A DNA stretch of 64,000 nt from Naegleria gruberi (lineage: Eukaryota). The stretch is taken from NCBI GenBank assembly GCA_000004985.1, contig GG738884.1. One strand, given 5' to 3'. Below, piece by piece: positions 1 to 64,000 of this stretch (the stretch's first letter is position 1; every line of letters starts with the position of its first letter). Position numbers and translations under genes: made by a program. The notes under the pieces were generated by a model, which was not told the origin of the DNA, did no database searches, and saw only the letters and a program-made list of their open reading frames with translations.

Positions 1-447
1 TTAGTTTCCTTATCACTTTCAACGGCTCCACTCTCAATGTACTCCTTCACTCAAACTAAACTAGCCTCAACTCTTGCCAGAATCGCCTTAATTAATTCCA
101 ACAGTGCCTCTGCTATAGCTGTTGCCAATTTGACATTACCAATTGAATTCAATCTCCAACTTGGTGGTCCTGTAGAAAATGGAAAGACACCAAAATGCAA
201 ATACTTTAACGAAGTTTCTAATTCCTTCACCACTGATGGCATTGAAACTATTGTCATCTCTTCAAGTGAAATCAAGTGTAGAGTTACTCACTTGACTGAT
301 TTTGCAATTGTTCCAGAAACAAGTGGAACACCAACAAGTTCTGGTTCAGTGGTCAAGCCAAAGGATACTATTTCAGAAGGAAGTTCAGTTTCTGCAACTC
401 TTGTTACATTATTAGTTGCTATTTTCTCAATGTTTTTCATGTTTTAA
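1..447 (+). CDS. C-terminal fragment of a secreted or surface protein. The reading frame is open from nt 1, so the 5' part lies outside the window. It ends with a Ser-rich spacer plus a hydrophobic tail (SATLVTLLVAIFSMFFMF), consistent with a GPI-anchor signal.
   Basis: ORF 37..447 stays open back to position 1. The hydrophobic C-terminus preceded by small residues is a typical omega-site plus GPI signal. No domain was recognised. Confidence 0.4.
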   Translation, partial: LVSLSLSTAPLSMYSFTQTKLASTLARIALINSNSASAIAVANLTLPIEFNLQLGGPVENGKTPKCKYFNEVSNSFTTDGIETIVISSSEIKCRVTHLTDFAIVPETSGTPTSSGSVVKPKDTISEGSSVSATLVTLLVAIFSMFFMF

Positions 448-553
448 AACATTCACTTATAAATAAAAATATAATAAATTGTAATAACATTATTTGAACT
501 GCGAACAAGTTTACAATTAAATTAGGAACTTGAAAAAAATCAATCAAAAAAAA

Positions 554-1595
554 ATGCAGCAAGCAATTTCGCACGATTTGATAACAGCAGAAAGTAGAGG
601 AGTGATTTTGGATGTCAATGAAACATCCTCTCCCTCACAAATTACAATTCAAGATGATTCCAATGATTATACTAAAATTGATTTGAAAATTGAAACCAAG
701 TCCGATAGTCAATTAGTTCGTTTTGTAGTTTTATCGGATACTCATAGATGTCAGGGTATTTACGACTATTGGTATGATGAGAAAAATAGAAGAGATAGTT
801 TGGATTCCATTGAGGAAAAAGAGAATAGAGAATTTATCAAATTACCGAAAGGAGATTATTTGTTACATTGTGGAGATTTTACAAATTATTGTTTACCGAG
901 TAGGTTTGAAAAGTTTTTAGTGGAATTCTCACACAAAAAGATGAATTGAGTGAATTTAATACATTTCTTGGAAAAATTAAACATCGTTACAAACAAATTA
1001 TTGTAATTCCTGGAAATGTAAGTGAATGCTGAAATATTTTGATATTTACAATTTGACTATTTAAACAGCATGAATTTGTAGGTATTTTTGAAAAATTAAA
1101 ATGTTTAGATGACTCTATTAGTGTGCTGATATGTGTTCTTTATTTTTGTACAATGCAACTGTATTGTTGAATGATTTTTTAGAGCTAGAAGATGGGAAGA
1201 TTACAATATTTGGATCAAGATTTAAATCATTTTGGATGAATTGGAAAATGACTGGATATGACTCTGACGCACAAAGTGACTGGTCAACTCTGACAAAACC
1301 AGTTCTCAAAGGTGAAAAAAAAGTTGACATTCTCATGACTCATCAACCACCTTATTTCAAGGAAATTTCAAATAGATTTTTCAGACGTGGAAGTAAATCT
1401 CTTAGAGAGGCCATAGAAACTGTCAAGCCAACCATAAACTTGTTCGGCCACAATCACGATATTTATGGAGTAAAGTATTCGTCAGATTATGATTTGAAAA
1501 ATCAAATTGACACAACCTTTATAAGTGCTTGCTCTTTGGATTCCCATGAAAACGCAAGAAAAGTAATAGTATTCGATTATCCAATAAATAAATAA
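554..1595 (+). CDS. Calcineurin-like metallophosphoesterase, multi-exon. Approximate exons are 554..899, 941..1017, 1069..~1120 and ~1183..1595.
   Basis: Motifs RFVVLSDTH, LLHCGDFT and GNHE appear in successive exons joined by micro-introns of 41, 51 and about 62 nt (GTAGGT...AAAAAG; GTAAGT...AAACAG). The real ATG is at 554; the track start at 530 is TTG. The third junction is unresolved and may hide a frameshift. Confidence 0.55.
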
Positions 1596-1619
1596 TAATA
1601 CAATAATTTACAATTTATC

Positions 1620-3687
1620 TTAATCAAATAATCCAGAACTTCCTATCAAAGCTGGGGTTGAAGGAGAAAGTGGTTCCTCTACAACTGTACTGTCCATAGT
1701 TTTCTTTTCCTTTTCATATTCTGATTGAGAAATAATGACTCTAACAAGTTCAACATAACCATCTCCATTATTAGAATCAGGAGTACCTTCTTGTTTAACT
1801 CCTTCATTGTAAGAATAAGCTGCATGAGTAACATAGTGAACTCCATAGTTATTTTGAGGTGTACATTCACCACCACCAAAACCACCTCCTCCACCACCTT
1901 AATTGTCCAATAACACAAATAAAAATTGAAAATAATTGTTAAACTATAAAATTGAAAATGATGCTTACCTTCATACAAGCTACCACCTCCACCACCAAAA
2001 CCACCATTAGCTCCACAAGCATTACTGAAAGTTCCACCTTCACCACCATTCTTGAAACTCTTTCCACCAACACATTGATCGCCAGCACCTCCATCAATAA
2101 ACAAACCACCACCGCCACCGCCTCTGTCACCTTTAGCTGCCTTTTGACTTCTTGCTTCGGCTGGTCCTTTCGTATACACTTGTCCTCCCTTAATTAATGT
2201 TAATTTAAAAAACTCATTCCAAAATCATCATCTACTTACTGGTGATTGAACAGTCCAACTATACCAGTTGGCACCGTTACCTCCACCTCCAATAATAAGA
2301 GGCTTCATAGTATCACTATCAACAACAAAAGTACCACCACCACCTAATTGACCAACTTTTAACAAATCAAAATTGAAAATAATACTTACCACCTCCAGCG
2401 CCACATGAACTACCATTTGTACAGTCGCCACCAACTTGACCTACAAGAATGCTCAATTCTCTGCCTCTCTTCAAGTGAAAGACACCACTGACAATAGCTC
2501 CATATCCTTCTCTGAAAGTTGTAGTATATGTATTTTTACCACCTCTTGCACCAGCTGCAGTAATTTTGTAAAATCCAGTTGCTGGAACAACCCATTTTTG
2601 AATACCATTCTCCAATTTAACCTTATTCTTTAAGAATTTACAACTATCATATTGTGAGCCAATAACTGTTGGTCCGTTTTTGCCTGTAGCACCCAAGTTT
2701 GTAAACTTGATTGACATTCCTTTTGGAAGAAAGTCATATAATACACAATCTCTTTCACGAAAATTCTTATCTTCCTTATTCTCAATCATTGCAGGATTCA
2801 AATTGAATCTCATGGCTTCATAAAGCTTTGGGAAAATGACATCTCTCTTGGAAACCAAAAGTGGATGGGAATCAACTGTCGCCAAGACCTCTCCTTCAAC
2901 AATTGGGAATCTGATTTCACCCAAGAAATAGTCCAAATATTGCAATCTATTTTCCTTATCGTGCTCAATCCATCTCATCAAGGACTTGAATAAATTTCCT
3001 TCACTGCAAATGAGTTCCTTTCCAGCAAGCATGATCTTCAAGTCTTCAATTGGTAATTTAACAAAATGTTGACTTTCACAAACAGTATCAAAATCAGCAG
3101 AAATCTTAGTAAGAAGAGTCTTCTTTAAAGAGTTGATTTCTTTAAATTCTTCTAGGTATTGTGAGCAATTTTCCAAAAGAAGGAATGAAGAATCAGCATC
3201 AACAGCAGCATTTCTCATAATTTCAAGAGTCATCTCCTCAATTTCTTGCATTCCATAGGTATGAGCAAAAGTATACAAATCAATAAATTTATCCATTGTA
3301 TAATCTTTTGTGCAACCAAAATACACAACCTTTAAGAAAATTTCCAATCCAAGATCAGTCACCTGTGGCAACACAAGCTCCTTGCCAATCTCGAATTCTG
3401 GAACAAAAAGAAGTTCCTTGAGTTTTGTACTCCATTTTCCTACCTATGAACCATCATGATGTTCGGATCACACAATTAATATTACAATAACATACCAATG
3501 CTCTAAGAGCAGGAAATCTCTTTCCATTCTTACTGATCAATACGCAATCAGAAGCCTCTTCATCCAAATACAAGGATGAAATCATCGACAAGGTTTTTTC
3601 TGTACATTCAATGTAGGCCTCCTCGTCAATGGCTGTCTTTTGCACAGCACCACCACCACTAGAAGAAGAGCTAGATAATGACAACAT
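1620..3687 (-). CDS. BTB/POZ-BACK protein with a C-terminal ALK/LTK-type glycine-rich domain (GRD). Five exons on the minus strand: 3496..3687, 2390..3443, 2240..2355, 1969..2188, 1620..1897.
   Basis: The BTB core reads DCVLISKNGKRFPALRAL|VGKWSTKLKELLFVPEF across a 52-nt intron, followed by a BACK-like helical region. Then ITAAGARGG...GAIVSGVFHLKRGRELSILVGQVGG, GGGGTFVVDSDTMKPLIIGGGGNGANWY, GGFGGGGGSLYEG and ...GDGYVELVRV match the ALK glycine-rich domain signature (human ALK: ISGYGAAGGKGG...LYILVGQQGE...GGGGGGGGATYVF...PLIIAAGGGG...GGFGGGGGGC...GGGGGGYIGG). Introns are 34, 51 and 71 nt, all GTAAGT or GTATGT donors, and sit in phase 1 inside Gly codons. Confidence 0.7.
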
Positions 3688-3696
3688 TTTTTCTGA

Positions 3697-3708
3697 TCCG
3701 CGCGAAAA
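3697..3708. promoter_or_regulatory. E2F-like site CCGCGCGAAAA (reverse complement TTTTCGCGCGG) in the divergent promoter between the BTB-GRD gene and the F-box gene.
   Basis: A perfect TTTCGCGC core sits about 10 bp upstream of the ATG of the minus-strand gene. GC-rich octamers are rare in this roughly 65% AT sequence. Confidence 0.35.
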
Positions 3709-3964
3709 TTAGTAGAACAGATAGAGTTGTTTTTTTTGATTAAAATTTTTAAAAATAATTTGTGATGATCAAGTTCATCTATGCATACTGGAAAGATAAA
3801 AACTTTTACAAAATTCAATATTGAAAGGAACTTGATGAGAGATTTTATTTAAAGGTCTTCAACGTTTGTTGATGAGAACAAACAGCAAATTCCTTTTCGT
3901 AATGAACTTTGTAAGTTAAAGAGAACTTGAGAGAAAATACAAATAATTTTCATTCATAAAAAAA

Positions 3965-4531
3965 ATGGGAAATAGTCAACTAAGAGAACCAAAAAGAACC
4001 GCTCACACTATTGTTGAAGAAGATTTACAAGTGGTATTGAAAGAACAGAATATTATTGAACCACATAACTATTCGAATCAAAACTATTATGACAGTGATT
4101 CAGAAGAATCAAGTTTGTCAACCTGTGGTTCCAACTATGAATATGTTGATCTTTCAGAATTTTGGAATCTTCCTACTGAAATTCAACTTTACACAATGAC
4201 ATTTCTTCCATTGAACAATTTTTCTCGAATTATTCGGGTGTCCAAATCACTTTCCAAAAACTTATTGGAATACAATGAATTATTTACCATATACTATTTG
4301 AATGATTTCAGACCAAGAGCGATTCAAGAAAGAAAATCCTGGGTTTCTTATAGCTGGCGAGATGATCCCCCAGAAAATGACTCTGCTCTCTTTCACCTTC
4401 CTCAATCAATTGATTCTTCTCAGTATTTTCAATCTTTAGGATTTTATGGAACTTTGAAAATTATTGTGGTTGAACATGTTAATGAGAGGAAAAGGAGACG
4501 AAAGCGGGCTAACATGCCACAACCAATGTAA
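3965..4531 (+). CDS. Small F-box-like protein with an N-terminal MGNSQ (possible N-myristoylation) motif.
   Basis: ORF of 188 aa. LPTEIQLYTMTFLPLNNFSRIIRVSKSL resembles an F-box, and a basic C-terminus (RKRRRKR) follows. Confidence 0.4.
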   Translation: MGNSQLREPKRTAHTIVEEDLQVVLKEQNIIEPHNYSNQNYYDSDSEESSLSTCGSNYEYVDLSEFWNLPTEIQLYTMTFLPLNNFSRIIRVSKSLSKNLLEYNELFTIYYLNDFRPRAIQERKSWVSYSWRDDPPENDSALFHLPQSIDSSQYFQSLGFYGTLKIIVVEHVNERKRRRKRANMPQPM

Positions 4532-4626
4532 CTCAGTTTCAAATAATATACAAATTCATAAATGGATTATCTTGAACAGCTTACACATACGCCATTGACT
4601 TGTCTATTAGAAAACAAAGAATTCTT

Positions 4627-5890
4627 TCATGATATTGAGAAGAGTTGGTTTCTAAAATGATCCGCATTGAGAAAGAAGGACAATGTGTTGGAAAAATCAG
4701 AGAATGTACAATGATTATTCAAAGTTTCAAGTAAACAAGTTGGTGTTGGTCTTTTGTTCGATTTTTGAATTAACATTTGAGGAAGAATTTCATGCAAGAG
4801 ACAACTTTTCATTTCCTTATCCACAGAGCTCATATTAGAATTAATAATTCCATCTTGTTGAGCTTGTTGCAAGTGTTGTTGCACTTGAGATGGATCTTCC
4901 AAGCCGTCAAGTCTCTTTTGATGTAAAAGTTCAAGAATGACCAATCCTAGAGAGTAAATATCAGATCTTGGAGAAATAATGAGGGAATTAATTCTTTCTT
5001 GTTGAAAGTGAAAGGCTGTCACTTCCTTCAATAGAAATGACAGGTGTTGCATAATTCAACTTTTGGAATGTGACTTGCTTAGATGAGGATGTTTTCAAAA
5101 TTTGGCTTCTAGTTGTCAATTTGAAAGTATGACTTCCAGCATTTATACTGTCATAGGTGATTGACAGTTTGCTTGAATTATTGTTTGGAAGTGTCATCAT
5201 GTTGGAAGATACAATTTCCCATTTATAGGAAATTTGTTTTCCATCTGTGGAATAACTTTCACTTGCATCCAATAGAATATTTTCACAACTTGAATATGGA
5301 GGTCTATATCCTCTAGAAAATCTTTCACATCTCAATTTACCATTGTTGCAATCGAAGTATTTTCCACGTTTCAGTTTGAATGACTTTGACAGTTCATAAT
5401 CTATAAGAAACCAATGTCCATCATATAGGACAATATTATCTGGTTTGATATCATTGTGTGTAATATTTCCTCTTTCCAATAATACAAGTGTGCCAAGTAA
5501 ATCTTTCACAAATTGAAAAATGTCAACTTGGTCAACTTGCCCATTTCTTAACATTGTTCCCAAACATGTTCCTTTCAGTGTGAAGCAATAATCTGGATTA
5601 TCACTAGGTAAATATAAACTCAAAATTGATTTTACTCCTTCATGTTGCTTCACTCTTTTGACAATACAGTCCACATTATTAATTTTGCATGATAGAAGAG
5701 ATTTACCTCTCGATTCATAAAACACGTTGTAATCCATTACTTTGTATGTGATATTGTAAATATTTGCAACAGTAGGAAAGTTGCGAATTGTTACTTCTTG
5801 CAGTTTCTTCTTGTTTATGTTTCCCAACATTCGATCTTCATTGCACTCAACCATGTCCAACTCCAGCACTGAATCCAAAGATCGTTTCAT
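4627..5890 (-). CDS. Atypical protein kinase-like protein, probably a pseudokinase. It has two exons, with the junction near 5000-5050 unresolved.
   Basis: Kinase subdomains are present: CIVKRVK (VAIK-like), HNDIKPDNIVL (HRD replaced by HND), DYE in place of DFG, then EVTAFHFQQE...SDIYSLGLVILELL (subdomains VIII-IX) in a second frame that opens right after a TGA. There is no glycine-rich loop. A 49-nt intron ending ...TTCTATTGAAG is the most likely join. Confidence 0.45.
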
Positions 5891-6014
5891 TGTTTTTTTT
5901 ATTGCTGAGAATCCTATGGATTTCCTTCGTTTGAATGAAACTGTAAGATAAAAGAGCTATTGCTCTGTACAATGTGATGAACTATTTTTCACAAATATTA
6001 GTGAATTTAATATT

Positions 6015-6620
6015 TTACATGGTCAAACATTTATGTTCTCGAATATTTGTTGTTGTGGAGTTTAAATATTTTACATCTTTTTGAATAATTTCTTTAAATA
6101 GTAATTTTAAATCAGTTTGGTTTTCATGATAATATTCAATTAAATTAATATTAATTTCATTTTTAAATTTTTCAACCATTTCCTCCAAATTATTATTATT
6201 AATTAAATCAATCTTATTTAATGTAAATACAATTGGAATGTCATTTGATTCTTTAATATTTAATATTTGTTCGATCATAAATTTTAAACTGTTAATCGAC
6301 TTGAAATCAAATACATCACAAACAAGTATAAAACATTTACTGGATCGAATACATTGATCTATTTATATTAGATATATAATAATAAAATATATTGACTTAC
6401 ATCTCAATGCTGAATATTCCTCTGCCCCATCTATTTTCAATATTTAATATATTTCTATTCTAAATGTATTTTCATCAACTAGTATATATTTCGCATAATC
6501 ATCTACACATGATAGATCATAGCATAACATATTTCTAAAATTGAAACACAATTGATGTTTTACCTAATTTGTAATTTAATAATTTAAATTTGGTACAACA
6601 TTTATTGGCAATCATCTTGT
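6015..6620 (-). CDS. Ras-superfamily small GTPase-like gene with degenerate G1/G3 motifs, multi-exon, possibly a pseudogene.
   Basis: The terminal exon (to 6015) encodes KCFILVCDVFDFKSINSLKFMIEQILNIKESNDIPIVFTLNKIDL (G4 NKxD). Upstream exons encode YDLSCVDDYAKYILVDENTFRIEI and IDGAEEYSALR (DTAGQE replaced by DGAEE) with GTAAGT introns. The putative first exon lacks the GxxxxGK[ST] P-loop. Reading through requires at least two frame disruptions. Confidence 0.35.
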
Positions 6621-6795
6621 TGTTATTCCCCTTGCGCATTTTTTTGTGGTTTCGTTTCAAAGTTTAAGTTTAATAACCATGCCACATTCTTTTCAAAAAA
6701 TCACTATTACTCAATTATTTAAAGGAAATGAAACATTTGATAATTCTAAAGAACAATGCGTTTTTGAAGTTTAAGTTAATCAAAAGTAAAAAAAA

Positions 6796-7853
6796 ATGGA
6801 CGTAATTGGTCAGGACTGTATGTTGGAAATTGCTGGATTTCTATGCACTTCCGATGCTTTACACCTTTTACAAATTAATTCTGTATGGTATGTAATATTA
6901 CATATGTTTAAAATTATATTAATATTTAAAGGCATGAATTGGTAAAATCAGATTTATTTTGGAAGATTATTTATCATCAAATGATGACTAAAAGATTACA
7001 AAGTGAGACAAGAAAGAATTGTAAGATAAGACTTGAACAATTGATTCAAAAACATATCGGAAAGAGTAAGAATATGTATAAGAGACCATGTGTCAAGGAC
7101 GGAGAATTAGTATTCTTGAAAATTCTCAAAAAGGAGATTGACAGTAAAAGGTTTAGAAATCGTGCTGAAACCCTTAACAAGCTGTTAGTTACAAATGTTA
7201 ACTATTATACTGATGATAAAATAGCGATTGGTTGCCTCAAGAATATTTGGAACGGAATTCAGAATGGAATAAGACCTATGATAGCTGCTTACAATCTCTT
7301 GGGAAAAAAACACCCAATCTCTGTAAGATTATCTGAAAAAATTAGATACCGTTTCCAAAGTGATATACACTATTCACAGATACAAATTAATTACTATCAC
7401 AATCCAAAAAAACTTGTAGACGCCATTTATGAGCTACTTAATACTGTTGGAGCAGACCTGATTGAAATTGATGATATGATTGCCTTGTCAATTTTAGAGC
7501 TTGCTCACCAATTTAAACAAACAGATTTATTCAAAAAGGCATTGAGCAAAATTGTAGAATTTGGATTAAGCTCTTATGGTATTGCACATCTTGAATCAAC
7601 AGATAAGAGCAAAATCTTTTTAACTTTAGTGACAGATAAGCCATTTGAGTGTTTACATCTCGATCAGTTTTTAAAGTTGATAATCTCATGTTTTGAGAGC
7701 AAGGCTAAAGCCATTGAACATCTTTCTAGTGAATTAGGTACATGCAATTGGAGCACAATTACTGCTGAAAAGTTGCATTTTTTGTTGGAGAATGGTTTCT
7801 CAATAATACCACCTATTAACCATCAGCAACAACAACATGGTGAATCTAAATAG
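6796..7853 (+). CDS. F-box protein with two exons: 6796..6887 and 6932..7853.
   Basis: Exon 1 (MDVIGQDCMLEIAGFLCTSDALHLLQINSVW) joins through a 44-nt GTATGT...TTTAAAG intron to HELVKSDLFWKIIY. This is a canonical F-box (LxxEIxxxIFxxL...W...LW). The remaining 300 aa are helical with no further call. Confidence 0.5.
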
Positions 7854-7915
7854 GCATTTTCGAATTAAATAATAAAACGTAACGCTTTTTCTCAAAATCT
7901 TAACGTTACACAAAC

Positions 7916-7927
7916 TGGCGCCAAAAA
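7916..7927. promoter_or_regulatory. E2F-like site TGGCGCCAAAAA (reverse complement TTTTTGGCGCCA) upstream of the Q-rich coiled-coil gene.
   Basis: The TTTGGCGC core lies in the 190-bp spacer between genes. Confidence 0.3.
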
Positions 7928-8346
7928 TTTGAAAAGAATCAAAAAAAAAGTGAGAACAACAACAGCTGGAAGAGGCTAAACCACATTTTGTTGCACTTTA
8001 CTCTCGAGAGAACAATTACCAACAACAATCACAACAAGACAATATATGAACCATCAATTTTCTCATCCTTCCTCCCTGAAGAATACAAATAATAATAACC
8101 TGATACGAGCACCCTTCCTTTCACCTCCATCCAAAATAACACAACCAAAAACACATATTGATACTCCCGTGGTCACCCAGAGAACAATGTTCAATAATAA
8201 TCATCAACAGCATCACTCCTCACTACCATCAGGAACACAGGATGATAGTGTATTAAATAACAGAGACCGTTTACGAAGACAACACCTGAATAGACATAAT
8301 ATGCCCTCCACACCAACACTTGGAAAATCCAATCACTTTCAAGAGA

Positions 8347-10164
8347 ATGCCAATCCAACAACAACAACCTGGACAACCTGGTACTTCATTCACAATAGAA
8401 TTATCTACAGCACCAAAGAAAGGTCCACCACAACACTTGTTAGAACGTTTAAGTAAAAAGACAAGTGTAGCAAAGAGTGTCAAGGATTCCGAAATGGGTG
8501 ATGGAAACAATACACAAATGCAACAACCAGCCACAACAACAGCAGCAACTACTACTGGTAGTGCTAATAACACTGCAATCACAGCCAATCAGAGAAGACA
8601 AACTATTTTGGAATTCCAAAAGAGAAAGAGTACAACAGCAACAACTCTTAAAAATTCCCTCAATAAGCCAACACAAACTAATCCTCCTAATTTAACATAC
8701 ACTACCTTTGATACAAATGGTCTGACATTGGACGATGATTTGGAAATTGGATTTGAGAAATCTGGGTCTCCTATTGTTTCATTGAATGGATTGAATAGAG
8801 CCAGTCAGCCTTCTCCAAATAATTTTGCTTTTGGAGCTCAACAAAATGTAAATAGTCAACCAAACATTCCTGCTCAACAAGGTTTCCAACAACCACAACA
8901 ATTTGGTGGGTTCAATCAACAACAAGAGAATAATCAACCAAACCCTCAATGGCAAATTGAACAACAACAATTAGAACAACAGCAACGAGTGGCAGAACAA
9001 CAAAAGCTTGAACAGCAACAATTGGAGCAACAGAGAATGACAGAACAGCAAAGAGTTGCTGCTGAGCAACTCCTTCAACAACAACAATTGGAACAACAGA
9101 GAATGGCTGAGCAACAACGTTTAAGGGATCAGCAACAACAGCAACAATTGGATCAACTCAATGAGCAACAACGTGCTGCAGCAGAGCAACAAATTCTTCA
9201 ACAAAAGCAAATGGAACAACAAAGAATGCTAGATCAGCAACGTATTGAACAAGAAAAGCTTCAACAACAATTTGCTGAGCAACAACGTAATGCAGAACAG
9301 CAAAGAATTGCTGCCGAGCAACAACATTTGCTTCAACAACAACAAATGTGGCAAGCTCAACAAGTTTCCCATCAACCTCAACCTCAATCTCAAATGCAAT
9401 ATATTCCAGTTTACCAAACTGTTCCATCTGAAGAAGTTCAAAGAATGATTCATGAAGTGCAACGTCAACAGGCTGAATTCGAAAGACAAAGACAAGCCCA
9501 GATGGAAATAATTCAAAGAGAAAGAGCTGAACTTGAACTGGGAAGGGAATTGTTGAGGAGACAACAACTTGAACTCCAAGCCAAATTGAATGAAGTTGAT
9601 CAAATCAAGATGGGATTACCTCCATCAACTGAAAGAAGAAACTCGATCGATGCTCGTAGAAATGAAGTAGAAGCCAACAGAAATATCAAAAGAACAGCTC
9701 AAAGACAAGAGATTATTAAATCAAAGAGAGAACTTAACTTGCTTAATGTTGACAAATTGTCGAGAACCTCAAGAGAAATCAAGAGAGAAGAAAGAGAAGA
9801 AGAAAAGAAGAGAACTAGATCCATGTTACCAGAAGGCATTTTCTCACCACCAAGAGCCAAACCAACACTCTCAAGGCCATCCATGTATGGTTCAAGAACC
9901 ACTCCATCCTCCGTTACTAAATCAGATATCAGCACTGGTAGAAAAACAATTGAGACACCAACTTCTCTATACAGCCCTGCATCCTCAATGAGGGGAAGTA
10001 TTAGATCGAGTGTTTCGACATCTAAGTCCAACTCTAGGGAAATGGCTTCTCCATCAAACCAATTGAGTAAGAGAAAGCAAATGGTTTTGGAAAAGACAAG
10101 AAGAAAAGCAGAAGAATTTTCTCGTAAATCAACATCCAATAATAATACTCCATGTCAACATTAA
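8347..10164 (+). CDS. Gln-rich coiled-coil protein of about 606 aa. It may carry an N-terminal extension from the overlapping ORF 8046..8456 in another frame.
   Basis: First real ATG in the long ORF is at 8347. There are about 9 imperfect QQLEQQRMAEQQR-type repeats (8940-9400), then charged coiled coil and an S/T/R-rich tail. Upstream ORF 8046..8456 (MNHQF...) overlaps by 110 nt in a different frame. Confidence 0.5.
   Translation: MPIQQQQPGQPGTSFTIELSTAPKKGPPQHLLERLSKKTSVAKSVKDSEMGDGNNTQMQQPATTTAATTTGSANNTAITANQRRQTILEFQKRKSTTATTLKNSLNKPTQTNPPNLTYTTFDTNGLTLDDDLEIGFEKSGSPIVSLNGLNRASQPSPNNFAFGAQQNVNSQPNIPAQQGFQQPQQFGGFNQQQENNQPNPQWQIEQQQLEQQQRVAEQQKLEQQQLEQQRMTEQQRVAAEQLLQQQQLEQQRMAEQQRLRDQQQQQQLDQLNEQQRAAAEQQILQQKQMEQQRMLDQQRIEQEKLQQQFAEQQRNAEQQRIAAEQQHLLQQQQMWQAQQVSHQPQPQSQMQYIPVYQTVPSEEVQRMIHEVQRQQAEFERQRQAQMEIIQRERAELELGRELLRRQQLELQAKLNEVDQIKMGLPPSTERRNSIDARRNEVEANRNIKRTAQRQEIIKSKRELNLLNVDKLSRTSREIKREEREEEKKRTRSMLPEGIFSPPRAKPTLSRPSMYGSRTTPSSVTKSDISTGRKTIETPTSLYSPASSMRGSIRSSVSTSKSNSREMASPSNQLSKRKQMVLEKTRRKAEEFSRKSTSNNNTPCQH
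8940..9400 (+). repeat. Imperfect tandem coding repeat (about 39-45 nt unit) encoding Q-L-E-Q-Q-R-M/V-A-E-Q-Q.
   Basis: Repeated caacaacaattggaacaacagagaatg(a/g)ctgagcaacaacg units are visible directly in the sequence. Confidence 0.5.
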
Positions 10165-10213
10165 TTTATTGACATATGATAAAATTATTTGTACTATTTC
10201 AAATTTCAAATTT

Positions 10214-11077
10214 TTAATTCTTGTATGGATTGAAACCTTTGCCTGCTCTAGGTATTGAGCTAGCAACTATTCTAGGATTATGTTCCAAGAAGCGCATGAA
10301 ATTATGTTTATCCACATAAGCAGCTTCTGCTGTAATATCCATCAAGTGATTCCATTTCTTTCCTTTGATTCCAACAAAGATATAGTCACCCTTTCTCTTC
10401 AAATGTTTCATTGAGTTTTCTGATACTTTGCTAGCAACATCCTCAGTCAAAAAGAGATTATATTTCAAATTTTCCATGGAGTTTTGTGGAATATTAATGT
10501 GATCTACTGGGACTATAGTATCCTTATAATTTCCCCATCCAAATTTAGCTGTAACAATTCTGAGAGTTTTCTCATCAATAAGTCCAAATTCCAAAATATT
10601 ATGTCTTGCATAATAAGCAATACCAGCAATAACACCAACAGCTGCCAATCCATATCCAAGTCCAATCAATATTTTAGTTGTCAATGATGCTTCCTCTTTG
10701 TTGCCATGTTCATCAAGTTTTACCATAGTCATTGTAAAATAGGCCAATAATGAAAGCGTTACAGCATTAATCATTGAAGCAATAAAGGCAAACTTGAAAA
10801 ACCTAGCCTTTGGATTACGATAAAGAAGAATATAATTATTAGGCACTGGCTCTTGATTTTTAGGAGGTGTTATAAGTGATTTTACATCTACAGTACTATC
10901 ATCAGCTTTGGTTTGTTGTTGATGTTGAATAATTGGCACTTTGCTATTTAATTGAGTACTAATATGAAAACTTCTAGTAACACCATTCCGAGCAAGAATT
11001 AATAATGTTGATGATGGCGATGATGAAATTGTATGTGTCTTTCTCAAAGAAGAACCCGATGAAAGCAATCTTTGCAT
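10214..11077 (-). CDS. Membrane protein with two predicted TM helices and an N-terminal mitochondrial-presequence-like region.
   Basis: ORF of 287 aa. MQRLLSSGSSLRKTHT is basic and hydroxylated. TM helices are FIASMINAVTLSLLAYF and ILIGLGYGLAAVGVIAGIAYY. No family was assigned. Confidence 0.4.
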   Translation of the reverse strand: MQRLLSSGSSLRKTHTISSSPSSTLLILARNGVTRSFHISTQLNSKVPIIQHQQQTKADDSTVDVKSLITPPKNQEPVPNNYILLYRNPKARFFKFAFIASMINAVTLSLLAYFTMTMVKLDEHGNKEEASLTTKILIGLGYGLAAVGVIAGIAYYARHNILEFGLIDEKTLRIVTAKFGWGNYKDTIVPVDHINIPQNSMENLKYNLFLTEDVASKVSENSMKHLKRKGDYIFVGIKGKKWNHLMDITAEAAYVDKHNFMRFLEHNPRIVASSIPRAGKGFNPYKN

Positions 11078-11284
11078 TTTTTTCTAAAGGTGGCGCTAAT
11101 AACTAGAATTACTTTATTAGTTTTTCAATATTAAAAAAGTGCAGCGTACGGTCTGTCAGCTGACTCGATATAAAAACTCGATTTTGCCAACATGAACATT
11201 TAAAATTCATATTAAATTGATGCAAAATAATATTATGTTTTTTCCTAATTAAATTTGATATTATCAAAATTGATAAGTTAGTTG

Positions 11285-11558
11285 TTACTTTTTCAATTTT
11301 TGAGCCTCCGATTTAATTTCTTTTACACAAGCTGCTAGAGCTTCAGGGTTAATTCCCATCTCACATAGATTCATAATGATGGCTAAACTCTCCCGATCAA
11401 GTCCTGCTCCTAAAATATTACTCATTTCGTGAGCAACTATGAATTCATAGTGAACACTATACATTTCAATTATAAAACCTACTTTCCAAAGTTTCTTGTG
11501 TTTCCTTGATGAGATTTTCCGAAGATGATGAAGATCCTAGGGAGTTATTTGAAGACAT
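11285..11558 (-). CDS. MZT1: MOZART1 (MZT1) mitotic-spindle organizing protein / gamma-tubulin complex microprotein. Two exons: ~11483..11558 and 11285..11436.
   Basis: Not in the ORF track. Exon 2 encodes (I)AHEMSNILGAGLDRESLAIIMNLCEMGINPEALAACVKEIKSEAQKLKK*, compared with human MZT1 [39 protein letters not shown]. A 45-nt GTAGGT...CATAG intron links it to ...ENLIKETQETLE. The ATG at 11558 is out of frame by one relative to the spliced frame. Confidence 0.5.
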
Positions 11559-11570
11559 TTTTTGTTGTAT

Positions 11571-13017
11571 TTATTGATTCTGGTTTTTTATTTTCTTTTG
11601 GAGGGAAGTTAGTTTTCTCCTCAACAGTAACACATCATTGTTGAAACCTTCAATATCAAGAGTTCTTCGTTTTGCCAACTCTTTGTATTTCTTGTGGAGT
11701 TTTTGCATTTTCATTTCCATCTTTTTAGTTTTGAGATTGTACTCCTCCTTTTTGGCAGCCAATTGATCTTGTAAATGCATGATATCATTCTCTTTCATGA
11801 TGGTTTGCTCTCTGAAATATTTGGCATATTCTTCAGTTTGTTCTCTCGCATTACTAATGAGAAGATGGGCTTCTTCTTGAGATCTCTCCTTCAGTTTGTC
11901 AATTTGTTTTCTAAGGAAAATATTCTCTTGTTTGAGTTTTTCAATATTTTCTCCTTGTTTTCTGATTTCAGTTTTGAGATTGTGGGTTGTGACGAAATAT
12001 TCTCTATTACTGATATTGAGTTTTTTGTGACAATCTTCATAATCTCTTTGTAATTTGAGAATTGTTGCTTTATCACGCTCTCTTCTCTTTTCTTCCTCTT
12101 CAATCATTATCATTCGTTCCTTCATAAGGGATTCTTCCTTTTCCCTTGAGAGTTTGAGATGTTCATCGAGTTTAGCTTGTAAAGATTCCACTTGTAGTAA
12201 TAATGTGTCTGTTTTTTCATTTGGAATAATAATTGTTCTCAAAATTCTTGAAGGTTGTTGCTGTTGAGCAAAGTTAGTATTTGTACAGACTTTAGGTTTA
12301 ACTTGTTGATATTTAGTATTGTTTGCGGCTCTGTTGTCGCTTGAGCTTTTAATGTATTCTTCTATACAGGTTTCCTTATTAGAATAATTTTGTATATTTT
12401 CTTTTTTCGATTCGTTATTATTGACCTTACTGGTCTTTGTATTGAGGACATATTTTGTTATTTGGTCTGGACGACAATCTTTAAAATAGGTCACTTCCTG
12501 CGTCACTGGTTGTGTGAGTGCAAGCAAGTCTCTTATTTTCTTTCTGTCCTCCATTTCTTGAACTGTTGAAAAGGTTGATGATTAATTTCATTCAGAATAC
12601 ACTTACTTTTGAGAGCATCATTTTGATGTTGCAAATGCATTGAATGTTCTCTTTCGTCGAAGATATGAAGTTGTGCACCGGAGAGAGCCCTCCTAAGAGC
12701 ATCAATTTCATCTTCTCTCCTTCTCAGTTCCCACTCTTGATCGTGAAACTTTTGATATTGTATTTGTATATCGTTCATCTTTCGACACATGTCCTCCCGT
12801 TCCTTCTCCATTTCAGCTGAATAACAAAGAATATATTAAGAATGTGTATTTGTGAATACGTACCCACTTTCTTTTTATAAAAATCCATCGTGTTATCAAT
12901 GGCAGGATCTACTGGTTGTGTTCCTAACATCATTAAGGTTGCTTGATTGTTCAAATTCATCACTTGAGAAGAGGAAATTCCCTGTGGTGATGATGAAGGC
13001 GGGTTTCCTTGACTCAT
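11571..13017 (-). CDS. Coiled-coil protein of about 450 aa. Three exons: 12864..13017, 12607..12816, 11571..12562.
   Basis: Introns are 47 nt (GTACGT...TTATTCAG) and 44 nt (GTAAGT...CAACAG). Heptad-rich sequence runs throughout (EKEREDMCRKMNDIQIQYQKFHDQEWELRRREDEIDALRR... LQAKLDEHLKLSREKEES...). Confidence 0.5.
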
Positions 13018-13055
13018 TTTTTATTCTAAAATCATTTGAAAGGGTTTGTACATAG

Positions 13056-13110
13056 GGCGCCAAATTTTGGAGGGAAATACTTGTCCATGTAGTGCATGTG
13101 GCGCCAATTT
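13056..13110. promoter_or_regulatory. Pair of GGCGCC-core E2F-like motifs about 45 bp apart in a bidirectional promoter.
   Basis: Motifs are GGCGCCAAA (13056..13064) and TGGCGCCAATTT (13099..13110). They sit between divergent genes starting at 13017 (minus) and 13096/13114 (plus). Confidence 0.35.
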
Positions 13111-14861
13111 CCAATGAATAAGAAAGAAAAAAATATGAGAAAAAGCTCCTCTCCGTATCAAGTATCACCAACCAATAATGCAAAACGTAATTCTAGGACA
13201 AGTACAGCCTCAACCCTAACAGGCACTTTCACTTCACTTCTCAAATTTATGGAAAGGGTAATGGTGGGGTTTTGTATAAGGCAAAACCAACTCCACAAAA
13301 GAAGAAGGAATGGGATGTAAGTGAATTGATTCAAAAATTGTTCATCAATGATGAGGATAGAATACAATACACGACTTGAAAGTTTATAAATTAACTAAAG
13401 AAGAACTGGAAGCAAAGAAGAGAGCGAGAATCTCTAAAAATCAAGAATTTTATAGAGTTGACACTCCGACTAATGAAAGACCTTGTTCTGCACCTCCTTC
13501 AAGACCTAAGAAAACTCCAATCAAAGAACAACCAACTGTTTCACCTAAAACTCCAAAGAGCATGCCAACTCCAACAAAAAATACTTTCAAATCAAATACA
13601 AAGAAAACCACTAGTACCACCCCTAAGAAAACATTTACTCCTCAATCAGCAGCTAAGATTGCCAGCAATATTGACCTGGACAGTACACAATTCTTGTCTC
13701 CACTCAAATTGAAACCCCCACCCCAATTAGATTTACTTCCTCTCACCTCACGCATTCTTCAACAAGAGATTTCAGAAACTTCAAGCGAAAGTGAGAAGGA
13801 TAAGAGTTTGAATATAAGCGAAGAATTCTTCCAAGAAGATGATTATCATAGATTTGGTGAGTGGAGTAGCAATATTCAACAAAATTCAGCAGATCCATTC
13901 AAAGTGCCAATTGGAGCATCTGACAATGTTCGAGGAAATGAACTTGATTTAATTAAGAACGAGCTTAGTGAACTCAGAAGCAATATGATAAAACTTGATC
14001 CAAATGCAAGAATAGTCGAGAAAAAACTTGAGGAAAGAAAGCAAAGAGAATTTGAATTAGAGGAAAAATCAATGATGTTACAACACGAGTTGGATATTTC
14101 CAGACAATCCTATGCAGAACTGGAAGAACGATTCTCAAAATACAGAGAAGATACAGAGGATAGAGAAATGACTATGCTTCAAAAAATAGAAGAACTTACA
14201 CAATTGCTTATGCAACAAGCAAAAGGCATGTACCCTGGAAAGGAATAGTATGAGTATGAATAATCTAAATGATATGGGGAGTTTTAACTATCTCGTGGAT
14301 AATCAGCACTCTGTGTACAGCAACAGCTATTCAAATGACGAACAGTATGGTGAAGATGAAACTGAGCACAATATCACACCAACAAATTCCACTCCTTCGA
14401 AACCATCCCCTCAAACAGACTTTATCATCAATGGAAGGCCTGTACTGAAAAATATCGCCTCTGAACAAGACATTGCTAGATCACCAACAAGGAATCAATC
14501 TCATTTCCCACAACCTATAATGAGATTTGAAACTAATCCTTTACTTGCAAAGGTAACTCCCTCAAAAACAAGAGTTCCATATAGTGAGGAAAATAAGGAA
14601 AACATGATGACAGAATATTCAGAGAAATTGAGTGATGATGTTTCTCCATTTGCAACTTATAGATATCCAGTCGACGATCAAGATGGAGCTATTGAAATTC
14701 ATAGACCTTTAATTGTAGGAAGAGACTTTTCAAATACAATCCAAAACAATACCGTGGTAACAAAACAACATAAGGATTTCTCTCCTCCAAATTCAGGAAG
14801 AGGACTTATGTTGCCTCCTCAATCCAAAGTTAGAAAGTTTAATATTCGAGAAAAACACTAA
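13096..14861 (+). CDS. S/T/P-rich nuclear-type protein with a C-terminal coiled coil. Probable exons: 13096..13257, 13361..14247, 14321..14861.
   Basis: ORF 13376..14248 and ORF 14250..14861 are separated by a TAG. They can be joined by a 73-nt intron (GTATGA...CTCTGTGTACAG) that keeps SNSYSNDEQYGEDETE in frame. The first exon is linked through a 103-nt GTAATG...GATAG intron, which is the weakest part of the model. Confidence 0.4.
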
Positions 14862-14982
14862 TAAACTAATAGAAAATACTCTTTACTCAATCTTGAGGCT
14901 TATTCAGGAAATTAGGTTTTTTGTGCGATAATTGTAAAACTAAAATATTGAACGATTTTTAATTAAAAAAAAATGCAATAAC

Positions 14983-17421
14983 ATGTCGGGATTGAATTTT
15001 GTCAAGTCAAACAAGGAAATCGATTCAATGATGTTATCACCAACAAGTGGAAAAATAAAAGATGAAAAGAAAGTAGATAATAATTTGGGAAATATTTCTA
15101 TGGACACACCTATGGATTCGGCCATTCTTCCTTCATCATCTAATGTTGATTCGGAAAGGAGAGTATTTTCAACACCTCCTCCTCATCCAGTTGCTGCCCA
15201 ACATTATTATAGAAAATTATTTTCCGATCAACAGGAACCAATAAGAAACGAAGAACAATTGAATGATAATAGTCATCCTAATAATAACAATTTTAAAAGC
15301 AATAATGCAATTTATCCGTCATCATTATCTGGAGCTGCTGGATTTATTACACCATATGCTCAACCAATTTATACGATGATGGCACCACAAGCATTCCAAC
15401 CATATCCAGCCTCTTATCAACCTACTACTTCTGTTCAACCCACTATTTCTTCAATAGTTACAGATTCTTTGCTATCCTTGATTAAATACTTGATTTTCTT
15501 CCTTCTCTCATTGGGTATTTTCAAGGTAGGAAAGAGATGGATTCTTTCTCTTTTGAAAAACTATAGAATTATTGAGAGAGTACCCTCAAGAAAGGAATCA
15601 GAGCTTGTGGTAAAACCAGAAATTAAACTAGAAAAAAGAGAAGAGGAAGAATATTCAAATATTAACGAATCAGAACCAAGAGAACAACAGCAACAACAAA
15701 GGGAGAATGTAAAACCAACAAGTGGAGAATCTACAAATCCTAGTTTGGATTTTAATAGTATGATGTTTTTACAAAGAGAAATATTTGATTTAAAATTATC
15801 TTTAAATGAAATGAAAACTAAAATGGGAGAAATGAATAATCAGGCCATTTCCAATACGTTATTAAAACAAATGGAATTGCAACAGGAACAACAAAAGATG
15901 ATCCTCTCCCAAACACTCTCCAAAAATGACAAATCAACCTCTTCTGATGAGCTTCACCGTGAACTTAATAATTTGAGAAATGATTTATCTCAAATGAAAG
16001 GAATGATGATGGTCAATCATCAACCTTACACTGTAGCTCCACCAATTATTCACAGAGAGCCAGTCCAATACTATCCAAAATATAGTACTCAATCAGTTTC
16101 CCCAGCTACCAGCTCTAGCTCCAACGAGAACAAGCTTATTGAACACAATTTGACAAGTAGTATCAAGACAAGCTCACCACCTACTAGAAAAGAAGGAAAA
16201 GCCCCTTCACCTGTAAATTACCTTAATTCTTACAGCACAACTGACCCAACAAATTATGAATCAGGTATTTCCAAACGTTCTCAACCTTCTATTGAGATGC
16301 CACAGCAACCTACAGAAGAAAAAACCAACTCAGCTCAAGAAGCAACACAAGAACATGTTGAATCAAAAACAACACCGACCAATGAGGAAAAGACTGATGA
16401 ATCACAATTTGAATATGGGCAAAAATTCGAACCAATCACAGAGGAAGAATATGATCAAGTTTATGGTGAATATCTGAATTCTCTAGGTAAACGATTCGAA
16501 GATCAAGTAAATTTCCATACACACGCCGAACCTACACCCTCTGAAACTAAAACTGAGAATGCTACTGTTGAGGAAACCATCCCAGTTCAAGAAAGCAACC
16601 CTGTAGCTCAAAATAATGAGAACAATTCACTTGAAACTGAAACTCCAATGACAAGTAATATCACCACAAGCAAACCATTCGATGAGGTTGACGTATTCAA
16701 TATTTTGAAAACACCAACACTATCATTCGATGAATTATTTGTCAAGGCCTCTCCAAAGCAACCTGAAGCATCCTCTGTTTTCAATGATGTAACTTCTCCA
16801 TCAGTATCTATTGAGAATAATAATGCTGTTACTGAAAGCTCACCATCATTTGTAACACCTCAGGCTAGTTCTTCAATTCAGGAGGCTGCCAGAGAGTTGA
16901 GAAAAACTCAACTCACTGCCAAACAAAAGAAATCCAAGATATTTGGTGTATTGTTAGCCCCTGAAAAGAAGACAAAGAAAAAAAGACCAGCCAAAACAAC
17001 TACACCTGAAACCCAAGAAGCGCCAAAGGAGTCAACTCCAAACACAATTTCTATTGAAACTAGCATATTGTCAGAGAGTGAAAAATCAATTGAAAATTCA
17101 CCTGAAGCGGTACTACCAGTCAACAATTTCGCTCCAGAAATTCCAATCAGCATGAACACTCTCTCCAATCCAATTATTGATCCTCCTTCAACAGAATCTT
17201 TTGAAAAGTTTGAAACGTATAATTTTGAAAATGATGAAAGGTTCCAAAGAATGTTAAGTCTCACAGCTGACGACGAAGATTGCCCAATCAATAAGGATGA
17301 TCCAAACTTTTTATTAATGCAAAAAGGAATATATTTTAAACAATTGTTAGGAAATGATGACTTTGATTTAGAGGCCTACATGAAGGTAAAAGGAATTGAA
17401 ACCAATCAACAGAATAATTGA
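14983..17421 (+). CDS. Single-pass membrane protein of 812 aa. It has a TM segment, a coiled-coil segment and a long acidic S/T/P/E-rich disordered tail.
   Basis: Real ATG at 14983. TM is LLSLIKYLIFFLLSLGIF. A coiled-coil region follows (LKLSLNEMKTKMGEMNNQAISNTLLKQMELQQEQQKM) and the C-terminal third is low-complexity. Confidence 0.45.
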   Translation: MSGLNFVKSNKEIDSMMLSPTSGKIKDEKKVDNNLGNISMDTPMDSAILPSSSNVDSERRVFSTPPPHPVAAQHYYRKLFSDQQEPIRNEEQLNDNSHPNNNNFKSNNAIYPSSLSGAAGFITPYAQPIYTMMAPQAFQPYPASYQPTTSVQPTISSIVTDSLLSLIKYLIFFLLSLGIFKVGKRWILSLLKNYRIIERVPSRKESELVVKPEIKLEKREEEEYSNINESEPREQQQQQRENVKPTSGESTNPSLDFNSMMFLQREIFDLKLSLNEMKTKMGEMNNQAISNTLLKQMELQQEQQKMILSQTLSKNDKSTSSDELHRELNNLRNDLSQMKGMMMVNHQPYTVAPPIIHREPVQYYPKYSTQSVSPATSSSSNENKLIEHNLTSSIKTSSPPTRKEGKAPSPVNYLNSYSTTDPTNYESGISKRSQPSIEMPQQPTEEKTNSAQEATQEHVESKTTPTNEEKTDESQFEYGQKFEPITEEEYDQVYGEYLNSLGKRFEDQVNFHTHAEPTPSETKTENATVEETIPVQESNPVAQNNENNSLETETPMTSNITTSKPFDEVDVFNILKTPTLSFDELFVKASPKQPEASSVFNDVTSPSVSIENNNAVTESSPSFVTPQASSSIQEAARELRKTQLTAKQKKSKIFGVLLAPEKKTKKKRPAKTTTPETQEAPKESTPNTISIETSILSESEKSIENSPEAVLPVNNFAPEIPISMNTLSNPIIDPPSTESFEKFETYNFENDERFQRMLSLTADDEDCPINKDDPNFLLMQKGIYFKQLLGNDDFDLEAYMKVKGIETNQQNN

Positions 17422-17445
17422 TGATTTACATTTCAGGAACATTAA

Positions 17446-18486
17446 TTAATGAATATTGTGTTTATCTGTGACACTGAGTCTATCACAATAGAAAGGAAAA
17501 ACAACAAAGATCTGATTTTTCTCATTATATGCTATCCTTCCATTTTTTGATTCATATACTTGTGGAATTGTTAATCCAAAAAGTTCTAAATAAAGCTCTG
17601 AAATCTCCTGTTCTAAATTAACCTCTTCCATCTTTTTTGAAATACCTCCCACAACCAATGTTTTGCTTATAGTGGATGATGCTGAAACATTTGGACCAGT
17701 GAGACCTGGCCAAATTTGAATGTGTGTCTCCATAGAAATAAGCTGTTCTACCTCGGTTATCGTATCATCATCATGCTTGTCGAAAGTTGAAGAACGATGA
17801 TAAATTAAAGCTTGGCTTTCATATTTGGTTTTGAGAGATTTAAACGAATCTAGGTAATGTAGGAGAAATTCACCATCTGAAATAGATTCCAAAAATGTTG
17901 AGTTTTTGTATTTGGGTGGATAAAGGGTTCTCAATTTTCTGATTGAAACCCTTTTCAAGTCTCTGTGACTTGTTTTCCAGTTAGCTTTGGAATAGTCTAT
18001 TAAATAGTGAAATATTTCATGTTTGAATTTCTCCTTGATATCATTATATGCAACCCTAAATAAATTGTGCAAAAGTAAACACGGCATCCATTTAACAATT
18101 TCTATATATTTATGTTCTCTTGTTGATTGTTCCAATTGGTTATTGACTCTTACTAATGTATCCGATCTAAATCCAACTCGTGAAAATGTGTTATTATAAA
18201 ATTCCTGCAAAACTTTCCTAAATTTTACACTTTTAAATCCTGATCCCCAGTTGAATCCATCAAAATATTCCTTTTCCAATATAAAACCATCACAAAATCT
18301 GGATGCCAACCTGAAAACAGCATTTCCGAAAACACATCTATCCGTATTGACTTGTTGTAATTGTTCATGGAAAAATCTATTCGATAATTCCAACAAATAA
18401 ATTGAAGGGATTTCCAAATAGGAGAGTATACAATTACATAAATCCTCATTATCGGTAAACAGAGAGAACAAGCTTTCTTCTGCCAT
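17446..18486 (-). CDS. F-box-like protein of 346 aa.
   Basis: N-terminal LCNCILSYLEIPSIYLLELSNRFFHEQL resembles an F-box. The remainder is of unknown function. Confidence 0.4.
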   Translation of the reverse strand: MAEESLFSLFTDNEDLCNCILSYLEIPSIYLLELSNRFFHEQLQQVNTDRCVFGNAVFRLASRFCDGFILEKEYFDGFNWGSGFKSVKFRKVLQEFYNNTFSRVGFRSDTLVRVNNQLEQSTREHKYIEIVKWMPCLLLHNLFRVAYNDIKEKFKHEIFHYLIDYSKANWKTSHRDLKRVSIRKLRTLYPPKYKNSTFLESISDGEFLLHYLDSFKSLKTKYESQALIYHRSSTFDKHDDDTITEVEQLISMETHIQIWPGLTGPNVSASSTISKTLVVGGISKKMEEVNLEQEISELYLELFGLTIPQVYESKNGRIAYNEKNQIFVVFPFYCDRLSVTDKHNIH

Positions 18487-18571
18487 TTTTTTAAATAATT
18501 AATTGATCATTGTTTAATCTATTAATATATTTAATATGATCCAACACTCATTGTAACAAATTTCATTACAA

Positions 18572-18970
18572 TTATTGCTTTGAGTGTGCCAGCAATGCAT
18601 CAACCCAAGAACACAACTTTTCTGCAACCATTGAAATATTGCCATAACTATTCTCCAAAATTCCTTGATGATTATTTACAAAAATTGTGGCCTTCTCTAA
18701 GGTTTCCTTAGATACAGACTCGATAGCAACAATTCTCGATCTAATATCCACACTTCCAGTAAGTTCTCTCATTATGTCTTTCCAATCATATAAACCCTCC
18801 TCTTCAGTGGCTATGTTCTTTTTACTCTCCAACAAGATCATCACAAGGGAAAACATGATTGGCAATTTTGCTGGAGGTCTGCAGAATGACATCATTTCAT
18901 TAAATCCGTGTCTCTCAAGTTTTTGAACATTGGAGCGTGCTTGATCTAATCTTTCCCTTGTTGAAGACAT
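18572..18970 (-). CDS. Small protein of 132 aa resembling the dynein heavy-chain stalk-tip microtubule-binding domain (MTBD); paralogue A.
   Basis: FNEMMSFCRPPAKLPIMFSLVMILLESKK...DWKDIMRELT...ETLEKATIFVNNH...SYGNISMVAEKLCSWVDALLAH matches the dynein MTBD consensus (L..LKNPPE.VKLVMEAVCILLG..DWK.AKKLL....TLKK...Y..P.F.PEKV.KVS.AAAGLCKWV.AM). Confidence 0.5.
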   Translation of the reverse strand: MSSTRERLDQARSNVQKLERHGFNEMMSFCRPPAKLPIMFSLVMILLESKKNIATEEEGLYDWKDIMRELTGSVDIRSRIVAIESVSKETLEKATIFVNNHQGILENSYGNISMVAEKLCSWVDALLAHSKQ

Positions 18971-19209
18971 TTTTTTAAAATTGAAACTTTAAGGTTTTGA
19001 GAGATTGAAAAAAACTGTAGAAATACTCATTAACAAAGTTCATCAGTAAAGAATTAATTGTAGTGGATATAAGATAAGGAAATAGTATATGAATGGAATG
19101 CAGATACCTTCAAGTGATGTAGATGAAAGGTTTAGAGTATACTCTAAAGTAAACTGTCTTTGTTTGTGAATATTCCAAATGCATCTAATCGACATAAAGT
19201 GTTGTTGGC

Positions 19210-19641
19210 TCAATTTTGAGTTGATTCTACATGATTAATCAAAGCGAGTGACCACGAAACCAATAAATAGGCAATGGATAAAGAGCATTTTCCCAAAGAA
19301 TTTTCATTAAAAGCATCTGGATGACGATTAATAAAGATTTTTGCCTTATCAAGAGTGTCTTTGGAGATTGTGTCCATCTTTGTTATCGAATCAATAAGAT
19401 CAGAATTATTCAATCTCTTAACAATTTCCAACCATTCATAAATTTGATCATTAGGAAGTGACTCCTTCCTTGGTTGTGTTTCGAGAAGAATGAGCACCAA
19501 ACTTAACATTTCAATAAGCTTTGTAGGAGGACATTTAAAAGCCATCAATTCCGAAAAATCACTTCTTCTGCACTGAGATTTAATTGAGGCTCGTGCCTGT
19601 TCAAGTTTTTCAAATGATGTTGATGAAGATGAAAGTGACAT
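19210..19641 (-). CDS. Small protein of 143 aa resembling the dynein heavy-chain MTBD; paralogue B of the previous gene.
   Basis: FSELMAFKCPPTKLIEMLSLVLILLETQPRKESLPNDQIYEWLEIVKRLNN...DTLDKAKIFINRHPDAFNEN...SLSIAYLLVSWSLALINHVE shows the same pattern. It lies in tandem, about 240 bp downstream of paralogue A. Confidence 0.5.
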   Translation of the reverse strand: MSLSSSSTSFEKLEQARASIKSQCRRSDFSELMAFKCPPTKLIEMLSLVLILLETQPRKESLPNDQIYEWLEIVKRLNNSDLIDSITKMDTISKDTLDKAKIFINRHPDAFNENSLGKCSLSIAYLLVSWSLALINHVESTQN

Positions 19642-20073
19642 TTTTTTCTTGTTCTTTTTATGAACCTAAAACTACAGTGGCCCTTGAGTCTCAAACTCAT
19701 CAAATATGAACTCTGGTTGTATTTTTCTATTAATTTAGGTTGACATTCAATAATATACGACTTTACAATCTCAATTCGATTTAGCTCATGCTCTGATAGT
19801 ACAACCGAGATTGAGTGATTAATGCTCACTTCCATCCATCATTTGTGCATGCTCTTTTAATACGCACGCATTTATTGTTTTTTATTGCTGTACACGCTTG
19901 AGCGGCATAATCAAAAAACAAGAATCAAAAAAAAAGGCGTATTTGCTACCTCTGCCACATCCAAACCCATCATCACATTCCGTTCCTTGTGTGTTGTTGA
20001 CTAATTATTTATTGTCTCCCATTGTGTTACCTCTTCTTCTTTCACTCACTTACCATAATTGAAATACTTTTCA

Positions 20074-20919
20074 ATGTCATCAGTAACTAGCAATACTTCC
20101 ACAAGTACCTCTACCAACGCTACTAATAGTAGAGAATCATCAAGAATCATAAAGGCCAAGAATTTGAGTCAACATGAAGCCTTGTTAGAAACAGAAGAAC
20201 ATTATGAAACCTTCTTGGATGCTAGCAAGGACAGTAAATTGCACTCAGATAAAGTATGGATAAAGCCTGACCCAAGCATTTTCAAGTCGGAAAATGTAAA
20301 GAATCTTGTTGAACAATTCCAACAACAGCATCAATCGTCAGATGACGAATATTCATTAACTCTCCAATTATTCCCTGATACCACCACCTGTCCTAATTCT
20401 CATGATGATTTAGTCTTGTCAGCTGTTATTCACACTCTCCAAGAATTGAAAAGATCCCACGTTGACCTTTTACTCATCAAAGTTTCCAATTCAAAGCATT
20501 TGTTGAAATATTGGGCCGATATGGAATTACTTGTTGAAAATAACCTTGTCAAACAAATTGGTATTTGTGATATTGAAGTTAATGATCTCGAGCACTTGGT
20601 ATCACAAGTTAAAATTATGCCAAATGTTGTTCAAGTCAACCTTGCCTCCTATGAATCCATTGAATCTATTAGTGAATTATCACAATATTGTACAGGACAT
20701 TCAATTAAGGTTTTAACTGGTTCCAGAGGCTCATTCTCTGATTTTGCAAATGCTGGCGCTAAAGCCGCAGGTTCAAAAGATATTCAATTGAATTGGGTTG
20801 TCAGATATTCCCTCCTCTCTAGACCAACATCAGTAGTCTCAGATATGGGATTCCTGGTCAAATTGGATGGAACTGAAAAATGTACATGCATTTCAAATCA
20901 AGACCAAAATTCTCTGTAA
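20074..20919 (+). CDS. GCLM: Glutamate-cysteine ligase regulatory (modifier) subunit, AKR-like.
   Basis: KHLLKYWADMELLVENNLVKQIGICDIEVNDLEHL and MPNVVQVNLASYESIESISELSQYCTGHSIKVLTGS...WVVRYSLLSR align with human GCLM (LEHLQPYWEELENLVQSKKIVAIGTSDLDKTQLEQL...KPNSNQVNLASCC...LLTHNDP...WLLRYSVIVKSRG). The real ATG is at 20074. Confidence 0.6.
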   Translation: MSSVTSNTSTSTSTNATNSRESSRIIKAKNLSQHEALLETEEHYETFLDASKDSKLHSDKVWIKPDPSIFKSENVKNLVEQFQQQHQSSDDEYSLTLQLFPDTTTCPNSHDDLVLSAVIHTLQELKRSHVDLLLIKVSNSKHLLKYWADMELLVENNLVKQIGICDIEVNDLEHLVSQVKIMPNVVQVNLASYESIESISELSQYCTGHSIKVLTGSRGSFSDFANAGAKAAGSKDIQLNWVVRYSLLSRPTSVVSDMGFLVKLDGTEKCTCISNQDQNSL

Positions 20920-21613
20920 ATATTTCAATTAAATTATTTGCTCCTTAATCTCAAGTTTCAATCGAAATTCTAAAGTGCATTCTACCAATACCATGTCTAA
21001 ATGTTTTCCACAAGAAACAAGATGAATTTCATTCGTTGTCACACTTACCATCAATGTCACTGAAAATTTCCTCGACCAATGGATTTGATAAATGATGAGG
21101 GAATGGATTTGAAAAGATAAGAATCAGAATCCTCATCTTTGTTTGATATTCCTATTTGAGGACCGATTGGTGACCTTTCGCATTGTTCAGCAAAGTTTAA
21201 CAAAATGAAAGTTCAATTCTGACAACCGAAGTTAAAGAACATATGATTTTTGTTAAACTTTAATGAACCAATTTATTGAACAAAAAGGCATCTATGATTC
21301 TTCGTTAACGTCATACAGTACAAGACTATTTGATATACTACACTTTTATTTAATTATTTGTTTACTTAGCCTCCTTAATTACTTTTTATTCATAAAGTTT
21401 GAGAATTGTAAATATTTCCAATTAAATTATTTTCTTAATATCTCAATTTGAGGATAACCTTCTTTTTGAATCAATATCATGGAAATTCAATTCCGTATTT
21501 CTAGAGAGATTACAAAATCTATTAATATCATGCTTGTTTTCAACAGTATTTCCAAGCAGAAATTGAACTTGCTGGGAAATTTCAATCGTCATTTTATAAA
21601 AAAATTTCTAAAC

Positions 21614-22731
21614 AATGAGCGTAAGTTTTGGATTTTAGCTAAATTTTTTTTATCATGATTTTAACACTGTGAACTCGAACTCGCTAATAATATTGTTGTG
21701 TTGCTTTACATTGATGAAACTACAAAATATTTACTACTTTTTGTGATGATTGTGGTGCTCTGTCTTCCTTTGTTTAAAAATTGTTATTTTATGATCATAA
21801 AATTGTACAATGAACTCTTCCTACTTGGTTAAACAATATTGCCACTGTGCCTAATTTTTCGACCCAAATAATGATGATAACACATAATGTTATTATATTG
21901 TACTCTCCATATAATAATAATTGTAATAATAATTTGATCAAATAGTCAAAACTTAAATTAACCTCCACACAAAAGAATACACTCCAACAATTCCGTAATA
22001 TTACATCAACATCCGAGAAGGTTGCCACAGATTTCCTCAAAAAGTCAAACTGGGAATTGGATAGAGCTGTTGATGATTATTACAATAGTACTAATGGTGG
22101 TTTGAGCTCTGTCACCTTGTCTAAAGAAATGGAAGAAGCCTTTGAAAAATACAAACAAGCCAGTAACAATACAAACGAAGACACTATCAACAATGTTACT
22201 CTTGATGGTATTTTGGAACTTGCCAAAGACTTGGAAACTGATCCAGAATCAGATCCTCTCATCTTTGTTTTATTCTACAAACTTGGTTGCAAGTCGGCCT
22301 ATAATATTACTCCTGATGAATGGAAGCAAGGTATGGGTGGTGATTTAAAGGTCACAAAGATGGATCAATTGAAGAAGAAGATTAGTCAAGTCAAGTCTGA
22401 TATTTACAATGATAATCAACTATTCAAAGACTTTTATGAATATGTTTTTGATTACTCTTTGGATGAAGGAGCAAAGACTGTTCCACCAGATATTGCTATC
22501 GGTCAATGGAAATTGATTATGAAGGGAAAGTACAAATTCTTGGATGCTTGGTGTGAATATATAGAAAAGGTCTTCAAGAAGGCTATTACAGCTGACACTT
22601 GGAAACTCTTCTTGGACTTTACCAAGAATTATGCCACTGGTGACTATAAGGATTACGATGCTGATGCAGGTGCTTGGCCAGTTGCTATTGATGATTTCTG
22701 TGTTTGGCATCAAGAAAAGTTGAAGAAATAA
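21614..22731 (+). CDS. DCN1-like cullin-neddylation factor (UBA-like plus PONY/DCUN1 domain). The model has a 6-nt first exon 21614..21619, a 326-nt intron, then 21946..22731.
   Basis: SKLKLTSTQKNTLQQFRNITSTSEKVATDFLKKSNWELDRAVDDYY matches the DCUN1D1 N-terminus (MNKLKSSQKDKVRQF...SEK...NDWKLDVATDNFF). The PONY domain (ILELAKDLETDPESDPLIFVLFYKLGCKS...WCEY) follows. ATGAGC|GTAAGT supplies the initiator. The exon-1 assignment is tentative. Confidence 0.55.
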
Positions 22732-22824
22732 ACATCTTCAACCTCTAGTGTAATAATATTATTAATTTTGCATTAATAGTTAAAAATTAAATTTAAAATT
22801 AAATAATTAAAAAAAATAATAACA

Positions 22825-23314
22825 ATGGTTGTCTTCAAACAAAGAACAGTTTCAATTTGTGCATCAAAGAGAGGTTTTCATCTTGTCACTGATAAAATTC
22901 TCAAACAAATTCAACAAGATTTAAATGGTGTTTCTATTGGATTATGTAATTTATTCATTCAACATACTTCGGCTTCATTGACAGTGAATGAAAATTATGA
23001 TCCTTCTGTTAGACACGATTTAGAAGAGTCTTTTAATAGGCTTGCACCTGAAAATCAATCATACTATCAACATACTATGGAAGGTTAGTTATTTAATAAT
23101 AATAAGAAGGATATTAATAATGGCATGATAATTGAATAATTTAGGCTCCGATGATATGCCTGCTCATATTAAAACTGTATTGATTGGTCCATCGATTACT
23201 ATTCCTATCACAAATGGAAAATTAAACCTTGGAACCTGGCAGGGCATCTACTTGTGCGAACATCGTGATCATCCTTCTGATAGAAAGATTGTTGTTACCA
23301 TTCAAGGACAATAA
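22825..23314 (+). CDS. UPF0047 / YjbQ-family protein. Two exons: 22825..23083 and 23145..23314.
   Basis: [21 protein letters not shown]...YYQHTMEG|[54 protein letters not shown] joined by a 61-nt GTTAGT...ATTTAG intron. The family signature is [10 protein letters not shown]...GTWQGI.L.EHR. Confidence 0.6.
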
Positions 23315-23407
23315 TTCATTTTCTATCGTAATTTGACAATTGTTATCATGAAAATATTCACACAAATTTATAGTTTATATTATTTAGAATCTAATGTTGG
23401 AATTATG

Positions 23408-24382
23408 TTAAATGGTATTGAATAACAACCCAAATAATTTTAAAATAATTAGTAATATTAATAGTACATTATTGATTTTCAATTTGGAGGAATTACTAGC
23501 AAGTTTATCCTGATTAATTCTCGAATTTTCAAAAATCCAATCTTTATAATTGTAAACTTTTGTAAAGACACTCCTTTTCCAAATCTTTCCACAACTATTG
23601 GTTGGACCAAAACTTGTCACACCAATTAATGATTTGTCGTTGCAAGTGTTTCCAAGTTGAATTAATGGGCCACCAGAATCACCTTGACTTTGAATTTTAA
23701 AATAGTTCTGAAATGATACAACATCAAAAACCTACCATGATGAATGACCATTACCCTTTCCAACACACCATTGATCTCTTTGCTCATTGAGCTCTAACCC
23801 CATTGAAGTACAGTCACTGATATTTGTAATATATGTAGGAGTTTCATGCAGTATTCTTTCATCATTGATTGTATCATATTCATTAGTGAATCCCCATCCA
23901 GCTATCATCAAACGAGATGTATTAGACCATGGTTGATTATAGTCTGATATCACTATAGAAAGATTAAGCATTGGAGTTTTAGTGTAGATAATTGCAAGGT
24001 CATTGATCATTTTAAAAGGAGAATATTCTGGGTGAACGATAATACGGTCAATTTCAATATTTTCACATTTGTTGTTTGTTAATTTTTGAAATTGATCCTG
24101 GCAATTTGAAAGATTCGTTTCGCCCAATACGATGGCAGTATTATCAATGTCGATTGGCGTTGTAAGGGCATCCCCTTTAAAACAACAGTGTGCTGCTGTT
24201 AGCACGTGATAATCCGAAATAATGGTTCCTGCACAGTAATGCATTCCATTCTTTTGAAGGGATACCAAAAAAGGATAATTACTTTTATCAGCCACAGTTC
24301 CTCCCATAATATTATTCGATTGATACGAAAAACACACCAAACACAACATCACAAAGCAAATCCACACAATCAATTGAGACAT
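23408..24382 (-). CDS. Trypsin-like (S1) serine protease with a signal peptide and a C-terminal hydrophobic anchor. Two exons: 23736..24382 and 23408..23687.
   Basis: IMGGTVADKSNYPFLVSL, LTAAHC (His), DLAIIY (Asp) and, across a 48-nt GTAGGT...TTCAAAG intron, SCQGDSGGPL (Ser) plus GVYTKVYNYKDWI. The tail LLILLIILKLFGLLF suggests a GPI or TM anchor. Confidence 0.65.
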
Positions 24383-24425
24383 TTTTTCAATACATGAATT
24401 GTTGCTCCAAATTTCATTTAAAAGT

Positions 24426-25431
24426 TTAATGTTGGTTGAGTACTTTATTGGAACGCCTAGTTAAACAACAAATTGTTCCACAAGTTGCACAGAACATTAT
24501 GGTTAATATTGGTAAAAAGGTACCAAAGAATGCACCAAATAATGCACTACTTCTTGGTTGGAAAACAACTGCTGGTTTGCAATAGTCATTGATTTCGGCC
24601 ATGACTGGAAAATGAACTTGTACCTTATATTCTGTTCCTGGATCAATACTTGAAGCATAGAAAATAACACCATCATCAGATTTTGTTTTTGAAGTTGGAT
24701 TTGCCACATATTGAGAAGATGTTGTATTCATATTATCAAAGATTACCGTACATTTGAAGGTCTTGACTTTGGCAATGGTATCACTGAAAGAGTATCTTAT
24801 TAGAGATTTCTTTCGAATAGTTTCAATATGAAATTTCACAACCACTAAAAACTTACATTTTTAGTTTCATCATAAAAGAGTAGCCCTGTAGCATAGTATT
24901 CATGTGAGAGTGTGAGTCTTGTAGCTCTAGATGTGGTTTCTCTAATGTCACTATGAAGCTTGAAACCAATAAATGGATCATCCTCTTTTGGGCTTATCCA
25001 TGTCACTTCCGATGAATAGAAACCTCCACCACTCAACATTTGTGGATCATAATTATCAATACCCACAACTAGGGAAAAGGGAATATATCTATCAATGGTC
25101 TTTGTTCCGACAGGTAGAGTATATGTGACAGCCTTATTATTTCAACAAATACATTGTTATGAACAAAATGAATGAAACTCACCTCAACAACCTTAGTCTT
25201 ATAACATCCCATTGAGTAGGTTGAGGGATCCAAGCTAACATATATTATCGTATCTACGTATTCAATTGTATAGGGAGCGGCTAATCCCTTTTCAATAATT
25301 CCCAACAATGAAACCATCATCGTCATCATTAATATTATCGTAAATTTCCAATAATAATTATACAATCCTCTCAGACGAGTTTTCCTCGATGAACAACTCT
25401 TGTTATTACTATTGATGATATTAGCCATCAT
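24426..25431 (-). CDS. Membrane protein of about 300 aa with three exons: 25183..25431, 24857..25132 and 24426..24809. The N-terminal signal-anchor and C-terminal TM are predicted.
   Basis: The three minus-strand ORFs are linked by 50-nt (GTGAGT...AATAAG) and 47-nt (GTAAGT...TTCGAAAG) introns. TM segments are FTIILMMTMMVSLLGII and LFGAFFGTFLPILTIMFCATCGTICC. Confidence 0.45.
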
Positions 25432-26132
25432 GATGAGTTATGTAACCGTTGGATTTGAGTCAATTTTTTTCAAGGTAATTGAAATGAACCTTAAACGAAC
25501 TTTGCCGCCAAAAGTATCAATATTTTATAACAAAAGAATACAAGGAATTGATTATGAAAAATCATTCGAATAAGCAAATTATGAATCGAAGAACAGGTCA
25601 ACCCAAGTGAAAGGCCAAGATTATATGAACTGCTAATGGAATTACTCAATCAGTTATTATGAATAATGATAATGCATTCGAATATTAAATCACTGCTGCA
25701 GTATCCTTTTGATGAGAAAACATATCAGAACCAATCACTGAACTGTTTGAATTAAACTCATCTTTCAATGTTTAGAAAATATTCAATCACATTCGTTGTT
25801 CTCCACACTTTAAGATATTGAGAGGACGTTAAATAATAAACGAAGGTTTACAATATACAGCAGCCTTAAATATCAACAAACCCAATTCCCTAAAACGACT
25901 TCTGATTTTTGATCTTTGTTTCATTTCACTTATGTATTTGGCTCTTCATCATCAATTTGATTGTCATCACAATAAAGTGATGTTAATTGTTTCATTTATA
26001 TTTGCTACACTATTTCGGAATTGAATAACAATTACAAGGTTCAACTTTGAATTTTACTAACCAATAACATTTCCATTGCAATTCAATTGCAAACAATTTC
26101 TAATTTTCAAAACTAAAACTCTAAAAAACAAA

Positions 26133-27551
26133 ATGACAAGAAAAACCAAAGAGGCCCACTCTACACAGAAAAAGAAGAAGATTTCCGAAAAGTCTTACTT
26201 TCAACCTTTAACACAAACTGGCACTGGTCTTCACTTGGACAGTTGGCCAAATAATTTGTGGGAAAAGTTGAATCCAGATTATACCTATGATCCATTAGAT
26301 AGATTCCGACCATTTCAATCCATGTTGTGTCTATAGGATGGTCATGAACATCCGTATAAAGAGGAAGGTGGGTTAGAGCTGATTCCTGGCTTTGCTTCAA
26401 TAGCAACCGAATATTTCAAAGCGACTGATGTTAAATTTAGAGATGGTCAATTGATGAGAGAGAAGAATCCGTGGGTTAGTCCCTATCATGTCAAATTTAC
26501 ATTGGATGAAGATAAACCATTGCTTGGACTCATTAGAAAGATAAAGAGAGTTCCAGTGGATTGGAATTTAAAAGAAAATTTAGAACCTCAAATTTCAGCA
26601 AATTCAGATGCTGTAGATCAATATTTGGAATATTTAACAAACATTGTAAAGGAGCATGATGAAATTCCATATTTTCCAATTCAAAAGGGTGATTTTGTAT
26701 TTTTTGATGTTAGAAGTCCTCATCAAAATTCAAACTCTAATCGGTTGACTCATCCAAGATGTGTATTTTATCATGCCTACTCTATGACTCATGATATCAA
26801 TAGAGATACCATCGAGGCACTCAGGGAAAAGAGAAAAACCTTTGAACATCCTGATGATTTCAGTTCAAGTTTCAAAATGGAACAACAGTCAATGGATCCT
26901 CAAAATCCAAATCATTTAATTCCACTTACCACTCTTGGAGAATGTCTTTACAATGAGAAAAGCTATGAGGAAACAATATTTTCGGAACAAATTGAGGAAA
27001 AAGATGAGAATGGTCAAGTAAGAAATTTGACACGTTTTGAGAAAATCTATGAGCAACATTCTCACATGCTTACCAAACGTCATTTGGACTTTTTCCACAG
27101 ATACGGATATGTTGTGGTAGAAAATGTAATTAATGAACAAGTTTGTAATCAATTATTGAAAGAATTGGGAGAATTTTCAGAAAAATCAAATTGTCCACTT
27201 CCTGTTGACACCATTATTAACAAGACTGGAAAGTATGAAAAGATGAATGTTTCCAAAGGAGAATTTAGAAATATTTCAAATCCTTTTGGTGCCATGATTG
27301 AGTTCTATCACTTACCTACACAACAAAAATTAAGAATGGATGAAATTCTCTATGTTTGTACAGTTAAAATGCTTTCGAATACTTGGTGTAGCAATTTAAA
27401 TATTTCACAGGAATTGCAACAGTCAGATTCGATACCAGGTCAATCCATACCTCATTGGAAATATCAATGTCCAATAGAAGCTCAATTGGATCCTAGAAAA
27501 TTGTGGCTCTACGTGGATAGAATGAACTTTAGACTTCCAGACAAAAAATAA
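26133..27551 (+). CDS. Hypothetical protein of about 470 aa, interrupted by an in-frame TAG at 26334..26336. It has weak 2OG-Fe(II)/PhyH-like motifs.
   Basis: ORF 26076..26336 (real ATG 26133) and ORF 26451..27551 share a frame and are separated only by TAG. KGDFVFFDVRSPHQNSNSNRLTHPRCVFYHAY and GYVVVENVINEQVCNQLLKEL are reminiscent of PhyH-type dioxygenases but in an unusual order. The call is low confidence. Confidence 0.35.
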
Positions 27552-27606
27552 AACCATTTTTGAGATAGGTTAACAATTGATTAAGGTCATTTTATTAATA
27601 ATGTAA

Positions 27607-27679
27607 GGGGATGTAGCTCACATGGTAGAGCGCTTCTTTAGCATGGAAGAGGTACGGGGATCGATACCCCGCATCTCCA
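27607..27679 (+). tRNA. tRNA-Ala (anticodon AGC).
   Basis: Cloverleaf: acceptor GGGGATG/CATCTCC with the G3:U70 alanine identity pair, D-arm GCTC-ACATGGTA-GAGC, anticodon stem CTTCT/GGAAG with loop TTAGCAT, T-arm CGGGG-ATCGATA-CCCCG, discriminator A. A downstream T-run (CTTTTTATTTT) fits a Pol III terminator. There is no intron and no encoded CCA. Confidence 0.85.
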
Positions 27680-27764
27680 ACTTCCTTTTTATTTTCCCTT
27701 CCCGACTTTTCTTGATACTATTTATTTTAGCGTCAACTTTATTACAGTTTTAAAAACGAAAAAA

Positions 27765-28127
27765 TTACCTCACCTCAAAACGACCATTTGGAGTCTTTTC
27801 GCTAGTTGAGAGACTTTTAAATTTTCTAATGATTTCCTTCTCGTGATGATCCCGAACAGATTTTTCAAATTGTTTAAGACATTCCATGGCAGTGCTATCC
27901 TTATGTAGAGTTGCTTGATTCTTATGTGCGATTCTTTGATTGGATTTAATATCTTGATGATGAAAAGGTTGGGAAATAACGTGATGGTCATTCTCGGAAG
28001 AAGTTGATCCCTCTTTGGAGGCTCGTATGTGGAGAAATGATGAAACCACTCTTTCAGTATTTCTCTCTTCTGTATAATGAGTGAAACGCGACAATACTTG
28101 TATGGATGATGTTGTGTTATGAGACAT
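27765..28127 (-). CDS. Small hypothetical protein of 120 aa, His- and Ser-rich.
   Basis: ORF only, no recognisable motifs. It lies directly downstream of the tRNA on the opposite strand. Confidence 0.25.
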   Translation of the reverse strand: MSHNTTSSIQVLSRFTHYTEERNTERVVSSFLHIRASKEGSTSSENDHHVISQPFHHQDIKSNQRIAHKNQATLHKDSTAMECLKQFEKSVRDHHEKEIIRKFKSLSTSEKTPNGRFEVR

Positions 28128-28176
28128 TTTTTTGGTTTATGATTTACTGACTTTCGAATACAACAATAGGAATAGT

Positions 28177-29290
28177 TTATTGTTTGGCACTACATCTTGC
28201 GCCAACTACAAGATTATTACCAAGCTGAACCCAATCAATCTTGCCAATAATTTTTGCTGGTAACGGTTTTCCGTTTAGTAATTGTTCAAACTTTGCCTTA
28301 TTGGTATCTCTAAGACAGACCTTATCTTTTCCTTTGTAATCACCAGTTGTCTTCAAAACATAGAGATCGTTTTTTTGATCGTATCTGAAAATTCCACTCT
28401 TTCCAATCAGATCATTCTCATTGTTGAGTTTGGATAGGTCAATATTCTTATCTTTGGCTGCAGAAGAAGTTGTATTGCTTGATGCCTTATTGGATTTGTC
28501 ATTCTTTGATGATTTTTGGGAGGAGTTATCATCAGTTTTATCTGATCTAAAGACACTTAATAGCTTCTCCAAAAACGAAGGATCTTTTTTTGTGCAAATT
28601 TCCTCAACCTTTTCACTGTAGGCTTTATAGATGGCATGTTTTTGAGAATATTTGACCCAGATAGGATGGTTTTCTTTGGACAACTTGTCAACAATTTTCT
28701 TCACCTTTTTTGAATCAGATCCGTGTTCATTCATTAGAACAGTAATTCTTTCTAAATCCAAACCAACATACAAGTAATAGAGAACATAAGTCCTGTCCTT
28801 CTTTGCCAAAATAGTTAGAGACTTGAAGGTTTCTGGATCAATGTGCTCATTAACGCATTTGTCAAATGAAACAAGGTTGGTTTTTTTGGATTCGAGAAAA
28901 TTTGTAATTCCTTCCTTTCTCAACTTTTTGGATTCTCTCTCAAGTTTCATCTTGATCAGTTGTTTTTCTAGTTGGTATCTGTCTGCAGCTTTTTCATTCT
29001 TTCCACCATTCCTATTTCCTCCAACACTTGAACTTGGTCTGTTGACTTGGCTGCCTTCGTTGCGATAACCAGAGAATCCATTACCACCTTGTTTTTGGTA
29101 GACGAATGTTTGAGAAGATGGTGCAGATGTTGTGGAATTCACTCTTCTGCTTTCAACAACAAGATCGAGAGCATCCTTTGCTTCAGCAATTGAAATGCCG
29201 AATCTTTGACCCACTTTCAAGATGAGTACATCTTTTGTATCGCCACTGTTGCTTTGGATGAAATTGATAATTTCTTGATTAGAATTCATG
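28177..29290 (-). CDS. Hypothetical protein of about 370 aa with a possible N-terminal UBA/CUE-like helical module.
   Basis: Real ATG at 29290 (MNSNQEIINFIQ...). DTKDVLILKVGQRFGISIAEAKDALDLV resembles a UBA-like three-helix bundle. The middle is basic and Ser-rich; the C-terminus has no assignment. Confidence 0.4.
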
Positions 29291-29445
29291 ATCGATTTAC
29301 GTATTTTTTTTAAGAATAGTTGGCGAAGTGACAAGTTAAAAGAAACGTGAAAAGGACAAACAATTCCTTGTTGTAAAATCAACGGAATTGAATGCTTTAT
29401 TTTTGTACTTTTCACGTTTTAGACGGAATGGTATGACTCACTGCT

Positions 29446-30711
29446 ATGATCAATATCAAAGAAAAAATGTTAACACTTGACAATCACCTTGCCAATATCA
29501 TCAATAATTACATTTTACTTGCCAAAGTCAACAAACAACAAGCATTTGACGACTTGGTAAAGGACGAACAAACATTGAACTTCCTCGCCAACAGATTTGG
29601 ATCTGTAGAATTACAGAATGCCCTGGCCCAGCTCGATCAAGATTGTAATAATGAGTCAAATCTCTCTCTTAGCCAATCATTGAAGCATGGAAAGGAACCA
29701 GTCAATTCAACATCCACTTTTGAAAAAAACTTAAAACACTCTCTCAAATCATTTGAAGACAGCGACAGTGATGACGACGATAAAAGTGGCTGGGAAGAAA
29801 CTCAAGCTCTTTATGAAGAATTGTGGAAGAGAAAGAGGCAGACAGAAGAACAGTCCATTAAAGAATCACACCAAAAGAAGGAAAAGAAATCCAATGTTGT
29901 GCCAATTTGTCAAGATTACAGGGTTGGATTTTGCAGATATGAAAATATTGCACACATTGGCAAATGTAAATTTAGACATGAGGGAAAACGACCAACTAAT
30001 TTCGCTTTTACTCTAACGCCAGCTACACCTTCTGAAGACCAAACATGGAGAACCAAATTCGTTCAAGCTTTTGAAGGGGGAAATGTTACTGTCACTTCAA
30101 TTCAAAAGATTGAAAATAAGACTTTGGAGACAATGTACAAATTGAAAAGTGAAGAAATAAGAAACAGAAGAAAGATTGAAGAAATCTCAAACTTTGAACC
30201 TTACCTCTACCATGGAACTACAGAACAAGCTTTAAATTCTATCATGACATATGGAATTAACATACCATCTGATTACAAAGCAGATCCTACGTGTCCAGTG
30301 AGTGGAAAGTTGCCAATCTCCATTTGTAAAAATGATTGTAAACTTTGCACACAAGCAAGACATTGCTGGGGAAATTGTCACATGTATGGATTGGGTGCTT
30401 ATTTTGCTGATAAGAGTGTAAAGAGTGATCGTTACGTATATGATACAAATGGAGCCAAAGATCATAAAACGGGAAGAAAGATGCTTGTTTGTAAACTATT
30501 TCCAGGAAAGGTTAAAACAATTGATACACATCTAAACAAACAAGATCAACACCATGATGACATTCTCCCTCCTTCTGGTTATGACAGTGTATTTGCTAAA
30601 GGATTGGGATCAAATGCAAAGGTTGGATTTAGTGTAATCAATTCAGAATTCATTATTTTTCATCCATATCAATGTCTTCCACTCTATCTCATTACTTATA
30701 ATAAAGCTTAA
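29446..30711 (+). CDS. Poly(ADP-ribose) polymerase with an N-terminal CCCH-type zinc finger and a PARP1-like catalytic core retaining the H-Y-E triad. A Cys-rich insertion sits in the donor-site region.
   Basis: CQDYRVGFCRYENIAHIGKCKFRHE (CCCH); YLYHGTTEQALNSIM (His); HMYGLGAYFADKSVKSDRY (compare PARP1 GKGIYFADMVSKSANY); VINSEFIIFHPYQ (compare PARP1 YNEYIVY, Glu retained). The insertion is CPVSGKLPISICKNDCKLCTQARHCWGNC. Confidence 0.7.
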   Translation: MINIKEKMLTLDNHLANIINNYILLAKVNKQQAFDDLVKDEQTLNFLANRFGSVELQNALAQLDQDCNNESNLSLSQSLKHGKEPVNSTSTFEKNLKHSLKSFEDSDSDDDDKSGWEETQALYEELWKRKRQTEEQSIKESHQKKEKKSNVVPICQDYRVGFCRYENIAHIGKCKFRHEGKRPTNFAFTLTPATPSEDQTWRTKFVQAFEGGNVTVTSIQKIENKTLETMYKLKSEEIRNRRKIEEISNFEPYLYHGTTEQALNSIMTYGINIPSDYKADPTCPVSGKLPISICKNDCKLCTQARHCWGNCHMYGLGAYFADKSVKSDRYVYDTNGAKDHKTGRKMLVCKLFPGKVKTIDTHLNKQDQHHDDILPPSGYDSVFAKGLGSNAKVGFSVINSEFIIFHPYQCLPLYLITYNKA

Positions 30712-30712
30712 T

Positions 30713-31613
30713 TTATTTCAATTCTTCCCAGTTGCCAATCGATAATCTAATCATTTTACTTCCTTTTGGCATTCCAAGTTTAATACTGGCATCAACAATT
30801 CCAGTTTTTTGGACAATTCCAGAAATTCTATTTGGCAGAACAGATCCATTTCTTTCCGATTTGATAACATTGAAATTTTCCAAATCAAGACAAGCTCTTC
30901 CTCCAACCTGATTATCATATTGACCAATACAGTCAAGTAGATAGCCATATCTCTTGTACAAGGTGAACCAACTCTCTTCCAACTAAATCTTCAATCGAAT
31001 TTAAAGAGCTCAAATCTATACTTGGGAAGGAAAAGATTTTCTTTGGATTGTGATTGCTAGTACTGCTACTCTTGTTGGATCCTTCTCCTCTATTGGATGG
31101 TTTCTTCATAGTAATAGCATTGGGTCTAGTGCTCTCTGATAAAGGAGCCTTCGAAGATTTGTTGGCAGACATTGATCCAAATGAGCCTAAACCACCTCCG
31201 TTGGAAAACAAAGCTGCCTTCTCGATATGAGAATCCAAGCAATCTTTCAACAAACATTGTTCCTTCCATTGTTTGTAAATGTCATTGTCTTCAATGAGTG
31301 AAATGTAATGTAACAAATTCTCTCTAATGACATATTTCTTTTTCAATGAGTGAGAGAAGTAGTCATTAATCATGGTGAAAGAATAGCTTGCTTTCATCAA
31401 CATTAGAATTTCAAGAAGTATAATGTTGAAAGAAGGCCCGGAAGGGTTTTCGTCAAGAACGGTTTCTAATTCGTTAATTGTTAATTGTTCGTATGAATTT
31501 TTGAAACCATTCGAAAGTACACTATTAGCAATGTTGGAAACAATCACGCAGTGATCATCTCTTTTGGTGTTGTTGAATTCCCGTTTCGTGAGATCAAAGA
31601 ACAAGCTGGACAT
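30713..31613 (-). CDS. Hypothetical protein embedded in the PARP/ARH cluster. Two exons, with the junction near 30965-31015.
   Basis: ORF 30933..31613 (MSSLFFDLTKREF...) and ORF 30713..30982 overlap in different frames. A 46-nt GTATAG...TTGGAAG intron is the most economical join. No domain was recognised. Confidence 0.35.
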
Positions 31614-31660
31614 TTTTTTTAATAAAAGAATTATTTCGAAAGTGACTCACTCATCACGTT

Positions 31661-32656
31661 TTATTGATTGGTATTCATTTCTACGTCAAACATTTCGTCT
31701 AAAGCAACTTTATCAATTTGATTTTTAAACAAGGTTTCAATGTCTTTGTTACCTTTGAAAAATTGATAAGCACCCTCAAGCATTTGTAAAGTTGATTCGT
31801 CGTGAACTTTCTTCCAACTCATTAAGTAATTTCTCAAGTTTTCTCTGCTAAAGTTATTAATAATGAATGTAATATCGTAAACTGGAAGAGGTCCTGTGCT
31901 TACACTGTTTTTGGCACTTTGTGAGTTTTCAGTTTTGGCTTGATTCGATTCGGATATTTCATTATTTGAATTTTCCAGTTTAGAATCAGTTGATCGTGTT
32001 TCTATTTCTTCACTGGCCAAAGATGGAGTAATTTCTTTGAGTTTTGTTTCGGGAGGAAGGTAATTGGGGTCATTAAGTATTAAACTCATGGTAAGACTCA
32101 AGGACATGTTGAAAACTTCATCTTGAGTGTCTTGATCCTCTGGTTTTACATTTTCATCAATTACAGTTGTGTTAGTAACATCATTTGGTGGCCTATAAAC
32201 AGTTTTTCCATCTCCAGAAGCTGTCAAATTATTTTCTTCACTTTTGACATTTGATGACTCGGTATTCCCTTCCTTTTTTTCAAAAGAACTTTCATCAAAT
32301 CCCTGATCCTTTGATGAATTATAACTTGGACACTGGAAAGTATCCATCTTTCGTGGAAGTAAATTCAAAAAATGATTCATAATGATATGAGAAGAATTCT
32401 CCTTTTCTTGATTGATGAATGCATAAAGATGTGAGAGAGAATCAGGTAAGAAGAATTCACTTGTATTTGAATTGATCTCCCTTGAAGTACTTTCCAAGTT
32501 GGAATTTTGAGAAAATGAAGAAAATTCTTGTTCTGATGTTGCTGATCTTTGAGGTGGTAAACGAGAAAGAAACAGAGAAATAATTCCATCTTCACGTTCT
32601 CTCATCACGTTTCTGGTGAAATCTCGAAGTAATAACACACATTCTGATTCTTTCAT
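31661..32656 (-). CDS. Hypothetical acidic Ser-rich protein of about 330 aa.
   Basis: ATG at 32656 (MKESECVLLLRDF) is preferred over the in-frame ATG at 32713, which would lie 4 nt from the ARH stop codon. The middle is low-complexity. The C-terminus is YQFFKGNKDIETLFKNQIDKVALDEMF. Confidence 0.35.
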   Translation of the reverse strand: MKESECVLLLRDFTRNVMREREDGIISLFLSRLPPQRSATSEQEFSSFSQNSNLESTSREINSNTSEFFLPDSLSHLYAFINQEKENSSHIIMNHFLNLLPRKMDTFQCPSYNSSKDQGFDESSFEKKEGNTESSNVKSEENNLTASGDGKTVYRPPNDVTNTTVIDENVKPEDQDTQDEVFNMSLSLTMSLILNDPNYLPPETKLKEITPSLASEEIETRSTDSKLENSNNEISESNQAKTENSQSAKNSVSTGPLPVYDITFIINNFSRENLRNYLMSWKKVHDESTLQMLEGAYQFFKGNKDIETLFKNQIDKVALDEMFDVEMNTNQ

Positions 32657-32717
32657 TTTTTTTAATGTTCTTTGTGTCACTTTACAAAGTAATATGAATG
32701 TGACGTCTATCATTTTA

Positions 32718-34310
32718 TTAATACTTCAACTGTCTGCCAAGCTTGAAGAATTGCACATTGTTTGATGATGAGAATATTTGGTTATAGATGTGATTGAGAT
32801 CTGATTCATTGAAGAACATCATTTGTTGACTAAACTTTGGTATGATATTTCTAATAAAATCCTCATCACTGACATTTCTCAACATACTTCTCTCCTTCTT
32901 CAATTGATCAACAATATTTTGGAGTACATTGACTGGTCTAGAGCACATATAATGAGGTGTTCTTTGTTCATTCTTAACAGCAAGCAACTCTTTTGTAATT
33001 TTCAACTCTTGACGATACAAAAATCCAGCAATTTTCTTTGCATCTGGAACAGCACTCCCATTTGCCCATTCAATGAACAACTTGAAGAAATCGTACAAAG
33101 TTTGATAACCAACCACTTGCTGAGTAATATAGAATGGAATGCTAATACCTTGTGCTCCTTTATAGGCACCAACCATTGCACCCACCATTGAGGCTACTGT
33201 ATCAGTATCTCCACCTGAAAAGTTAAAGTTTGAAAAATTAAATAATTGACTCAACTTACCAATATCAATAGCCTTCTTTAGTATTGTTAAAAGTTCTTCA
33301 TCCTTGTGAATAATAGAATGGAATAGAGCAGTGGTACAACTGGCAACTGCAAATCCATCACTTGGTCCATTGAGCTTATTGTCTTTGGTTACTAATGGAG
33401 CATATTCAACAACTTTAGTCTTGACAATTTTCATGTATTCATCTGGAGAGTTGAATTTTCTCTTTTGAATTTCTTTCAAGATGCTTTCAATAATAAATGA
33501 ATATTGACCCAATTCACCATCTTTAAATCCATTTCTTGAAAGATACTTTTCGAATAAAGAAGTTTCTGATAAAACTGCACTGATAATATCCAAAGAAGAA
33601 AGCTTCAAAAGAGAACCGCTCATCCATTGGTACATTAGCCATGCAATAGAATAGGCAGGAATGATTCCCAAAACTGAACGGTGAGTCAACTTGGCATTTG
33701 CAATCACTTCTTCTCTCAATCTACCAATTCTTTCATGAGGAGGATAACGAAAAACAGAAATGACACATGGCCAAACTCTCATGGCAACACCATTACCAGC
33801 TGTATCTTTTGAAATATCGTTGGTGCAATTTTCGTTTAGTTGAGCAACGCTTCCTCTAAAGTTTCTTCCAGTTCCTCTAAAACCACCAAATTGATAATCA
33901 GCTAGAGGAAATCCAGCCCAATCAAACCACTTTTGAGAAGAAAGAAACTTCCAAAGACTTTTGATGTAAACATCATTCAAATTTCCATCACTATGATCAA
34001 AAATTGATAGTAGATGAAATTTTCAAAGAACAACTTACACCAAATATGATTCAATAATAGAAATAGCCATTTGGGTATCATCAGTATAAATTAAACCTAA
34101 ATGACACAAGTGATCATTAATAGTATTATTAGATTTAGACCAAATTCGTTGAATTTCTTCTGGTTTCTTATTTTCGAAAGGTGATCCAATGGCATCTCCG
34201 ATCGTTGCACCAACAGCACAACTAACCATCGCCTTCTGCACATTATTTCTACTGAATGAAAACAATGGTATCTCCTGTTTGGTGACTTGTTTTTGAAATG
34301 AAATTGACAT
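32718..34310 (-). CDS. ADP-ribosylglycohydrolase (ARH family, PF03747-like). Three exons: 34039..34310, 33260..33990, 32718..33214.
   Basis: The N-terminal motif is AMVSCAVGATIGDAIGSPFE (GDAxGxPxE) with TDDTQM. The C-terminal motif IDIG|GDTDTVASMVGAMVGAYKG (GGDTDT) is restored by removing an in-frame 45-nt GTAAGT...TTTTCAG intron that the long ORF reads through. The first intron is 48 nt (GTAAGT...CATAG). The real ATG is at 34310. Confidence 0.7.
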
Positions 34311-34398
34311 TTTTTTTAAACTTCTTTTCACGTTTTCCAATTCACAATTGCAAAAATAAGTTTCTTGACGAGTATTCAGCGGTCACGTTTGTGTGTTG

Positions 34399-35379
34399 AT
34401 GAGAATTAACCCATCAATTAAAAATTCTAATACTCTAATCTTCATGTCATACTTTGCAAAAACAGATTTGTCACATCTCTTATCTTCCTCTCTTCTGTCT
34501 TCTGGAGGACCAACCGAAAGGAAAAGAATTCCAGAGAAGCGTAGGCACTCCTGCGATTATGAGCATGCTGGATTTTGCAAAACTGATTGTCCTTCAAAAC
34601 ATTCTTCAAAAGGAATAATCTGCAGAAATTCATTGATTGGAGGATGTTCAGATAATAAGTGTCGTTACCAACATCCACATCCAAGGAGAGTTGAGAAAAC
34701 TCTCCAAAGCATCTATGTTAACAAGGGTCTTGATTCAGATGATGATCAGAAAAAGTTCCTCAAGAGGCACGTTGTTAAATGTCCAATTCATATGGCAAAG
34801 GATGTTTGCTCTGATCCTTTGTGCAATGATTCAAAGTGTAACAAGCAACATTTTGTTGATACAAGTGTTACTGGAATACAAGCTTTTGACTTGCAAAAAA
34901 CATTGAACGGGAATACATCAAAACTTGTGGATTGTCCTCCTTCCAGTTTCGAATATGAATTGCTCATCAGTACATGGAAGGAAAAGAGAGGTCAGAGTCA
35001 AATTGTCAAAGTTGAGAAGGTGATCAATCCTTCATTGGAAGCTGTCATTGAAAGGAGAAAGGCAGAGTTATTGCAACAATGGCAAGAAATTGATTTCCTT
35101 TTCCATGGAACCTCAGAAGCAACCATTCAATTGATCCTTGCCAATGGTTTTGATGCTACAAAGAACACAAGGGCTGCTTGGGGGCCTGGAATTTACTTTG
35201 CATTCGATCCAAACACTGCAATTGGGTATTCCAATGAGAAGGGAAGTAAAAAGCTGATTGTGTGCAAGGCCTTCCTTGCAAAAGATGCTTCAGATCACAA
35301 ATTTGTTGCTCAAAATACTTGGTTTGTTGTTCAGAATACCAGTGGTCTGCAACCAATGTATGTTCTCACTTTGGCCTAA
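34399..35379 (+). CDS. CCCH zinc-finger PARP-like mono-ADP-ribosyltransferase (H-Y-T; catalytic Glu replaced). Transcribed divergently from the ARH gene.
   Basis: Two to three CCCH fingers (CDYEHAGFCKTDCPSKH; CRNSLIGGCSDNKCRYQH; CPIHMAKDVCSDPLCNDSKCNKQH). Then FLFHGTSEATIQLILANGF (His), GPGIYFAFDPNTAIGYS (Tyr) and QNTWFVVQN (Glu replaced by Thr). Confidence 0.65.
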   Translation: MRINPSIKNSNTLIFMSYFAKTDLSHLLSSSLLSSGGPTERKRIPEKRRHSCDYEHAGFCKTDCPSKHSSKGIICRNSLIGGCSDNKCRYQHPHPRRVEKTLQSIYVNKGLDSDDDQKKFLKRHVVKCPIHMAKDVCSDPLCNDSKCNKQHFVDTSVTGIQAFDLQKTLNGNTSKLVDCPPSSFEYELLISTWKEKRGQSQIVKVEKVINPSLEAVIERRKAELLQQWQEIDFLFHGTSEATIQLILANGFDATKNTRAAWGPGIYFAFDPNTAIGYSNEKGSKKLIVCKAFLAKDASDHKFVAQNTWFVVQNTSGLQPMYVLTLA

Positions 35380-35449
35380 TCATCACGTTTGAGCGCTAAT
35401 AAATGTCATTCCAATCTTTCATTTGACTTTGACAGGACCATAAAAAAAA

Positions 35450-36361
35450 ATGGAACAAGAAATTCTTGGTGCTCTTGCTCAATTTCGTAACAAGAATCAC
35501 ACGTTTGATGAAGGTTATGTGGCAGCAATACAGTTGTTGACTCATTCCTACACTTTCACCCAATTGAATACCATTAAAAAAGATATTCAACAACGCGAGT
35601 TGAGAAACACAAAAGATTTCTTTAAAGAGTTGGCTGGATCTTACTCCAAAAATTCTGAAGGAATGACCAAGGAAGAATATTTGCAAGAATCTATTAGAAA
35701 TCTTTCTGGATTTTCTTTTGCTGATATGATCAACCTGAGCAAGGAGGAATTCTATAAAGCACTAGAAAGTAGAAAAGGCCCAAAACGTGTGGTAAGCGCT
35801 TCTACCACTCCATTGGATTCTGATAGTAGTGACGATGAAAGTCCAAAACCATCTTCCTCATCAGGCAAGAGATCATATTCATATGATCATCTATTCTCTA
35901 GACACGATTTGAGCTCCAAGTTAGATATCAGACCCAAATGCAAATATGGAAATACTTGTAATCAGTTATATGATGAAAAGCATATGAAGGAATTCTCACA
36001 TCCATTCCTACCTCCATGTTGTTTCAAAAACTCTTGCTCTGAATATGGTGATGAAGCTCACAAGTTTTCACATCCCTGTAGATATGGCTCTCAATGTAGA
36101 GAATTGAAAGATCCACATCACACCCAATACTATTCTCATGCAGAGAGAAAGGTTTGTGAACATGACAAGGAATGTCTTTGTATTCATGATAGAGATCACA
36201 TGCTTAGAGTTAAGCACACTGGTGCATTGGATTTCAGGCATGAGTGTAAGTATGGGTTATTATGCAAAGATGACTCAAGAGAACACCATTTGAAATATGC
36301 CCATCCCTCAACTTTAGGTATTCCAACAAACTTTTACGGTACGTTGAGAAATCTTATTTGA
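35450..36361 (+). CDS. PBZ (PAR-binding C2H2-type zinc finger) protein with 3 canonical and 2 degenerate PBZ motifs.
   Basis: CKYGNTCNQLYDEKHMKEFSHP, CRYGSQCRELKDPHHTQYYSHA and CKYGLLCKDDSREHHLKYAHP fit C-x5-C-x6/7-H-x5-H with the conserved Y/F-G, as in APLF and CHFR PBZ. The N-terminal half is helical and acidic with an SDSSDDESP stretch. Confidence 0.65.
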   Translation: MEQEILGALAQFRNKNHTFDEGYVAAIQLLTHSYTFTQLNTIKKDIQQRELRNTKDFFKELAGSYSKNSEGMTKEEYLQESIRNLSGFSFADMINLSKEEFYKALESRKGPKRVVSASTTPLDSDSSDDESPKPSSSSGKRSYSYDHLFSRHDLSSKLDIRPKCKYGNTCNQLYDEKHMKEFSHPFLPPCCFKNSCSEYGDEAHKFSHPCRYGSQCRELKDPHHTQYYSHAERKVCEHDKECLCIHDRDHMLRVKHTGALDFRHECKYGLLCKDDSREHHLKYAHPSTLGIPTNFYGTLRNLI

Positions 36362-36480
36362 AATTAATCCTTTGTTAATTAGATATCAATCAAGATATAG
36401 ACTTTGATGCCAATGTTGTAGCTCTTTCCAGTTCTATTAGCAATTATTCAATCAATACTGGAGACCTAGCATTGATAAAC

Positions 36481-37989
36481 ATGTTATCAAAAATTGACTC
36501 TGGAGATCGTAGTGTAGATTTCATATATGAGTATGTTAATAGAATTAGCCCACAACACAGATGTAAAGAACCAATATTAAAACTCATTCTATCGCATGGC
36601 ACTTTACTATCAAGAGTTTTCCAAAAGAAAATGACAAGCTCACCAAAGGAAGCATGCATGGAGCTTGTTTTTACAAGTCCTTTAATTACACAATCCATCA
36701 TGCATGAAAGACTCACATTATCCAATGATGTTAAAAAGTGGATTGTGGAATTGTTGAACTTTCAGATAGACCAACGTGACAATAAGAATCCTAAATCTGT
36801 GACTTGCAAATTAAAATTAAGCAAAAAATGCCAGCAGGAGGTAGAAGGTGTGATTAAGGACATTGTTCGTGCCGTCTTTTCACACACAGTTACTGGTATT
36901 GGTTGCCCATTGGATTTAGCTGTGAAAACAGACCAACAGGTTTTTTCAATTGTTGGTATTAATAAGGCAGATTATTATGGTGATATTCTTTTCATACTTA
37001 ATAGGAAAATCATGTTCCATCCAGATTTTAACATGAGTTTGGAAGCTGCCACTCATTATGTGGATCGCCCTGGAGAAGCTTCAAAGACAAACAAGTGGAG
37101 AATCCCTCCTGGAAATAATTCAAACAGTAATTATGAGAATGCCAAATTGCACCCAGCTGCCAAAAACTTTCACAAATTATTAGCTAAGGATATGGCAGTA
37201 TATCATTTCAAATTATTTGGTTCTTTGCCTAAATCTGTTGATGATTTGGTAAATACCTCACTCCATGAAGATCCACACAATGTATACGAAGGTCATTTAC
37301 CTCCAATAGTCCCAGTATCTTATATTTCCCACGTTATTATGCCAAAAAAGGTATTTGATAACCTGTCTGATGCAGAAAAAAAAGTACTCAAAGTTGTCAT
37401 TTTGAAAAACAAAGCAGATAGATTAATATTCAAGGACTCTGGGCATCATCACCTTATCAAATCCCAACAATTATGGGATTGCAAGAAGCACAAATTGACT
37501 GAAATGTATTTAGGAAGATTATTGTCCTTCTCTATCATGTATCAATATGGAAAGTTCAGTATGTTGCCTCAATTAGCTCTTCATTCATCAACAAAAACAG
37601 TTATTGAACTGTGCATCAGAGGAAAGGATATTGGTATATGTCTTTCACCAACCAAGAAGGCAGATAGATCCAATTCCCTATTCATCATCATCAACAAGGT
37701 TTTCTTTTGGAAATCCAACAAGACTCCATCAACAATAATTACTGACGGCAAGAAGGAGTTGAAAAAGGTCAAGGAATTCATCCTGGGTGATATCTTTATG
37801 GAAAGATATATTTACTATACCATCACCTATAAACCTGGTAAAAAGTTGAGAGTGGAGGTGAGTGAGAAGAATAGTAATGATATTGAGAGGAAATCGTGCG
37901 AGGTTAACATCTCCCATAGTAATTTAAAGAACATACTATTCTCTAATTGGAGTTCTCTAGTAGAAGTTAAATATATTTCAATTAAATAA
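36481..37989 (+). CDS. Hypothetical protein of 502 aa, adjacent to the PBZ gene.
   Basis: Long clean ORF, real ATG at 36481. No recognisable motifs. Mixed alpha/beta composition with an HHH tract. Confidence 0.4.
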   Translation: MLSKIDSGDRSVDFIYEYVNRISPQHRCKEPILKLILSHGTLLSRVFQKKMTSSPKEACMELVFTSPLITQSIMHERLTLSNDVKKWIVELLNFQIDQRDNKNPKSVTCKLKLSKKCQQEVEGVIKDIVRAVFSHTVTGIGCPLDLAVKTDQQVFSIVGINKADYYGDILFILNRKIMFHPDFNMSLEAATHYVDRPGEASKTNKWRIPPGNNSNSNYENAKLHPAAKNFHKLLAKDMAVYHFKLFGSLPKSVDDLVNTSLHEDPHNVYEGHLPPIVPVSYISHVIMPKKVFDNLSDAEKKVLKVVILKNKADRLIFKDSGHHHLIKSQQLWDCKKHKLTEMYLGRLLSFSIMYQYGKFSMLPQLALHSSTKTVIELCIRGKDIGICLSPTKKADRSNSLFIIINKVFFWKSNKTPSTIITDGKKELKKVKEFILGDIFMERYIYYTITYKPGKKLRVEVSEKNSNDIERKSCEVNISHSNLKNILFSNWSSLVEVKYISIK

Positions 37990-38308
37990 TATTAGTCTCT
38001 ACCATTTGATACATGTATTTTCTTCGAGATGTGATTTTAATATTTTTATTTAAATTTAACGTTAAAATTAGCGGGTAAAAATTCTTTTGCTGTGTTGGCA
38101 AGTAATTCCCTTCAATTATTTGTTCTTCAATAATCATGACAATTAAGTTTGAGAGTGTATTCCGCTCTAAAAAACAATCAAGAAGACATTATTCCTCTCC
38201 ATCACACATTACCTCCAAAACTTTAAATAACTCACCGTTACAATTTCAATTAAAATTATTAAAAAAAATTTTAAAAGTTTTGTGTGTTTTGTGGTAAAGA
38301 GAAAGAAC

Positions 38309-40405
38309 ATGAATATTATTTCCTCTAAAAAGGCATCACAAAGTAAAACAACCAACTCCACTCCCAATAAGAATGCTCAAAATTCCTCTCTACAATCAAC
38401 TCCTAACAAATCTTCATCATTAATTAAATCTAATTCTAACCAACAATGTTCATTTCAAACACCAACTAAAAGTAGTACTACTCTCCGAACACCATCATCA
38501 ATAGCATCATCATCCTCTCTAAAATCGTCCATTGTTTCCTCCTCGTCATCATCAACTGATGTTTATCAGGTAGCAAAGAATGCAGCCCTCTCATCCAATG
38601 AGAGAAATACAGAGCAATGTCTACGAGCCATCAAGTATTTTGCAGAGGGAAAGTTTGAATTGGCTCTGGGTCAGATTAGTTTGCAAACAACCAAGTCATT
38701 TCTCTCCAAATTGGTTTCGTATAAATGTTTCTATCACATGAGTGAAATTGAGAAGGCACTGCTTGTTTTGAAAAATCTGTACAATGATACAACCACTCTG
38801 ACTGAGAGAGGTGAGGAGGATGTGATTGGTAGTGTTCAGATCAGTATCATGTTTGCCCAAATTGTTCTCTTCAAACTCATTCCAAAACGATTGACATTCA
38901 AGTGTTTATTGGCTGAGGAGAGTGAAATTCTTGAGAGTGGGGAATCTATTAGTTCTGATTTGGATATAATTAAGGAATATTTGAGAAAAATTGTAAATAT
39001 GTTGGATAAAGCAAGGGAAGATTTGAAGAAATTAGAGAATGAATGGATTAATTTTGATAGAGAGGAGGCACCTTTCGATTTGACATCAATTATCAATCAA
39101 TTGAAGTGGTTTATTATGTTTTACAAGGGTGTGGCCCATTTTAGAACCTACGAGTATGTATACACTAAGAATGATTATGAGGAGTGGAAGAAAATTTTGG
39201 AAACGCTTTCGAAAAAGGGCCAATTTCTGCATGTAGACTTTTTTTACATGCGCTCACACTTATCATTCATGGAGGGTGAATTAGAGAAGGCACTATTTTA
39301 TTTAAATAAGGCAGAAAGATCAGAGGAGCATTGTAAAAAAACAATTAAGGAACATGTGGGTGGTGTCAATGCAACAGATGCCATGTGGATACTTGATGAC
39401 AGTGCTCTTTCTTTTGACGTATTTGACATGATTCAGGATTTAAAATCCAAAATTACATTTTCACAATATCTGGAAAAGAGAATGGTCTTAAGAGAGGTGT
39501 CAGAAAAGAAGGAATTGGAACGTCTCATTAGAGAAATCAGATCAGTTAGTATTAAGAGAAGACAACACAATGCTTCACTCGCTGAGAGAACTAAACAATT
39601 TGATGGATTCTTGGGTACATTAGCCCAGACCATGTTTAAGAACTTTGATTGTTCTATCATTGAGAAATTCAGAATTTATGGTCAGTATAGATATGTGGTT
39701 CATTTAGCCAAGAGTTTACTCAATTCTGACAAGCCATTATCACATTCTATGAAGATCGCCTGCGTACATTATCTAGTTGAAGCTCTGTACTATCTGAAGA
39801 GGTTTAGTGAGTGCGTTTCAACCTATTCTATACATTCGGATTTATTCAAAAATATTGATTCGAGTCAGGAACATAGATTACTCAAAGTCAATTACTTTGT
39901 TGTAGATAGTACCATTACAATTAACTTGGAGGGTGGCTCTCTAACCTGGACCATTCAGGAATCAGAAGCACTCATCAAGCAAAATTTGAAAATTACCAAA
40001 GAAGTTCGACAATTATATCTAGCTCTCAGATTTTACAAATTTCTTGGACGTGAATCAGCAGCCACATTATTGAAACATCTATTCACCTCCATTCAGAAGG
40101 ATTCTTCGATTACTTATTCAGAATTTTTCACTGTAGTCGAACAGTATAGTTCCAGAAATTTCACCATCAAGATTGGCACGAGCAAATCCCTAATAGCTAC
40201 ACCAAACAAGACCAACGAAGCTACTCCTCAGAAGAGTGCAACTCCATCAGCTGTTGATGACTTGGTTACCTATTCAAATTTTGAAGACTTTTCCCCACTT
40301 CGTTTACAAAGCAAAATGAAGAAACAGAATCAAGCACTTGAGGAATTGAAGAGAAAACGAGAAGCTCAACAATCATCTTCAACAAAAAAGACAAAAACAG
40401 AATAA
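38309..40405 (+). CDS. Hypothetical helical-repeat protein of about 700 aa with an N-terminal Ser/Thr-rich tract.
   Basis: Real ATG at 38309. A 54-codon upstream ORF (38136..38297) precedes it. No confident domain call was made. Confidence 0.4.
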   Translation: MNIISSKKASQSKTTNSTPNKNAQNSSLQSTPNKSSSLIKSNSNQQCSFQTPTKSSTTLRTPSSIASSSSLKSSIVSSSSSSTDVYQVAKNAALSSNERNTEQCLRAIKYFAEGKFELALGQISLQTTKSFLSKLVSYKCFYHMSEIEKALLVLKNLYNDTTTLTERGEEDVIGSVQISIMFAQIVLFKLIPKRLTFKCLLAEESEILESGESISSDLDIIKEYLRKIVNMLDKAREDLKKLENEWINFDREEAPFDLTSIINQLKWFIMFYKGVAHFRTYEYVYTKNDYEEWKKILETLSKKGQFLHVDFFYMRSHLSFMEGELEKALFYLNKAERSEEHCKKTIKEHVGGVNATDAMWILDDSALSFDVFDMIQDLKSKITFSQYLEKRMVLREVSEKKELERLIREIRSVSIKRRQHNASLAERTKQFDGFLGTLAQTMFKNFDCSIIEKFRIYGQYRYVVHLAKSLLNSDKPLSHSMKIACVHYLVEALYYLKRFSECVSTYSIHSDLFKNIDSSQEHRLLKVNYFVVDSTITINLEGGSLTWTIQESEALIKQNLKITKEVRQLYLALRFYKFLGRESAATLLKHLFTSIQKDSSITYSEFFTVVEQYSSRNFTIKIGTSKSLIATPNKTNEATPQKSATPSAVDDLVTYSNFEDFSPLRLQSKMKKQNQALEELKRKREAQQSSSTKKTKTE

Positions 40406-40571
40406 ATTTCTAAGTAGAATCTCTCTTGTCATTCTTTGAATTTTAACCTTCATCAATGCATTCTCAAACTTTACAATTTCTCCTTGGGAGAACTCATGAG
40501 TATCAAGTTCATCACACAACAAAATTATTTTTAATTTAAAAAAAAATTGATCAACTCTTAGCAGTCATACA

Positions 40572-42560
40572 ATGGAACCATTCGATGATATTGTAACACC
40601 AACTAAAATGGAGGCACCGATCGACGATTTTACATCTGATCAAACACCACAAACACCGGGAAGTGCTATTGATTTTGGAGCCTTGAGTGGATTGGAAGTT
40701 GATGTGGCTGAGATTGAAAATCCAGATGCTGTTCAAGAAAAATTAGCCTCTCTCTACAATGTAGAGGAGTGCTCTGATATTGTATTTATAGTTAGGAATA
40801 GAAGATTTTTTGCTATCAAGGCTCTTGTGTGTGGTTGGAGTCCAGTTTTCAAGTCAATGCTATGTGGAGAGTTCATTGAATCAAGTTTAAGAGAAGTTCC
40901 TTTGGATGATGTTGAAGAAACTAGTATGGAAATGTTTTTGAAGGTTATTTATTCTGGAAAGACTGGTCCATATCCAATTCATAATTTTGTTGATCTATAT
41001 GCATTTGCTAATAGATTTGAAGTTCCAGAAATTGAAAAACTCTGTCTCACTGCATTACAAGAACAAAATTTGGCCAAACACTTATTCCCATTGATTGATG
41101 CTTGTGAAAAGTATATTGATCTCGAAGAAATTGAAAAGATTAGAACCGAAGTTGTAGCCAAAATTTGTTGTGAATTTGATGAAGTTTGTTCTAGACCTGA
41201 CTTTGTGAATATGCGTATTGATTACTTGTTGAGATTCTTAAAATCTGGAATTATTGTCATTCCAGAAGATGTTTTATTCAATTCTTTAATGCGTTGGATT
41301 GTACACGATAAGGAGCAAAGAATTCAATACTTGGATGAATTATTGTCCTTTATTAGATTCCCAATGATGGAATCTGTTGCATTGACAGAAATAGAAAACC
41401 ATCCTCTTCTCCAAGATAAGATGGATGAAATGAAATCCATTATTTACGAAGCAATGAAATTCCAATTGAACAAGGATGCCATTCCAGAAGAAAGAAGAGT
41501 TCATGAAAACTTTAAAGAAAGAGAAGGCCCACCAGAGGAAGATGGACATTCCTACAAGTACAAGAAGGTCTTTACTTTGACATCTCTTGGTTGTACAGGA
41601 AGCGTCAAACCAACAAGTATTGGAACTCATTATGACAAGCATCTTTCCAAAGTAATTACTCTCAAGAATGGTATTCAAGAATGGAAAGTTCATGCTAGTG
41701 GAAAATATAGAATAACTGCAGTTGGTGCATCTGGAGGAATCAACCCACATACCACCAATACTAAGGGTGGTAAGGGAGCCAAAGTGAGTGGAATTTTCAA
41801 ACTCAAGAGAGGTCAACTTATCCAAGTATTAGTTGGTCAAAAAGGAGGTAAGTTGAACTATTTAATAATAATCGGTCTAAACAATTGTTAAGAGGATGCC
41901 ACAGGTAGTACTGGCGGTGGAGCTGCAGGAGGTAAGTTGTTCATTATTTGAATGAGGATGTTAATTAACAATTTTCAGGTGGTGGAGGTACATTTGTAGT
42001 GGATGGAGAATTGCAACAACCATTGATAATTGGAGCTGGAGGTAGCGGGGCAAATTGGTATTCATTTACCATCGATGGACCTGGTGGTCAATTATACGAT
42101 CCTTCAATTGAATCAACCAAGTCGGTTGAAGCTTATGCAGAAAGAGGAGGTGGCGGCGGTGGATTTTATATTAAGGGTGCTAATGGTTCATCTTGCACTG
42201 GTGGTGCCAGCTTTTTAGAAGGTGGGTCTGGAGGTACTAACTCAACTAGTACTTATGGAGCTAAAGGTAAGTAACACAAGAAATTTGATTGAATTGATTT
42301 ATTCTCTTAAAGGTGGATTTGGTGGAGGTGGTGGTTCTGAGCACGAAGGTGGTGGTAAGTAATTTTTTTATTATCCTATTGAATTATTAACTTTTCAAGG
42401 TGGTGGAGGTTATGTTGGAGGCAAGTCACTCAAATCTAATGAATATAACACTTCTCGTCCTGATTATGGTGCCTATTCTTTCAATTCTGGTTTAAAGCCA
42501 GAAGGTGAACCAGCTTGTCACGTTGGTGATGGTTATGTTGAATTTGCCAGAGTTTTCTAA
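40572..42560 (+). CDS. BTB/POZ-BACK protein with a C-terminal ALK/LTK-type glycine-rich domain; paralogue 2. Five exons: 40572..41847, 41893..41931, 41979..42266, 42313..42354, 42400..42560.
   Basis: BTB: DIVFIVRNRRFFAIKALVCGWSPVFKSMLCGEF. GRD: ITAVGASGGINPHTTNTKGGKGAKVSGIFKLKRGQLIQVLVGQKG | EDATGSTGGGAAG | GGGTFVVDGELQQPLIIGAGGSGANWY...GGGGGGFYIKGANGSSCTGGASFLEGGSGG | GGFGGGGGSEHEGG | GGGGYVGG...GDGYVEFARVF. All four introns are 45-47 nt, GTAAGT donors, phase 1 within GG(T/A) Gly codons. Confidence 0.7.
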
Positions 42561-42895
42561 AATTGTAAAAAGAATTGTAAAATAAATATTCTCTGCATTA
42601 CACCAAAGATAACATAATTGTTCCTTCTTTACCAAAATGAGATAATAGATTATTTGAGTAATTCACTGAATATTGACAATAAACTGAAAATTCTTGATTC
42701 AATACAAATACACCCTTCTATACTTTTCTATCCTCAATACATTTTTCCTCCTCCCCTCCATCTCGACAAGTCAAATAATAATAATATTTATTATTTAGTT
42801 TTCAATAAGGTGGAACACTGATCTCTCCTTCCTTATCTCATCAAAAAACTCTAAAAAACCGACAAAAAAAACAATTCAAGAAAAAATCTAAAAAA

Positions 42896-44100
42896 ATGAG
42901 CAGCGAAAAGTTTGTTGCCTTTGTGGATCCATCCAAGTTGGAATTTAAAATCATTAATGATGATGATTTATCGTCGAGTACAATGTTAGAATCGATGGAT
43001 TCATCATCCGCAATGTTATCGTCATCATCATCATACGGATCGATGGAAGAGGGATTTTCTTCCGAATCTATTTTGGAACAATATTTGACTTTGTCTAATC
43101 CGTATGATAGTGTATTGAGTTTTAAAATTGAATGTAATAAGCCTGCACACTATTCTTTGAAAATACCAGCAGGAAGTATTGAACCGAAAACGGAATTTAA
43201 AATGTACGTTTTATTATTAAAACAAAATAATAATTGTCGATCGGAAATAGTAAATTAAAGATGAAACCTGCTTTTTTAAATGATATTCGTAAGCGGGGAA
43301 GAAAGAATCAAGCCATGGTTGAGGAAGTTGAACAATATGAAGATGCATTTCAAGTTAAATTTATTAGAACAAGTGATTCGAAAGAAACTTCTAAAATCAT
43401 CAAATCAAATATTAAGGTTATTTATAAACCGACTCCAATTGTATCAACACCATCACCATTACTGGAATCGACTAATTCTCTCCTAGACAGTACGATTGAA
43501 ATTGTTAAACCAGTTGAGGAAAAGGTTGAATCTCCAGCCAAAACAAAAATTGTAATTGTAGAAGATCACTTCCAAACATCTTTACTGAAAGATGTTGACT
43601 CTAAACAAGTTGAACTACCACCAACTATTAGTATTAGTACTCCACCTTATACACCTCCACCTACTCCAAATGTGCGAGATTCGAGAATGATTGTTGAAGA
43701 AATGTTTGAGGATAAATTTGCCGAGTCCAACAATGATTTGATTACAACTGAGGAAAATTTAAATGTTAGAACTGAATCACCAATGACATCTGATTCAGTA
43801 ACATCTGATGAATATCTTCAATTAAGCAAAAAGAAAAGTTCTAGCACAATTGATGACGGTGAAAAGTCATCTGATAAGAAGAAGCTCAAATCAATCTTGA
43901 AGAAGACTCCTCCACCTCCAAAGGAAAAATCCTTGAAGGATATGATAACAGATTTATTCCCACTCTTGGCTGGATTGATAATTCTTGTAATATTTGCCAA
44001 GTTCAACAGAGTTGATTATGATACAGTTGTGAATATGTTTACATCCTATCTGCTTGGTGTTTGTGCCATGTATGTTCAAATGAAGTTTAATGAGGAATAG
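42896..44100 (+). CDS. VAP-like tail-anchored protein: an MSP domain with a Ser-rich insertion, a long P/S/T-rich linker and a C-terminal TM. Two exons: 42896..43204 and 43261..44100.
   Basis: MSP-like FVAFVDPSKLEFKI...LTLSNPYDSVLSFKIECNKPAHYSLKIPAGSIEPKTEFKM. A 56-nt GTACGT...ATTAAAG intron follows. The TM is LFPLLAGLIILVIFAKF, near the C-terminus. Confidence 0.5.
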
Positions 44101-44300
44101 TTATTTAAAAATCATAAGGATATTGTGAATAAACAAATAATTGTGAAATGTATAAATTATCAGAACCTTTGGGTTCATATTTATTGATCCTTTTGGTTCT
44201 TGACTATACAATAGTATGCAATAATCCTAAATCTCTGAAGCTCTTAATCAAAACCCAACATTACAATCAAAATAAGATTGTGTTCAAAAAAGTGTCCTGA

Positions 44301-45734
44301 TTATTGAATATTACTGGTTCCAGAAGAATTATCTGAACTTGGATTGAGTAAAAAGCTATGGGCAGCAACTGGCTCGAGAAGAAGAAGATTTTGAAGAGCA
44401 AGTTCGGAGGCCTTCTTGTTAGCATCTTGACCTAGTTGTTTCTTAATTGCAAGTATTGCTTCCAATTTGCTATTGAAGAGTTGCATATTTTGGGATGGTT
44501 GAGAAACATTCATTACAACTTCAGGAATACTAACATCCATTTGAGCATCTTCATTGTTACGATTCTGTTTCTTGGTTTGTCTTCTTGTTTTCTTCTTGAC
44601 TGGCTCCTCTTGTGCAGGTTGAGCTGGATTGGTAGCAGAAGATGCTGTTGCTGCAGATGAGCTTTCTGCAGCTGGTACATCTTGAACAGAAGAACCATCC
44701 TCATCTGGATCAGTTGATTTACGTTTCTTTTTGGATGGTTTTGGTTTGGTAGGTTGAAGTGTTTCAGTTTGATTTTCATTGGTTGGTTTTCTAGCAAATA
44801 CATTGAATGGAGGAGCAATAAGGGAAAAGAGTGGTTTATCCAAGTTGGCAGGATTATAATAGTGAATAATAAATCCAAAATGACCTTTTTCATGATGGTA
44901 GCTTACATCTGTGAACTGAACTTTCATTAATCCCTTTACAACTTCCTCTACTTGAATAACCGTATTTGACTTCTTTGAAGAAACATTAGATTTAGTCAGA
45001 GCTGTTTCCATAGTTCCCATAAGACATAACTTGTTGGTATTCTTTGAGTTTCTCAATTCCTCTCTATTTGCTGGATTAATTACATGAATTTTAGAAACAA
45101 TGAGTGGATACTTTTCTACCAAAGTCTTGCCAGAAATTTCATGCATGACCACATACTTGTGGGAACTGTACAATTTGTCTGGTACATAGTTTTTAGCTTC
45201 CTCTCCTCTAATTTTCATAGTTACTCTCACAGTCACATCATTCAATTCATTAGGGGTGCTTGTTTCGAATATCCAATAACGACCTTGTTGATTACTTGGT
45301 ACTTCATCCATAGGACAAGCAGAACGTTGATTTGGTAGTAATTTCAAATGTGAAAGTGTACTATCCTCCACTGATCCTTCTTCGGAAACTTCCTCATCAT
45401 CTGCATCATCATTCTTTTTCTTCTTTGGTTTAGGTGTAGAGGCAGTCGAATTTCTTCTTGTTGTAGTTGTTGTTGAAGCTGATGATGATGCTCTCTTTCG
45501 TCGTGTACTTGTTTGCACAGGAATTGTTGTGCTACTGCTACCACCAGTACTATCTTCATTGGATCGGTTGTCATTGATGAGCACTGGTTGTTGATGTGTA
45601 GCCATTTGTTGTTGATTTGAATTCATTGAAGGTGTACCTTCCATCATCAGATTATCAACATCAAATAAACTACCCGAATCTAGAATTGCTTCACCTTCAT
45701 CCATTATTGTTGAGGCGTTATTTTGTTCAGTCAT
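44301..45734 (-). CDS. Hypothetical nuclear-type protein of 477 aa with a central beta-rich globular region flanked by basic S/T-rich tails.
   Basis: The core is RYWIFETSTPNELNDVTVRVTMKIRGEEAKNYVPDKLYSSHKYVVMHEISGKTL...GHFGFIIHYYNPANLDKPLFSLIAPPFNVFARKP. KKKRK-type motifs are present. It may be a DNA-binding beta-sandwich but is unassigned. Confidence 0.35.
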   Translation of the reverse strand: MTEQNNASTIMDEGEAILDSGSLFDVDNLMMEGTPSMNSNQQQMATHQQPVLINDNRSNEDSTGGSSSTTIPVQTSTRRKRASSSASTTTTTRRNSTASTPKPKKKKNDDADDEEVSEEGSVEDSTLSHLKLLPNQRSACPMDEVPSNQQGRYWIFETSTPNELNDVTVRVTMKIRGEEAKNYVPDKLYSSHKYVVMHEISGKTLVEKYPLIVSKIHVINPANREELRNSKNTNKLCLMGTMETALTKSNVSSKKSNTVIQVEEVVKGLMKVQFTDVSYHHEKGHFGFIIHYYNPANLDKPLFSLIAPPFNVFARKPTNENQTETLQPTKPKPSKKKRKSTDPDEDGSSVQDVPAAESSSAATASSATNPAQPAQEEPVKKKTRRQTKKQNRNNEDAQMDVSIPEVVMNVSQPSQNMQLFNSKLEAILAIKKQLGQDANKKASELALQNLLLLEPVAAHSFLLNPSSDNSSGTSNIQ

Positions 45735-46118
45735 TCCGAAATTTAGTTTTTATTCTCTCTCTATATGTACACAGTTTCTCTCTTCTTTAATGTATTATTT
45801 ACAAAGTGCAACTTTTGTTGTTGGATTAAATTTTTTCTTGTTGTTTTTTGATCTTCCACACTCAAAAATAAGCGCGATGAAGAGTTTGATGTTGTTGTCT
45901 TTTTTTCTATTCTAAATATAAGTAATTTACAATTCTTGAGATTACCATATTTCAAATCAGTTAAATAAGAAAGGTTGGATCATGAGCTTTTTACGTTAAT
46001 TTTGTTTCATCACAATACTGAAGAAGAAGATTTTAATTGTTTTAACGATAGAAAACTCCGATCCTCATCTTCTAATCACGATCAAACTCATCATTAAATA
46101 TTTTAATTTTAAAAAAAA

Positions 46119-47030
46119 ATGTCGCAACAACAAACAGGAACAAAGGGATCAACATCATTCCGTGCCTTTTCTCTCTTTAAAAACTTTGCTGAATACTTTA
46201 TTGATGTTCCAAAGGAATCTCACTTTTATGAGAGAGGTGTTTTAACACCAGAAGAATTTGAAAAGGCTGGTGATTTATTGGTTTCAAAATGTCCAACTTG
46301 GTCTTGGTCTGCAGGAGAACCATCAAAGAGAAAGGATTATCTTCCTGCCGACAAGCAATTCCTCATCACTCGTAACGTTCCTTGTTTGAAACGTTGCAGT
46401 GAATTGATCGAAATGGCCAAGGACGAAGAACCAGTTGAAGATGGCGAATGGATTGCTACTCATATTAATCACACAAAGGAAAAGGAAAAGGAAGAAATTG
46501 GAGATATTACTGGAGGAGTTGATGATCTTGTTATTCACAGCGCTGAGGATGATGAGGAAGATGATGGTGAAGCCATTGATATTGATAATTATTCTGATTC
46601 TGAACTTGAGGATACAATTAAAGACAAGGGAGCCCTTGAAGCCAATAACGGTGACAGCATTCTTCAAACCAGAACTTATGATTTTAGTATTACTTATGAT
46701 AAGTATTATCAAACTCCAAGAGTTTGGCTTTTTGGCTATGATGAACGTGGTGCTAAATTGGAATCTGAAAAAATTCTTGAAGACATTCATGCTGATTATG
46801 GTAATAAGACTGTCACTATTGAACAACATCCACATTTAAATACTCAATGGGCCAGTATTCACCCTTGCAGACATGCTGAAGTCATGAAGAAGATGGTTGA
46901 TCGTTTAGTTGGAGGTGGTTCAGGCGAAAAGCAATTCGTTAGAGTTGATCTTTATTTGTTCCTCTTCTTGAAGTTTATTTCATCTGTAATACCAACCATT
47001 GAATATGACTTTACCACTCAAGTCGATTAA
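46119..47030 (+). CDS. ATG3: Autophagy E2-like enzyme Atg3.
   Basis: FYERGVLTPEEFEKAGDLLVSKCPTWSWSAGEPSKRKDYLPADKQFLITRNVPCLKRC matches Atg3 ([29 protein letters not shown]...YLP..KQFL.TKNVPC.KRC). A long acidic insert follows, then the catalytic HPC motif (IHPCRHAEVMKK) and the C-terminal FLKFISSVIPTIEYDFT. Confidence 0.75.
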   Translation: MSQQQTGTKGSTSFRAFSLFKNFAEYFIDVPKESHFYERGVLTPEEFEKAGDLLVSKCPTWSWSAGEPSKRKDYLPADKQFLITRNVPCLKRCSELIEMAKDEEPVEDGEWIATHINHTKEKEKEEIGDITGGVDDLVIHSAEDDEEDDGEAIDIDNYSDSELEDTIKDKGALEANNGDSILQTRTYDFSITYDKYYQTPRVWLFGYDERGAKLESEKILEDIHADYGNKTVTIEQHPHLNTQWASIHPCRHAEVMKKMVDRLVGGGSGEKQFVRVDLYLFLFLKFISSVIPTIEYDFTTQVD

Positions 47031-47090
47031 ATTATTGTAAAATAGTAAAAATATTTTTTGTCTTTATTTTGTCGGAAGGAATGGGAGATG

Positions 47091-50000
47091 TTACTCTACA
47101 ACATCTTGCCACATTTCCTCAATTTCATAAATGGCTTCAAGAATTTCTGAAAAGTCAGGTCTGATATTTTCATCAGTTGCCCAACATGTCTTCATCAATT
47201 CTGTGTACTTATCAACAAGTGGGATCAATAGATTGGAACTGGTCAATTCTACTCTATTCTTTTGCTTATTACAGAATAAATACCATTCACATTTTAGGGT
47301 ATCTTCGTCTTGCTCGAATTCGGACGAGTCGTTTTGAATTTGGAGTGCATTGTTTCTTACTGAGCTTATTTCCCATGGAATGACTGGTCTTCTGCCCTGA
47401 ATAACTTCACTACCAATAGAGAAGATACTCATCATATCAGAGCCTATAAATGTAGTATGACCTGATGTGTCAGAGCTTGTCAAATCAGAAATTTGTGAAC
47501 CACTATTAGATTCAGTACTAATTCCAATACTAGACCTTTCCTTCTTGGTGAGGGGAGATTTTGGAAGTTCTGTATATGGTTGTACCATGAAGAATAATTC
47601 ATACATGAGGATGGCAAAACTGAAAACATCACATTTGACTGTATATCTTCTAGATTGCTTGAGGATTTCTGGACTTGTGTATTGGATAGTACCATAACAA
47701 ACACCAGTCATTGTGAGTGAAGACAATGGCTTTGACACACCAAAGTCACAAACCTTACAATTGCCAGCTTCATCTATGAGAACATTTTGAGGTTTCTATT
47801 ACAAAAAATTAATTAAGAGTATTCAATTTGAATACTTACCAAATCTCTGTGAATGATAGGTGGTTTAGTGTTATGTAAATAAATCAAAGCTCTACAAATA
47901 TCCTTCAATATTTCAAGTTTTCTTCCAAATGTAATAATTTCATTTCTAGCCTTCCTCTTCTTAGGATAGATGATCTTGTCCAAACTTCCACCTTTTACAA
48001 ACTCAGTTACGATATACTTGTTATCCTCGTCCACACTGACACCAATAAGTAAGACAACATTAGGGTGTCTCAATCCTGTTAAAATATTAGCTTCATGTTC
48101 AAAGTTTTCATCATCATCACAACCAAATTGGTTAGATTTGATTCTCTTGACAGCAACTTCAGTACCTTTCCAAGAAGCTCTGAAAATAACACCTCCAGCA
48201 CCTTCTGAAACTCTCTCCTTGAATTCCAAATCTTCAATTGGAATCAAATGGGCAGATGTATTTGTAGAGTCCATTGAAGAATAGAAACTTGATTTAGTGT
48301 TGTGCTCGAGAAGTTTAGATAACATTTCATCTTCTGCCTTCTTCTTTCTCTTGAGAGTTTGTGATTGTCTTCTAAACATGAAAGCAAATATACCCAATGG
48401 TATAGCAACCACAAGAATTATCAAAATACCAGCTACAATTAGAATTGGAACAATAACACAAGCAGCATATGAAGTGTTTCCATTCGTGAATGTTGGTAAA
48501 CCCAGTGGACAAGAAGTACATTTGACAGCACCTTTCAAATCAGAGTAAGTAGAAAATGGACAAATTTCACATTGTAAATCTCCATTAAGGAAGAAACCCT
48601 CCTTACAGTATACGCAAATAGATAAATTCTTAGAACCAGCACTTTCTGTAGTCATACCTGTTGGACAAGAATAACAAACAGGAGAACCAGTAGAGTTTGA
48701 ATAAGTTCCAATTGGGCACAATTTACAATCTCCTTCTGATTCGGATCCACTATTTGGTTGGAATGTTCCAGCAACACAAGCTGTACATTCCTTTTGACCC
48801 ATAGTATTAGCATAAGTACCAGGAAGGCAAGGAACACAACTGGTAGAGTTGGATGAACCCTCATTTGGATTAAAGGTTCCAAGTGTGCATTTTGAGCAAA
48901 TAGAGGCACCCTCCTTTTCAGAGTATGATCCAGCTGAGCAAGGTTTACAATCTGATGCTTGATAACTGTTCATATTAGAGTTTGCTGTACCTGCTGCACA
49001 CTTGGTACAATGAGGAGCTCCAGGATTTGCGCTAAAAGTACCAGTCGAGCATGGCAAACATGACATTGAACTATTTTGACCAAATAGTGGTTGATAGGTA
49101 CCTTTTTCACAGAGTGTACATTGATATTGTTGCATTAGATCTGCGTATTGACCTGTAGGGCAAGGAAGACATTTCTTTAAACCAGTCACAGGTGCAAATG
49201 TACCAATTGGACAAGCTGTACAATTTAAAACTTGTCCAGTAGTATTTGAAAAAGATCCTTTTGGACATGAGTCGCACAATCTCTGTCCAATTGTTTTTCC
49301 AAAAGTACCAGGTTCACATGGAATACATGAAGAAGGATAAATAGAACCCATTACAGGATTGTGGGTTGAAATAGGACATGGAATACATGAAGAAGCTCCT
49401 ACATAAGGATTGTATTGTCCATAAGGACAAGGTGTACAGGTTTCATTTGAGAAGGCAGAAAGCTCATCACTTGCTGTACCTGCAGGACAATGATAACATT
49501 GTTCATCCTTAAACATAATTGTATAAATTGTTGGTAAACTTGGAAGGGTTCTATTGTAGAATGAAACAACATAGGCCTTATTTGATTCGCTGTATGCCGA
49601 ATAAATAGCTCCATAAACTGTATCTTTGGATTTTTCAATAATAGTTTCCTTATACCATCTTTCTCTATTTCTAACACAATACTTGGAAGCGAAAAATCTA
49701 GATCTGACTTCATTGGGATTACCAACATTACTACCACCTGGTCGAATAACTCCAGATACGTAGGTGAAACCACTTGAATCTACATCAAATGTTGTATTGT
49801 AAACGTTTTGGAAAGTAAGCATTGATTGCAAGAAACCATTTGAATCAGTTTTAGCAAGGAAAAAATTTCTATCAAAAGAGCTGGTTACATTTTGCCCTTG
49901 GAATGATACATAACTACCAAACTCGCCAGAAAAGAGAATATTTCTATTTGGATCAAACTTGAGAAGACTGCTGAACTCTGAAGTGAAGAATTGGTCAGAA

Positions 50001-53000
50001 GTGATCATATTGTCATCCTTACTACTGTTAGTAGTAATTGTTTGCATCCATAATATCTTTCTGTTACCGGTTGTTTGGTCTAGTGGACCAAACTTGAGTA
50101 AATAGTAAGAGAGTACTTCTGAATTGTGATTGATTATTTGCAAATCCTCAAACCTGACTGCACTCTTGAAAACACCAGAAATTACAACATTTCCTACAGA
50201 ATCTGGTAATACAGAGAACCCTTTAGACATACCCTCACTAGTGGCTATCCACAAACAAACCATATTAAAAGGCTCAATTTCAAATACTATAGTGTTAACA
50301 AGAGAAGAAGAAGTTGTAGTACAGCTAGGATCAATTTCAACGCTTCCTCTATATCCTCCAGTGATTAAAATTGATAAATCTTCAGTTATTCTAATAGATT
50401 CAGGGATTACGTTGATAAACTCCTTTCTTACTTGAATTCTTCCTTCATTGATTTTTAACATTACACCTGTGAATTGTGTAGCTCCATAATTTTGTTTGGC
50501 TTTCCATCCAACAACCCAAGTGTTATCAAACCTGTCAGTAGCAACACTGGTTACAGTAATTCCATCTGTAGAATTGGTTTGATCTGAGAGAGTAGCAAAG
50601 TAGTTGAAGCTTTCAGCATCCAAAACCGATGAAAACCTGACAGAAATTCCATTCAAAGGACCTCTTGGACTTGTAGAAATACCAAAGCCTGTATATGAAA
50701 TACTACCATGTCTACCAAAAGAAATGTAGAGTGAAGGAACTGTTCCATATAAAAAGATTGGACTCACAATTTTGTCTGCATCTGTTTGATTTACCAAATA
50801 CGAGCCGACTCCACAACTAGTAAATCCTTGCACAATTTCAGAGCCACAATTTTCACCAGTATAGTTAGTATAACACTTGCAAACATCTTTAGCAACACAA
50901 GCTCCGTGAGAAGCACATACAGACATATTGGTTGCGTCAACCCCAAAGCAATTAGCAATTTCGCAATTCTTTCCTGTGTAATTCTCATTACAAATACAAT
51001 AGTCAGGAAAAGCACATCGTCCATTGCCTGAACAGGTCTGCACATCATTTTGTGGAATGTCAAAGCATACAGGATACTGACATGACTCACCAGCAAATGT
51101 TCCCAAGCTACAAGAACAAGAATTTGGTCTAACACATTTTCCTCTTCCTGTACATGCTCTTGTATCATCTTGAGAGTAAAATCCACATAAAGGAATAGTA
51201 CAAAGTATATCACTACACTTATTACAACCCTCTGTAACAGTTGAAACTAGTGTATTAATGAAGCCTACAGGGCTAACAACAGTACTTGGATCTCCAATTA
51301 CTTGCACATTACCACTGAAAGAAGCAGACACATAGAACTGTCTTGGAGTCCTTGCATCGGTCGATAACATTAATGGTTGAGTGGCTATCAAGGATCCCTT
51401 AATGAAAGAGTGAATGTAGGTTTGTTTGAGTTGTACATTTGTACTATCGCCAGTGTTAACAAATTTTTGGGCAAAGAGAGTGATTGAGCTTTGAACACCA
51501 AAGGTTATAAAACTATCCCAATCAATATTAGAGTAGACATTACCATTCTTTCCGATAACTACAAGCTCATTGTAATTGTTTGCTCGAATTTTAACACCAA
51601 AATATGGATTATCATATTGAACTAGATGAGCTATAAGACTTCCATCGTCTATTGATACTTGGGAAATGATACTACTAAAATTCGAAAGTTGAACATTAAT
51701 TAGCATAACATCACCCAAAAATGTTATATCTTCCACAGATTTTGCTCCATCAATTTCAATAATTTGTGACCAAATTTCTTGATCGGTAGTCTTGAAAGCA
51801 TCGTAGCAAACAATATAAACTTGGTGAACTGTTCCAACATCTGTCAACATGGTTTCCATGGTACCTGCAATGAAAACTCTGTCCTTCTTAGGAGATAAGG
51901 TAATCAAATGAGCTGAAGAAGAACCATAAAGATAGGATGGTAAAGGATCTACTTTAGTGGCATAAATTACCTTTCCAGTTGTGTTGGAGAGGGCACCATA
52001 GAATACAGAGCTTTGTTTTCTAGATTCTAAAACAACTCCAACATCCACAAAAGTTAATTTGGCATTAAATACTCCTGTAAAATATAGTGTTCCATCTTGG
52101 CCGTAAGTAACATCCTTAACTATGTTCATAGCCACACTACCCATAATTGTATTTGGCATAATAATGGCAGGTGGAGGGAAAATGGGTTGAGGGAGCTCAG
52201 CTTCCTTATTAATTGCTGGTTGATCCAAAATATTATCCAGATCAAATTGGAATAACATTAGTGTTGATTTAGATTCGTATTGGGTTTTTGCAATTTCCAA
52301 ATATTGAGGCAATTCACCTCCCAATGCTACTCTCCTTTTCCCATTATGATCAAGCTTAGCCATCGTGTATAAATAGTATTTGGTGTTTCTTGTAACTATT
52401 CCAACTTTGAAAAGTCTAAACATGTTACTATTTTCATAAATTACCCAATACCCTTGAGTAACACCAGCTGAAATCTCTGCTACGACCTCATCAGCCACTG
52501 CCACATCAGACCCTGAAAAGTGCCCGATTGTATAAATTCGATTCTCATCACTCACCAATTTTCTTTGATCTACCTGCAAAGTAGACAGGAAATCAAATCT
52601 GGCTCCTTTCTCTTCAGGCGATGCACCTCGAATAAAACTCATTCTAGTTGATGTAATAGTTCTGTTTCTAATAATCATTGGATGAAGAAAATCTTTACTG
52701 CAGTCAACCACATGGTTTGGATTTTCGCTATCTGGATCCAGAGATACATACGAATTATAGAATAATCTCTTGTCAATGATACCATTCTCGGTTGATGCAC
52801 AACTCGCAAGACTAAATAAATAATTATGTAATATAAGTATTATACATAGAACAATAATGATTTTTCCAATTCCTCGATTATTATTATTATTATGATTTAC
52901 AACATTTAACCCTTCCAATTTTGATAATCCAATAATATTTGTTGTTCTTTCTCGATTATGATAATGATTGAACCAGGTTGATGAAAATTTATTTTTCTTC

Positions 53001-53134
53001 TTATCCTGTTGTTCTTGTTCTTGTTGTATCTGATGATGGTGCGATATTGATGATGAACAAGGAGTTTCATCATCAGAAGAGAAAAGTAACAGCGGTGATA
53101 GTAGTGTTTCGCCTCCAAGTAGAAGCAGAGACAT
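47091..53134 (-). CDS. Giant TKL-family receptor Ser/Thr kinase of about 2000 aa. It contains an N-terminal globular region, 4 EGF/tenascin-type repeats, a second beta-rich region, at least 12 GCC2/GCC3-type Cys repeats, a TM helix, and a kinase split by one 44-nt intron. Exons: 47840..53134 and 47091..47795.
   Basis: EGF-like: CTGRGKCVRPNSCSCSLGTFAGESC... Repeats of CxPCPxGxYxxxxGxxxC (for example CTPCPYGQYNPYVGASSCIPCP). TM: VIVPILIVAGILIILVVAIPLGIFAFMF. Kinase: GAGGVIFRASWKGTEVAVKRI, HRDL|KPQNVLI (intron GTAAGT...GTAATAG), CDFGVSK, GTIQYTSPE. Confidence 0.7.
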
Positions 53135-53534
53135 TTTTGAGCTGAAGATTTTCTAACCGTAATGCGCGAGAAGCAAGGGATTTTTATTGTTGTGTCTTTT
53201 GGTGAGTTGGAAGCTTAGTTGGCCATGCTAATATCTTTGTGGTAGGAAGATTTCTTCTTTCTGTGTTACTTTCGGAAGGATGGTGTTCGAAAAGAAACTT
53301 GAAAGCCTTTTGATTAGTCTATCGGAAATCTATGGAATCATGTAAAATACAAGATCATCGTGAAGGATAGGAAAGACTTCAAGGATCAACCTCACAATGT
53401 ACAATCAATTCTTCAACTTGGGTTGGGAATTCATCACAATAGCTATTTAATCATCTGACTCGCTTTGATGGAAAATATATTTTTATCTTCATTCAAAAGA
53501 AACAATTAATTGCTTCAACTTAGAACACATACTA

Positions 53535-55487
53535 ATGGTCTTCTCTGCCAATACTTCTGATCAAAAACAACCCATCATCAATAATACTAATATGAATAAT
53601 AACTTTCAATCCTTCTTTTATCAAGCTCATCTTTCTGCTGGGGGGAGCAATACTAACAATCATCATCAACAACCACCACTACTAGCCAATCAATCTAAAA
53701 GTCCAGCGAATAATTACTTGCCAGGCACTGCCAATGGACAAATTAATAATAATCTACATGATTATCTGTATCAACTTCAACAACAGAAGCAATCACCTCA
53801 ACAACCATTGTTGCCCTTGTCGAATTCATCTTCCGAAGAGGAATTATCAGACCCAACTAATGATTTCATCAATACTTACCATCATCCCTCCACCGAATCA
53901 CTTTATGGCAGCTCATTGTATGAAGGTGATGAACAGGAGGAATTTATGGATGAGAGTAAAATATTGCAAATGAATGGAATTTCCATCATCAATAATAGTA
54001 ATAACGAAATAGATCATCAACAATCTAAGCACGTATTGAATGGAGCACAATCATCACCATCCTCCTCCTCAGCCTCTGTAAATATTCTCAATCAAATTAA
54101 TCACCAACATCATCACAATACTACCACCACAACTGCTGATAAACAAGTTGGTTCTTCTTCCATCAATTATAATGGTGGATTGTATCAACAACAACAGCCA
54201 CTATTGATTACTGCATCACAATTGCAACAATTCTTCCCTGTGAAACAAAAGATTAAGAAGGCAATCTTGTATATTGATCTGGATAATTTCCCAATTTCTA
54301 GACCTTCTGAATATTTGGAAATGTTAGCCAAGATTAAATCCAAATACTCTATTGATGTGACAGCAAAGAAGATATTTGGAGATTTGAATCAATTTGAAAA
54401 ACTTCCAGTTGACTTTCAATTCTCACATCAATTAATCATTTGTCCAAAGGTTTCATCAAGAAAGAATACGACAGATATTGCATTGACCATTGAGGTCATT
54501 AAGGATTTGGAGAGAAAGAAACCATTCGATGTGTTTATTATTGCCTCGTCTGATTCGGATTTTGTTCCGGTCGTTAAGGCCATCAGAGATGAGGGCAAGG
54601 AATGTTGGATTTTGCCATCTCACAATTATCCTCACCAAACTTTGATGAGCATTTGTAATGGCATTCTTGATTTCAACTCACAACAAAATGTGAGTAATCC
54701 TCTTCAAGAGTTGAACATTCCATCCAAGCCATCTCAAGTGGCCAACAAGACGAGTCCAAACACATCTCCAAGAAAGAAGGAAGTACTTCCTGTTCCAAAG
54801 GTTCATGTCAAGACGAATCATATTCCTCCTTCTCAAAACAAGTTATCTATTGTTGAGGTTAAATCAATGATTACAAAGATTATTAGAAAATTAGAGTTTA
54901 GTGGTGTGAAAATTTTCAACCTGTCATGTATTCATGAACAATTGAGAGACAAATCCATTATTTATCACCACTATGGATATCCAACATTCAGAGCTCTATT
55001 CGAAGAATGGAGTCAAGAGAATCCAAAATACAAATTCGAAAGAAATGAAAAGGATGGTCAATTATCATTTGCTCAAGAGGTACACCCAAATATCTTACAT
55101 AGACCACCACAAACAGTCCCTCAAACAGCCTCCACTAACCTTACCTATTCCAATGTAAAAATACTCCCAAAACCAACTAGCAGCACAAGCCTCTCTTCAA
55201 GTAATGAAAGTCCTGAACCATCTTTTAAACCAAAGGGAAGTAGGAAAGCTTTGAAGAATGCCATTACCCAAATTCTCAAAAATCTCCACCAAGCCAATCC
55301 AAAGGGAAGTTTTAACATGTCCTTTGTAAATGAGAGAATGAGAGAAAGAAGTCTCAAATACAAGGAACATGGCTATGATTCCATGAAAACTCTTTTCACT
55401 GAATGGAAACAAGAACATCCAACAGCATTTCTTGGTGTTCGTGAAAAGAGTGGCGAATTATACTTTTTGCCAACCTTCTCTCTTTAA
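53535..55487 (+). CDS. NYN-domain ribonuclease with two C-terminal LOTUS/OST-HTH domains (MARF1/limkain-b1-like).
   Basis: NYN: ILYIDLDNFPISR...KIFGD...TDIALTIEVIKDLERKKPFDVFIIASSDSDFVPVVKAIRDEGKECWIL. LOTUS 1: VKSMITKIIRKLEFSGVKIFNLSCIHEQLRDKSIIYHHYGYPTFRALFEEW. LOTUS 2: ALKNAITQILKNLHQANPKGSFNMSFVNERMRERSLKYKEHGYDSMKTLFTEW. The N-terminal 230 aa are Q/N/S-rich. Confidence 0.6.
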   Translation: MVFSANTSDQKQPIINNTNMNNNFQSFFYQAHLSAGGSNTNNHHQQPPLLANQSKSPANNYLPGTANGQINNNLHDYLYQLQQQKQSPQQPLLPLSNSSSEEELSDPTNDFINTYHHPSTESLYGSSLYEGDEQEEFMDESKILQMNGISIINNSNNEIDHQQSKHVLNGAQSSPSSSSASVNILNQINHQHHHNTTTTTADKQVGSSSINYNGGLYQQQQPLLITASQLQQFFPVKQKIKKAILYIDLDNFPISRPSEYLEMLAKIKSKYSIDVTAKKIFGDLNQFEKLPVDFQFSHQLIICPKVSSRKNTTDIALTIEVIKDLERKKPFDVFIIASSDSDFVPVVKAIRDEGKECWILPSHNYPHQTLMSICNGILDFNSQQNVSNPLQELNIPSKPSQVANKTSPNTSPRKKEVLPVPKVHVKTNHIPPSQNKLSIVEVKSMITKIIRKLEFSGVKIFNLSCIHEQLRDKSIIYHHYGYPTFRALFEEWSQENPKYKFERNEKDGQLSFAQEVHPNILHRPPQTVPQTASTNLTYSNVKILPKPTSSTSLSSSNESPEPSFKPKGSRKALKNAITQILKNLHQANPKGSFNMSFVNERMRERSLKYKEHGYDSMKTLFTEWKQEHPTAFLGVREKSGELYFLPTFSL

Positions 55488-55641
55488 GCTCAAGTTATGA
55501 TACCTTTTTTTGAGCTCTTTTGTAAATATTCTACTCTAGGTTTTTCTCTTGTAAATATAGGTCAATATGATTACTAGACTAAACATTTTGTAAACTTTTT
55601 TAAATATTATTAAATATTAATTAAATATAAAATTAAAAAAA

Positions 55642-56910
55642 ATGAGCAATATCCTACAAGGTTTCGAACCATGCAAACTCACCACAGCTGGCCGACCTCT
55701 CTATTCAAGTCCCAAAGAGTTGGAACAAATGATCGTGATTGGAATTGCCATCTACGACAACTCTGCAAAGGAATTGAAGGATTTTAATCACGTCTACTTG
55801 ACCACTCACAGAATTTACATCATGTTTCATAGTGACAATACATCATCATCAATACAATCGGATCATGGAATTTCCTGTCCACTCTCATCAATAGAAAAGG
55901 TTGAGAAGGAGAGTGGAGGCTTCTTCCGATCACCGAAAATTAAATTCACCATCAAATCATCAAACTTTTCGATATCATTTAGAAAGGGAAAGAGGGATGA
56001 GTTTTATGATCATCTTCAAGATCAATTAAAGAAGAAAAAGTGGACGGAAGATGTAAATAATGCAATGCAAATATCAACATCAATGGATTCGATATCATCT
56101 CTAACAACAGACTCCAGCAATAATAATAATAAGAATGTAAAGAAGGATTTCACTACAAGTACAGCTGGTGTTGCTGGTATTATGAAGAGAATTGATCAGG
56201 AAAATTTGGAGGAACGAAAGGAAATGGATGATGCCTTCTCGGATTTGAAAAAGTTGATGGAAAAAGCTGAGGATATGGTTAATATGGCAGAAAATTATAA
56301 GAACAAAATTGTACAAAGGATGAAAAACGACACTGAAGCCACATCAGAGGAAACTGAAGAAGAAAAACAAATTTTGGACTTTTTATTGAATTTGGGTTTA
56401 GCTTCTCCTGTTACCAAACAATCTACTGGAGCACTTTATCATCAACAATTAGCCAGGCAACTTATTGACTTTCTAGACAAGATTGTACAGGAAAGATATG
56501 GTGGTGTTATTACATTGAGTGATGCATATTGTTTGTATAATAGAGCGAGAGGTACAGATCTGATCTCACCAGAAGATATGGAAAAAGCTTGCTCTCTTTT
56601 TGAAAAATTGAAACTTCCAATGAAACTCAAAGTATTCGATAGTGGCGTAATTGTTATTCAATCCTCCCAATATTCTGATAGAATGATGGCTGAAAAGATT
56701 GCAGAATTCATTAGAGATGGGCATGAGTGTGATGTAATGACATACAAGTTTATTACAGCTGTGCGGTTAGCTCAATTACTGAATGTCAGCATTGTTCTTG
56801 CAAAAGAATTATTACTTACTGCTGAACATAACAGAACACTTTGTAGAGATGAAAATGAGGAAGGTATCAGATTTTATTTAGTATCTGATGTGTTTGACAA
56901 ATTTATTTAA
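55642..56910 (+). CDS. VPS36: ESCRT-II subunit Vps36/EAP45-like, with an N-terminal GLUE/PH-like region and C-terminal winged-helix EAP30-type domains.
   Basis: RPLYSSPKELEQMIVIGIAIYDNSAKELKDFNHVYLTTHRIYIMF (GLUE-like). GGVITLSDAYCLYNRARGTDLISPEDMEKACSLFEKLKLPMKLKVFDSGVIVIQS matches the conserved Vps36 WH motif. Confidence 0.6.
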   Translation: MSNILQGFEPCKLTTAGRPLYSSPKELEQMIVIGIAIYDNSAKELKDFNHVYLTTHRIYIMFHSDNTSSSIQSDHGISCPLSSIEKVEKESGGFFRSPKIKFTIKSSNFSISFRKGKRDEFYDHLQDQLKKKKWTEDVNNAMQISTSMDSISSLTTDSSNNNNKNVKKDFTTSTAGVAGIMKRIDQENLEERKEMDDAFSDLKKLMEKAEDMVNMAENYKNKIVQRMKNDTEATSEETEEEKQILDFLLNLGLASPVTKQSTGALYHQQLARQLIDFLDKIVQERYGGVITLSDAYCLYNRARGTDLISPEDMEKACSLFEKLKLPMKLKVFDSGVIVIQSSQYSDRMMAEKIAEFIRDGHECDVMTYKFITAVRLAQLLNVSIVLAKELLLTAEHNRTLCRDENEEGIRFYLVSDVFDKFI

Positions 56911-56957
56911 TTGTAAAAGTTATTGAAATTTAATCTGATTCTCAAATCATCCACTAT

Positions 56958-59859
56958 TTAATTCAATATTAGAATAATATTAGAATGAAAATATCGAATC
57001 GAAAACTTACAGTGATCGTGAATTCCTCTTGTGGCTAAAATACTATTAATGATTGTTAGGAGCATCTTGAAACTCTTTCTAAATTCAGTTTCCATCTCTT
57101 CAAGCTCTGGGATAAAAATATCTTCTCTTTGAGTTTCTTTAAAATTGGCCAATTTGGTTCTCAAAGTTATACACATTTGCACAACTTTGAAAATGTGATT
57201 CTTTACGAATAGAGCTTTCTTTAACAGGAATCTGTCCTTAATCTTATTGAGATAGTCCAAGTGGAAGCTGCGAAGATCATCCATATTTTTTGCTGATAAA
57301 ATATTTTCACACAATTCATTCCACAGAGTATGTAATATTCTATTCATCATGTAGTACTGTACAGTTCCAATAAAATGTTTCAATTGGTTAAGGAGAGAAT
57401 AAAACTTGAGATAGGCATTACTTTTGTGTGTAAATGCATCAGTCTTGAGACTCATCTTGTCCAATACTAGTGTTTAAAGTTGTATTGTCAATTTAAAATA
57501 TTAAAAACGAACCTTGTTTAGCTTGTTTTAGTTTGAGATTGAAAACTAAAACCTCATTATAGCTCTGTATGTGTTGAGCTGAAATAATCAGATTTAAAGG
57601 CCACTCTAATTCATAATTAAAAGTGACTGCATCAAAAAAGTTATTTTCCTCATGCTTGATACTTCCATCATCAAAGTGAACCGAAATTATTTCATCCAAT
57701 TTCAGAGAAGTGAAAATATCAGTAGTGTAGACAGAGGTTGAGTTTTCGGTAGCAAAAGAATACCTCCTTGGAAATTCCATTCCTAAACGAAGTGCATCTT
57801 TGAGAATAACCTGAAGATCAAATGTTGTAATTCCTCTAAAATCAAATTGGAAAAATCTATCAGATAAATTAAATAATTTGGTGGCAAAATAGTCCATAAT
57901 GTCACCAGCCTCCATCAAGTAGAATGCTCTTATTGCTGTCAGATGGTCCAGTAACTTGCATCTATTGACCAATAAATCACAAAGATAGGGAGATACTCTA
58001 TGATATTGCTCCTCTATGTGGCTTGATAGTCCAACGTTAAATATTATTTCCAATGGTAGAGTTTGTAATTTTTGACTATTCTCTGATGAAAATTCAAGTA
58101 CATCCATGAGACTCTTCTTCTTGAAAATTGAGGTTAGCTTGTCTTGATTTGTTATTTTGTGCTCCTTAGAAAAGTCAAAGAACAAGAGTTCTTGTTGATT
58201 GGTGCTATTGTCAGCTGGAAGTGCATTACTGTACAAGTCTTCCTTTTCTAAAAGTGATATCATTCGTTTTTTCTTTGGTGGTGATCTCAGAGAGTGTAAA
58301 GATCCAATGGGAGCAAGTGTGGTTTGTCTGATGTTGTTTGAAGAAGAGCCTGCAGATTGATTTTCTCTCTTCTTTGAGGATGATGGCGAGGACCTAAAGG
58401 AATTGAGAGGTTTCAGTGGAGAAATGATTATTGACTCGTCATCATCAAAGGGTGAGTGATGTTCATCATTCTCTAAACCCATCGAAGAAGAAAGTAGATT
58501 AAAGAGTGAGGGTTTCTCCTTTTCTAGTAGATAATCACCAATAGAACTGTTATTGGCAGCAATTTCATACTTTTGCTCAATATCCCGCACAATAATGATG
58601 GATTTACCTGTTGCACTAATCTTGTCCTTAATTTTTGAGAGCAGGGAACAGACCTTAGATTCAGTAAATCCCTCACTCCAGAAGAGAGGTGTTCCAATAT
58701 CCACCAACTCATTCCTCTTGAGAAGAAATTCATTGTGTTGGTCCTGCAAGGTCCCTTCGAATATCCAGCTGTCTGTAATGGAAAGGTATGGCTTTAGAAT
58801 AGCCATCAATATTTGCAATGAATAATCATACTCATCATTGTTGCTCTCCATGGAAATATATTGTCTCGTGAGAACTTTTTCATAAAAGTGAGAAATTAAA
58901 TCTGACATTAAATTACTCTGTGAATCCTCTCTATCTAAGATTTCCTCAATTTCTTCATCCAGTTTTCTGAGTGTATGAATTTTTTGTTCAAAAACAAAAA
59001 GATTTGTCCTAAGGGAGAGGAGAGAAAGATTGTGTGTATCTCCAAATCTCTTTCCCATTTGATTACTCTTCTCCATTTCCGATAAATCGTCTCTGATTTT
59101 CTCTATTATTTGTAATATTGATGAGTAGCAAGATTGAATAATTGTGCTTTTTACAAGGCGTATCGATCTTGTTGCAGTCGAATGCATTTTCCTCAGCTTG
59201 TTACCTATCTTAATAAAATAATTTAAGGAATTATGTAGAGCTGTCCTAGAGAGGAAAGAAACAGAAAGCTCCCTATCAGAAAGCTCAAAATTATCATTCA
59301 CAATTTTAAATATAGTTCCCTGAAATCCTCTCAACATGTTGAATATTTCGCGTATCAGATCATTTTGTCTAATAACTTTTGTACAAGGTGTAATTACCCT
59401 AATATTTCCAATAGGAGGAGTTTGTGTAATTTTAAAGAGAGTATAATGCTCAAATAAATGTCCATGAGGAAAGTGAGTAAATGGTAAATGGCAAGTGATG
59501 AGTTTGTTTGGATCAAAATTGATAGTATAGAATAAATCTTCCGATTTTTCATTGGTTGTATTGAAATCATCATTCATAAAATCATCGTCGTCATCAAACA
59601 TTCCATGATCATCATTGTGTAATATTTGATGACGATCTTCCATTCTATTATTACTACTAAAGATATCTGTAATATTACACATCGTATCCATATGAAACAC
59701 TACATTATCATCAAGAATATCATTATTATTGGTGGTTTTGGTTTTTCTTGCTTGTTTCGAATCCAATTCCTCATCATCGGACCAATCACTTAAATCATCA
59801 TCATCCGAGCCATACTCTGCAAAATTTCGTTTATATTCCTCCAAATCTAATAAATTCAT
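56958..59859 (-). CDS. Gamma-tubulin complex component (GCP/Spc97-Spc98 family). Two exons: 57513..59859 and 56958..57466.
   Basis: LLDHLTAIRAFYLMEAGDIMDYFATKLFN and the C-terminal FHLDYLNKIKDRFLLKKALFVKNHIFKVVQMCITLRTKL fit GCP grip motifs. ORFs 57493..59916 and 56958..57464 are joined by a 46-nt GTTCGT...CACTAG intron. The real ATG is at 59859. Confidence 0.5.
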
Positions 59860-60227
59860 ATGAATTACTGCTTCCGATTCCAAGTAGAGTGCACACCCAA
59901 CAGTTACGTTGTTCAATTATTTTTTTTGTTGAATTATTTAATAATTTTGGCGGGAAGAGAAAGTAATCTTTTATACACAATATATTACCAATCATTACAA
60001 ACTGCAAGTATTAATTATTAAGCATACACCATTTGAATTGATTTAACAACTTCGTATGACACTTCCTTATATAGTAACCCATAAAAACTAATTAGCTCGT
60101 ACGCACAAATTGACCGCAGGATATCCAAAACAACTCATATACCTCCTGTATAAAAACCACACAACTATCCCCAATTCAAGAGTTCAATAACAAAAAAACA
60201 ATTCAATCTTCAAACTAAATCATAAAC

Positions 60228-60965
60228 ATGATCAAGACAGTTCTTATTACTGGTGCTACTACTGGAATTGGTAAGGCAACTGCTGTTGCATTTGCAAAGA
60301 AGGGGTTCAATCTGGTTGTAACTGGAAGAAAGATTGAAAAGGAGCAAGAATTGGTTGAGCAAGTTAAGAAAGCAGGTGCTAATGATGTTTCTTTCTTTCA
60401 ACTCGATGTCGCTCAAGAAACTGCTTTCGAACAAGTTGTTAAGAAAGTTGTGGAAAAGTATGGAAAGTTGGACGTGCTTGTTAATAATGCAGGCATCTCC
60501 ATTAGCATTGATTTGTTGGCCGACTCCAAAACTGAAGATTTCAAGCAAATGATTGATACAAATGTTTTGGGAGTTTACTATGGAATGAAATATGCCATTC
60601 AAGCCATGTTGCAAACTGAAACCAAAGGAGCAATAGTCAATCTTGCCTCCATTGCAGGACACAATGGTTTGCTCTATACTTCACAATACTGTGCCACTAA
60701 ACATGCAGTGGTTGGATTGACAAAGGGAGCTGCAACTGATTATGCCACTAAGGGAATTGCACCAGGAGCAATTAAGACTGAAATTTTACAAAATGCAATT
60801 GATTGTGGTGCCTATTCTGAGGAGGGCATTGCTGCCATGCATCCAATGAATAGAATGGGAACAGTTGAGGATATTGCTAATGGAATTGTCTTTTTGGCAA
60901 GTGATGACTGTTTGTTCATGACTGGAACTACCTTATTCGTTGATGGAGGATACAATTGCAAATAA
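60228..60965 (+). CDS. Short-chain dehydrogenase/reductase (classical SDR, FabG-like), intronless.
   Basis: TGATTGIGKATAVAFAKKGFNLVVTGR (TGxxxGxG), NNAG, S...YCATKHAV (YxxxK), and C-terminal FMTGTTLFVDGGY. Confidence 0.75.
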   Translation: MIKTVLITGATTGIGKATAVAFAKKGFNLVVTGRKIEKEQELVEQVKKAGANDVSFFQLDVAQETAFEQVVKKVVEKYGKLDVLVNNAGISISIDLLADSKTEDFKQMIDTNVLGVYYGMKYAIQAMLQTETKGAIVNLASIAGHNGLLYTSQYCATKHAVVGLTKGAATDYATKGIAPGAIKTEILQNAIDCGAYSEEGIAAMHPMNRMGTVEDIANGIVFLASDDCLFMTGTTLFVDGGYNCK

Positions 60966-61118
60966 TACTTGTTTGATTAATGAGATTTCAATAAACAATG
61001 TTTTTAAGTTGCGAAATCATGGAAAGGTTCTTTCATTAATACCATTTGAACAAACTTTTAACACAAGTTTACAATCATAATAGTTTAAGCAAGCCACAGG
61101 TTGCATTGAAATAGTAGT

Positions 61119-61754
61119 TTACTTTTTACAAATGAAATATTCGAAATTTGTTCCCTTCACTTTTCCTCTTTCAGTAATTTGAAATTTTGATTTTCCAATT
61201 TCCTTATCAGTTTCTCTAACCATCGATGCACCAACCAATGGATAAGTAATCAATGTGACCATTGACAGGAAAACATCAGTCCAGAAATTATAAGTCTTGA
61301 AATGTTCCACAAAGAAAGCAGTTCCACCAGTTTTCAATACTCTATATGCCTCATCAAAGGTCTTTTTCTGATCATCCACACTACACAACACATCAATACT
61401 CAATACAGTGTCAAAAGTCTCATTCTGAAATGGCAAACTCTCACAAGGTGCTTCCATCAATTCAAATTTACTCAAATTATCTTTCATTTCTGTTCTGACC
61501 TTTTCTCTTGCCTTATTGAGCATTCCACTCGATAAATCAATCATGGTAATACTCTCAATCCTATCCATCGGATAGTATTCAATATTGGGACCAGTGCCAA
61601 CGGCAAGGTCCAATACCTTACCCTCAACCATCGGGACAAATCTTGTTCTGCATTTTGAGAGTGTGTTCTTTTCAAGGTACTGCATGATCCAATCATAGAT
61701 CGGAGCAAGAAGATCAAATTTTTGAATGCCAAACCATCCGAGTGGTGAAATCAT
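61119..61754 (-). CDS. Class I SAM-dependent methyltransferase (Methyltransf_11/UbiE-like), intronless.
   Basis: Motif I VLDLAVGTGPN, motif post-I ITMIDLSSGML, motif II FDTVLSIDVLCSV. The preferred ATG is at 61754 (MISPLGW; A-rich context). The track ORF extends to 61844. Confidence 0.6.
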   Translation of the reverse strand: MISPLGWFGIQKFDLLAPIYDWIMQYLEKNTLSKCRTRFVPMVEGKVLDLAVGTGPNIEYYPMDRIESITMIDLSSGMLNKAREKVRTEMKDNLSKFELMEAPCESLPFQNETFDTVLSIDVLCSVDDQKKTFDEAYRVLKTGGTAFFVEHFKTYNFWTDVFLSMVTLITYPLVGASMVRETDKEIGKSKFQITERGKVKGTNFEYFICKK

Positions 61755-61928
61755 TTTTTTTAATGTTGTTTTTCTGGTGTGATTCTTTTTTGGACAAATT
61801 TGGAAGATTGACATAAAGAGGCGAATTGCCACTCTGTCAACCATGTTTTACCCACTATATTTATTTTAATAGTATTTGTGTAAATTGATTATTGAACTGG
61901 TACAGGCAAAGGATGATTTTAAAAGTTA

Positions 61929-64000
61929 TTATTCAGAAACGTTTATTACAAAAGTGTCACTAATGTCTGCTTCTTCGACATACTTGCTGTCAAGATATTC
62001 ACCATTGGCGTACAATGTACCCATATTGTCGTAATTCTTAGCAAAGATATTACCATCATTGCCAGTTGGAAGAATGAGTTTGTCTCTGTGGAGAGCATTG
62101 TTGAAAGTGAGAATTTGGCGATAGACTGGTCCTTCGTTGGTTTGATAATTTTCGTCCACATTATTCAAAAGAACTGTTTCAGTACCTCCCTCAGTTTTGA
62201 GAATAATTTCTGAAAGACAGCCAATAATTGGCGTATCCTTGCCTGCAATGTGATAGATTGGAGTTGCATGAATAGTTCCCCATGTTGGGATTTCACCATA
62301 TTGATTATAGAAAGTATCGACCATCAAGACAAACTTGGCAATGGCATAATCAGTACAGGTGGAATATCCTTGATTGATACATGCCTGATCATTGTTTCTC
62401 AGCATGGCATCCTTGTAATAGTACCATAAGGCAAGTCTATAGTTAGCAGCTTCGGCTCCTTCCATTTCCTTAGAAGCAAGTGTACCGAAATATCTCAAAA
62501 ATCCTTCAAATAAAGAAGCTTCCTTTGAAGTCTTCTTCATATAACCATCCCAATTAATCAAACTGGTCAACAAGTCAGAGTATTTAGAACCCTTCTTGGC
62601 CATTCCACTTGTCATGTTAACAAACATGAATTTGTAATCTCTATAAACCACGCTGAAAGTATCCAATTGAATATTAATCATATCTTGCATGGTCAATTTA
62701 CTTCCAGTCTCTGCATTTTGCTTCATTAATACTGCAAAAAGTTCTTGAATTCTTTGCTGTCTGTAATCGAAAAAGTAATCAGCACTGACTGTGTATGGAT
62801 ATCCTGGAGGAACAACACGATTATTAGCAGATGAAACATATCCTCTCTTTGGATTGTAAACTTCTGGTGCCTTGTCCACAGGTACATATCCATCATAATC
62901 CCATGTCATTGTATCTCCTCTAACAGCATATCGTCCAGTATGGCCCTCCCTACGCATTGGAATTCTTCCAGAAAGCTTGTAACCAATATTACCATTTACA
63001 TCCATGAAGGCATAGTTGAATACAATAGACTTAATTCCATTCACATAGGTACGGAACTCATTCCAATTCTTACTCAAAATCAATGCGTAGTAATTATTTA
63101 CGCTAGTGTCATTTTCAACTTGAGCAATCCATCTGAGAGCTGGAAGTTCTGTCTTGCTCTCGGATAACACTGGACCAAAGATTGACTCTCTGACCTTGAT
63201 GGTGACTGGATCAGCTCCAGAAATTTTGATTGTTTCACTATAAATAGTGAATGGTTTGGAGACTCCATCGACGAGATAATTATTCTCATTTGATGGATCT
63301 GGTGTCAAAATGTAGAGATCCTGAACATCAGTATATCCCAATGTTACACCCCAACCAATATATTCATTTCTTCCAATACCAATACCAGGAACTCCACTAA
63401 AAGCAGCTCCAGAGAAATTCCTAGGAGCTGAAGAGTCACTAGAAGTTCTATAATTCATTTGAACAAGATAAAATTGATCAGGAGCTTGGAATTCCAAGTG
63501 AGGATCATTGGCCAAATATCCTGTAGGACTATCAGTGAATGCCTTATTGACAGCCCAATTATTAGAGCCAATGGCCTTCTTGGTATTTCTTACCATTTCC
63601 TTGACAGTTTTAGAAATGAAGGAATATCTTCCACTGGAACTTTTACCCAATTTTCTACTTCCAGATTTTGGAATATAGGCACCTGTATTATTTCTGTTTT
63701 GCTTCCACTCCATAGCGAGTTCTTCTTGATGGGTCAAGTTGAGTCCTAAATCCTCACGAGTCACAATGGTGGCTGCATCAAACGGAACTGGTGGATCAAG
63801 GACCTCCATTCTGCTCAATGTAACTCCATACTTTGTCATTGCATTGTATCTTCTTTCTTCATCCAAATAATTCACAGACATGATAAACTCGATATACTTT
63901 ACAACACAGAGAGAATCAAAAATGGACCAAGGTTCAATATCATATCCCAATAGAATGGCTTCTGCAGGAGCTGCATTTCCACTTTGTAAATAAGCATTAA
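61929..64000 (-). CDS. Penicillin amidase / acyl-homoserine-lactone acylase family Ntn-hydrolase, partial. The 5' end lies beyond the window edge. No introns are seen in 2 kb.
   Basis: The frame is open to position 64000, and the track start MGYD is a TTG artefact. The beta-subunit N-terminal nucleophile region is GSNNWAVNKAFTDSPTGYLANDPHLEFQAPDQFYLVQMNY (SNxWA...ANDPHL). The length and the LDTFSVVYRDY region fit PF01804. Confidence 0.65.
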   Translation of the reverse strand, partial: NAYLQSGNAAPAEAILLGYDIEPWSIFDSLCVVKYIEFIMSVNYLDEERRYNAMTKYGVTLSRMEVLDPPVPFDAATIVTREDLGLNLTHQEELAMEWKQNRNNTGAYIPKSGSRKLGKSSSGRYSFISKTVKEMVRNTKKAIGSNNWAVNKAFTDSPTGYLANDPHLEFQAPDQFYLVQMNYRTSSDSSAPRNFSGAAFSGVPGIGIGRNEYIGWGVTLGYTDVQDLYILTPDPSNENNYLVDGVSKPFTIYSETIKISGADPVTIKVRESIFGPVLSESKTELPALRWIAQVENDTSVNNYYALILSKNWNEFRTYVNGIKSIVFNYAFMDVNGNIGYKLSGRIPMRREGHTGRYAVRGDTMTWDYDGYVPVDKAPEVYNPKRGYVSSANNRVVPPGYPYTVSADYFFDYRQQRIQELFAVLMKQNAETGSKLTMQDMINIQLDTFSVVYRDYKFMFVNMTSGMAKKGSKYSDLLTSLINWDGYMKKTSKEASLFEGFLRYFGTLASKEMEGAEAANYRLALWYYYKDAMLRNNDQACINQGYSTCTDYAIAKFVLMVDTFYNQYGEIPTWGTIHATPIYHIAGKDTPIIGCLSEIILKTEGGTETVLLNNVDENYQTNEGPVYRQILTFNNALHRDKLILPTGNDGNIFAKNYDNMGTLYANGEYLDSKYVEEADISDTFVINVSE

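Follow-up and report, generated by a model that had tools for sequence, protein, structure and literature searches.

A predicted surface receptor kinase of Naegleria gruberi with an SBBP-related propeller and a cysteine-ladder stalk

Introduction

Metazoan receptor kinases share a common logic, in which a distal propeller or other globular binder is followed by EGF or Cys-rich spacers, a single transmembrane (TM) helix and a cytosolic kinase. MET and RON combine a Sema propeller with PSI, ROS1/Sevenless combines YWTD propellers with EGF repeats, and the Eph receptors carry an Ephrin_rec_like Cys-rich domain. The catalytic loop of metazoan receptor Tyr kinases is of the HRDLAARN type. In bacteria, PknD of Mycobacterium tuberculosis joins a Ser/Thr kinase via a single TM helix to an extracellular propeller sensor, a six-bladed NHL propeller. 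Among amoeboid protists, the closest described system is PATMK of Entamoeba histolytica, which is required for erythrophagocytosis. PATMK is a type I protein of the cell surface that carries 25 CXXC repeats together with a kinase, and it is a suspected pseudokinase (PMC2211552). Two further proteins are known for single modules. In Mst1, a mastigoneme protein of Chlamydomonas, a CxxC module forms a disulfide ladder rod that has been likened to the Eph cysteine-rich domain (PMC10602792). CylK is catalytic, and its N-terminal Ca-binding domain forms the interface at which the active site sits (PMC8916777).

Here we describe a gene from a window of 64,000 nucleotides of Naegleria gruberi (contig GG738884.1). 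The ORFs next to the gene match N. gruberi proteins exactly. The product is likely a surface receptor Ser/Thr kinase, TKL-like and encoded by a single intact gene, that works by the sensing mechanism proposed below. A literature search by locus tags returned no match. Protist surface sensors of this general type are familiar, and the receptor is a so far uncharacterised variant restricted to its lineage.

Its layout recalls the E. histolytica TMKs, such as PATMK/TMK96: both are surface proteins of amoeboid protists in which a single TM helix joins a long ectodomain of CXXC repeats to a cytosolic kinase, and in both that kinase is related to the Ser/Thr as well as the Tyr kinases (PMC2211552). 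The two are probably also alike in their setting, i.e. phagocytosis or sensing of the environment (PMC2211552). The likeness is one of architecture: the supergroups differ (Heterolobosea versus Amoebozoa), and in contrast to the large TMK family the Naegleria gene appears to be single-copy per genome, with no paralogues found at E<1e-30. Descriptions of PATMK mention neither the propeller nor the EGF repeats nor the additional large beta region of the N. gruberi receptor, which also keeps all catalytic motifs whereas PATMK is without a glycine-rich motif. With the Eph receptors it shares the Ephrin_rec_like module (Pfam), but its catalytic loop is of the Ser/Thr type (HRDLKPQN), its propeller is SBBP-type rather than Sema or YWTD, and FN3, SAM and ephrin-binding domains were absent in the Pfam search. 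PknD has the reversed topology, with the kinase N-terminal and the propeller C-terminal, and lacks the EGF repeats and Cys-ladder stalk of the receptor; its propeller (1rwi) is a weak sequence match at E 3.8e-4, obtained with a mixed profile dominated by bacterial sequences.

Results and Discussion

Architecture and membrane topology

All features lie on the minus strand. The predicted protein comprises, in this order, an N-terminal extension of ~90 aa, a hydrophobic segment, an all-beta region, three EGF repeats, an SBBP-related propeller, 19 CxxC half-units, a TM helix and the kinase. The extension (aa 1-90, 52865..53134) is of low complexity and not conserved in sequence, and in the spliced translation M1 is the only ATG ahead of the hydrophobic segment. 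Its 90 codons look coding, with a codon-position GC of 0.46/0.32/0.19 that resembles the rest of the gene and a probability of ~0.001 for a stop-free run of this length by chance. Open in-frame extensions are also present in N. fowleri and N. lovaniensis; BLASTP among the extensions found no significant similarity.

The hydrophobic segment at aa 91-113 (KIIIVLCIILILHNYLFSLASCAS, 52796..52864), a Kyte-Doolittle peak, is a putative internal signal peptide or signal anchor and has counterparts in Willaertia (MNLMIINIIIFILYFINFIYASG), N. fowleri (MRTMMMIIMILFIYC) and the N. lovaniensis genome (MRVVMIILIMILFIYC). The highest hydrophobicity peak of the protein is the TM helix at aa 1560-1587 (48374..48457), which is conserved among the orthologues and followed by a basic stop-transfer sequence (RRQSQTLKRKKK). 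The sequence-only reading had named a type-I receptor; the membrane receptor stands, while type I is unproven because the sole signal-like segment is internal, behind ~90 codons. The receptor may pass the membrane twice (N-in, C-in), in which case the N-terminal ~90 aa, which are probably cytosolic, would be followed by an anchor at aa 91-113, the ectodomain, the TM helix and the cytosolic kinase, or it may become type I once cleaved behind the internal signal. Both the start codon and the cleavage are predictions.

The stalk (aa 1212-1559, 48458..49501) corresponds to about 9-10 Ephrin_rec_like domains. Its 19 half-units (aa 1213-1559) are spaced alternately by 17 and 20 residues, and Pfam assigns nine stretches to Ephrin_rec_like (formerly GCC2_GCC3; E 6e-48) in addition to TNFR_ELAPOR1_6th, which bears out the long GCC2/GCC3-type array recognised earlier. 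Every Cys is kept across the orthologues. The best solved relative is Mst1 (8tx1, E 6.9e-31), with ELAPOR1 and DR6 next in rank. The CxxC module is common to Mst1, ELAPOR1 and the receptor, but it is the only overlap with Mst1, which is a subunit of filaments, carries Ig domains plus a polyproline helix and lacks a kinase. By analogy, the array would act as a stiff spacer, a ladder of disulfides that keeps the propeller(s) at a distance from the membrane, with a length of ~20 nm if the roughly 11 A per disulfide of Mst1 apply.

Orthologues and proposed role

Orthologues were found in N. lovaniensis, N. fowleri (FDP41_011554) and Willaertia magna, and the domain arrangement is collinear in all four heterolobosean species, in line with the lineage-specific receptor proposed from the sequence. 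The N. lovaniensis orthologue is 60% identical across 93% of the N. gruberi query, and both genomes share the gene order GCP - Vps36 - receptor kinase - ATG3. Between these two species the kinase core is the best-conserved part (90% identity), followed by the propeller (69%), the EGF repeats (67%), the stalk (52%), ectodomain region 1 (49%) and the kinase inserts (35-43%).

We infer that the receptor serves in surface sensing or in phagocytosis and signals via clustering and autophosphorylation. The propeller(s) would bind an extracellular ligand or particle and ligand binding would cluster the receptor; the clustered kinase domains would then trans-phosphorylate the Ser/Thr-rich activation segment (SKPLSSLTMTG), perhaps also the C-lobe insert that is rich in Ser, with the signal relayed to targets in the cytosol. 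The likeliest setting, judging from Entamoeba PATMK, would be an amoeba recognising prey, particles or surfaces. It is possible, if somewhat doubtful, that the receptor serves mainly in adhesion or phagocytosis, with particles, the substratum or prey bacteria as its ligands in place of a soluble one, and that its kinase, like that of PATMK, acts locally to tune engulfment or the cytoskeleton. This scenario overlaps the sensor outlined above and differs just in the kind of ligand and the output; the single copy per genome, without an expansion like that of the Entamoeba TMKs, speaks against it.

The kinase domain

The protein kinase domain (aa 1636-1986, 47133..48229 including the intron) is matched by Pfam PK_Tyr_Ser-Thr / Pkinase at E ~1e-48. 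It is predicted to be a Ser/Thr-type, TKL-like kinase, which agrees with the earlier assignment by its HRDLKPQN and GTIQYTSPE motifs. Both motifs and DFG are present and all catalytic residues are kept (K1663, E1681, H1762-R-D1764, N1769, D1782-F-G, S1806-P-E). The TKL assignment is based on similarity ranking against solved structures, not on kinome phylogeny: Arabidopsis CTR1 is the best PDB match (1.8e-42), followed by TNNI3K, CSK, MLK4, TAK1 and RIPK3, and the TKL kinases among the best solved matches, including MLK1 and ZAK, range down to ~1e-27. These share with the receptor the HRDLK-x-x-N catalytic loop and the G-T-x-x-[WY]-x-[AS]-P-E motif, but they are cytosolic, whereas the N. gruberi kinase sits in a receptor and has two C-lobe inserts (~85 residues).

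A pseudokinase or scaffold, with signalling or adhesion proceeding without catalysis, is improbable. The glycine loop reads SEGAGG, conserved in the orthologues, with Ser in place of the first glycine of GxGxxG; this substitution, the two large inserts and the suspected pseudokinase nature of PATMK (PMC2211552) could be taken in its favour. Against this, the VAVK Lys, the helix-C Glu, HRD, the catalytic Asn and DFG are all there, and the core is the part in which N. gruberi and N. lovaniensis agree best.

A 100-residue Ser-rich insert in the activation segment, as claimed earlier, does not exist: D1782-E1808 spans 27 residues, a normal length, and the extra sequence forms two inserts after helix F. 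Insert 1 (aa ~1846-1882, 47445..47555) is Ser/Thr-rich and lies between helices F and G, where the CTR1 alignment breaks past ...QPYTELP; in the orthologues it stays in frame and varies in length, at an identity of 35%. Insert 2 (aa ~1907-1953, 47232..47372) lies between helices G and H and contains a conserved EWYL-x-CNK motif. That these Ser-rich/acidic inserts are unrecognised introns in a truly compact kinase is very improbable. They are the least conserved parts and differ in length between species, but the differences amount to whole codons in the annotated orthologues, and the inserts are in frame, stop-free and without a GTAAGT donor. Moreover, the helix G block between them and EWYL-x-CNK are conserved in four species, and the only real intron has 18% GC and canonical ends.

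The ectodomain

Two strand-rich regions in the ectodomain (aa ~114-636 and ~766-1211) are silent in Pfam. Of the two beta-rich globular regions seen in the sequence-only reading, both are indeed strand-rich; the second is now identifiable as an SBBP-related propeller, and the first is without a confident fold. Region 1 (aa 114-636, 51227..52795) is all-beta and has no Pfam matches. Its AF2 model has a mean pLDDT of 46.6, and only residues ~230-400 of the modelled piece reach 65-88. Every Foldseek match is a propeller, at a TM-score of just 0.2-0.28; hhalign against the SBBP unit gives a probability of 16%, and a custom propeller-unit HMM scores 1.6 bits, with a shuffle maximum of 3.4. The region is possibly a very divergent propeller. 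It is followed by a Cys-rich linker and three EGF repeats (aa 637-765, 50840..51226) with six-Cys units at 650-685, 690-724 and 729-763; Pfam matches (EGF_Teneurin 3e-9, EGF_2 2e-7) agree with the EGF repeats recognised before.

Region 2 (aa 766-1211, 49502..50839; confident core aa ~859-1165) is modelled as a propeller of seven blades that is related to the SBBP repeats (PF06739) of bacteria. Beyond Heterolobosea, bacterial proteins with these repeats are its nearest relatives, and the repeat signature D-x-x-G-N-x-Y-V-T-G-x-F ... F-x-x-K-x-D is present. The repeats are degenerate (3-5 of ~7 blades are recognisable), the Pfam SBBP model stays under threshold on the receptor (E 1.2), and an orthologue-only profile found no relative by sequence in the PDB. 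[quoted passage not shown] Signature and seven-bladed fold are thus common to the bacterial SBBP proteins, CylK and region 2, but here the propeller sits inside a eukaryotic receptor kinase. It is highly unlikely that it serves as an extracellular enzyme module, as the catalytic CylK (PMC8916777) might suggest, rather than as a binding module: the Ca-binding partner domain that contributes the CylK active site interface (PMC8916777) is absent here and identity is low. A further point against it is that propellers in receptors are mostly binding modules.

Gene structure

Our data indicate a real, intact, single gene for a membrane receptor kinase at 53134..47091. Its two minus-strand ORFs (1,773 codons at 53134..47813, and 47738..47091) splice into a product of 1,999 aa without internal stops. 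Exon 1 (47840..53134) encodes aa 1-1765, from the ATG to the HRDL of the kinase catalytic loop, in a single ORF; exon 2 (47091..47795) encodes aa 1766-1999 plus the TAA stop at 47093..47091. The 44-nt, phase-0 intron between L1765 and K1766 (47796..47839, GTAAGT...AATAG; ends GTAAGTATTC...TTGTAATAG) splits HRDL|KPQN exactly and contains the sole GTAAGT within the gene. Unspliced, the kinase would stop 9 codons past HRDL. ORFs, splice junction and translation thus agree with the ~2000 aa, single-intron gene of the sequence-only reading.

Separate transcripts for ectodomain and kinase would contradict that reading, yet a gene model that joins an N-terminal secreted or membrane protein to an independent kinase can practically be dismissed, as a single 1,765-codon ORF runs from M1 through the TM helix into kinase subdomain VIb with no promoter-sized gap, the collinear arrangement recurs in three other species, and no evidence for a fusion was found. 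The intron position is conserved as well: an intron of 59 nt interrupts the N. lovaniensis orthologue between the equivalent two codons.

Gene structure and orthologues

Our analysis places the receptor kinase in a single minus-strand gene at 53134..47091. Its first ORF, of 1,773 codons (53134..47813, minus strand), stops nine codons past HRDL in the kinase; the kinase continues in another ORF (47738..47091, minus strand). Read directly, the splice junction is CAC AGA GAT TTG / GTAAGTATTC...TTGTAATAG / AAA CCT CAA AAT, which defines a 44-nt phase 0 intron (47839..47796, minus strand) between L1765 and K1766. The intron has 18% GC and holds the sole GTAAGT of the 6,044-nt gene. The spliced parts (5,295 + 705 nt) translate into 1,999 residues with zero internal stops. 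The ORFs, the junction and the spliced translation exactly reproduce what the sequence-only reading had proposed for the coordinates, the gene size, the lone intron and its position inside HRDL/KPQN.

That the N-terminal 1,000 aa and the kinase come from different transcripts appears close to excluded on these sequences, because everything from M1 to the membrane helix and on to kinase subdomain VIb lies in one ORF, and the arrangement is collinear in four species. The exact sequence of the 1,999-aa product is absent from a collection of 15 billion proteins, in which each of the three N. gruberi neighbours looked up does occur; in the public N. gruberi annotation the gene is therefore probably modelled differently or not at all. 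The flanking ORFs XP_002674391, XP_002674392 and XP_002674467 are residue-for-residue N. gruberi proteins, all on one 363-kb scaffold. Paralogues of the receptor kinase were not found within the 64-kb window.

The top homologue is N. lovaniensis C9374_003637 (60% identity, 93% of the query covered), to whose 90% cluster N. fowleri FDP41_011554 (2,055 aa) belongs. An exhaustive HMMER search with the propeller part of the ectodomain (region 2, aa 766-1211) added Willaertia magna KAL9655086.1 and one environmental fragment. Database labels of the orthologues read ‘hypothetical’ or ‘protein kinase domain-containing’. Gene order in N. lovaniensis is GCP, Vps36/EAP30, receptor kinase, ATG3, and the window matches it in order and relative orientations, with ATG3 at 46119-47030, Vps36 at 55642-56910 and GCP at 57493-59916. 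The N. lovaniensis orthologue has a 59-nt intron at the identical HRDL/KPQN boundary and two further introns, one in the propeller (near 9100 of its locus sequence) and one in the CxxC stalk (10022-10098), where N. gruberi is continuous; the catalytic-loop intron is the only one common to both genes. Between N. gruberi and N. lovaniensis, identity is highest in the kinase core (90%), followed by the propeller (69%), the EGF repeats (67%), the transmembrane and juxtamembrane part (62%), the stalk (52%), the membrane-distal all-beta part (region 1, aa 114-636; 49%) and the C-lobe inserts of the kinase (35-43%). Such a gradient is as expected for a working receptor.

The public gene models of the orthologues seem imperfect. 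The N. lovaniensis model (P0001) begins just past a signal-like segment that is encoded by the ORF open upstream of it (5446-6150 of the locus sequence). A near-identical second N. lovaniensis record (P0002), from a 66-kb contig, has internal deletions, and the Willaertia model (P0028) omits the kinase catalytic core and two EGF repeats.

Kinase domain

Pfam kinase matches reach E 1.5e-47 (Pkinase) to about 1e-48. An active kinase is recognized by its Gly-rich loop, the VAIK Lys, the helix-C Glu, HRD, the catalytic Asn, DFG and APE. Read from the sequence, the catalytic residues are K1663, E1681, H1762-R-D, N1769, D1782-F-G and S1806-P-E; the Gly loop SEGAGG (S-x-G-x-G-G) has lost its first Gly and is identical in the orthologues. 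The domain thus belongs by its motifs to the eukaryotic protein kinase superfamily and is apparently active.

A conventional tyrosine kinase or RTK is ruled out. Such kinases carry an HRDL(A/R)A(A/R)N loop and a P-(I/V)-(K/R)-W motif ahead of APE; here the loop is HRDLKPQN, of Ser/Thr type, and subdomain VIII reads GTIQYTSPE. TKL membership goes by a domain nearest to MLK/RAF/RIPK/LRRK-type kinases combined with a Ser/Thr-type catalytic loop. The best PDB matches are CTR1 (1.8e-42), TNNI3K, MLK4, TAK1, RIPK3 and ZAK, with the Tyr kinases CSK, ABL and BTK interleaved with or just under the TKL matches in this ranking. The Pfam domains of the top non-orthologous database match (Roc/COR, LRR and kinase) form an LRRK/ROCO-like set. 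These results are consistent with a TKL-like kinase, a placement made by similarity ranking. In the choice between TKL and RTK, the motifs speak against an RTK, and the order of the PDB matches is as expected for a TKL-group domain.

The Ser-rich insert proposed for the activation segment is not there: DFG to SPE spans 27 residues, i.e. a normal activation segment. The CTR1 alignment breaks after helix F (...QPYTELP) and restarts at ...TELMKTCW, and the block DMMSIFSIGSEVIQGRRPVIPWE between them is equivalent to helix G; the extra sequence therefore consists of two C-lobe inserts. Insert 1 (aa ~1846-1882) is Ser/Thr-rich, and insert 2 (aa ~1907-1953) contains a conserved EWYL-x-CNK motif. Both are regarded as coding because they are in frame, lack a splice-donor consensus and differ between species in whole codons.

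Membrane topology and N-terminus

The strongest hydrophobic peak (V1560-F1587), the one strong transmembrane helix, is followed by basic RRQSQTLKRKKK, and a second hydrophobic, signal-like peak lies at about aa 88-113. There is no ATG between M1 and this signal-like segment (aa 91-113). The first 90 codons look like coding sequence: they show codon-position GC values of 0.46/0.32/0.19, which is the pattern of the gene, and the chance of their containing no stop is ~0.001. Extensions also occur in two relatives: the N. fowleri annotation has a 130-aa N-terminal extension, and in N. lovaniensis the frame stays open 5' of the annotated start, where it encodes MRVVMIILIMILFIYCTDFMSA. In the Willaertia model, MNLMIINIIIFILYFINFIYASG lies 24 residues in. 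In the orthologues a Met directly precedes the equivalent of the signal-like segment. The N-terminal extensions have no significant mutual similarity (BLASTP of N. gruberi against N. fowleri is blank), and an F-S-S-D-D...C patch common to the N-termini of these two species is anecdotal.

A type I protein has a cleavable N-terminal signal peptide, a single transmembrane helix and a cytosolic C-terminus. Judged from its hydrophobic segments, the mature protein may be either type I, if the signal-like segment is cleaved, or two-pass. Under either topology the ectodomain is outward and the kinase cytosolic.

EGF repeats and the CxxC stalk

The claimed EGF repeats are borne out by Pfam, with EGF_Teneurin at 37.2 bits (cutoff 24.3) and EGF_2 at 31.7 bits (cutoff 22.1), both above the gathering score, and by direct count, which gives three six-Cys, EGF-like units at aa 650-763. 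The proposed array of GCC2/GCC3-type Cys repeats is likewise recovered. Ephrin_rec_like (PF07699, formerly GCC2_GCC3) is recognized by a score above the gathering cutoff together with repeated C-x-x-C-x-x-G-x-[YF] units, and here it matches in nine stretches (160.8 bits against a cutoff of 23.1, E 6e-48); TNFR_ELAPOR1-type repeats are matched as well. Direct counting gives 19 CxxC half-units at aa 1213-1559, with lengths alternating between 17 and 20 residues. The ectodomain contains 20 N-glycosylation sequons.

Among solved structures, Mst1 from the mastigonemes of Chlamydomonas matches the stalk best (E 6.9e-31); ELAPOR1 and DR6 come next. The Mst1 module is a disulfide-ladder rod with ~11 A between disulfides, which its authors compare with the Eph cysteine-rich domain (PMC10602792). 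If the Mst1 geometry holds, we infer a stalk length of ~20 nm from 19 disulfide pairs.

The two beta-rich regions

The sequence-only reading had described two beta-rich globular regions. The second of these is now identified as an SBBP-type propeller; for the first, an all-beta core is retained, with a low-scoring fold match.

Region 2 has no Pfam match above threshold: SBBP (PF06739) scores 9.6 bits (E 1.2) against a cutoff of 20.5, and the whole-protein Pfam scan does not list it. Its SBBP membership follows from similarity to bona fide members and from a seven-bladed propeller fold, the AF2 model of which was built from an alignment that included SBBP segments. A phmmer search with region 2 against 1.84 billion representatives gave 278 matches at E<1e-3, and those past the heterolobosean orthologues are multi-repeat proteins. 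Pfam was run on eight of the best-scoring matches: two are heterolobosean, and SBBP PF06739 is present in each of the remaining six, in some cases together with BACON, FlgD_ig or PQQ domains. One SBBP match leads to a Spirochaetes MAG, with relatives in Bacteroidota, Planctomycetota, Deltaproteobacteria and Chloroflexi. The four-sequence heterolobosean profile matches the SBBP unit profile with probabilities of 96% (E 2e-9), 76% and 64%, plus two weaker units, and the SBBP unit HMM scores 29.3, 11.7 and 3.7 bits at aa 1061-1106, 978-1015 and 922-950, respectively. By sequence, an orthologue-only profile of region 2 found no match in the PDB, and the CylK match of the mixed-alignment profile came from the bacterial rows.

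The only detectable relatives of the propeller outside the clade are bacterial, which would fit a lateral capture; the repeats are highly diverged and eukaryotic sampling is thin, so that these relatives give no argument on the direction or source of a transfer. We consider it rather unlikely that a bacterial SBBP module entered an ancestor of Naegleria and Willaertia by lateral transfer and was then joined to a eukaryotic EGF/Cys-ladder stalk and a TKL kinase, creating a chimeric, Heterolobosea-specific receptor for bacterial prey or biofilm surfaces.

Region 1 has no Pfam match. A tandem duplication of one propeller was considered and dropped, as region 1 shows no similarity to region 2 by BLASTP or hhalign. 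Against the SBBP unit, hhalign gives probabilities of 16% and 8%, and the unit HMM stays at shuffle level. The AF2 model of region 1 has a pLDDT of 46.6 and exceeds 65 only in an all-beta core of 170 residues; it matches propellers exclusively, at TM scores of just 0.2-0.28. A diverged propeller is accordingly a lead from a predicted model, not a result; within the unlikely capture scenario, region 1 might be another copy of the SBBP module that has diverged much further. A word-indexed search with aa 112-641, alone or as a three-orthologue alignment, returned no match and missed even the orthologues in the query, which the full-length query had recovered, so it is not evidence of absence.

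Comparison with known receptors and possible function

Eph receptors combine an ephrin-binding domain, a Cys-rich domain, two FN3 domains, a transmembrane helix, a Tyr kinase and SAM. The N. gruberi protein shares with them only the Cys-rich (Ephrin_rec_like) module and a kinase; it has no Pfam match to Ephrin_lbd, fn3 or SAM and its kinase is of Ser/Thr type, which excludes an Eph receptor. The Entamoeba TMKs have a similar architecture of CXXC-rich ectodomain, transmembrane helix and cytosolic kinase. TMKs are defined by a signal peptide, a CXXC-rich ectodomain, a single transmembrane helix, a cytosolic kinase and sequence membership in groups A-F. There are no Entamoeba sequences among the protein-homologue and phmmer matches, and on these comparisons we would not file the N. 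gruberi protein as a TMK family member.

One polypeptide carries the ectodomain, the transmembrane helix and a kinase in which no catalytic residue is missing, and a clade of amoebae, free-living and pathogenic, has kept it. In its mode of action it would resemble the receptor kinases of protists and animals. If single-pass receptor kinases in general are a guide, the membrane-distal propeller or propellers would bind a ligand or surface, held out from the membrane by the Cys-ladder stalk. Clustering would place the kinase domains side by side, and the kinase may then be switched on when its Ser/Thr-rich activation segment (SKPLSSLTMTG) is phosphorylated in trans. Recognition of prey, particles or surfaces is tentatively favoured over a hormone-like soluble ligand, because among amoeboid protists Entamoeba PATMK offers the closest functional precedent. 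This surface protein, with a signal peptide, 25 CXXC repeats, a transmembrane helix and a kinase, is required for erythrophagocytosis (PMC2211552).

The combination of SBBP propeller, EGF repeats, Ephrin_rec_like stalk and TKL-like kinase was not found in the literature searched. Searches on Naegleria receptor kinases, on SBBP or Ephrin_rec_like in Naegleria and on the locus tags returned nothing specific, and almost nothing was found on receptor kinases of Heterolobosea. Much work exists on the single-pass receptor kinases of animals and plants, and less on those of Entamoeba; Heterolobosea include the lethal pathogen Naegleria fowleri. The gene is kept across Naegleria and Willaertia, with an orthologue in N. 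fowleri, and is a candidate sensor of prey, surfaces or hosts. The protein unites a bacterial-type propeller and a kinase that is apparently active with EGF and Eph-like modules resembling those of animals, a further case of receptor kinases assembled independently from common extracellular parts. No current view is overturned: the class is familiar and the orthologues are already public as ‘hypothetical protein’. The original interpretation is largely right, with corrections on three points: where the inserts lie, the membrane topology, which is uncertain, and what the second globular domain is.

Other features of the window

A gene for a 650-aa NYN-domain protein (XP_002674392; Pfam NYN 6e-16) at 53535-55487 (plus strand) separates the receptor kinase from Vps36 in N. 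gruberi. In N. lovaniensis the corresponding syntenic stretch (5445-6001 of the locus sequence, ~550 bp) has no gene called and no room for one, which points to a lineage-specific insertion or loss. A 673-aa ORF at 61929-63950 (minus strand) matches Pfam Penicil_amidase (2.7e-119). The penicillin amidase family is mainly bacterial, and this ORF was possibly acquired laterally. The interval 8001-10000 is a compositional outlier (AT skew +0.34; GC 0.39 vs ~0.33-0.36 elsewhere) and coincides with a 614-aa ORF at 8320-10164 (plus strand) that has no Pfam match. The sole tRNA of the 64-kb window is tRNA-Ala(AGC) at 27607-27679 (plus strand).

Follow-up and report, generated by a model that had tools for sequence, protein, structure and literature searches.

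Gene Content of the Locus

The stretch of DNA analysed here (the window) comprises 64,000 nt of Naegleria gruberi sequence (GCA_000004985.1, GG738884.1), and the block shown, from 60,228 to 64,000, holds an SDR gene, a methyltransferase gene and the larger part of an acylase gene (Table 1). ORF calls and Pfam matches place the three genes where the initial annotation had put them and in the families it had named, and all are annotated N. gruberi genes. The SDR and methyltransferase genes are convergent, with a stop-to-stop gap of 153 nt, and the acylase and methyltransferase genes lie in tandem on the same strand, separated by 84 nt, or by 174 nt if counted to the annotated methyltransferase start, an ATG at 61754 that gives a product of 211 aa, shorter than the ORF. 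The acylase gene is truncated by the edge of the window, which falls inside a 363-kb scaffold and not at a contig end, where a chimeric join had been the worry.

Table 1. Features of the three-gene block, in window coordinates.
Feature	Position	Strand	Description
SDR, NAEGRDRAFT_70478	60228–60965	+	245-aa ORF; Pfam adh_short_C2 1.9e-56
Deletion junction in SDR	60756–60761 (between 60758 and 60759)	+	15 nt missing, in frame
Methyltransferase, NAEGRDRAFT_70479	61119–61844	-	241-aa ORF; Pfam Methyltransf_11 6e-21
Acylase, NAEGRDRAFT_70480	61929–64000 (window end)	-	PF01804 2.7e-119
GSNNWAV motif of acylase	63569–63549	-	predicted autoproteolytic site

Within the window each gene is an uninterrupted ORF colinear with its homologues, which confirms the lack of introns noted for this part of the block. 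At least some of the micro-introns attributed to its neighbours also exist: the adjoining gamma-tubulin-complex (GCP) gene has a 46-nt GT-AG intron at 57512–57467, read manually, and GTAAGT-type introns of 44–48 nt can link several further ORF pairs. The latter come from a noisy ORF-pair heuristic that joins nearly any pair and does not discriminate, so that only canonical GTAAGT/GTATGT introns of 44–48 nt and the manually read one were kept. Intronlessness is weak evidence for transfer, since most N. gruberi genes are reported to lack introns (2010 genome paper) and since the acylase gene of a Naegleria-like relative contains a 39-nt intron (GTATGT...TTTTAG). The codon usage of the block is host-like, as had been proposed, with CAI values of 0.78 (SDR), 0.70 (methyltransferase) and 0.73 (acylase) against 0.72 ± 0.03 for the 23 other ORFs of the window, the range of host ORFs being 0.66–0.78. 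No Rfam families were found between 56000 and 64000.

A literature search found no paper naming NAEGRDRAFT_70478–70480 or their accessions, and the Naegleria pangenome supplements yielded none of the three loci. Descriptions of the SDR deletion and of the three-helix acylase anchor discussed below were likewise not found, the HGT list of the 2010 genome paper being outside the scope of the search.

A Mainly Eukaryotic Methyltransferase

The methyltransferase is a class I SAM-dependent enzyme (PF08241) with the GxGxG SAM motif in the segment LDLAVGTGPN, where G83 and G85 are invariant in the alignment. Its best NCBIfam and PDB matches are UbiE/MenG and bacterial PmtA-type enzymes, with which it has the Methyltransf_11 fold and the GxGxG motif in common. 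Identity as a UbiE/MenG quinone C-methyltransferase was rejected because the scores fall far under the cut-offs (70.2 vs 158.35 bits for TIGR01934 and 69 vs 216 for PRK00216), and the PmtA-type score is 52 against a cut-off of 390. The conserved C-terminal segment presumably resembles that of METTL7-type enzymes, and homologues carry an N-terminal hydrophobic anchor.

N. lovaniensis and Willaertia have orthologues at 63% and 52%, and the enzyme falls in a clade with 100% bootstrap support in which Naegleria, Willaertia, Trimastix and Salpingoeca sequences are joined by one from a eukaryotic metagenome contig and by a single protein of Thermotogota (48% identity). The bacterial ancestry first ascribed to this gene is thus unsupported, the clade being mostly eukaryotic. 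The best explanation is vertical inheritance at least since the Naegleria/Willaertia ancestor, within a patchy and mainly eukaryotic family; given the Thermotogota sequence, a bacterial origin is possible. The trees in this study are NJ trees built from distances between sequences picked by similarity, and for this reason the roots of the methyltransferase and acylase clades are not firmly resolved.

A Membrane-Anchored Acylase and Its Ancestry

The window encodes residues 278–966 of a 966-aa protein (P0001), the 3′ 72% of the gene, with which it is 100% identical and colinear; residues 1–277 lie beyond the window and were read from the database protein alone. The window part matches profile positions 116–671 of 675 in PF01804, and the whole protein aligns from the alpha-domain onward. 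TM helices are placed at residues 40–58, 79–97 and 126–144 of the full protein, where bacterial relatives have one, and the two added helices, together with about 130 extra N-terminal residues and a C-x-K-C-x-x-A-E motif, are confined to the eukaryotic clade. The spacer is also longer than in bacterial relatives. The nucleophile motif GSNNWAV is present as claimed, and the predicted autoproteolytic site falls between G421 and S422, where the protein should cleave itself into alpha and beta chains, with S422 (codon 63566–63564) as the N-terminal nucleophile of the beta-subunit. His-beta23 corresponds to H444, in ANDPH, and S422, N423 and A440–H444 do not vary when bacterial homologues are aligned with the protein; N669 (beta248), part of SANNR, shows conservation of at least 90% and is a candidate for the oxyanion-hole Asn (around beta241–248), the putative counterpart of the catalytic Asn of PGA or cephalosporin acylase.

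The same Pfam family includes the penicillin K acylase of Thermus thermophilus (TthPAC) and further, uncharacterised Thermus, cyanobacterial and Chloroflexi proteins labelled as penicillin acylase family, and these share with the Naegleria acylase an N-terminal hydrophobic anchor, an alpha-spacer-beta precursor and the SNNW nucleophile, differing from it in the N-terminal extension and its two helices. The N-terminus of TthPAC anchors the enzyme to the outer face of the membrane, and penicillin K is its preferred substrate (PMC3461476). The three helices would similarly place the Naegleria acylase in a membrane with its catalytic domain lumenal or outside, like the periplasmic face in Thermus. 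The best solved structure is the D-succinylase of Cupriavidus (7EA4, E 2.7e-46), in which SNNW, Ser-beta1 and NDPH align, and penicillin G acylases such as 1GK9 match at E of about 1e-25 to 1e-37; both are soluble periplasmic enzymes at about 30% identity or less, whereas the Naegleria protein is membrane-anchored, and there is no indication that they share its substrate. The AHL acylases PvdQ and QuiP belong to the same Ntn-hydrolase superfamily and Pfam family, but they resemble the Naegleria protein only weakly and over part of its length (PDB E about 1e-10), and identity as a PvdQ equivalog was rejected on a score of 50.8 bits against the NF051460 cut-off of 950, in a match covering residues 414–604. 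Cleavage of acyl-homoserine lactones, one of the functions initially suggested, is not favoured given this weak similarity and the inactivity of the Thermus relative on C4- and C8-homoserine lactones (PMC3461476); as functions of a cassette, both this and the other suggestion, a beta-lactam role, were rejected as unsupported. By analogy with its relatives, the enzyme would hydrolyse an N-acyl amide, probably one with an aliphatic acyl chain.

Other Naegleria sequences and two further ones, of which one is on a eukaryotic contig, form a clade with the acylase at 100% bootstrap; the contig encoding the acylase P0005 carries SCAR, eEF1A-type and guanylate-cyclase genes. Penicillin amidases have been reported in N. 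fowleri, Acanthamoeba, diplonemids and Willaertia (PMC6892926; PMC7285305; bioRxiv 10.64898/2026.01.29.702485). The closest named bacterial acylases, from Thermus, cyanobacteria and Chloroflexi, are 30–32% identical over 97–98% of the query. Midpoint rooting places the eukaryotic clade at the base of all sampled sequences, which leaves no bacterial sister group to be named. The bacterial origin that had been proposed is plausible but would be old, since the relatives are this distant and the eukaryotic sequences form a separate clade with a membrane domain of their own.

An SDR of Bacterial Origin

The SDR is a 100% match to N. gruberi XP_002674394.1 and scores 1.9e-56 against PF13561 (191.7 bits, cut-off 27) and 4e-50 against PF00106. 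Its TGxxxGxG cofactor motif is present (T8–G15, TGATTGIG), and the catalytic tetrad N112/S141/Y154/K158 is kept at invariant or near-invariant alignment columns. The best solved structure is ElxO, an NADPH-dependent SDR of Staphylococcus epidermidis (epilancin 15X; PDB 4QEC/4QED), which is of nearly the same length (about 248 aa), is alike in cofactor motif and tetrad, and aligns over residues 2–242 at E 2.5e-72 (4QEC), the next solved structure reaching 1e-45. ElxO is a lanthipeptide N-terminal pyruvyl reductase, whereas the Naegleria SDR lies outside any lanthipeptide cluster: no lanthipeptide genes were found near it in the window or beside the Algoriphagus homologue, whose neighbours are a sigma-54 activator, a ferritin and other SDRs.

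Transfers from bacteria to Naegleria have been described in the Naegleria genome literature (PMC9928731), and the bacterial ancestry that the initial annotation proposed for the SDR is strongly supported. The best 120 matches are 57–70% identical, the named ones being bacterial, with Algoriphagus and similar sequences at 68–70%, and in the NJ tree the protein is sister to a nine-member group that includes Algoriphagus, within a bacterial clade of 36 members. No orthologue from another Naegleria was found among these 120 matches (identity of about 57% or more, from a database that includes other Naegleria proteomes), and the 90% identity cluster of the SDR has one member only. Among the sampled sequences, Bacteroidota such as Algoriphagus and Flavobacterium come closest, but the donor phylum is not firmly resolved, given distance trees, similarity-picked matches and metagenomic neighbours that mostly lack a name. 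The family is present in genomes of Algoriphagus, Prevotella and Selenomonadaceae; a scan of genome contigs with the SDR is pattern-biased and yields mostly rumen Prevotella and Selenomonadaceae at 62–63%, not the closest, Algoriphagus-type relatives, and as such it points to a bacterial family without singling out a donor.

Loss of a Core Strand

The 15 nt missing from the SDR gene encode five residues, R-[IV]-N-A-[VI], that form beta-strand F ahead of the PG motif. Within an alignment of 120 sequences these residues are absent solely from the N. gruberi protein and present in all 119 homologues; ElxO likewise has the strand, as KINAV. In Algoriphagus DNA the corresponding 15 nt are bordered by an ATT...ATT microhomology. 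AlphaFold (AF2) models were built from the same sequence set with either the N. gruberi or the Algoriphagus protein as target. The N. gruberi model has a mean pLDDT of 71.8, falling below 50 across 142–183 and 232–245, with no strand at the deletion site and an incomplete central parallel beta-sheet, against a mean of 90.7 for the Algoriphagus control, in which helix 150–173 and strand 175–182 stand at 94–98. Most likely, then, the deletion cripples the SDR, which would probably no longer fold or work as a dehydrogenase; the low pLDDT is a hint of misfolding, short of proof.

An intact ORF, a high CAI and the kept tetrad and cofactor motif (TGxxxGIG) would also fit an enzyme that is still in use. 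On such a reading the SDR works in remodelled or neofunctionalised form, or an error in sequencing has produced the 15-nt gap, and the ordinary root-to-tip length (0.202 vs 0.188 ± 0.029), the highest CAI of the three genes and the finding that only seven mostly conservative changes at conserved sites lie outside the deletion speak in its favour. We nevertheless consider it unlikely: the Rossmann sheet has lost a core strand that all 119 relatives keep, the drop in AF2 confidence is limited to the C-terminal third and does not occur in the matched control, and the protein departs from consensus at 10 of the 112 conserved columns, where the mean is 2.4, tying with the worst of the 119 homologues.

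Three Histories, One Neighbourhood

The explanation that we regard as probable is that three genes, each with a history independent of the others, have come to lie side by side by chance in a compact genome, that of N. gruberi. The SDR would have been taken up from a bacterium in the N. gruberi lineage and then integrated and domesticated, acquiring host codon usage and AT-rich flanks, before losing the 15 nt that encode beta-strand F, so that an imported gene may now be in decay. The methyltransferase would have been inherited vertically at least since the Naegleria/Willaertia ancestor, and the acylase, with a bacterial ancestry long ago, would now be a eukaryotic gene, found as well in other Naegleria and in one or more further eukaryotes.

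A functional tie between two of the genes can be envisioned, in which the acylase and methyltransferase arrived separately and later became neighbours through a common substrate. The pair is in tandem on one strand with a spacer of 84–174 nt and could be co-regulated in N. gruberi, and homologues of both carry N-terminal hydrophobic anchors. But short intergenic spacers are normal throughout the window, and none of the relatives examined has the two genes side by side, which makes such secondary clustering improbable; no pathway is known to join the two families.

The initial annotation saw in the block a horizontally acquired cassette, possibly co-functional in, for example, acyl cleavage plus modification, a view encouraged by the three genes lying within 3.8 kb of each other, by their intronlessness in N. 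gruberi and by families common in bacteria. It is already contradicted, and we give it very little credence. The nearest relatives differ, and no donor lineage common to the three is seen: those of the SDR are of Bacteroidota type at 68–70%, the methyltransferase clade is mostly eukaryotic, and the acylase is only 30–32% identical to proteins of Thermus, cyanobacteria and Chloroflexi. Taxonomic depth differs as well, with the SDR seen in N. gruberi only (among its best 120 matches), the methyltransferase and acylase across Naegleria, the methyltransferase also in Willaertia, and a penicillin amidase reported there too (PMC6892926). Finally, the genes do not neighbour one another in N. lovaniensis, Willaertia, the Naegleria-like metagenome organism, the P0005 eukaryote, Algoriphagus or Thermotogota, and linkage of the trio was not found in any of the bacterial and related eukaryotic loci examined. 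Three separate histories are not those of one transferred bacterial cassette.

Equally remote is the explanation of the SDR as bacterial contamination or a chimeric assembly join, which would fit its bacterial identity, its lack of eukaryotic relatives among the best 120 matches, its solitary 90% cluster and a GC content of 39.6%, some 2 sd above the window ORF mean; yet the gene is interior to the scaffold, between the intron-bearing gamma-tubulin-complex gene and Naegleria-wide genes, with host-type AT-rich spacers at its sides (28–29% GC, in intergenic flanks of 25–29%), GC3 within 1 sd of the host and a CAI of 0.78 where the Algoriphagus gene has 0.615, and neither bacterial neighbour genes nor flanking repeats other than short, chance-level ones, nor any mobile-element signature, were found around it. 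Nested among bacteria in the NJ tree, linked to host genes and host-like in composition, the SDR has the marks of a horizontally transferred gene.

Implications

More tentatively, and as a joint reading that we hold to be doubtful, the acylase may represent an undescribed eukaryotic family of multi-pass, three-TM Ntn-hydrolases, derived long ago from a bacterial single-anchor acylase of the penicillin K type and present, besides Naegleria, in one or probably two protist lineages at least. It might act in the phagosome or lysosome lumen or at the cell surface, stripping the acyl chains of bacterial N-acyl compounds, and the SDR beside it might be a rare snapshot of a domesticated import just after a disabling in-frame deletion. 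The eukaryote-specific three-helix anchor on an enzyme of the penicillin-acylase family leads to a testable idea of where amoebae use the enzyme against bacterial products.

The locus is ordinary overall, the exception being the damaged, imported SDR. It carries a caution, in that intronless genes of bacterial look lying together in a protist are no evidence of a transferred cassette: here the history of each gene is its own, and only one species has them as neighbours. The SDR offers a clean, species-restricted transfer from a bacterium to Naegleria, and the deletion of its core strand makes it a case for the fate of imported genes, whether decay or reuse.

Gene Content, Composition and Introns

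The initial annotation had described the window edge as an intronless run of three bacterial-type enzymes with host-like codon usage, and that description is borne out. All three open reading frames are present, with the Pfam families SDR, methyltransferase and penicillin amidase, and each has a 100% identical database entry titled "predicted protein [Naegleria gruberi]", the contig as a whole being 363,092 bp in length. The SDR and methyltransferase are uninterrupted ORFs, and residues 278–966 of the 966-residue acylase, which lie inside the window, are identical to and colinear with the database protein, so that this part contains no intron.

Genes of the three-enzyme block at the window edge
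Gene	Window position	Strand	Product	Locus tag / accession	Pfam match
SDR	60228–60965	+	245 aa	NAEGRDRAFT_70478 / XP_002674394.1	adh_short_C2, 1.9e-56
Methyltransferase	61119–61844	−	ORF of 241 aa	NAEGRDRAFT_70479 / XP_002674470.1	Methyltransf_11, 6e-21
Acylase	stop at 61929 to window edge	−		NAEGRDRAFT_70480 / XP_002674471.1	Penicil_amidase, 2.7e-119

GC content is about 34% throughout the window, composition does not change abruptly at the block, and the spacers around its genes are at 25–29%. Codon adaptation, referenced to the 23 other long ORFs of the window (host mean 0.72 ± 0.03), is host-like for all three genes (SDR 0.78, methyltransferase 0.70, acylase 0.73).

The upstream neighbour, a gamma-tubulin complex component gene, has a 46-nt GT-AG intron (GTTCGT...CACTAG; window 57467–57512, minus strand) connecting ORFs 56958–57464 and 57493–59916, and several other ORF pairs of the window can be joined via canonical 44–48-nt introns by an ORF-pair heuristic that is noisy. 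The acylase orthologue (~62% identical) on the Naegleria-like metagenome contig L066 (ENA metagenome ERZ27315067) is called as two ORFs divided by a 39-nt GTATGT...TTTTAG intron (L066:1595–1633), directly after ...QAPDQ; the N. gruberi gene has none at the corresponding position (window ~63470), so the gene family as such is not intronless. The N. gruberi methyltransferase is likewise intronless, unlike its N. lovaniensis orthologue (L002:9974–10765; PYSW02000001.1), which is matched by tblastn in several pieces and has a gene model of 730 nt that encodes only 200 aa, and is thus interrupted by one or more introns.

Three Genes with Three Histories

When each protein is set against its nearest relatives, the bacterial descent proposed for the whole block is strongly supported for the SDR, whose named relatives are bacterial, and plausible for the acylase, which forms its own 100%-bootstrap clade, but is not demonstrable for the methyltransferase, whose clade is mostly eukaryotic.

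The SDR is a clear, comparatively young bacterial import. Its best non-self matches are 248-aa proteins with 57–68% BLASTP identity (up to 70% in a MAFFT alignment); among the best 120, all named relatives are bacterial (Algoriphagus, Flavobacterium, Bacteroidales, Synergistaceae), and no Naegleria or Willaertia protein appears, in a database that includes those proteomes. Orthologues between Naegleria species were ~61–63% identical in this analysis. In a neighbour-joining (NJ) tree, the N. gruberi protein falls within a 36-member clade, where its sister group has nine members, the Algoriphagus sequence among them, and the best solved structure is ElxO (4QEC; E 2.5e-72, next match 1e-45), the SDR of epilancin 15X biosynthesis. 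Contamination is an unlikely source of the gene, given its host-type flanks, its interior position with Naegleria genes on both sides and its host codon usage (0.78, versus 0.615 for the Algoriphagus gene).

In a scan of genome contigs, the SDR family also turned up in isolates of Prevotella and, from the rumen, in numerous MAGs of Prevotellaceae and Selenomonadaceae. Homologues at bacterial loci L005–L042 (rumen Prevotellaceae, Muribaculaceae and Selenomonadaceae MAGs, Prevotella sp. ne3005 and P. lacticifex) have near-identical match statistics (62–63% to the query) across different families and phyla, often on 2–5-kb contigs, which suggests that the ElxO-like SDR has also been transferred between bacteria, or that it lies on a hard-to-assemble or mobile segment.

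The acylase is probably the product of an old descent from a bacterial family and is by now fully eukaryotised. It matches N. fowleri and the Naegleria-like metagenome organism at 61–62%, the more distant relatives P0004 and P0005 at 34% and 32%, and bacterial proteins (Thermus/Thermaceae, cyanobacteria, Chloroflexi) at 28–32%. The contig encoding P0005 (36.8 kb) is eukaryotic, since it also carries SCAR, eEF1A-type, Armc9 and guanylate-cyclase genes. These four relatives and the N. gruberi protein form the 100%-bootstrap clade, which midpoint rooting puts at the base of the sampled sequences, leaving no bacterial sister to name. Penicillin amidase has already been reported in Willaertia (PMC6892926, PMC7285305) and in "several protists" (bioRxiv 10.64898/2026.01.29.702485).

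The methyltransferase is an ordinary gene of the lineage. A word-indexed search returned orthologues in N. lovaniensis (63%) and Willaertia magna (52%), with the next match at ~37%; an exhaustive representative search gave five proteins with values below 1e-30, beyond which the matches continue without a break. Named near relatives are from a Thermotogota MAG (48%), Trimastix marina (37%), Salpingoeca kvevrii (35%) and Fusobacteriaceae (34%), and the metagenomic homologue P0261 (47%) is eukaryotic, as its flanking sideroflexin and mitochondrial-carrier genes indicate. By NJ, the heterolobosean sequences, P0261, Trimastix, Salpingoeca, some unnamed sequences and one Thermotogota protein group at 100% bootstrap, with weak internal support. 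From these relatives and this clade, the gene dates back at least to the common ancestor of Naegleria and Willaertia and is not demonstrably bacterial. It falls below every NCBIfam equivalog cut-off, and its best solved matches are PmtA/PMT-type enzymes (~1e-9 to 1e-10).

The Thermotogota protein, P0260 (L063:5001–5609; GCA_035396365.1), is genuinely bacterial, as it lies amid two-component and ABC-transporter genes; it is 48% identical to the Naegleria enzyme and sits within an otherwise mostly eukaryotic clade, a placement that may reflect inter-domain transfer in either direction.

The annotated methyltransferase product is 211 aa, starting at the second Met (61754), and the ORF has 30 further codons 5′ of this start (61754–61844, minus strand). 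Homologues from Willaertia, Trimastix, Salpingoeca and contig L065 have a hydrophobic, anchor-like N-terminus; the N. gruberi protein may start upstream of the annotated Met and may carry a membrane anchor.

Adjacency of the Three Genes

The proposal that the three genes arrived as one cassette does not survive these comparisons. Within 10 kb on either side of the methyltransferase in N. lovaniensis and Willaertia, tblastn with the ORFs of window 40–64 kb recovered the methyltransferase alone. In the Naegleria-like metagenome organism, acetyl-CoA hydrolase genes follow the acylase, and the methyltransferase is on a separate contig after an unrelated 485-aa gene. No pairing of block genes was found at the P0005, Algoriphagus or Thermotogota loci; the Algoriphagus SDR has ordinary bacterial surroundings, with neither methyltransferase nor acylase nearby. 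Since these loci show no linkage and the phylogenetic patterns are three distinct ones, the adjacency is best explained as chance in a gene-dense genome. The initial annotation was thus correct as observation and only in part as interpretation. Lateral transfer is well documented in Naegleria (PMC9928731), so the block findings are unsurprising for this organism.

The Acylase Anchor and the Damaged SDR

Three members of the acylase clade have complete N-termini (the N. gruberi protein P0001, P0004 and P0005); in these, 186–214 residues precede the alpha domain, where the bacterial median is 53, and three transmembrane (TM) helices are predicted, against one in bacterial relatives. A C-x-K-C-x-x-A-E motif is conserved between TM1 and TM2, TM3 aligns with the bacterial signal-anchor, and the TM2–TM3 loop is variable and positively charged, which points to an N-in topology that would place the catalytic domain in the lumen or outside. 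The P0005 gene (L001:8660–11911; Logan SRR29240419 contig 845) belongs to a gene-dense eukaryote of 36% GC and encodes 1083 aa with the same three-TM N-terminal domain.

The alignment shows no variation at Ser-beta1 (S422), at N423 or in the ANDPH motif, which contains His-beta23. Among solved structures, the acylase matches D-succinylase 7EA4 (2.7e-46) and penicillin G acylases best; the AHL acylase PvdQ is remote (~1e-10; NCBIfam 50.8 versus 950 bits). The Thermus enzyme, a relative that has been characterised, uses its N-terminus as an anchor on the outer side of the membrane, prefers penicillin K, has its optimum near pH 4, and showed no activity on C4- and C8-homoserine lactones (PMC3461476).

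The N. gruberi SDR reads ...ATKGI-APGAIKT... where 119 of 119 homologues have GI-R[IV]NA[VI]-APG, an unexpected in-frame deletion of 15 nt at 60758/60759. In Algoriphagus DNA, ATT...ATT flanks the missing stretch, compatible with loss by slippage. AlphaFold2 with a 120-sequence alignment gave a mean pLDDT of 71.8 for N. gruberi, with residues 1–140 confident and values below 50 at 142–183 (the Tyr/Lys helix and the missing strand) and 232–245; with the same sequences, the Algoriphagus homologue reached a mean of 90.7, its helix (150–173) and strand (175–182) scoring 94–98. Both the catalytic tetrad and the cofactor motif survive. Counting the deletion, the protein departs from consensus in 10 of the 112 highly conserved columns (mean 2.4, maximum 10 among the 119 homologues). 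That the protein has been remodelled and still functions, or that an assembly error lies behind the 15-nt gap, seems improbable to us; we read the SDR as an imported, domesticated gene that was recently disabled. Only two features of the locus deserve remark: the damage to this SDR and the acylase's three-TM anchor.
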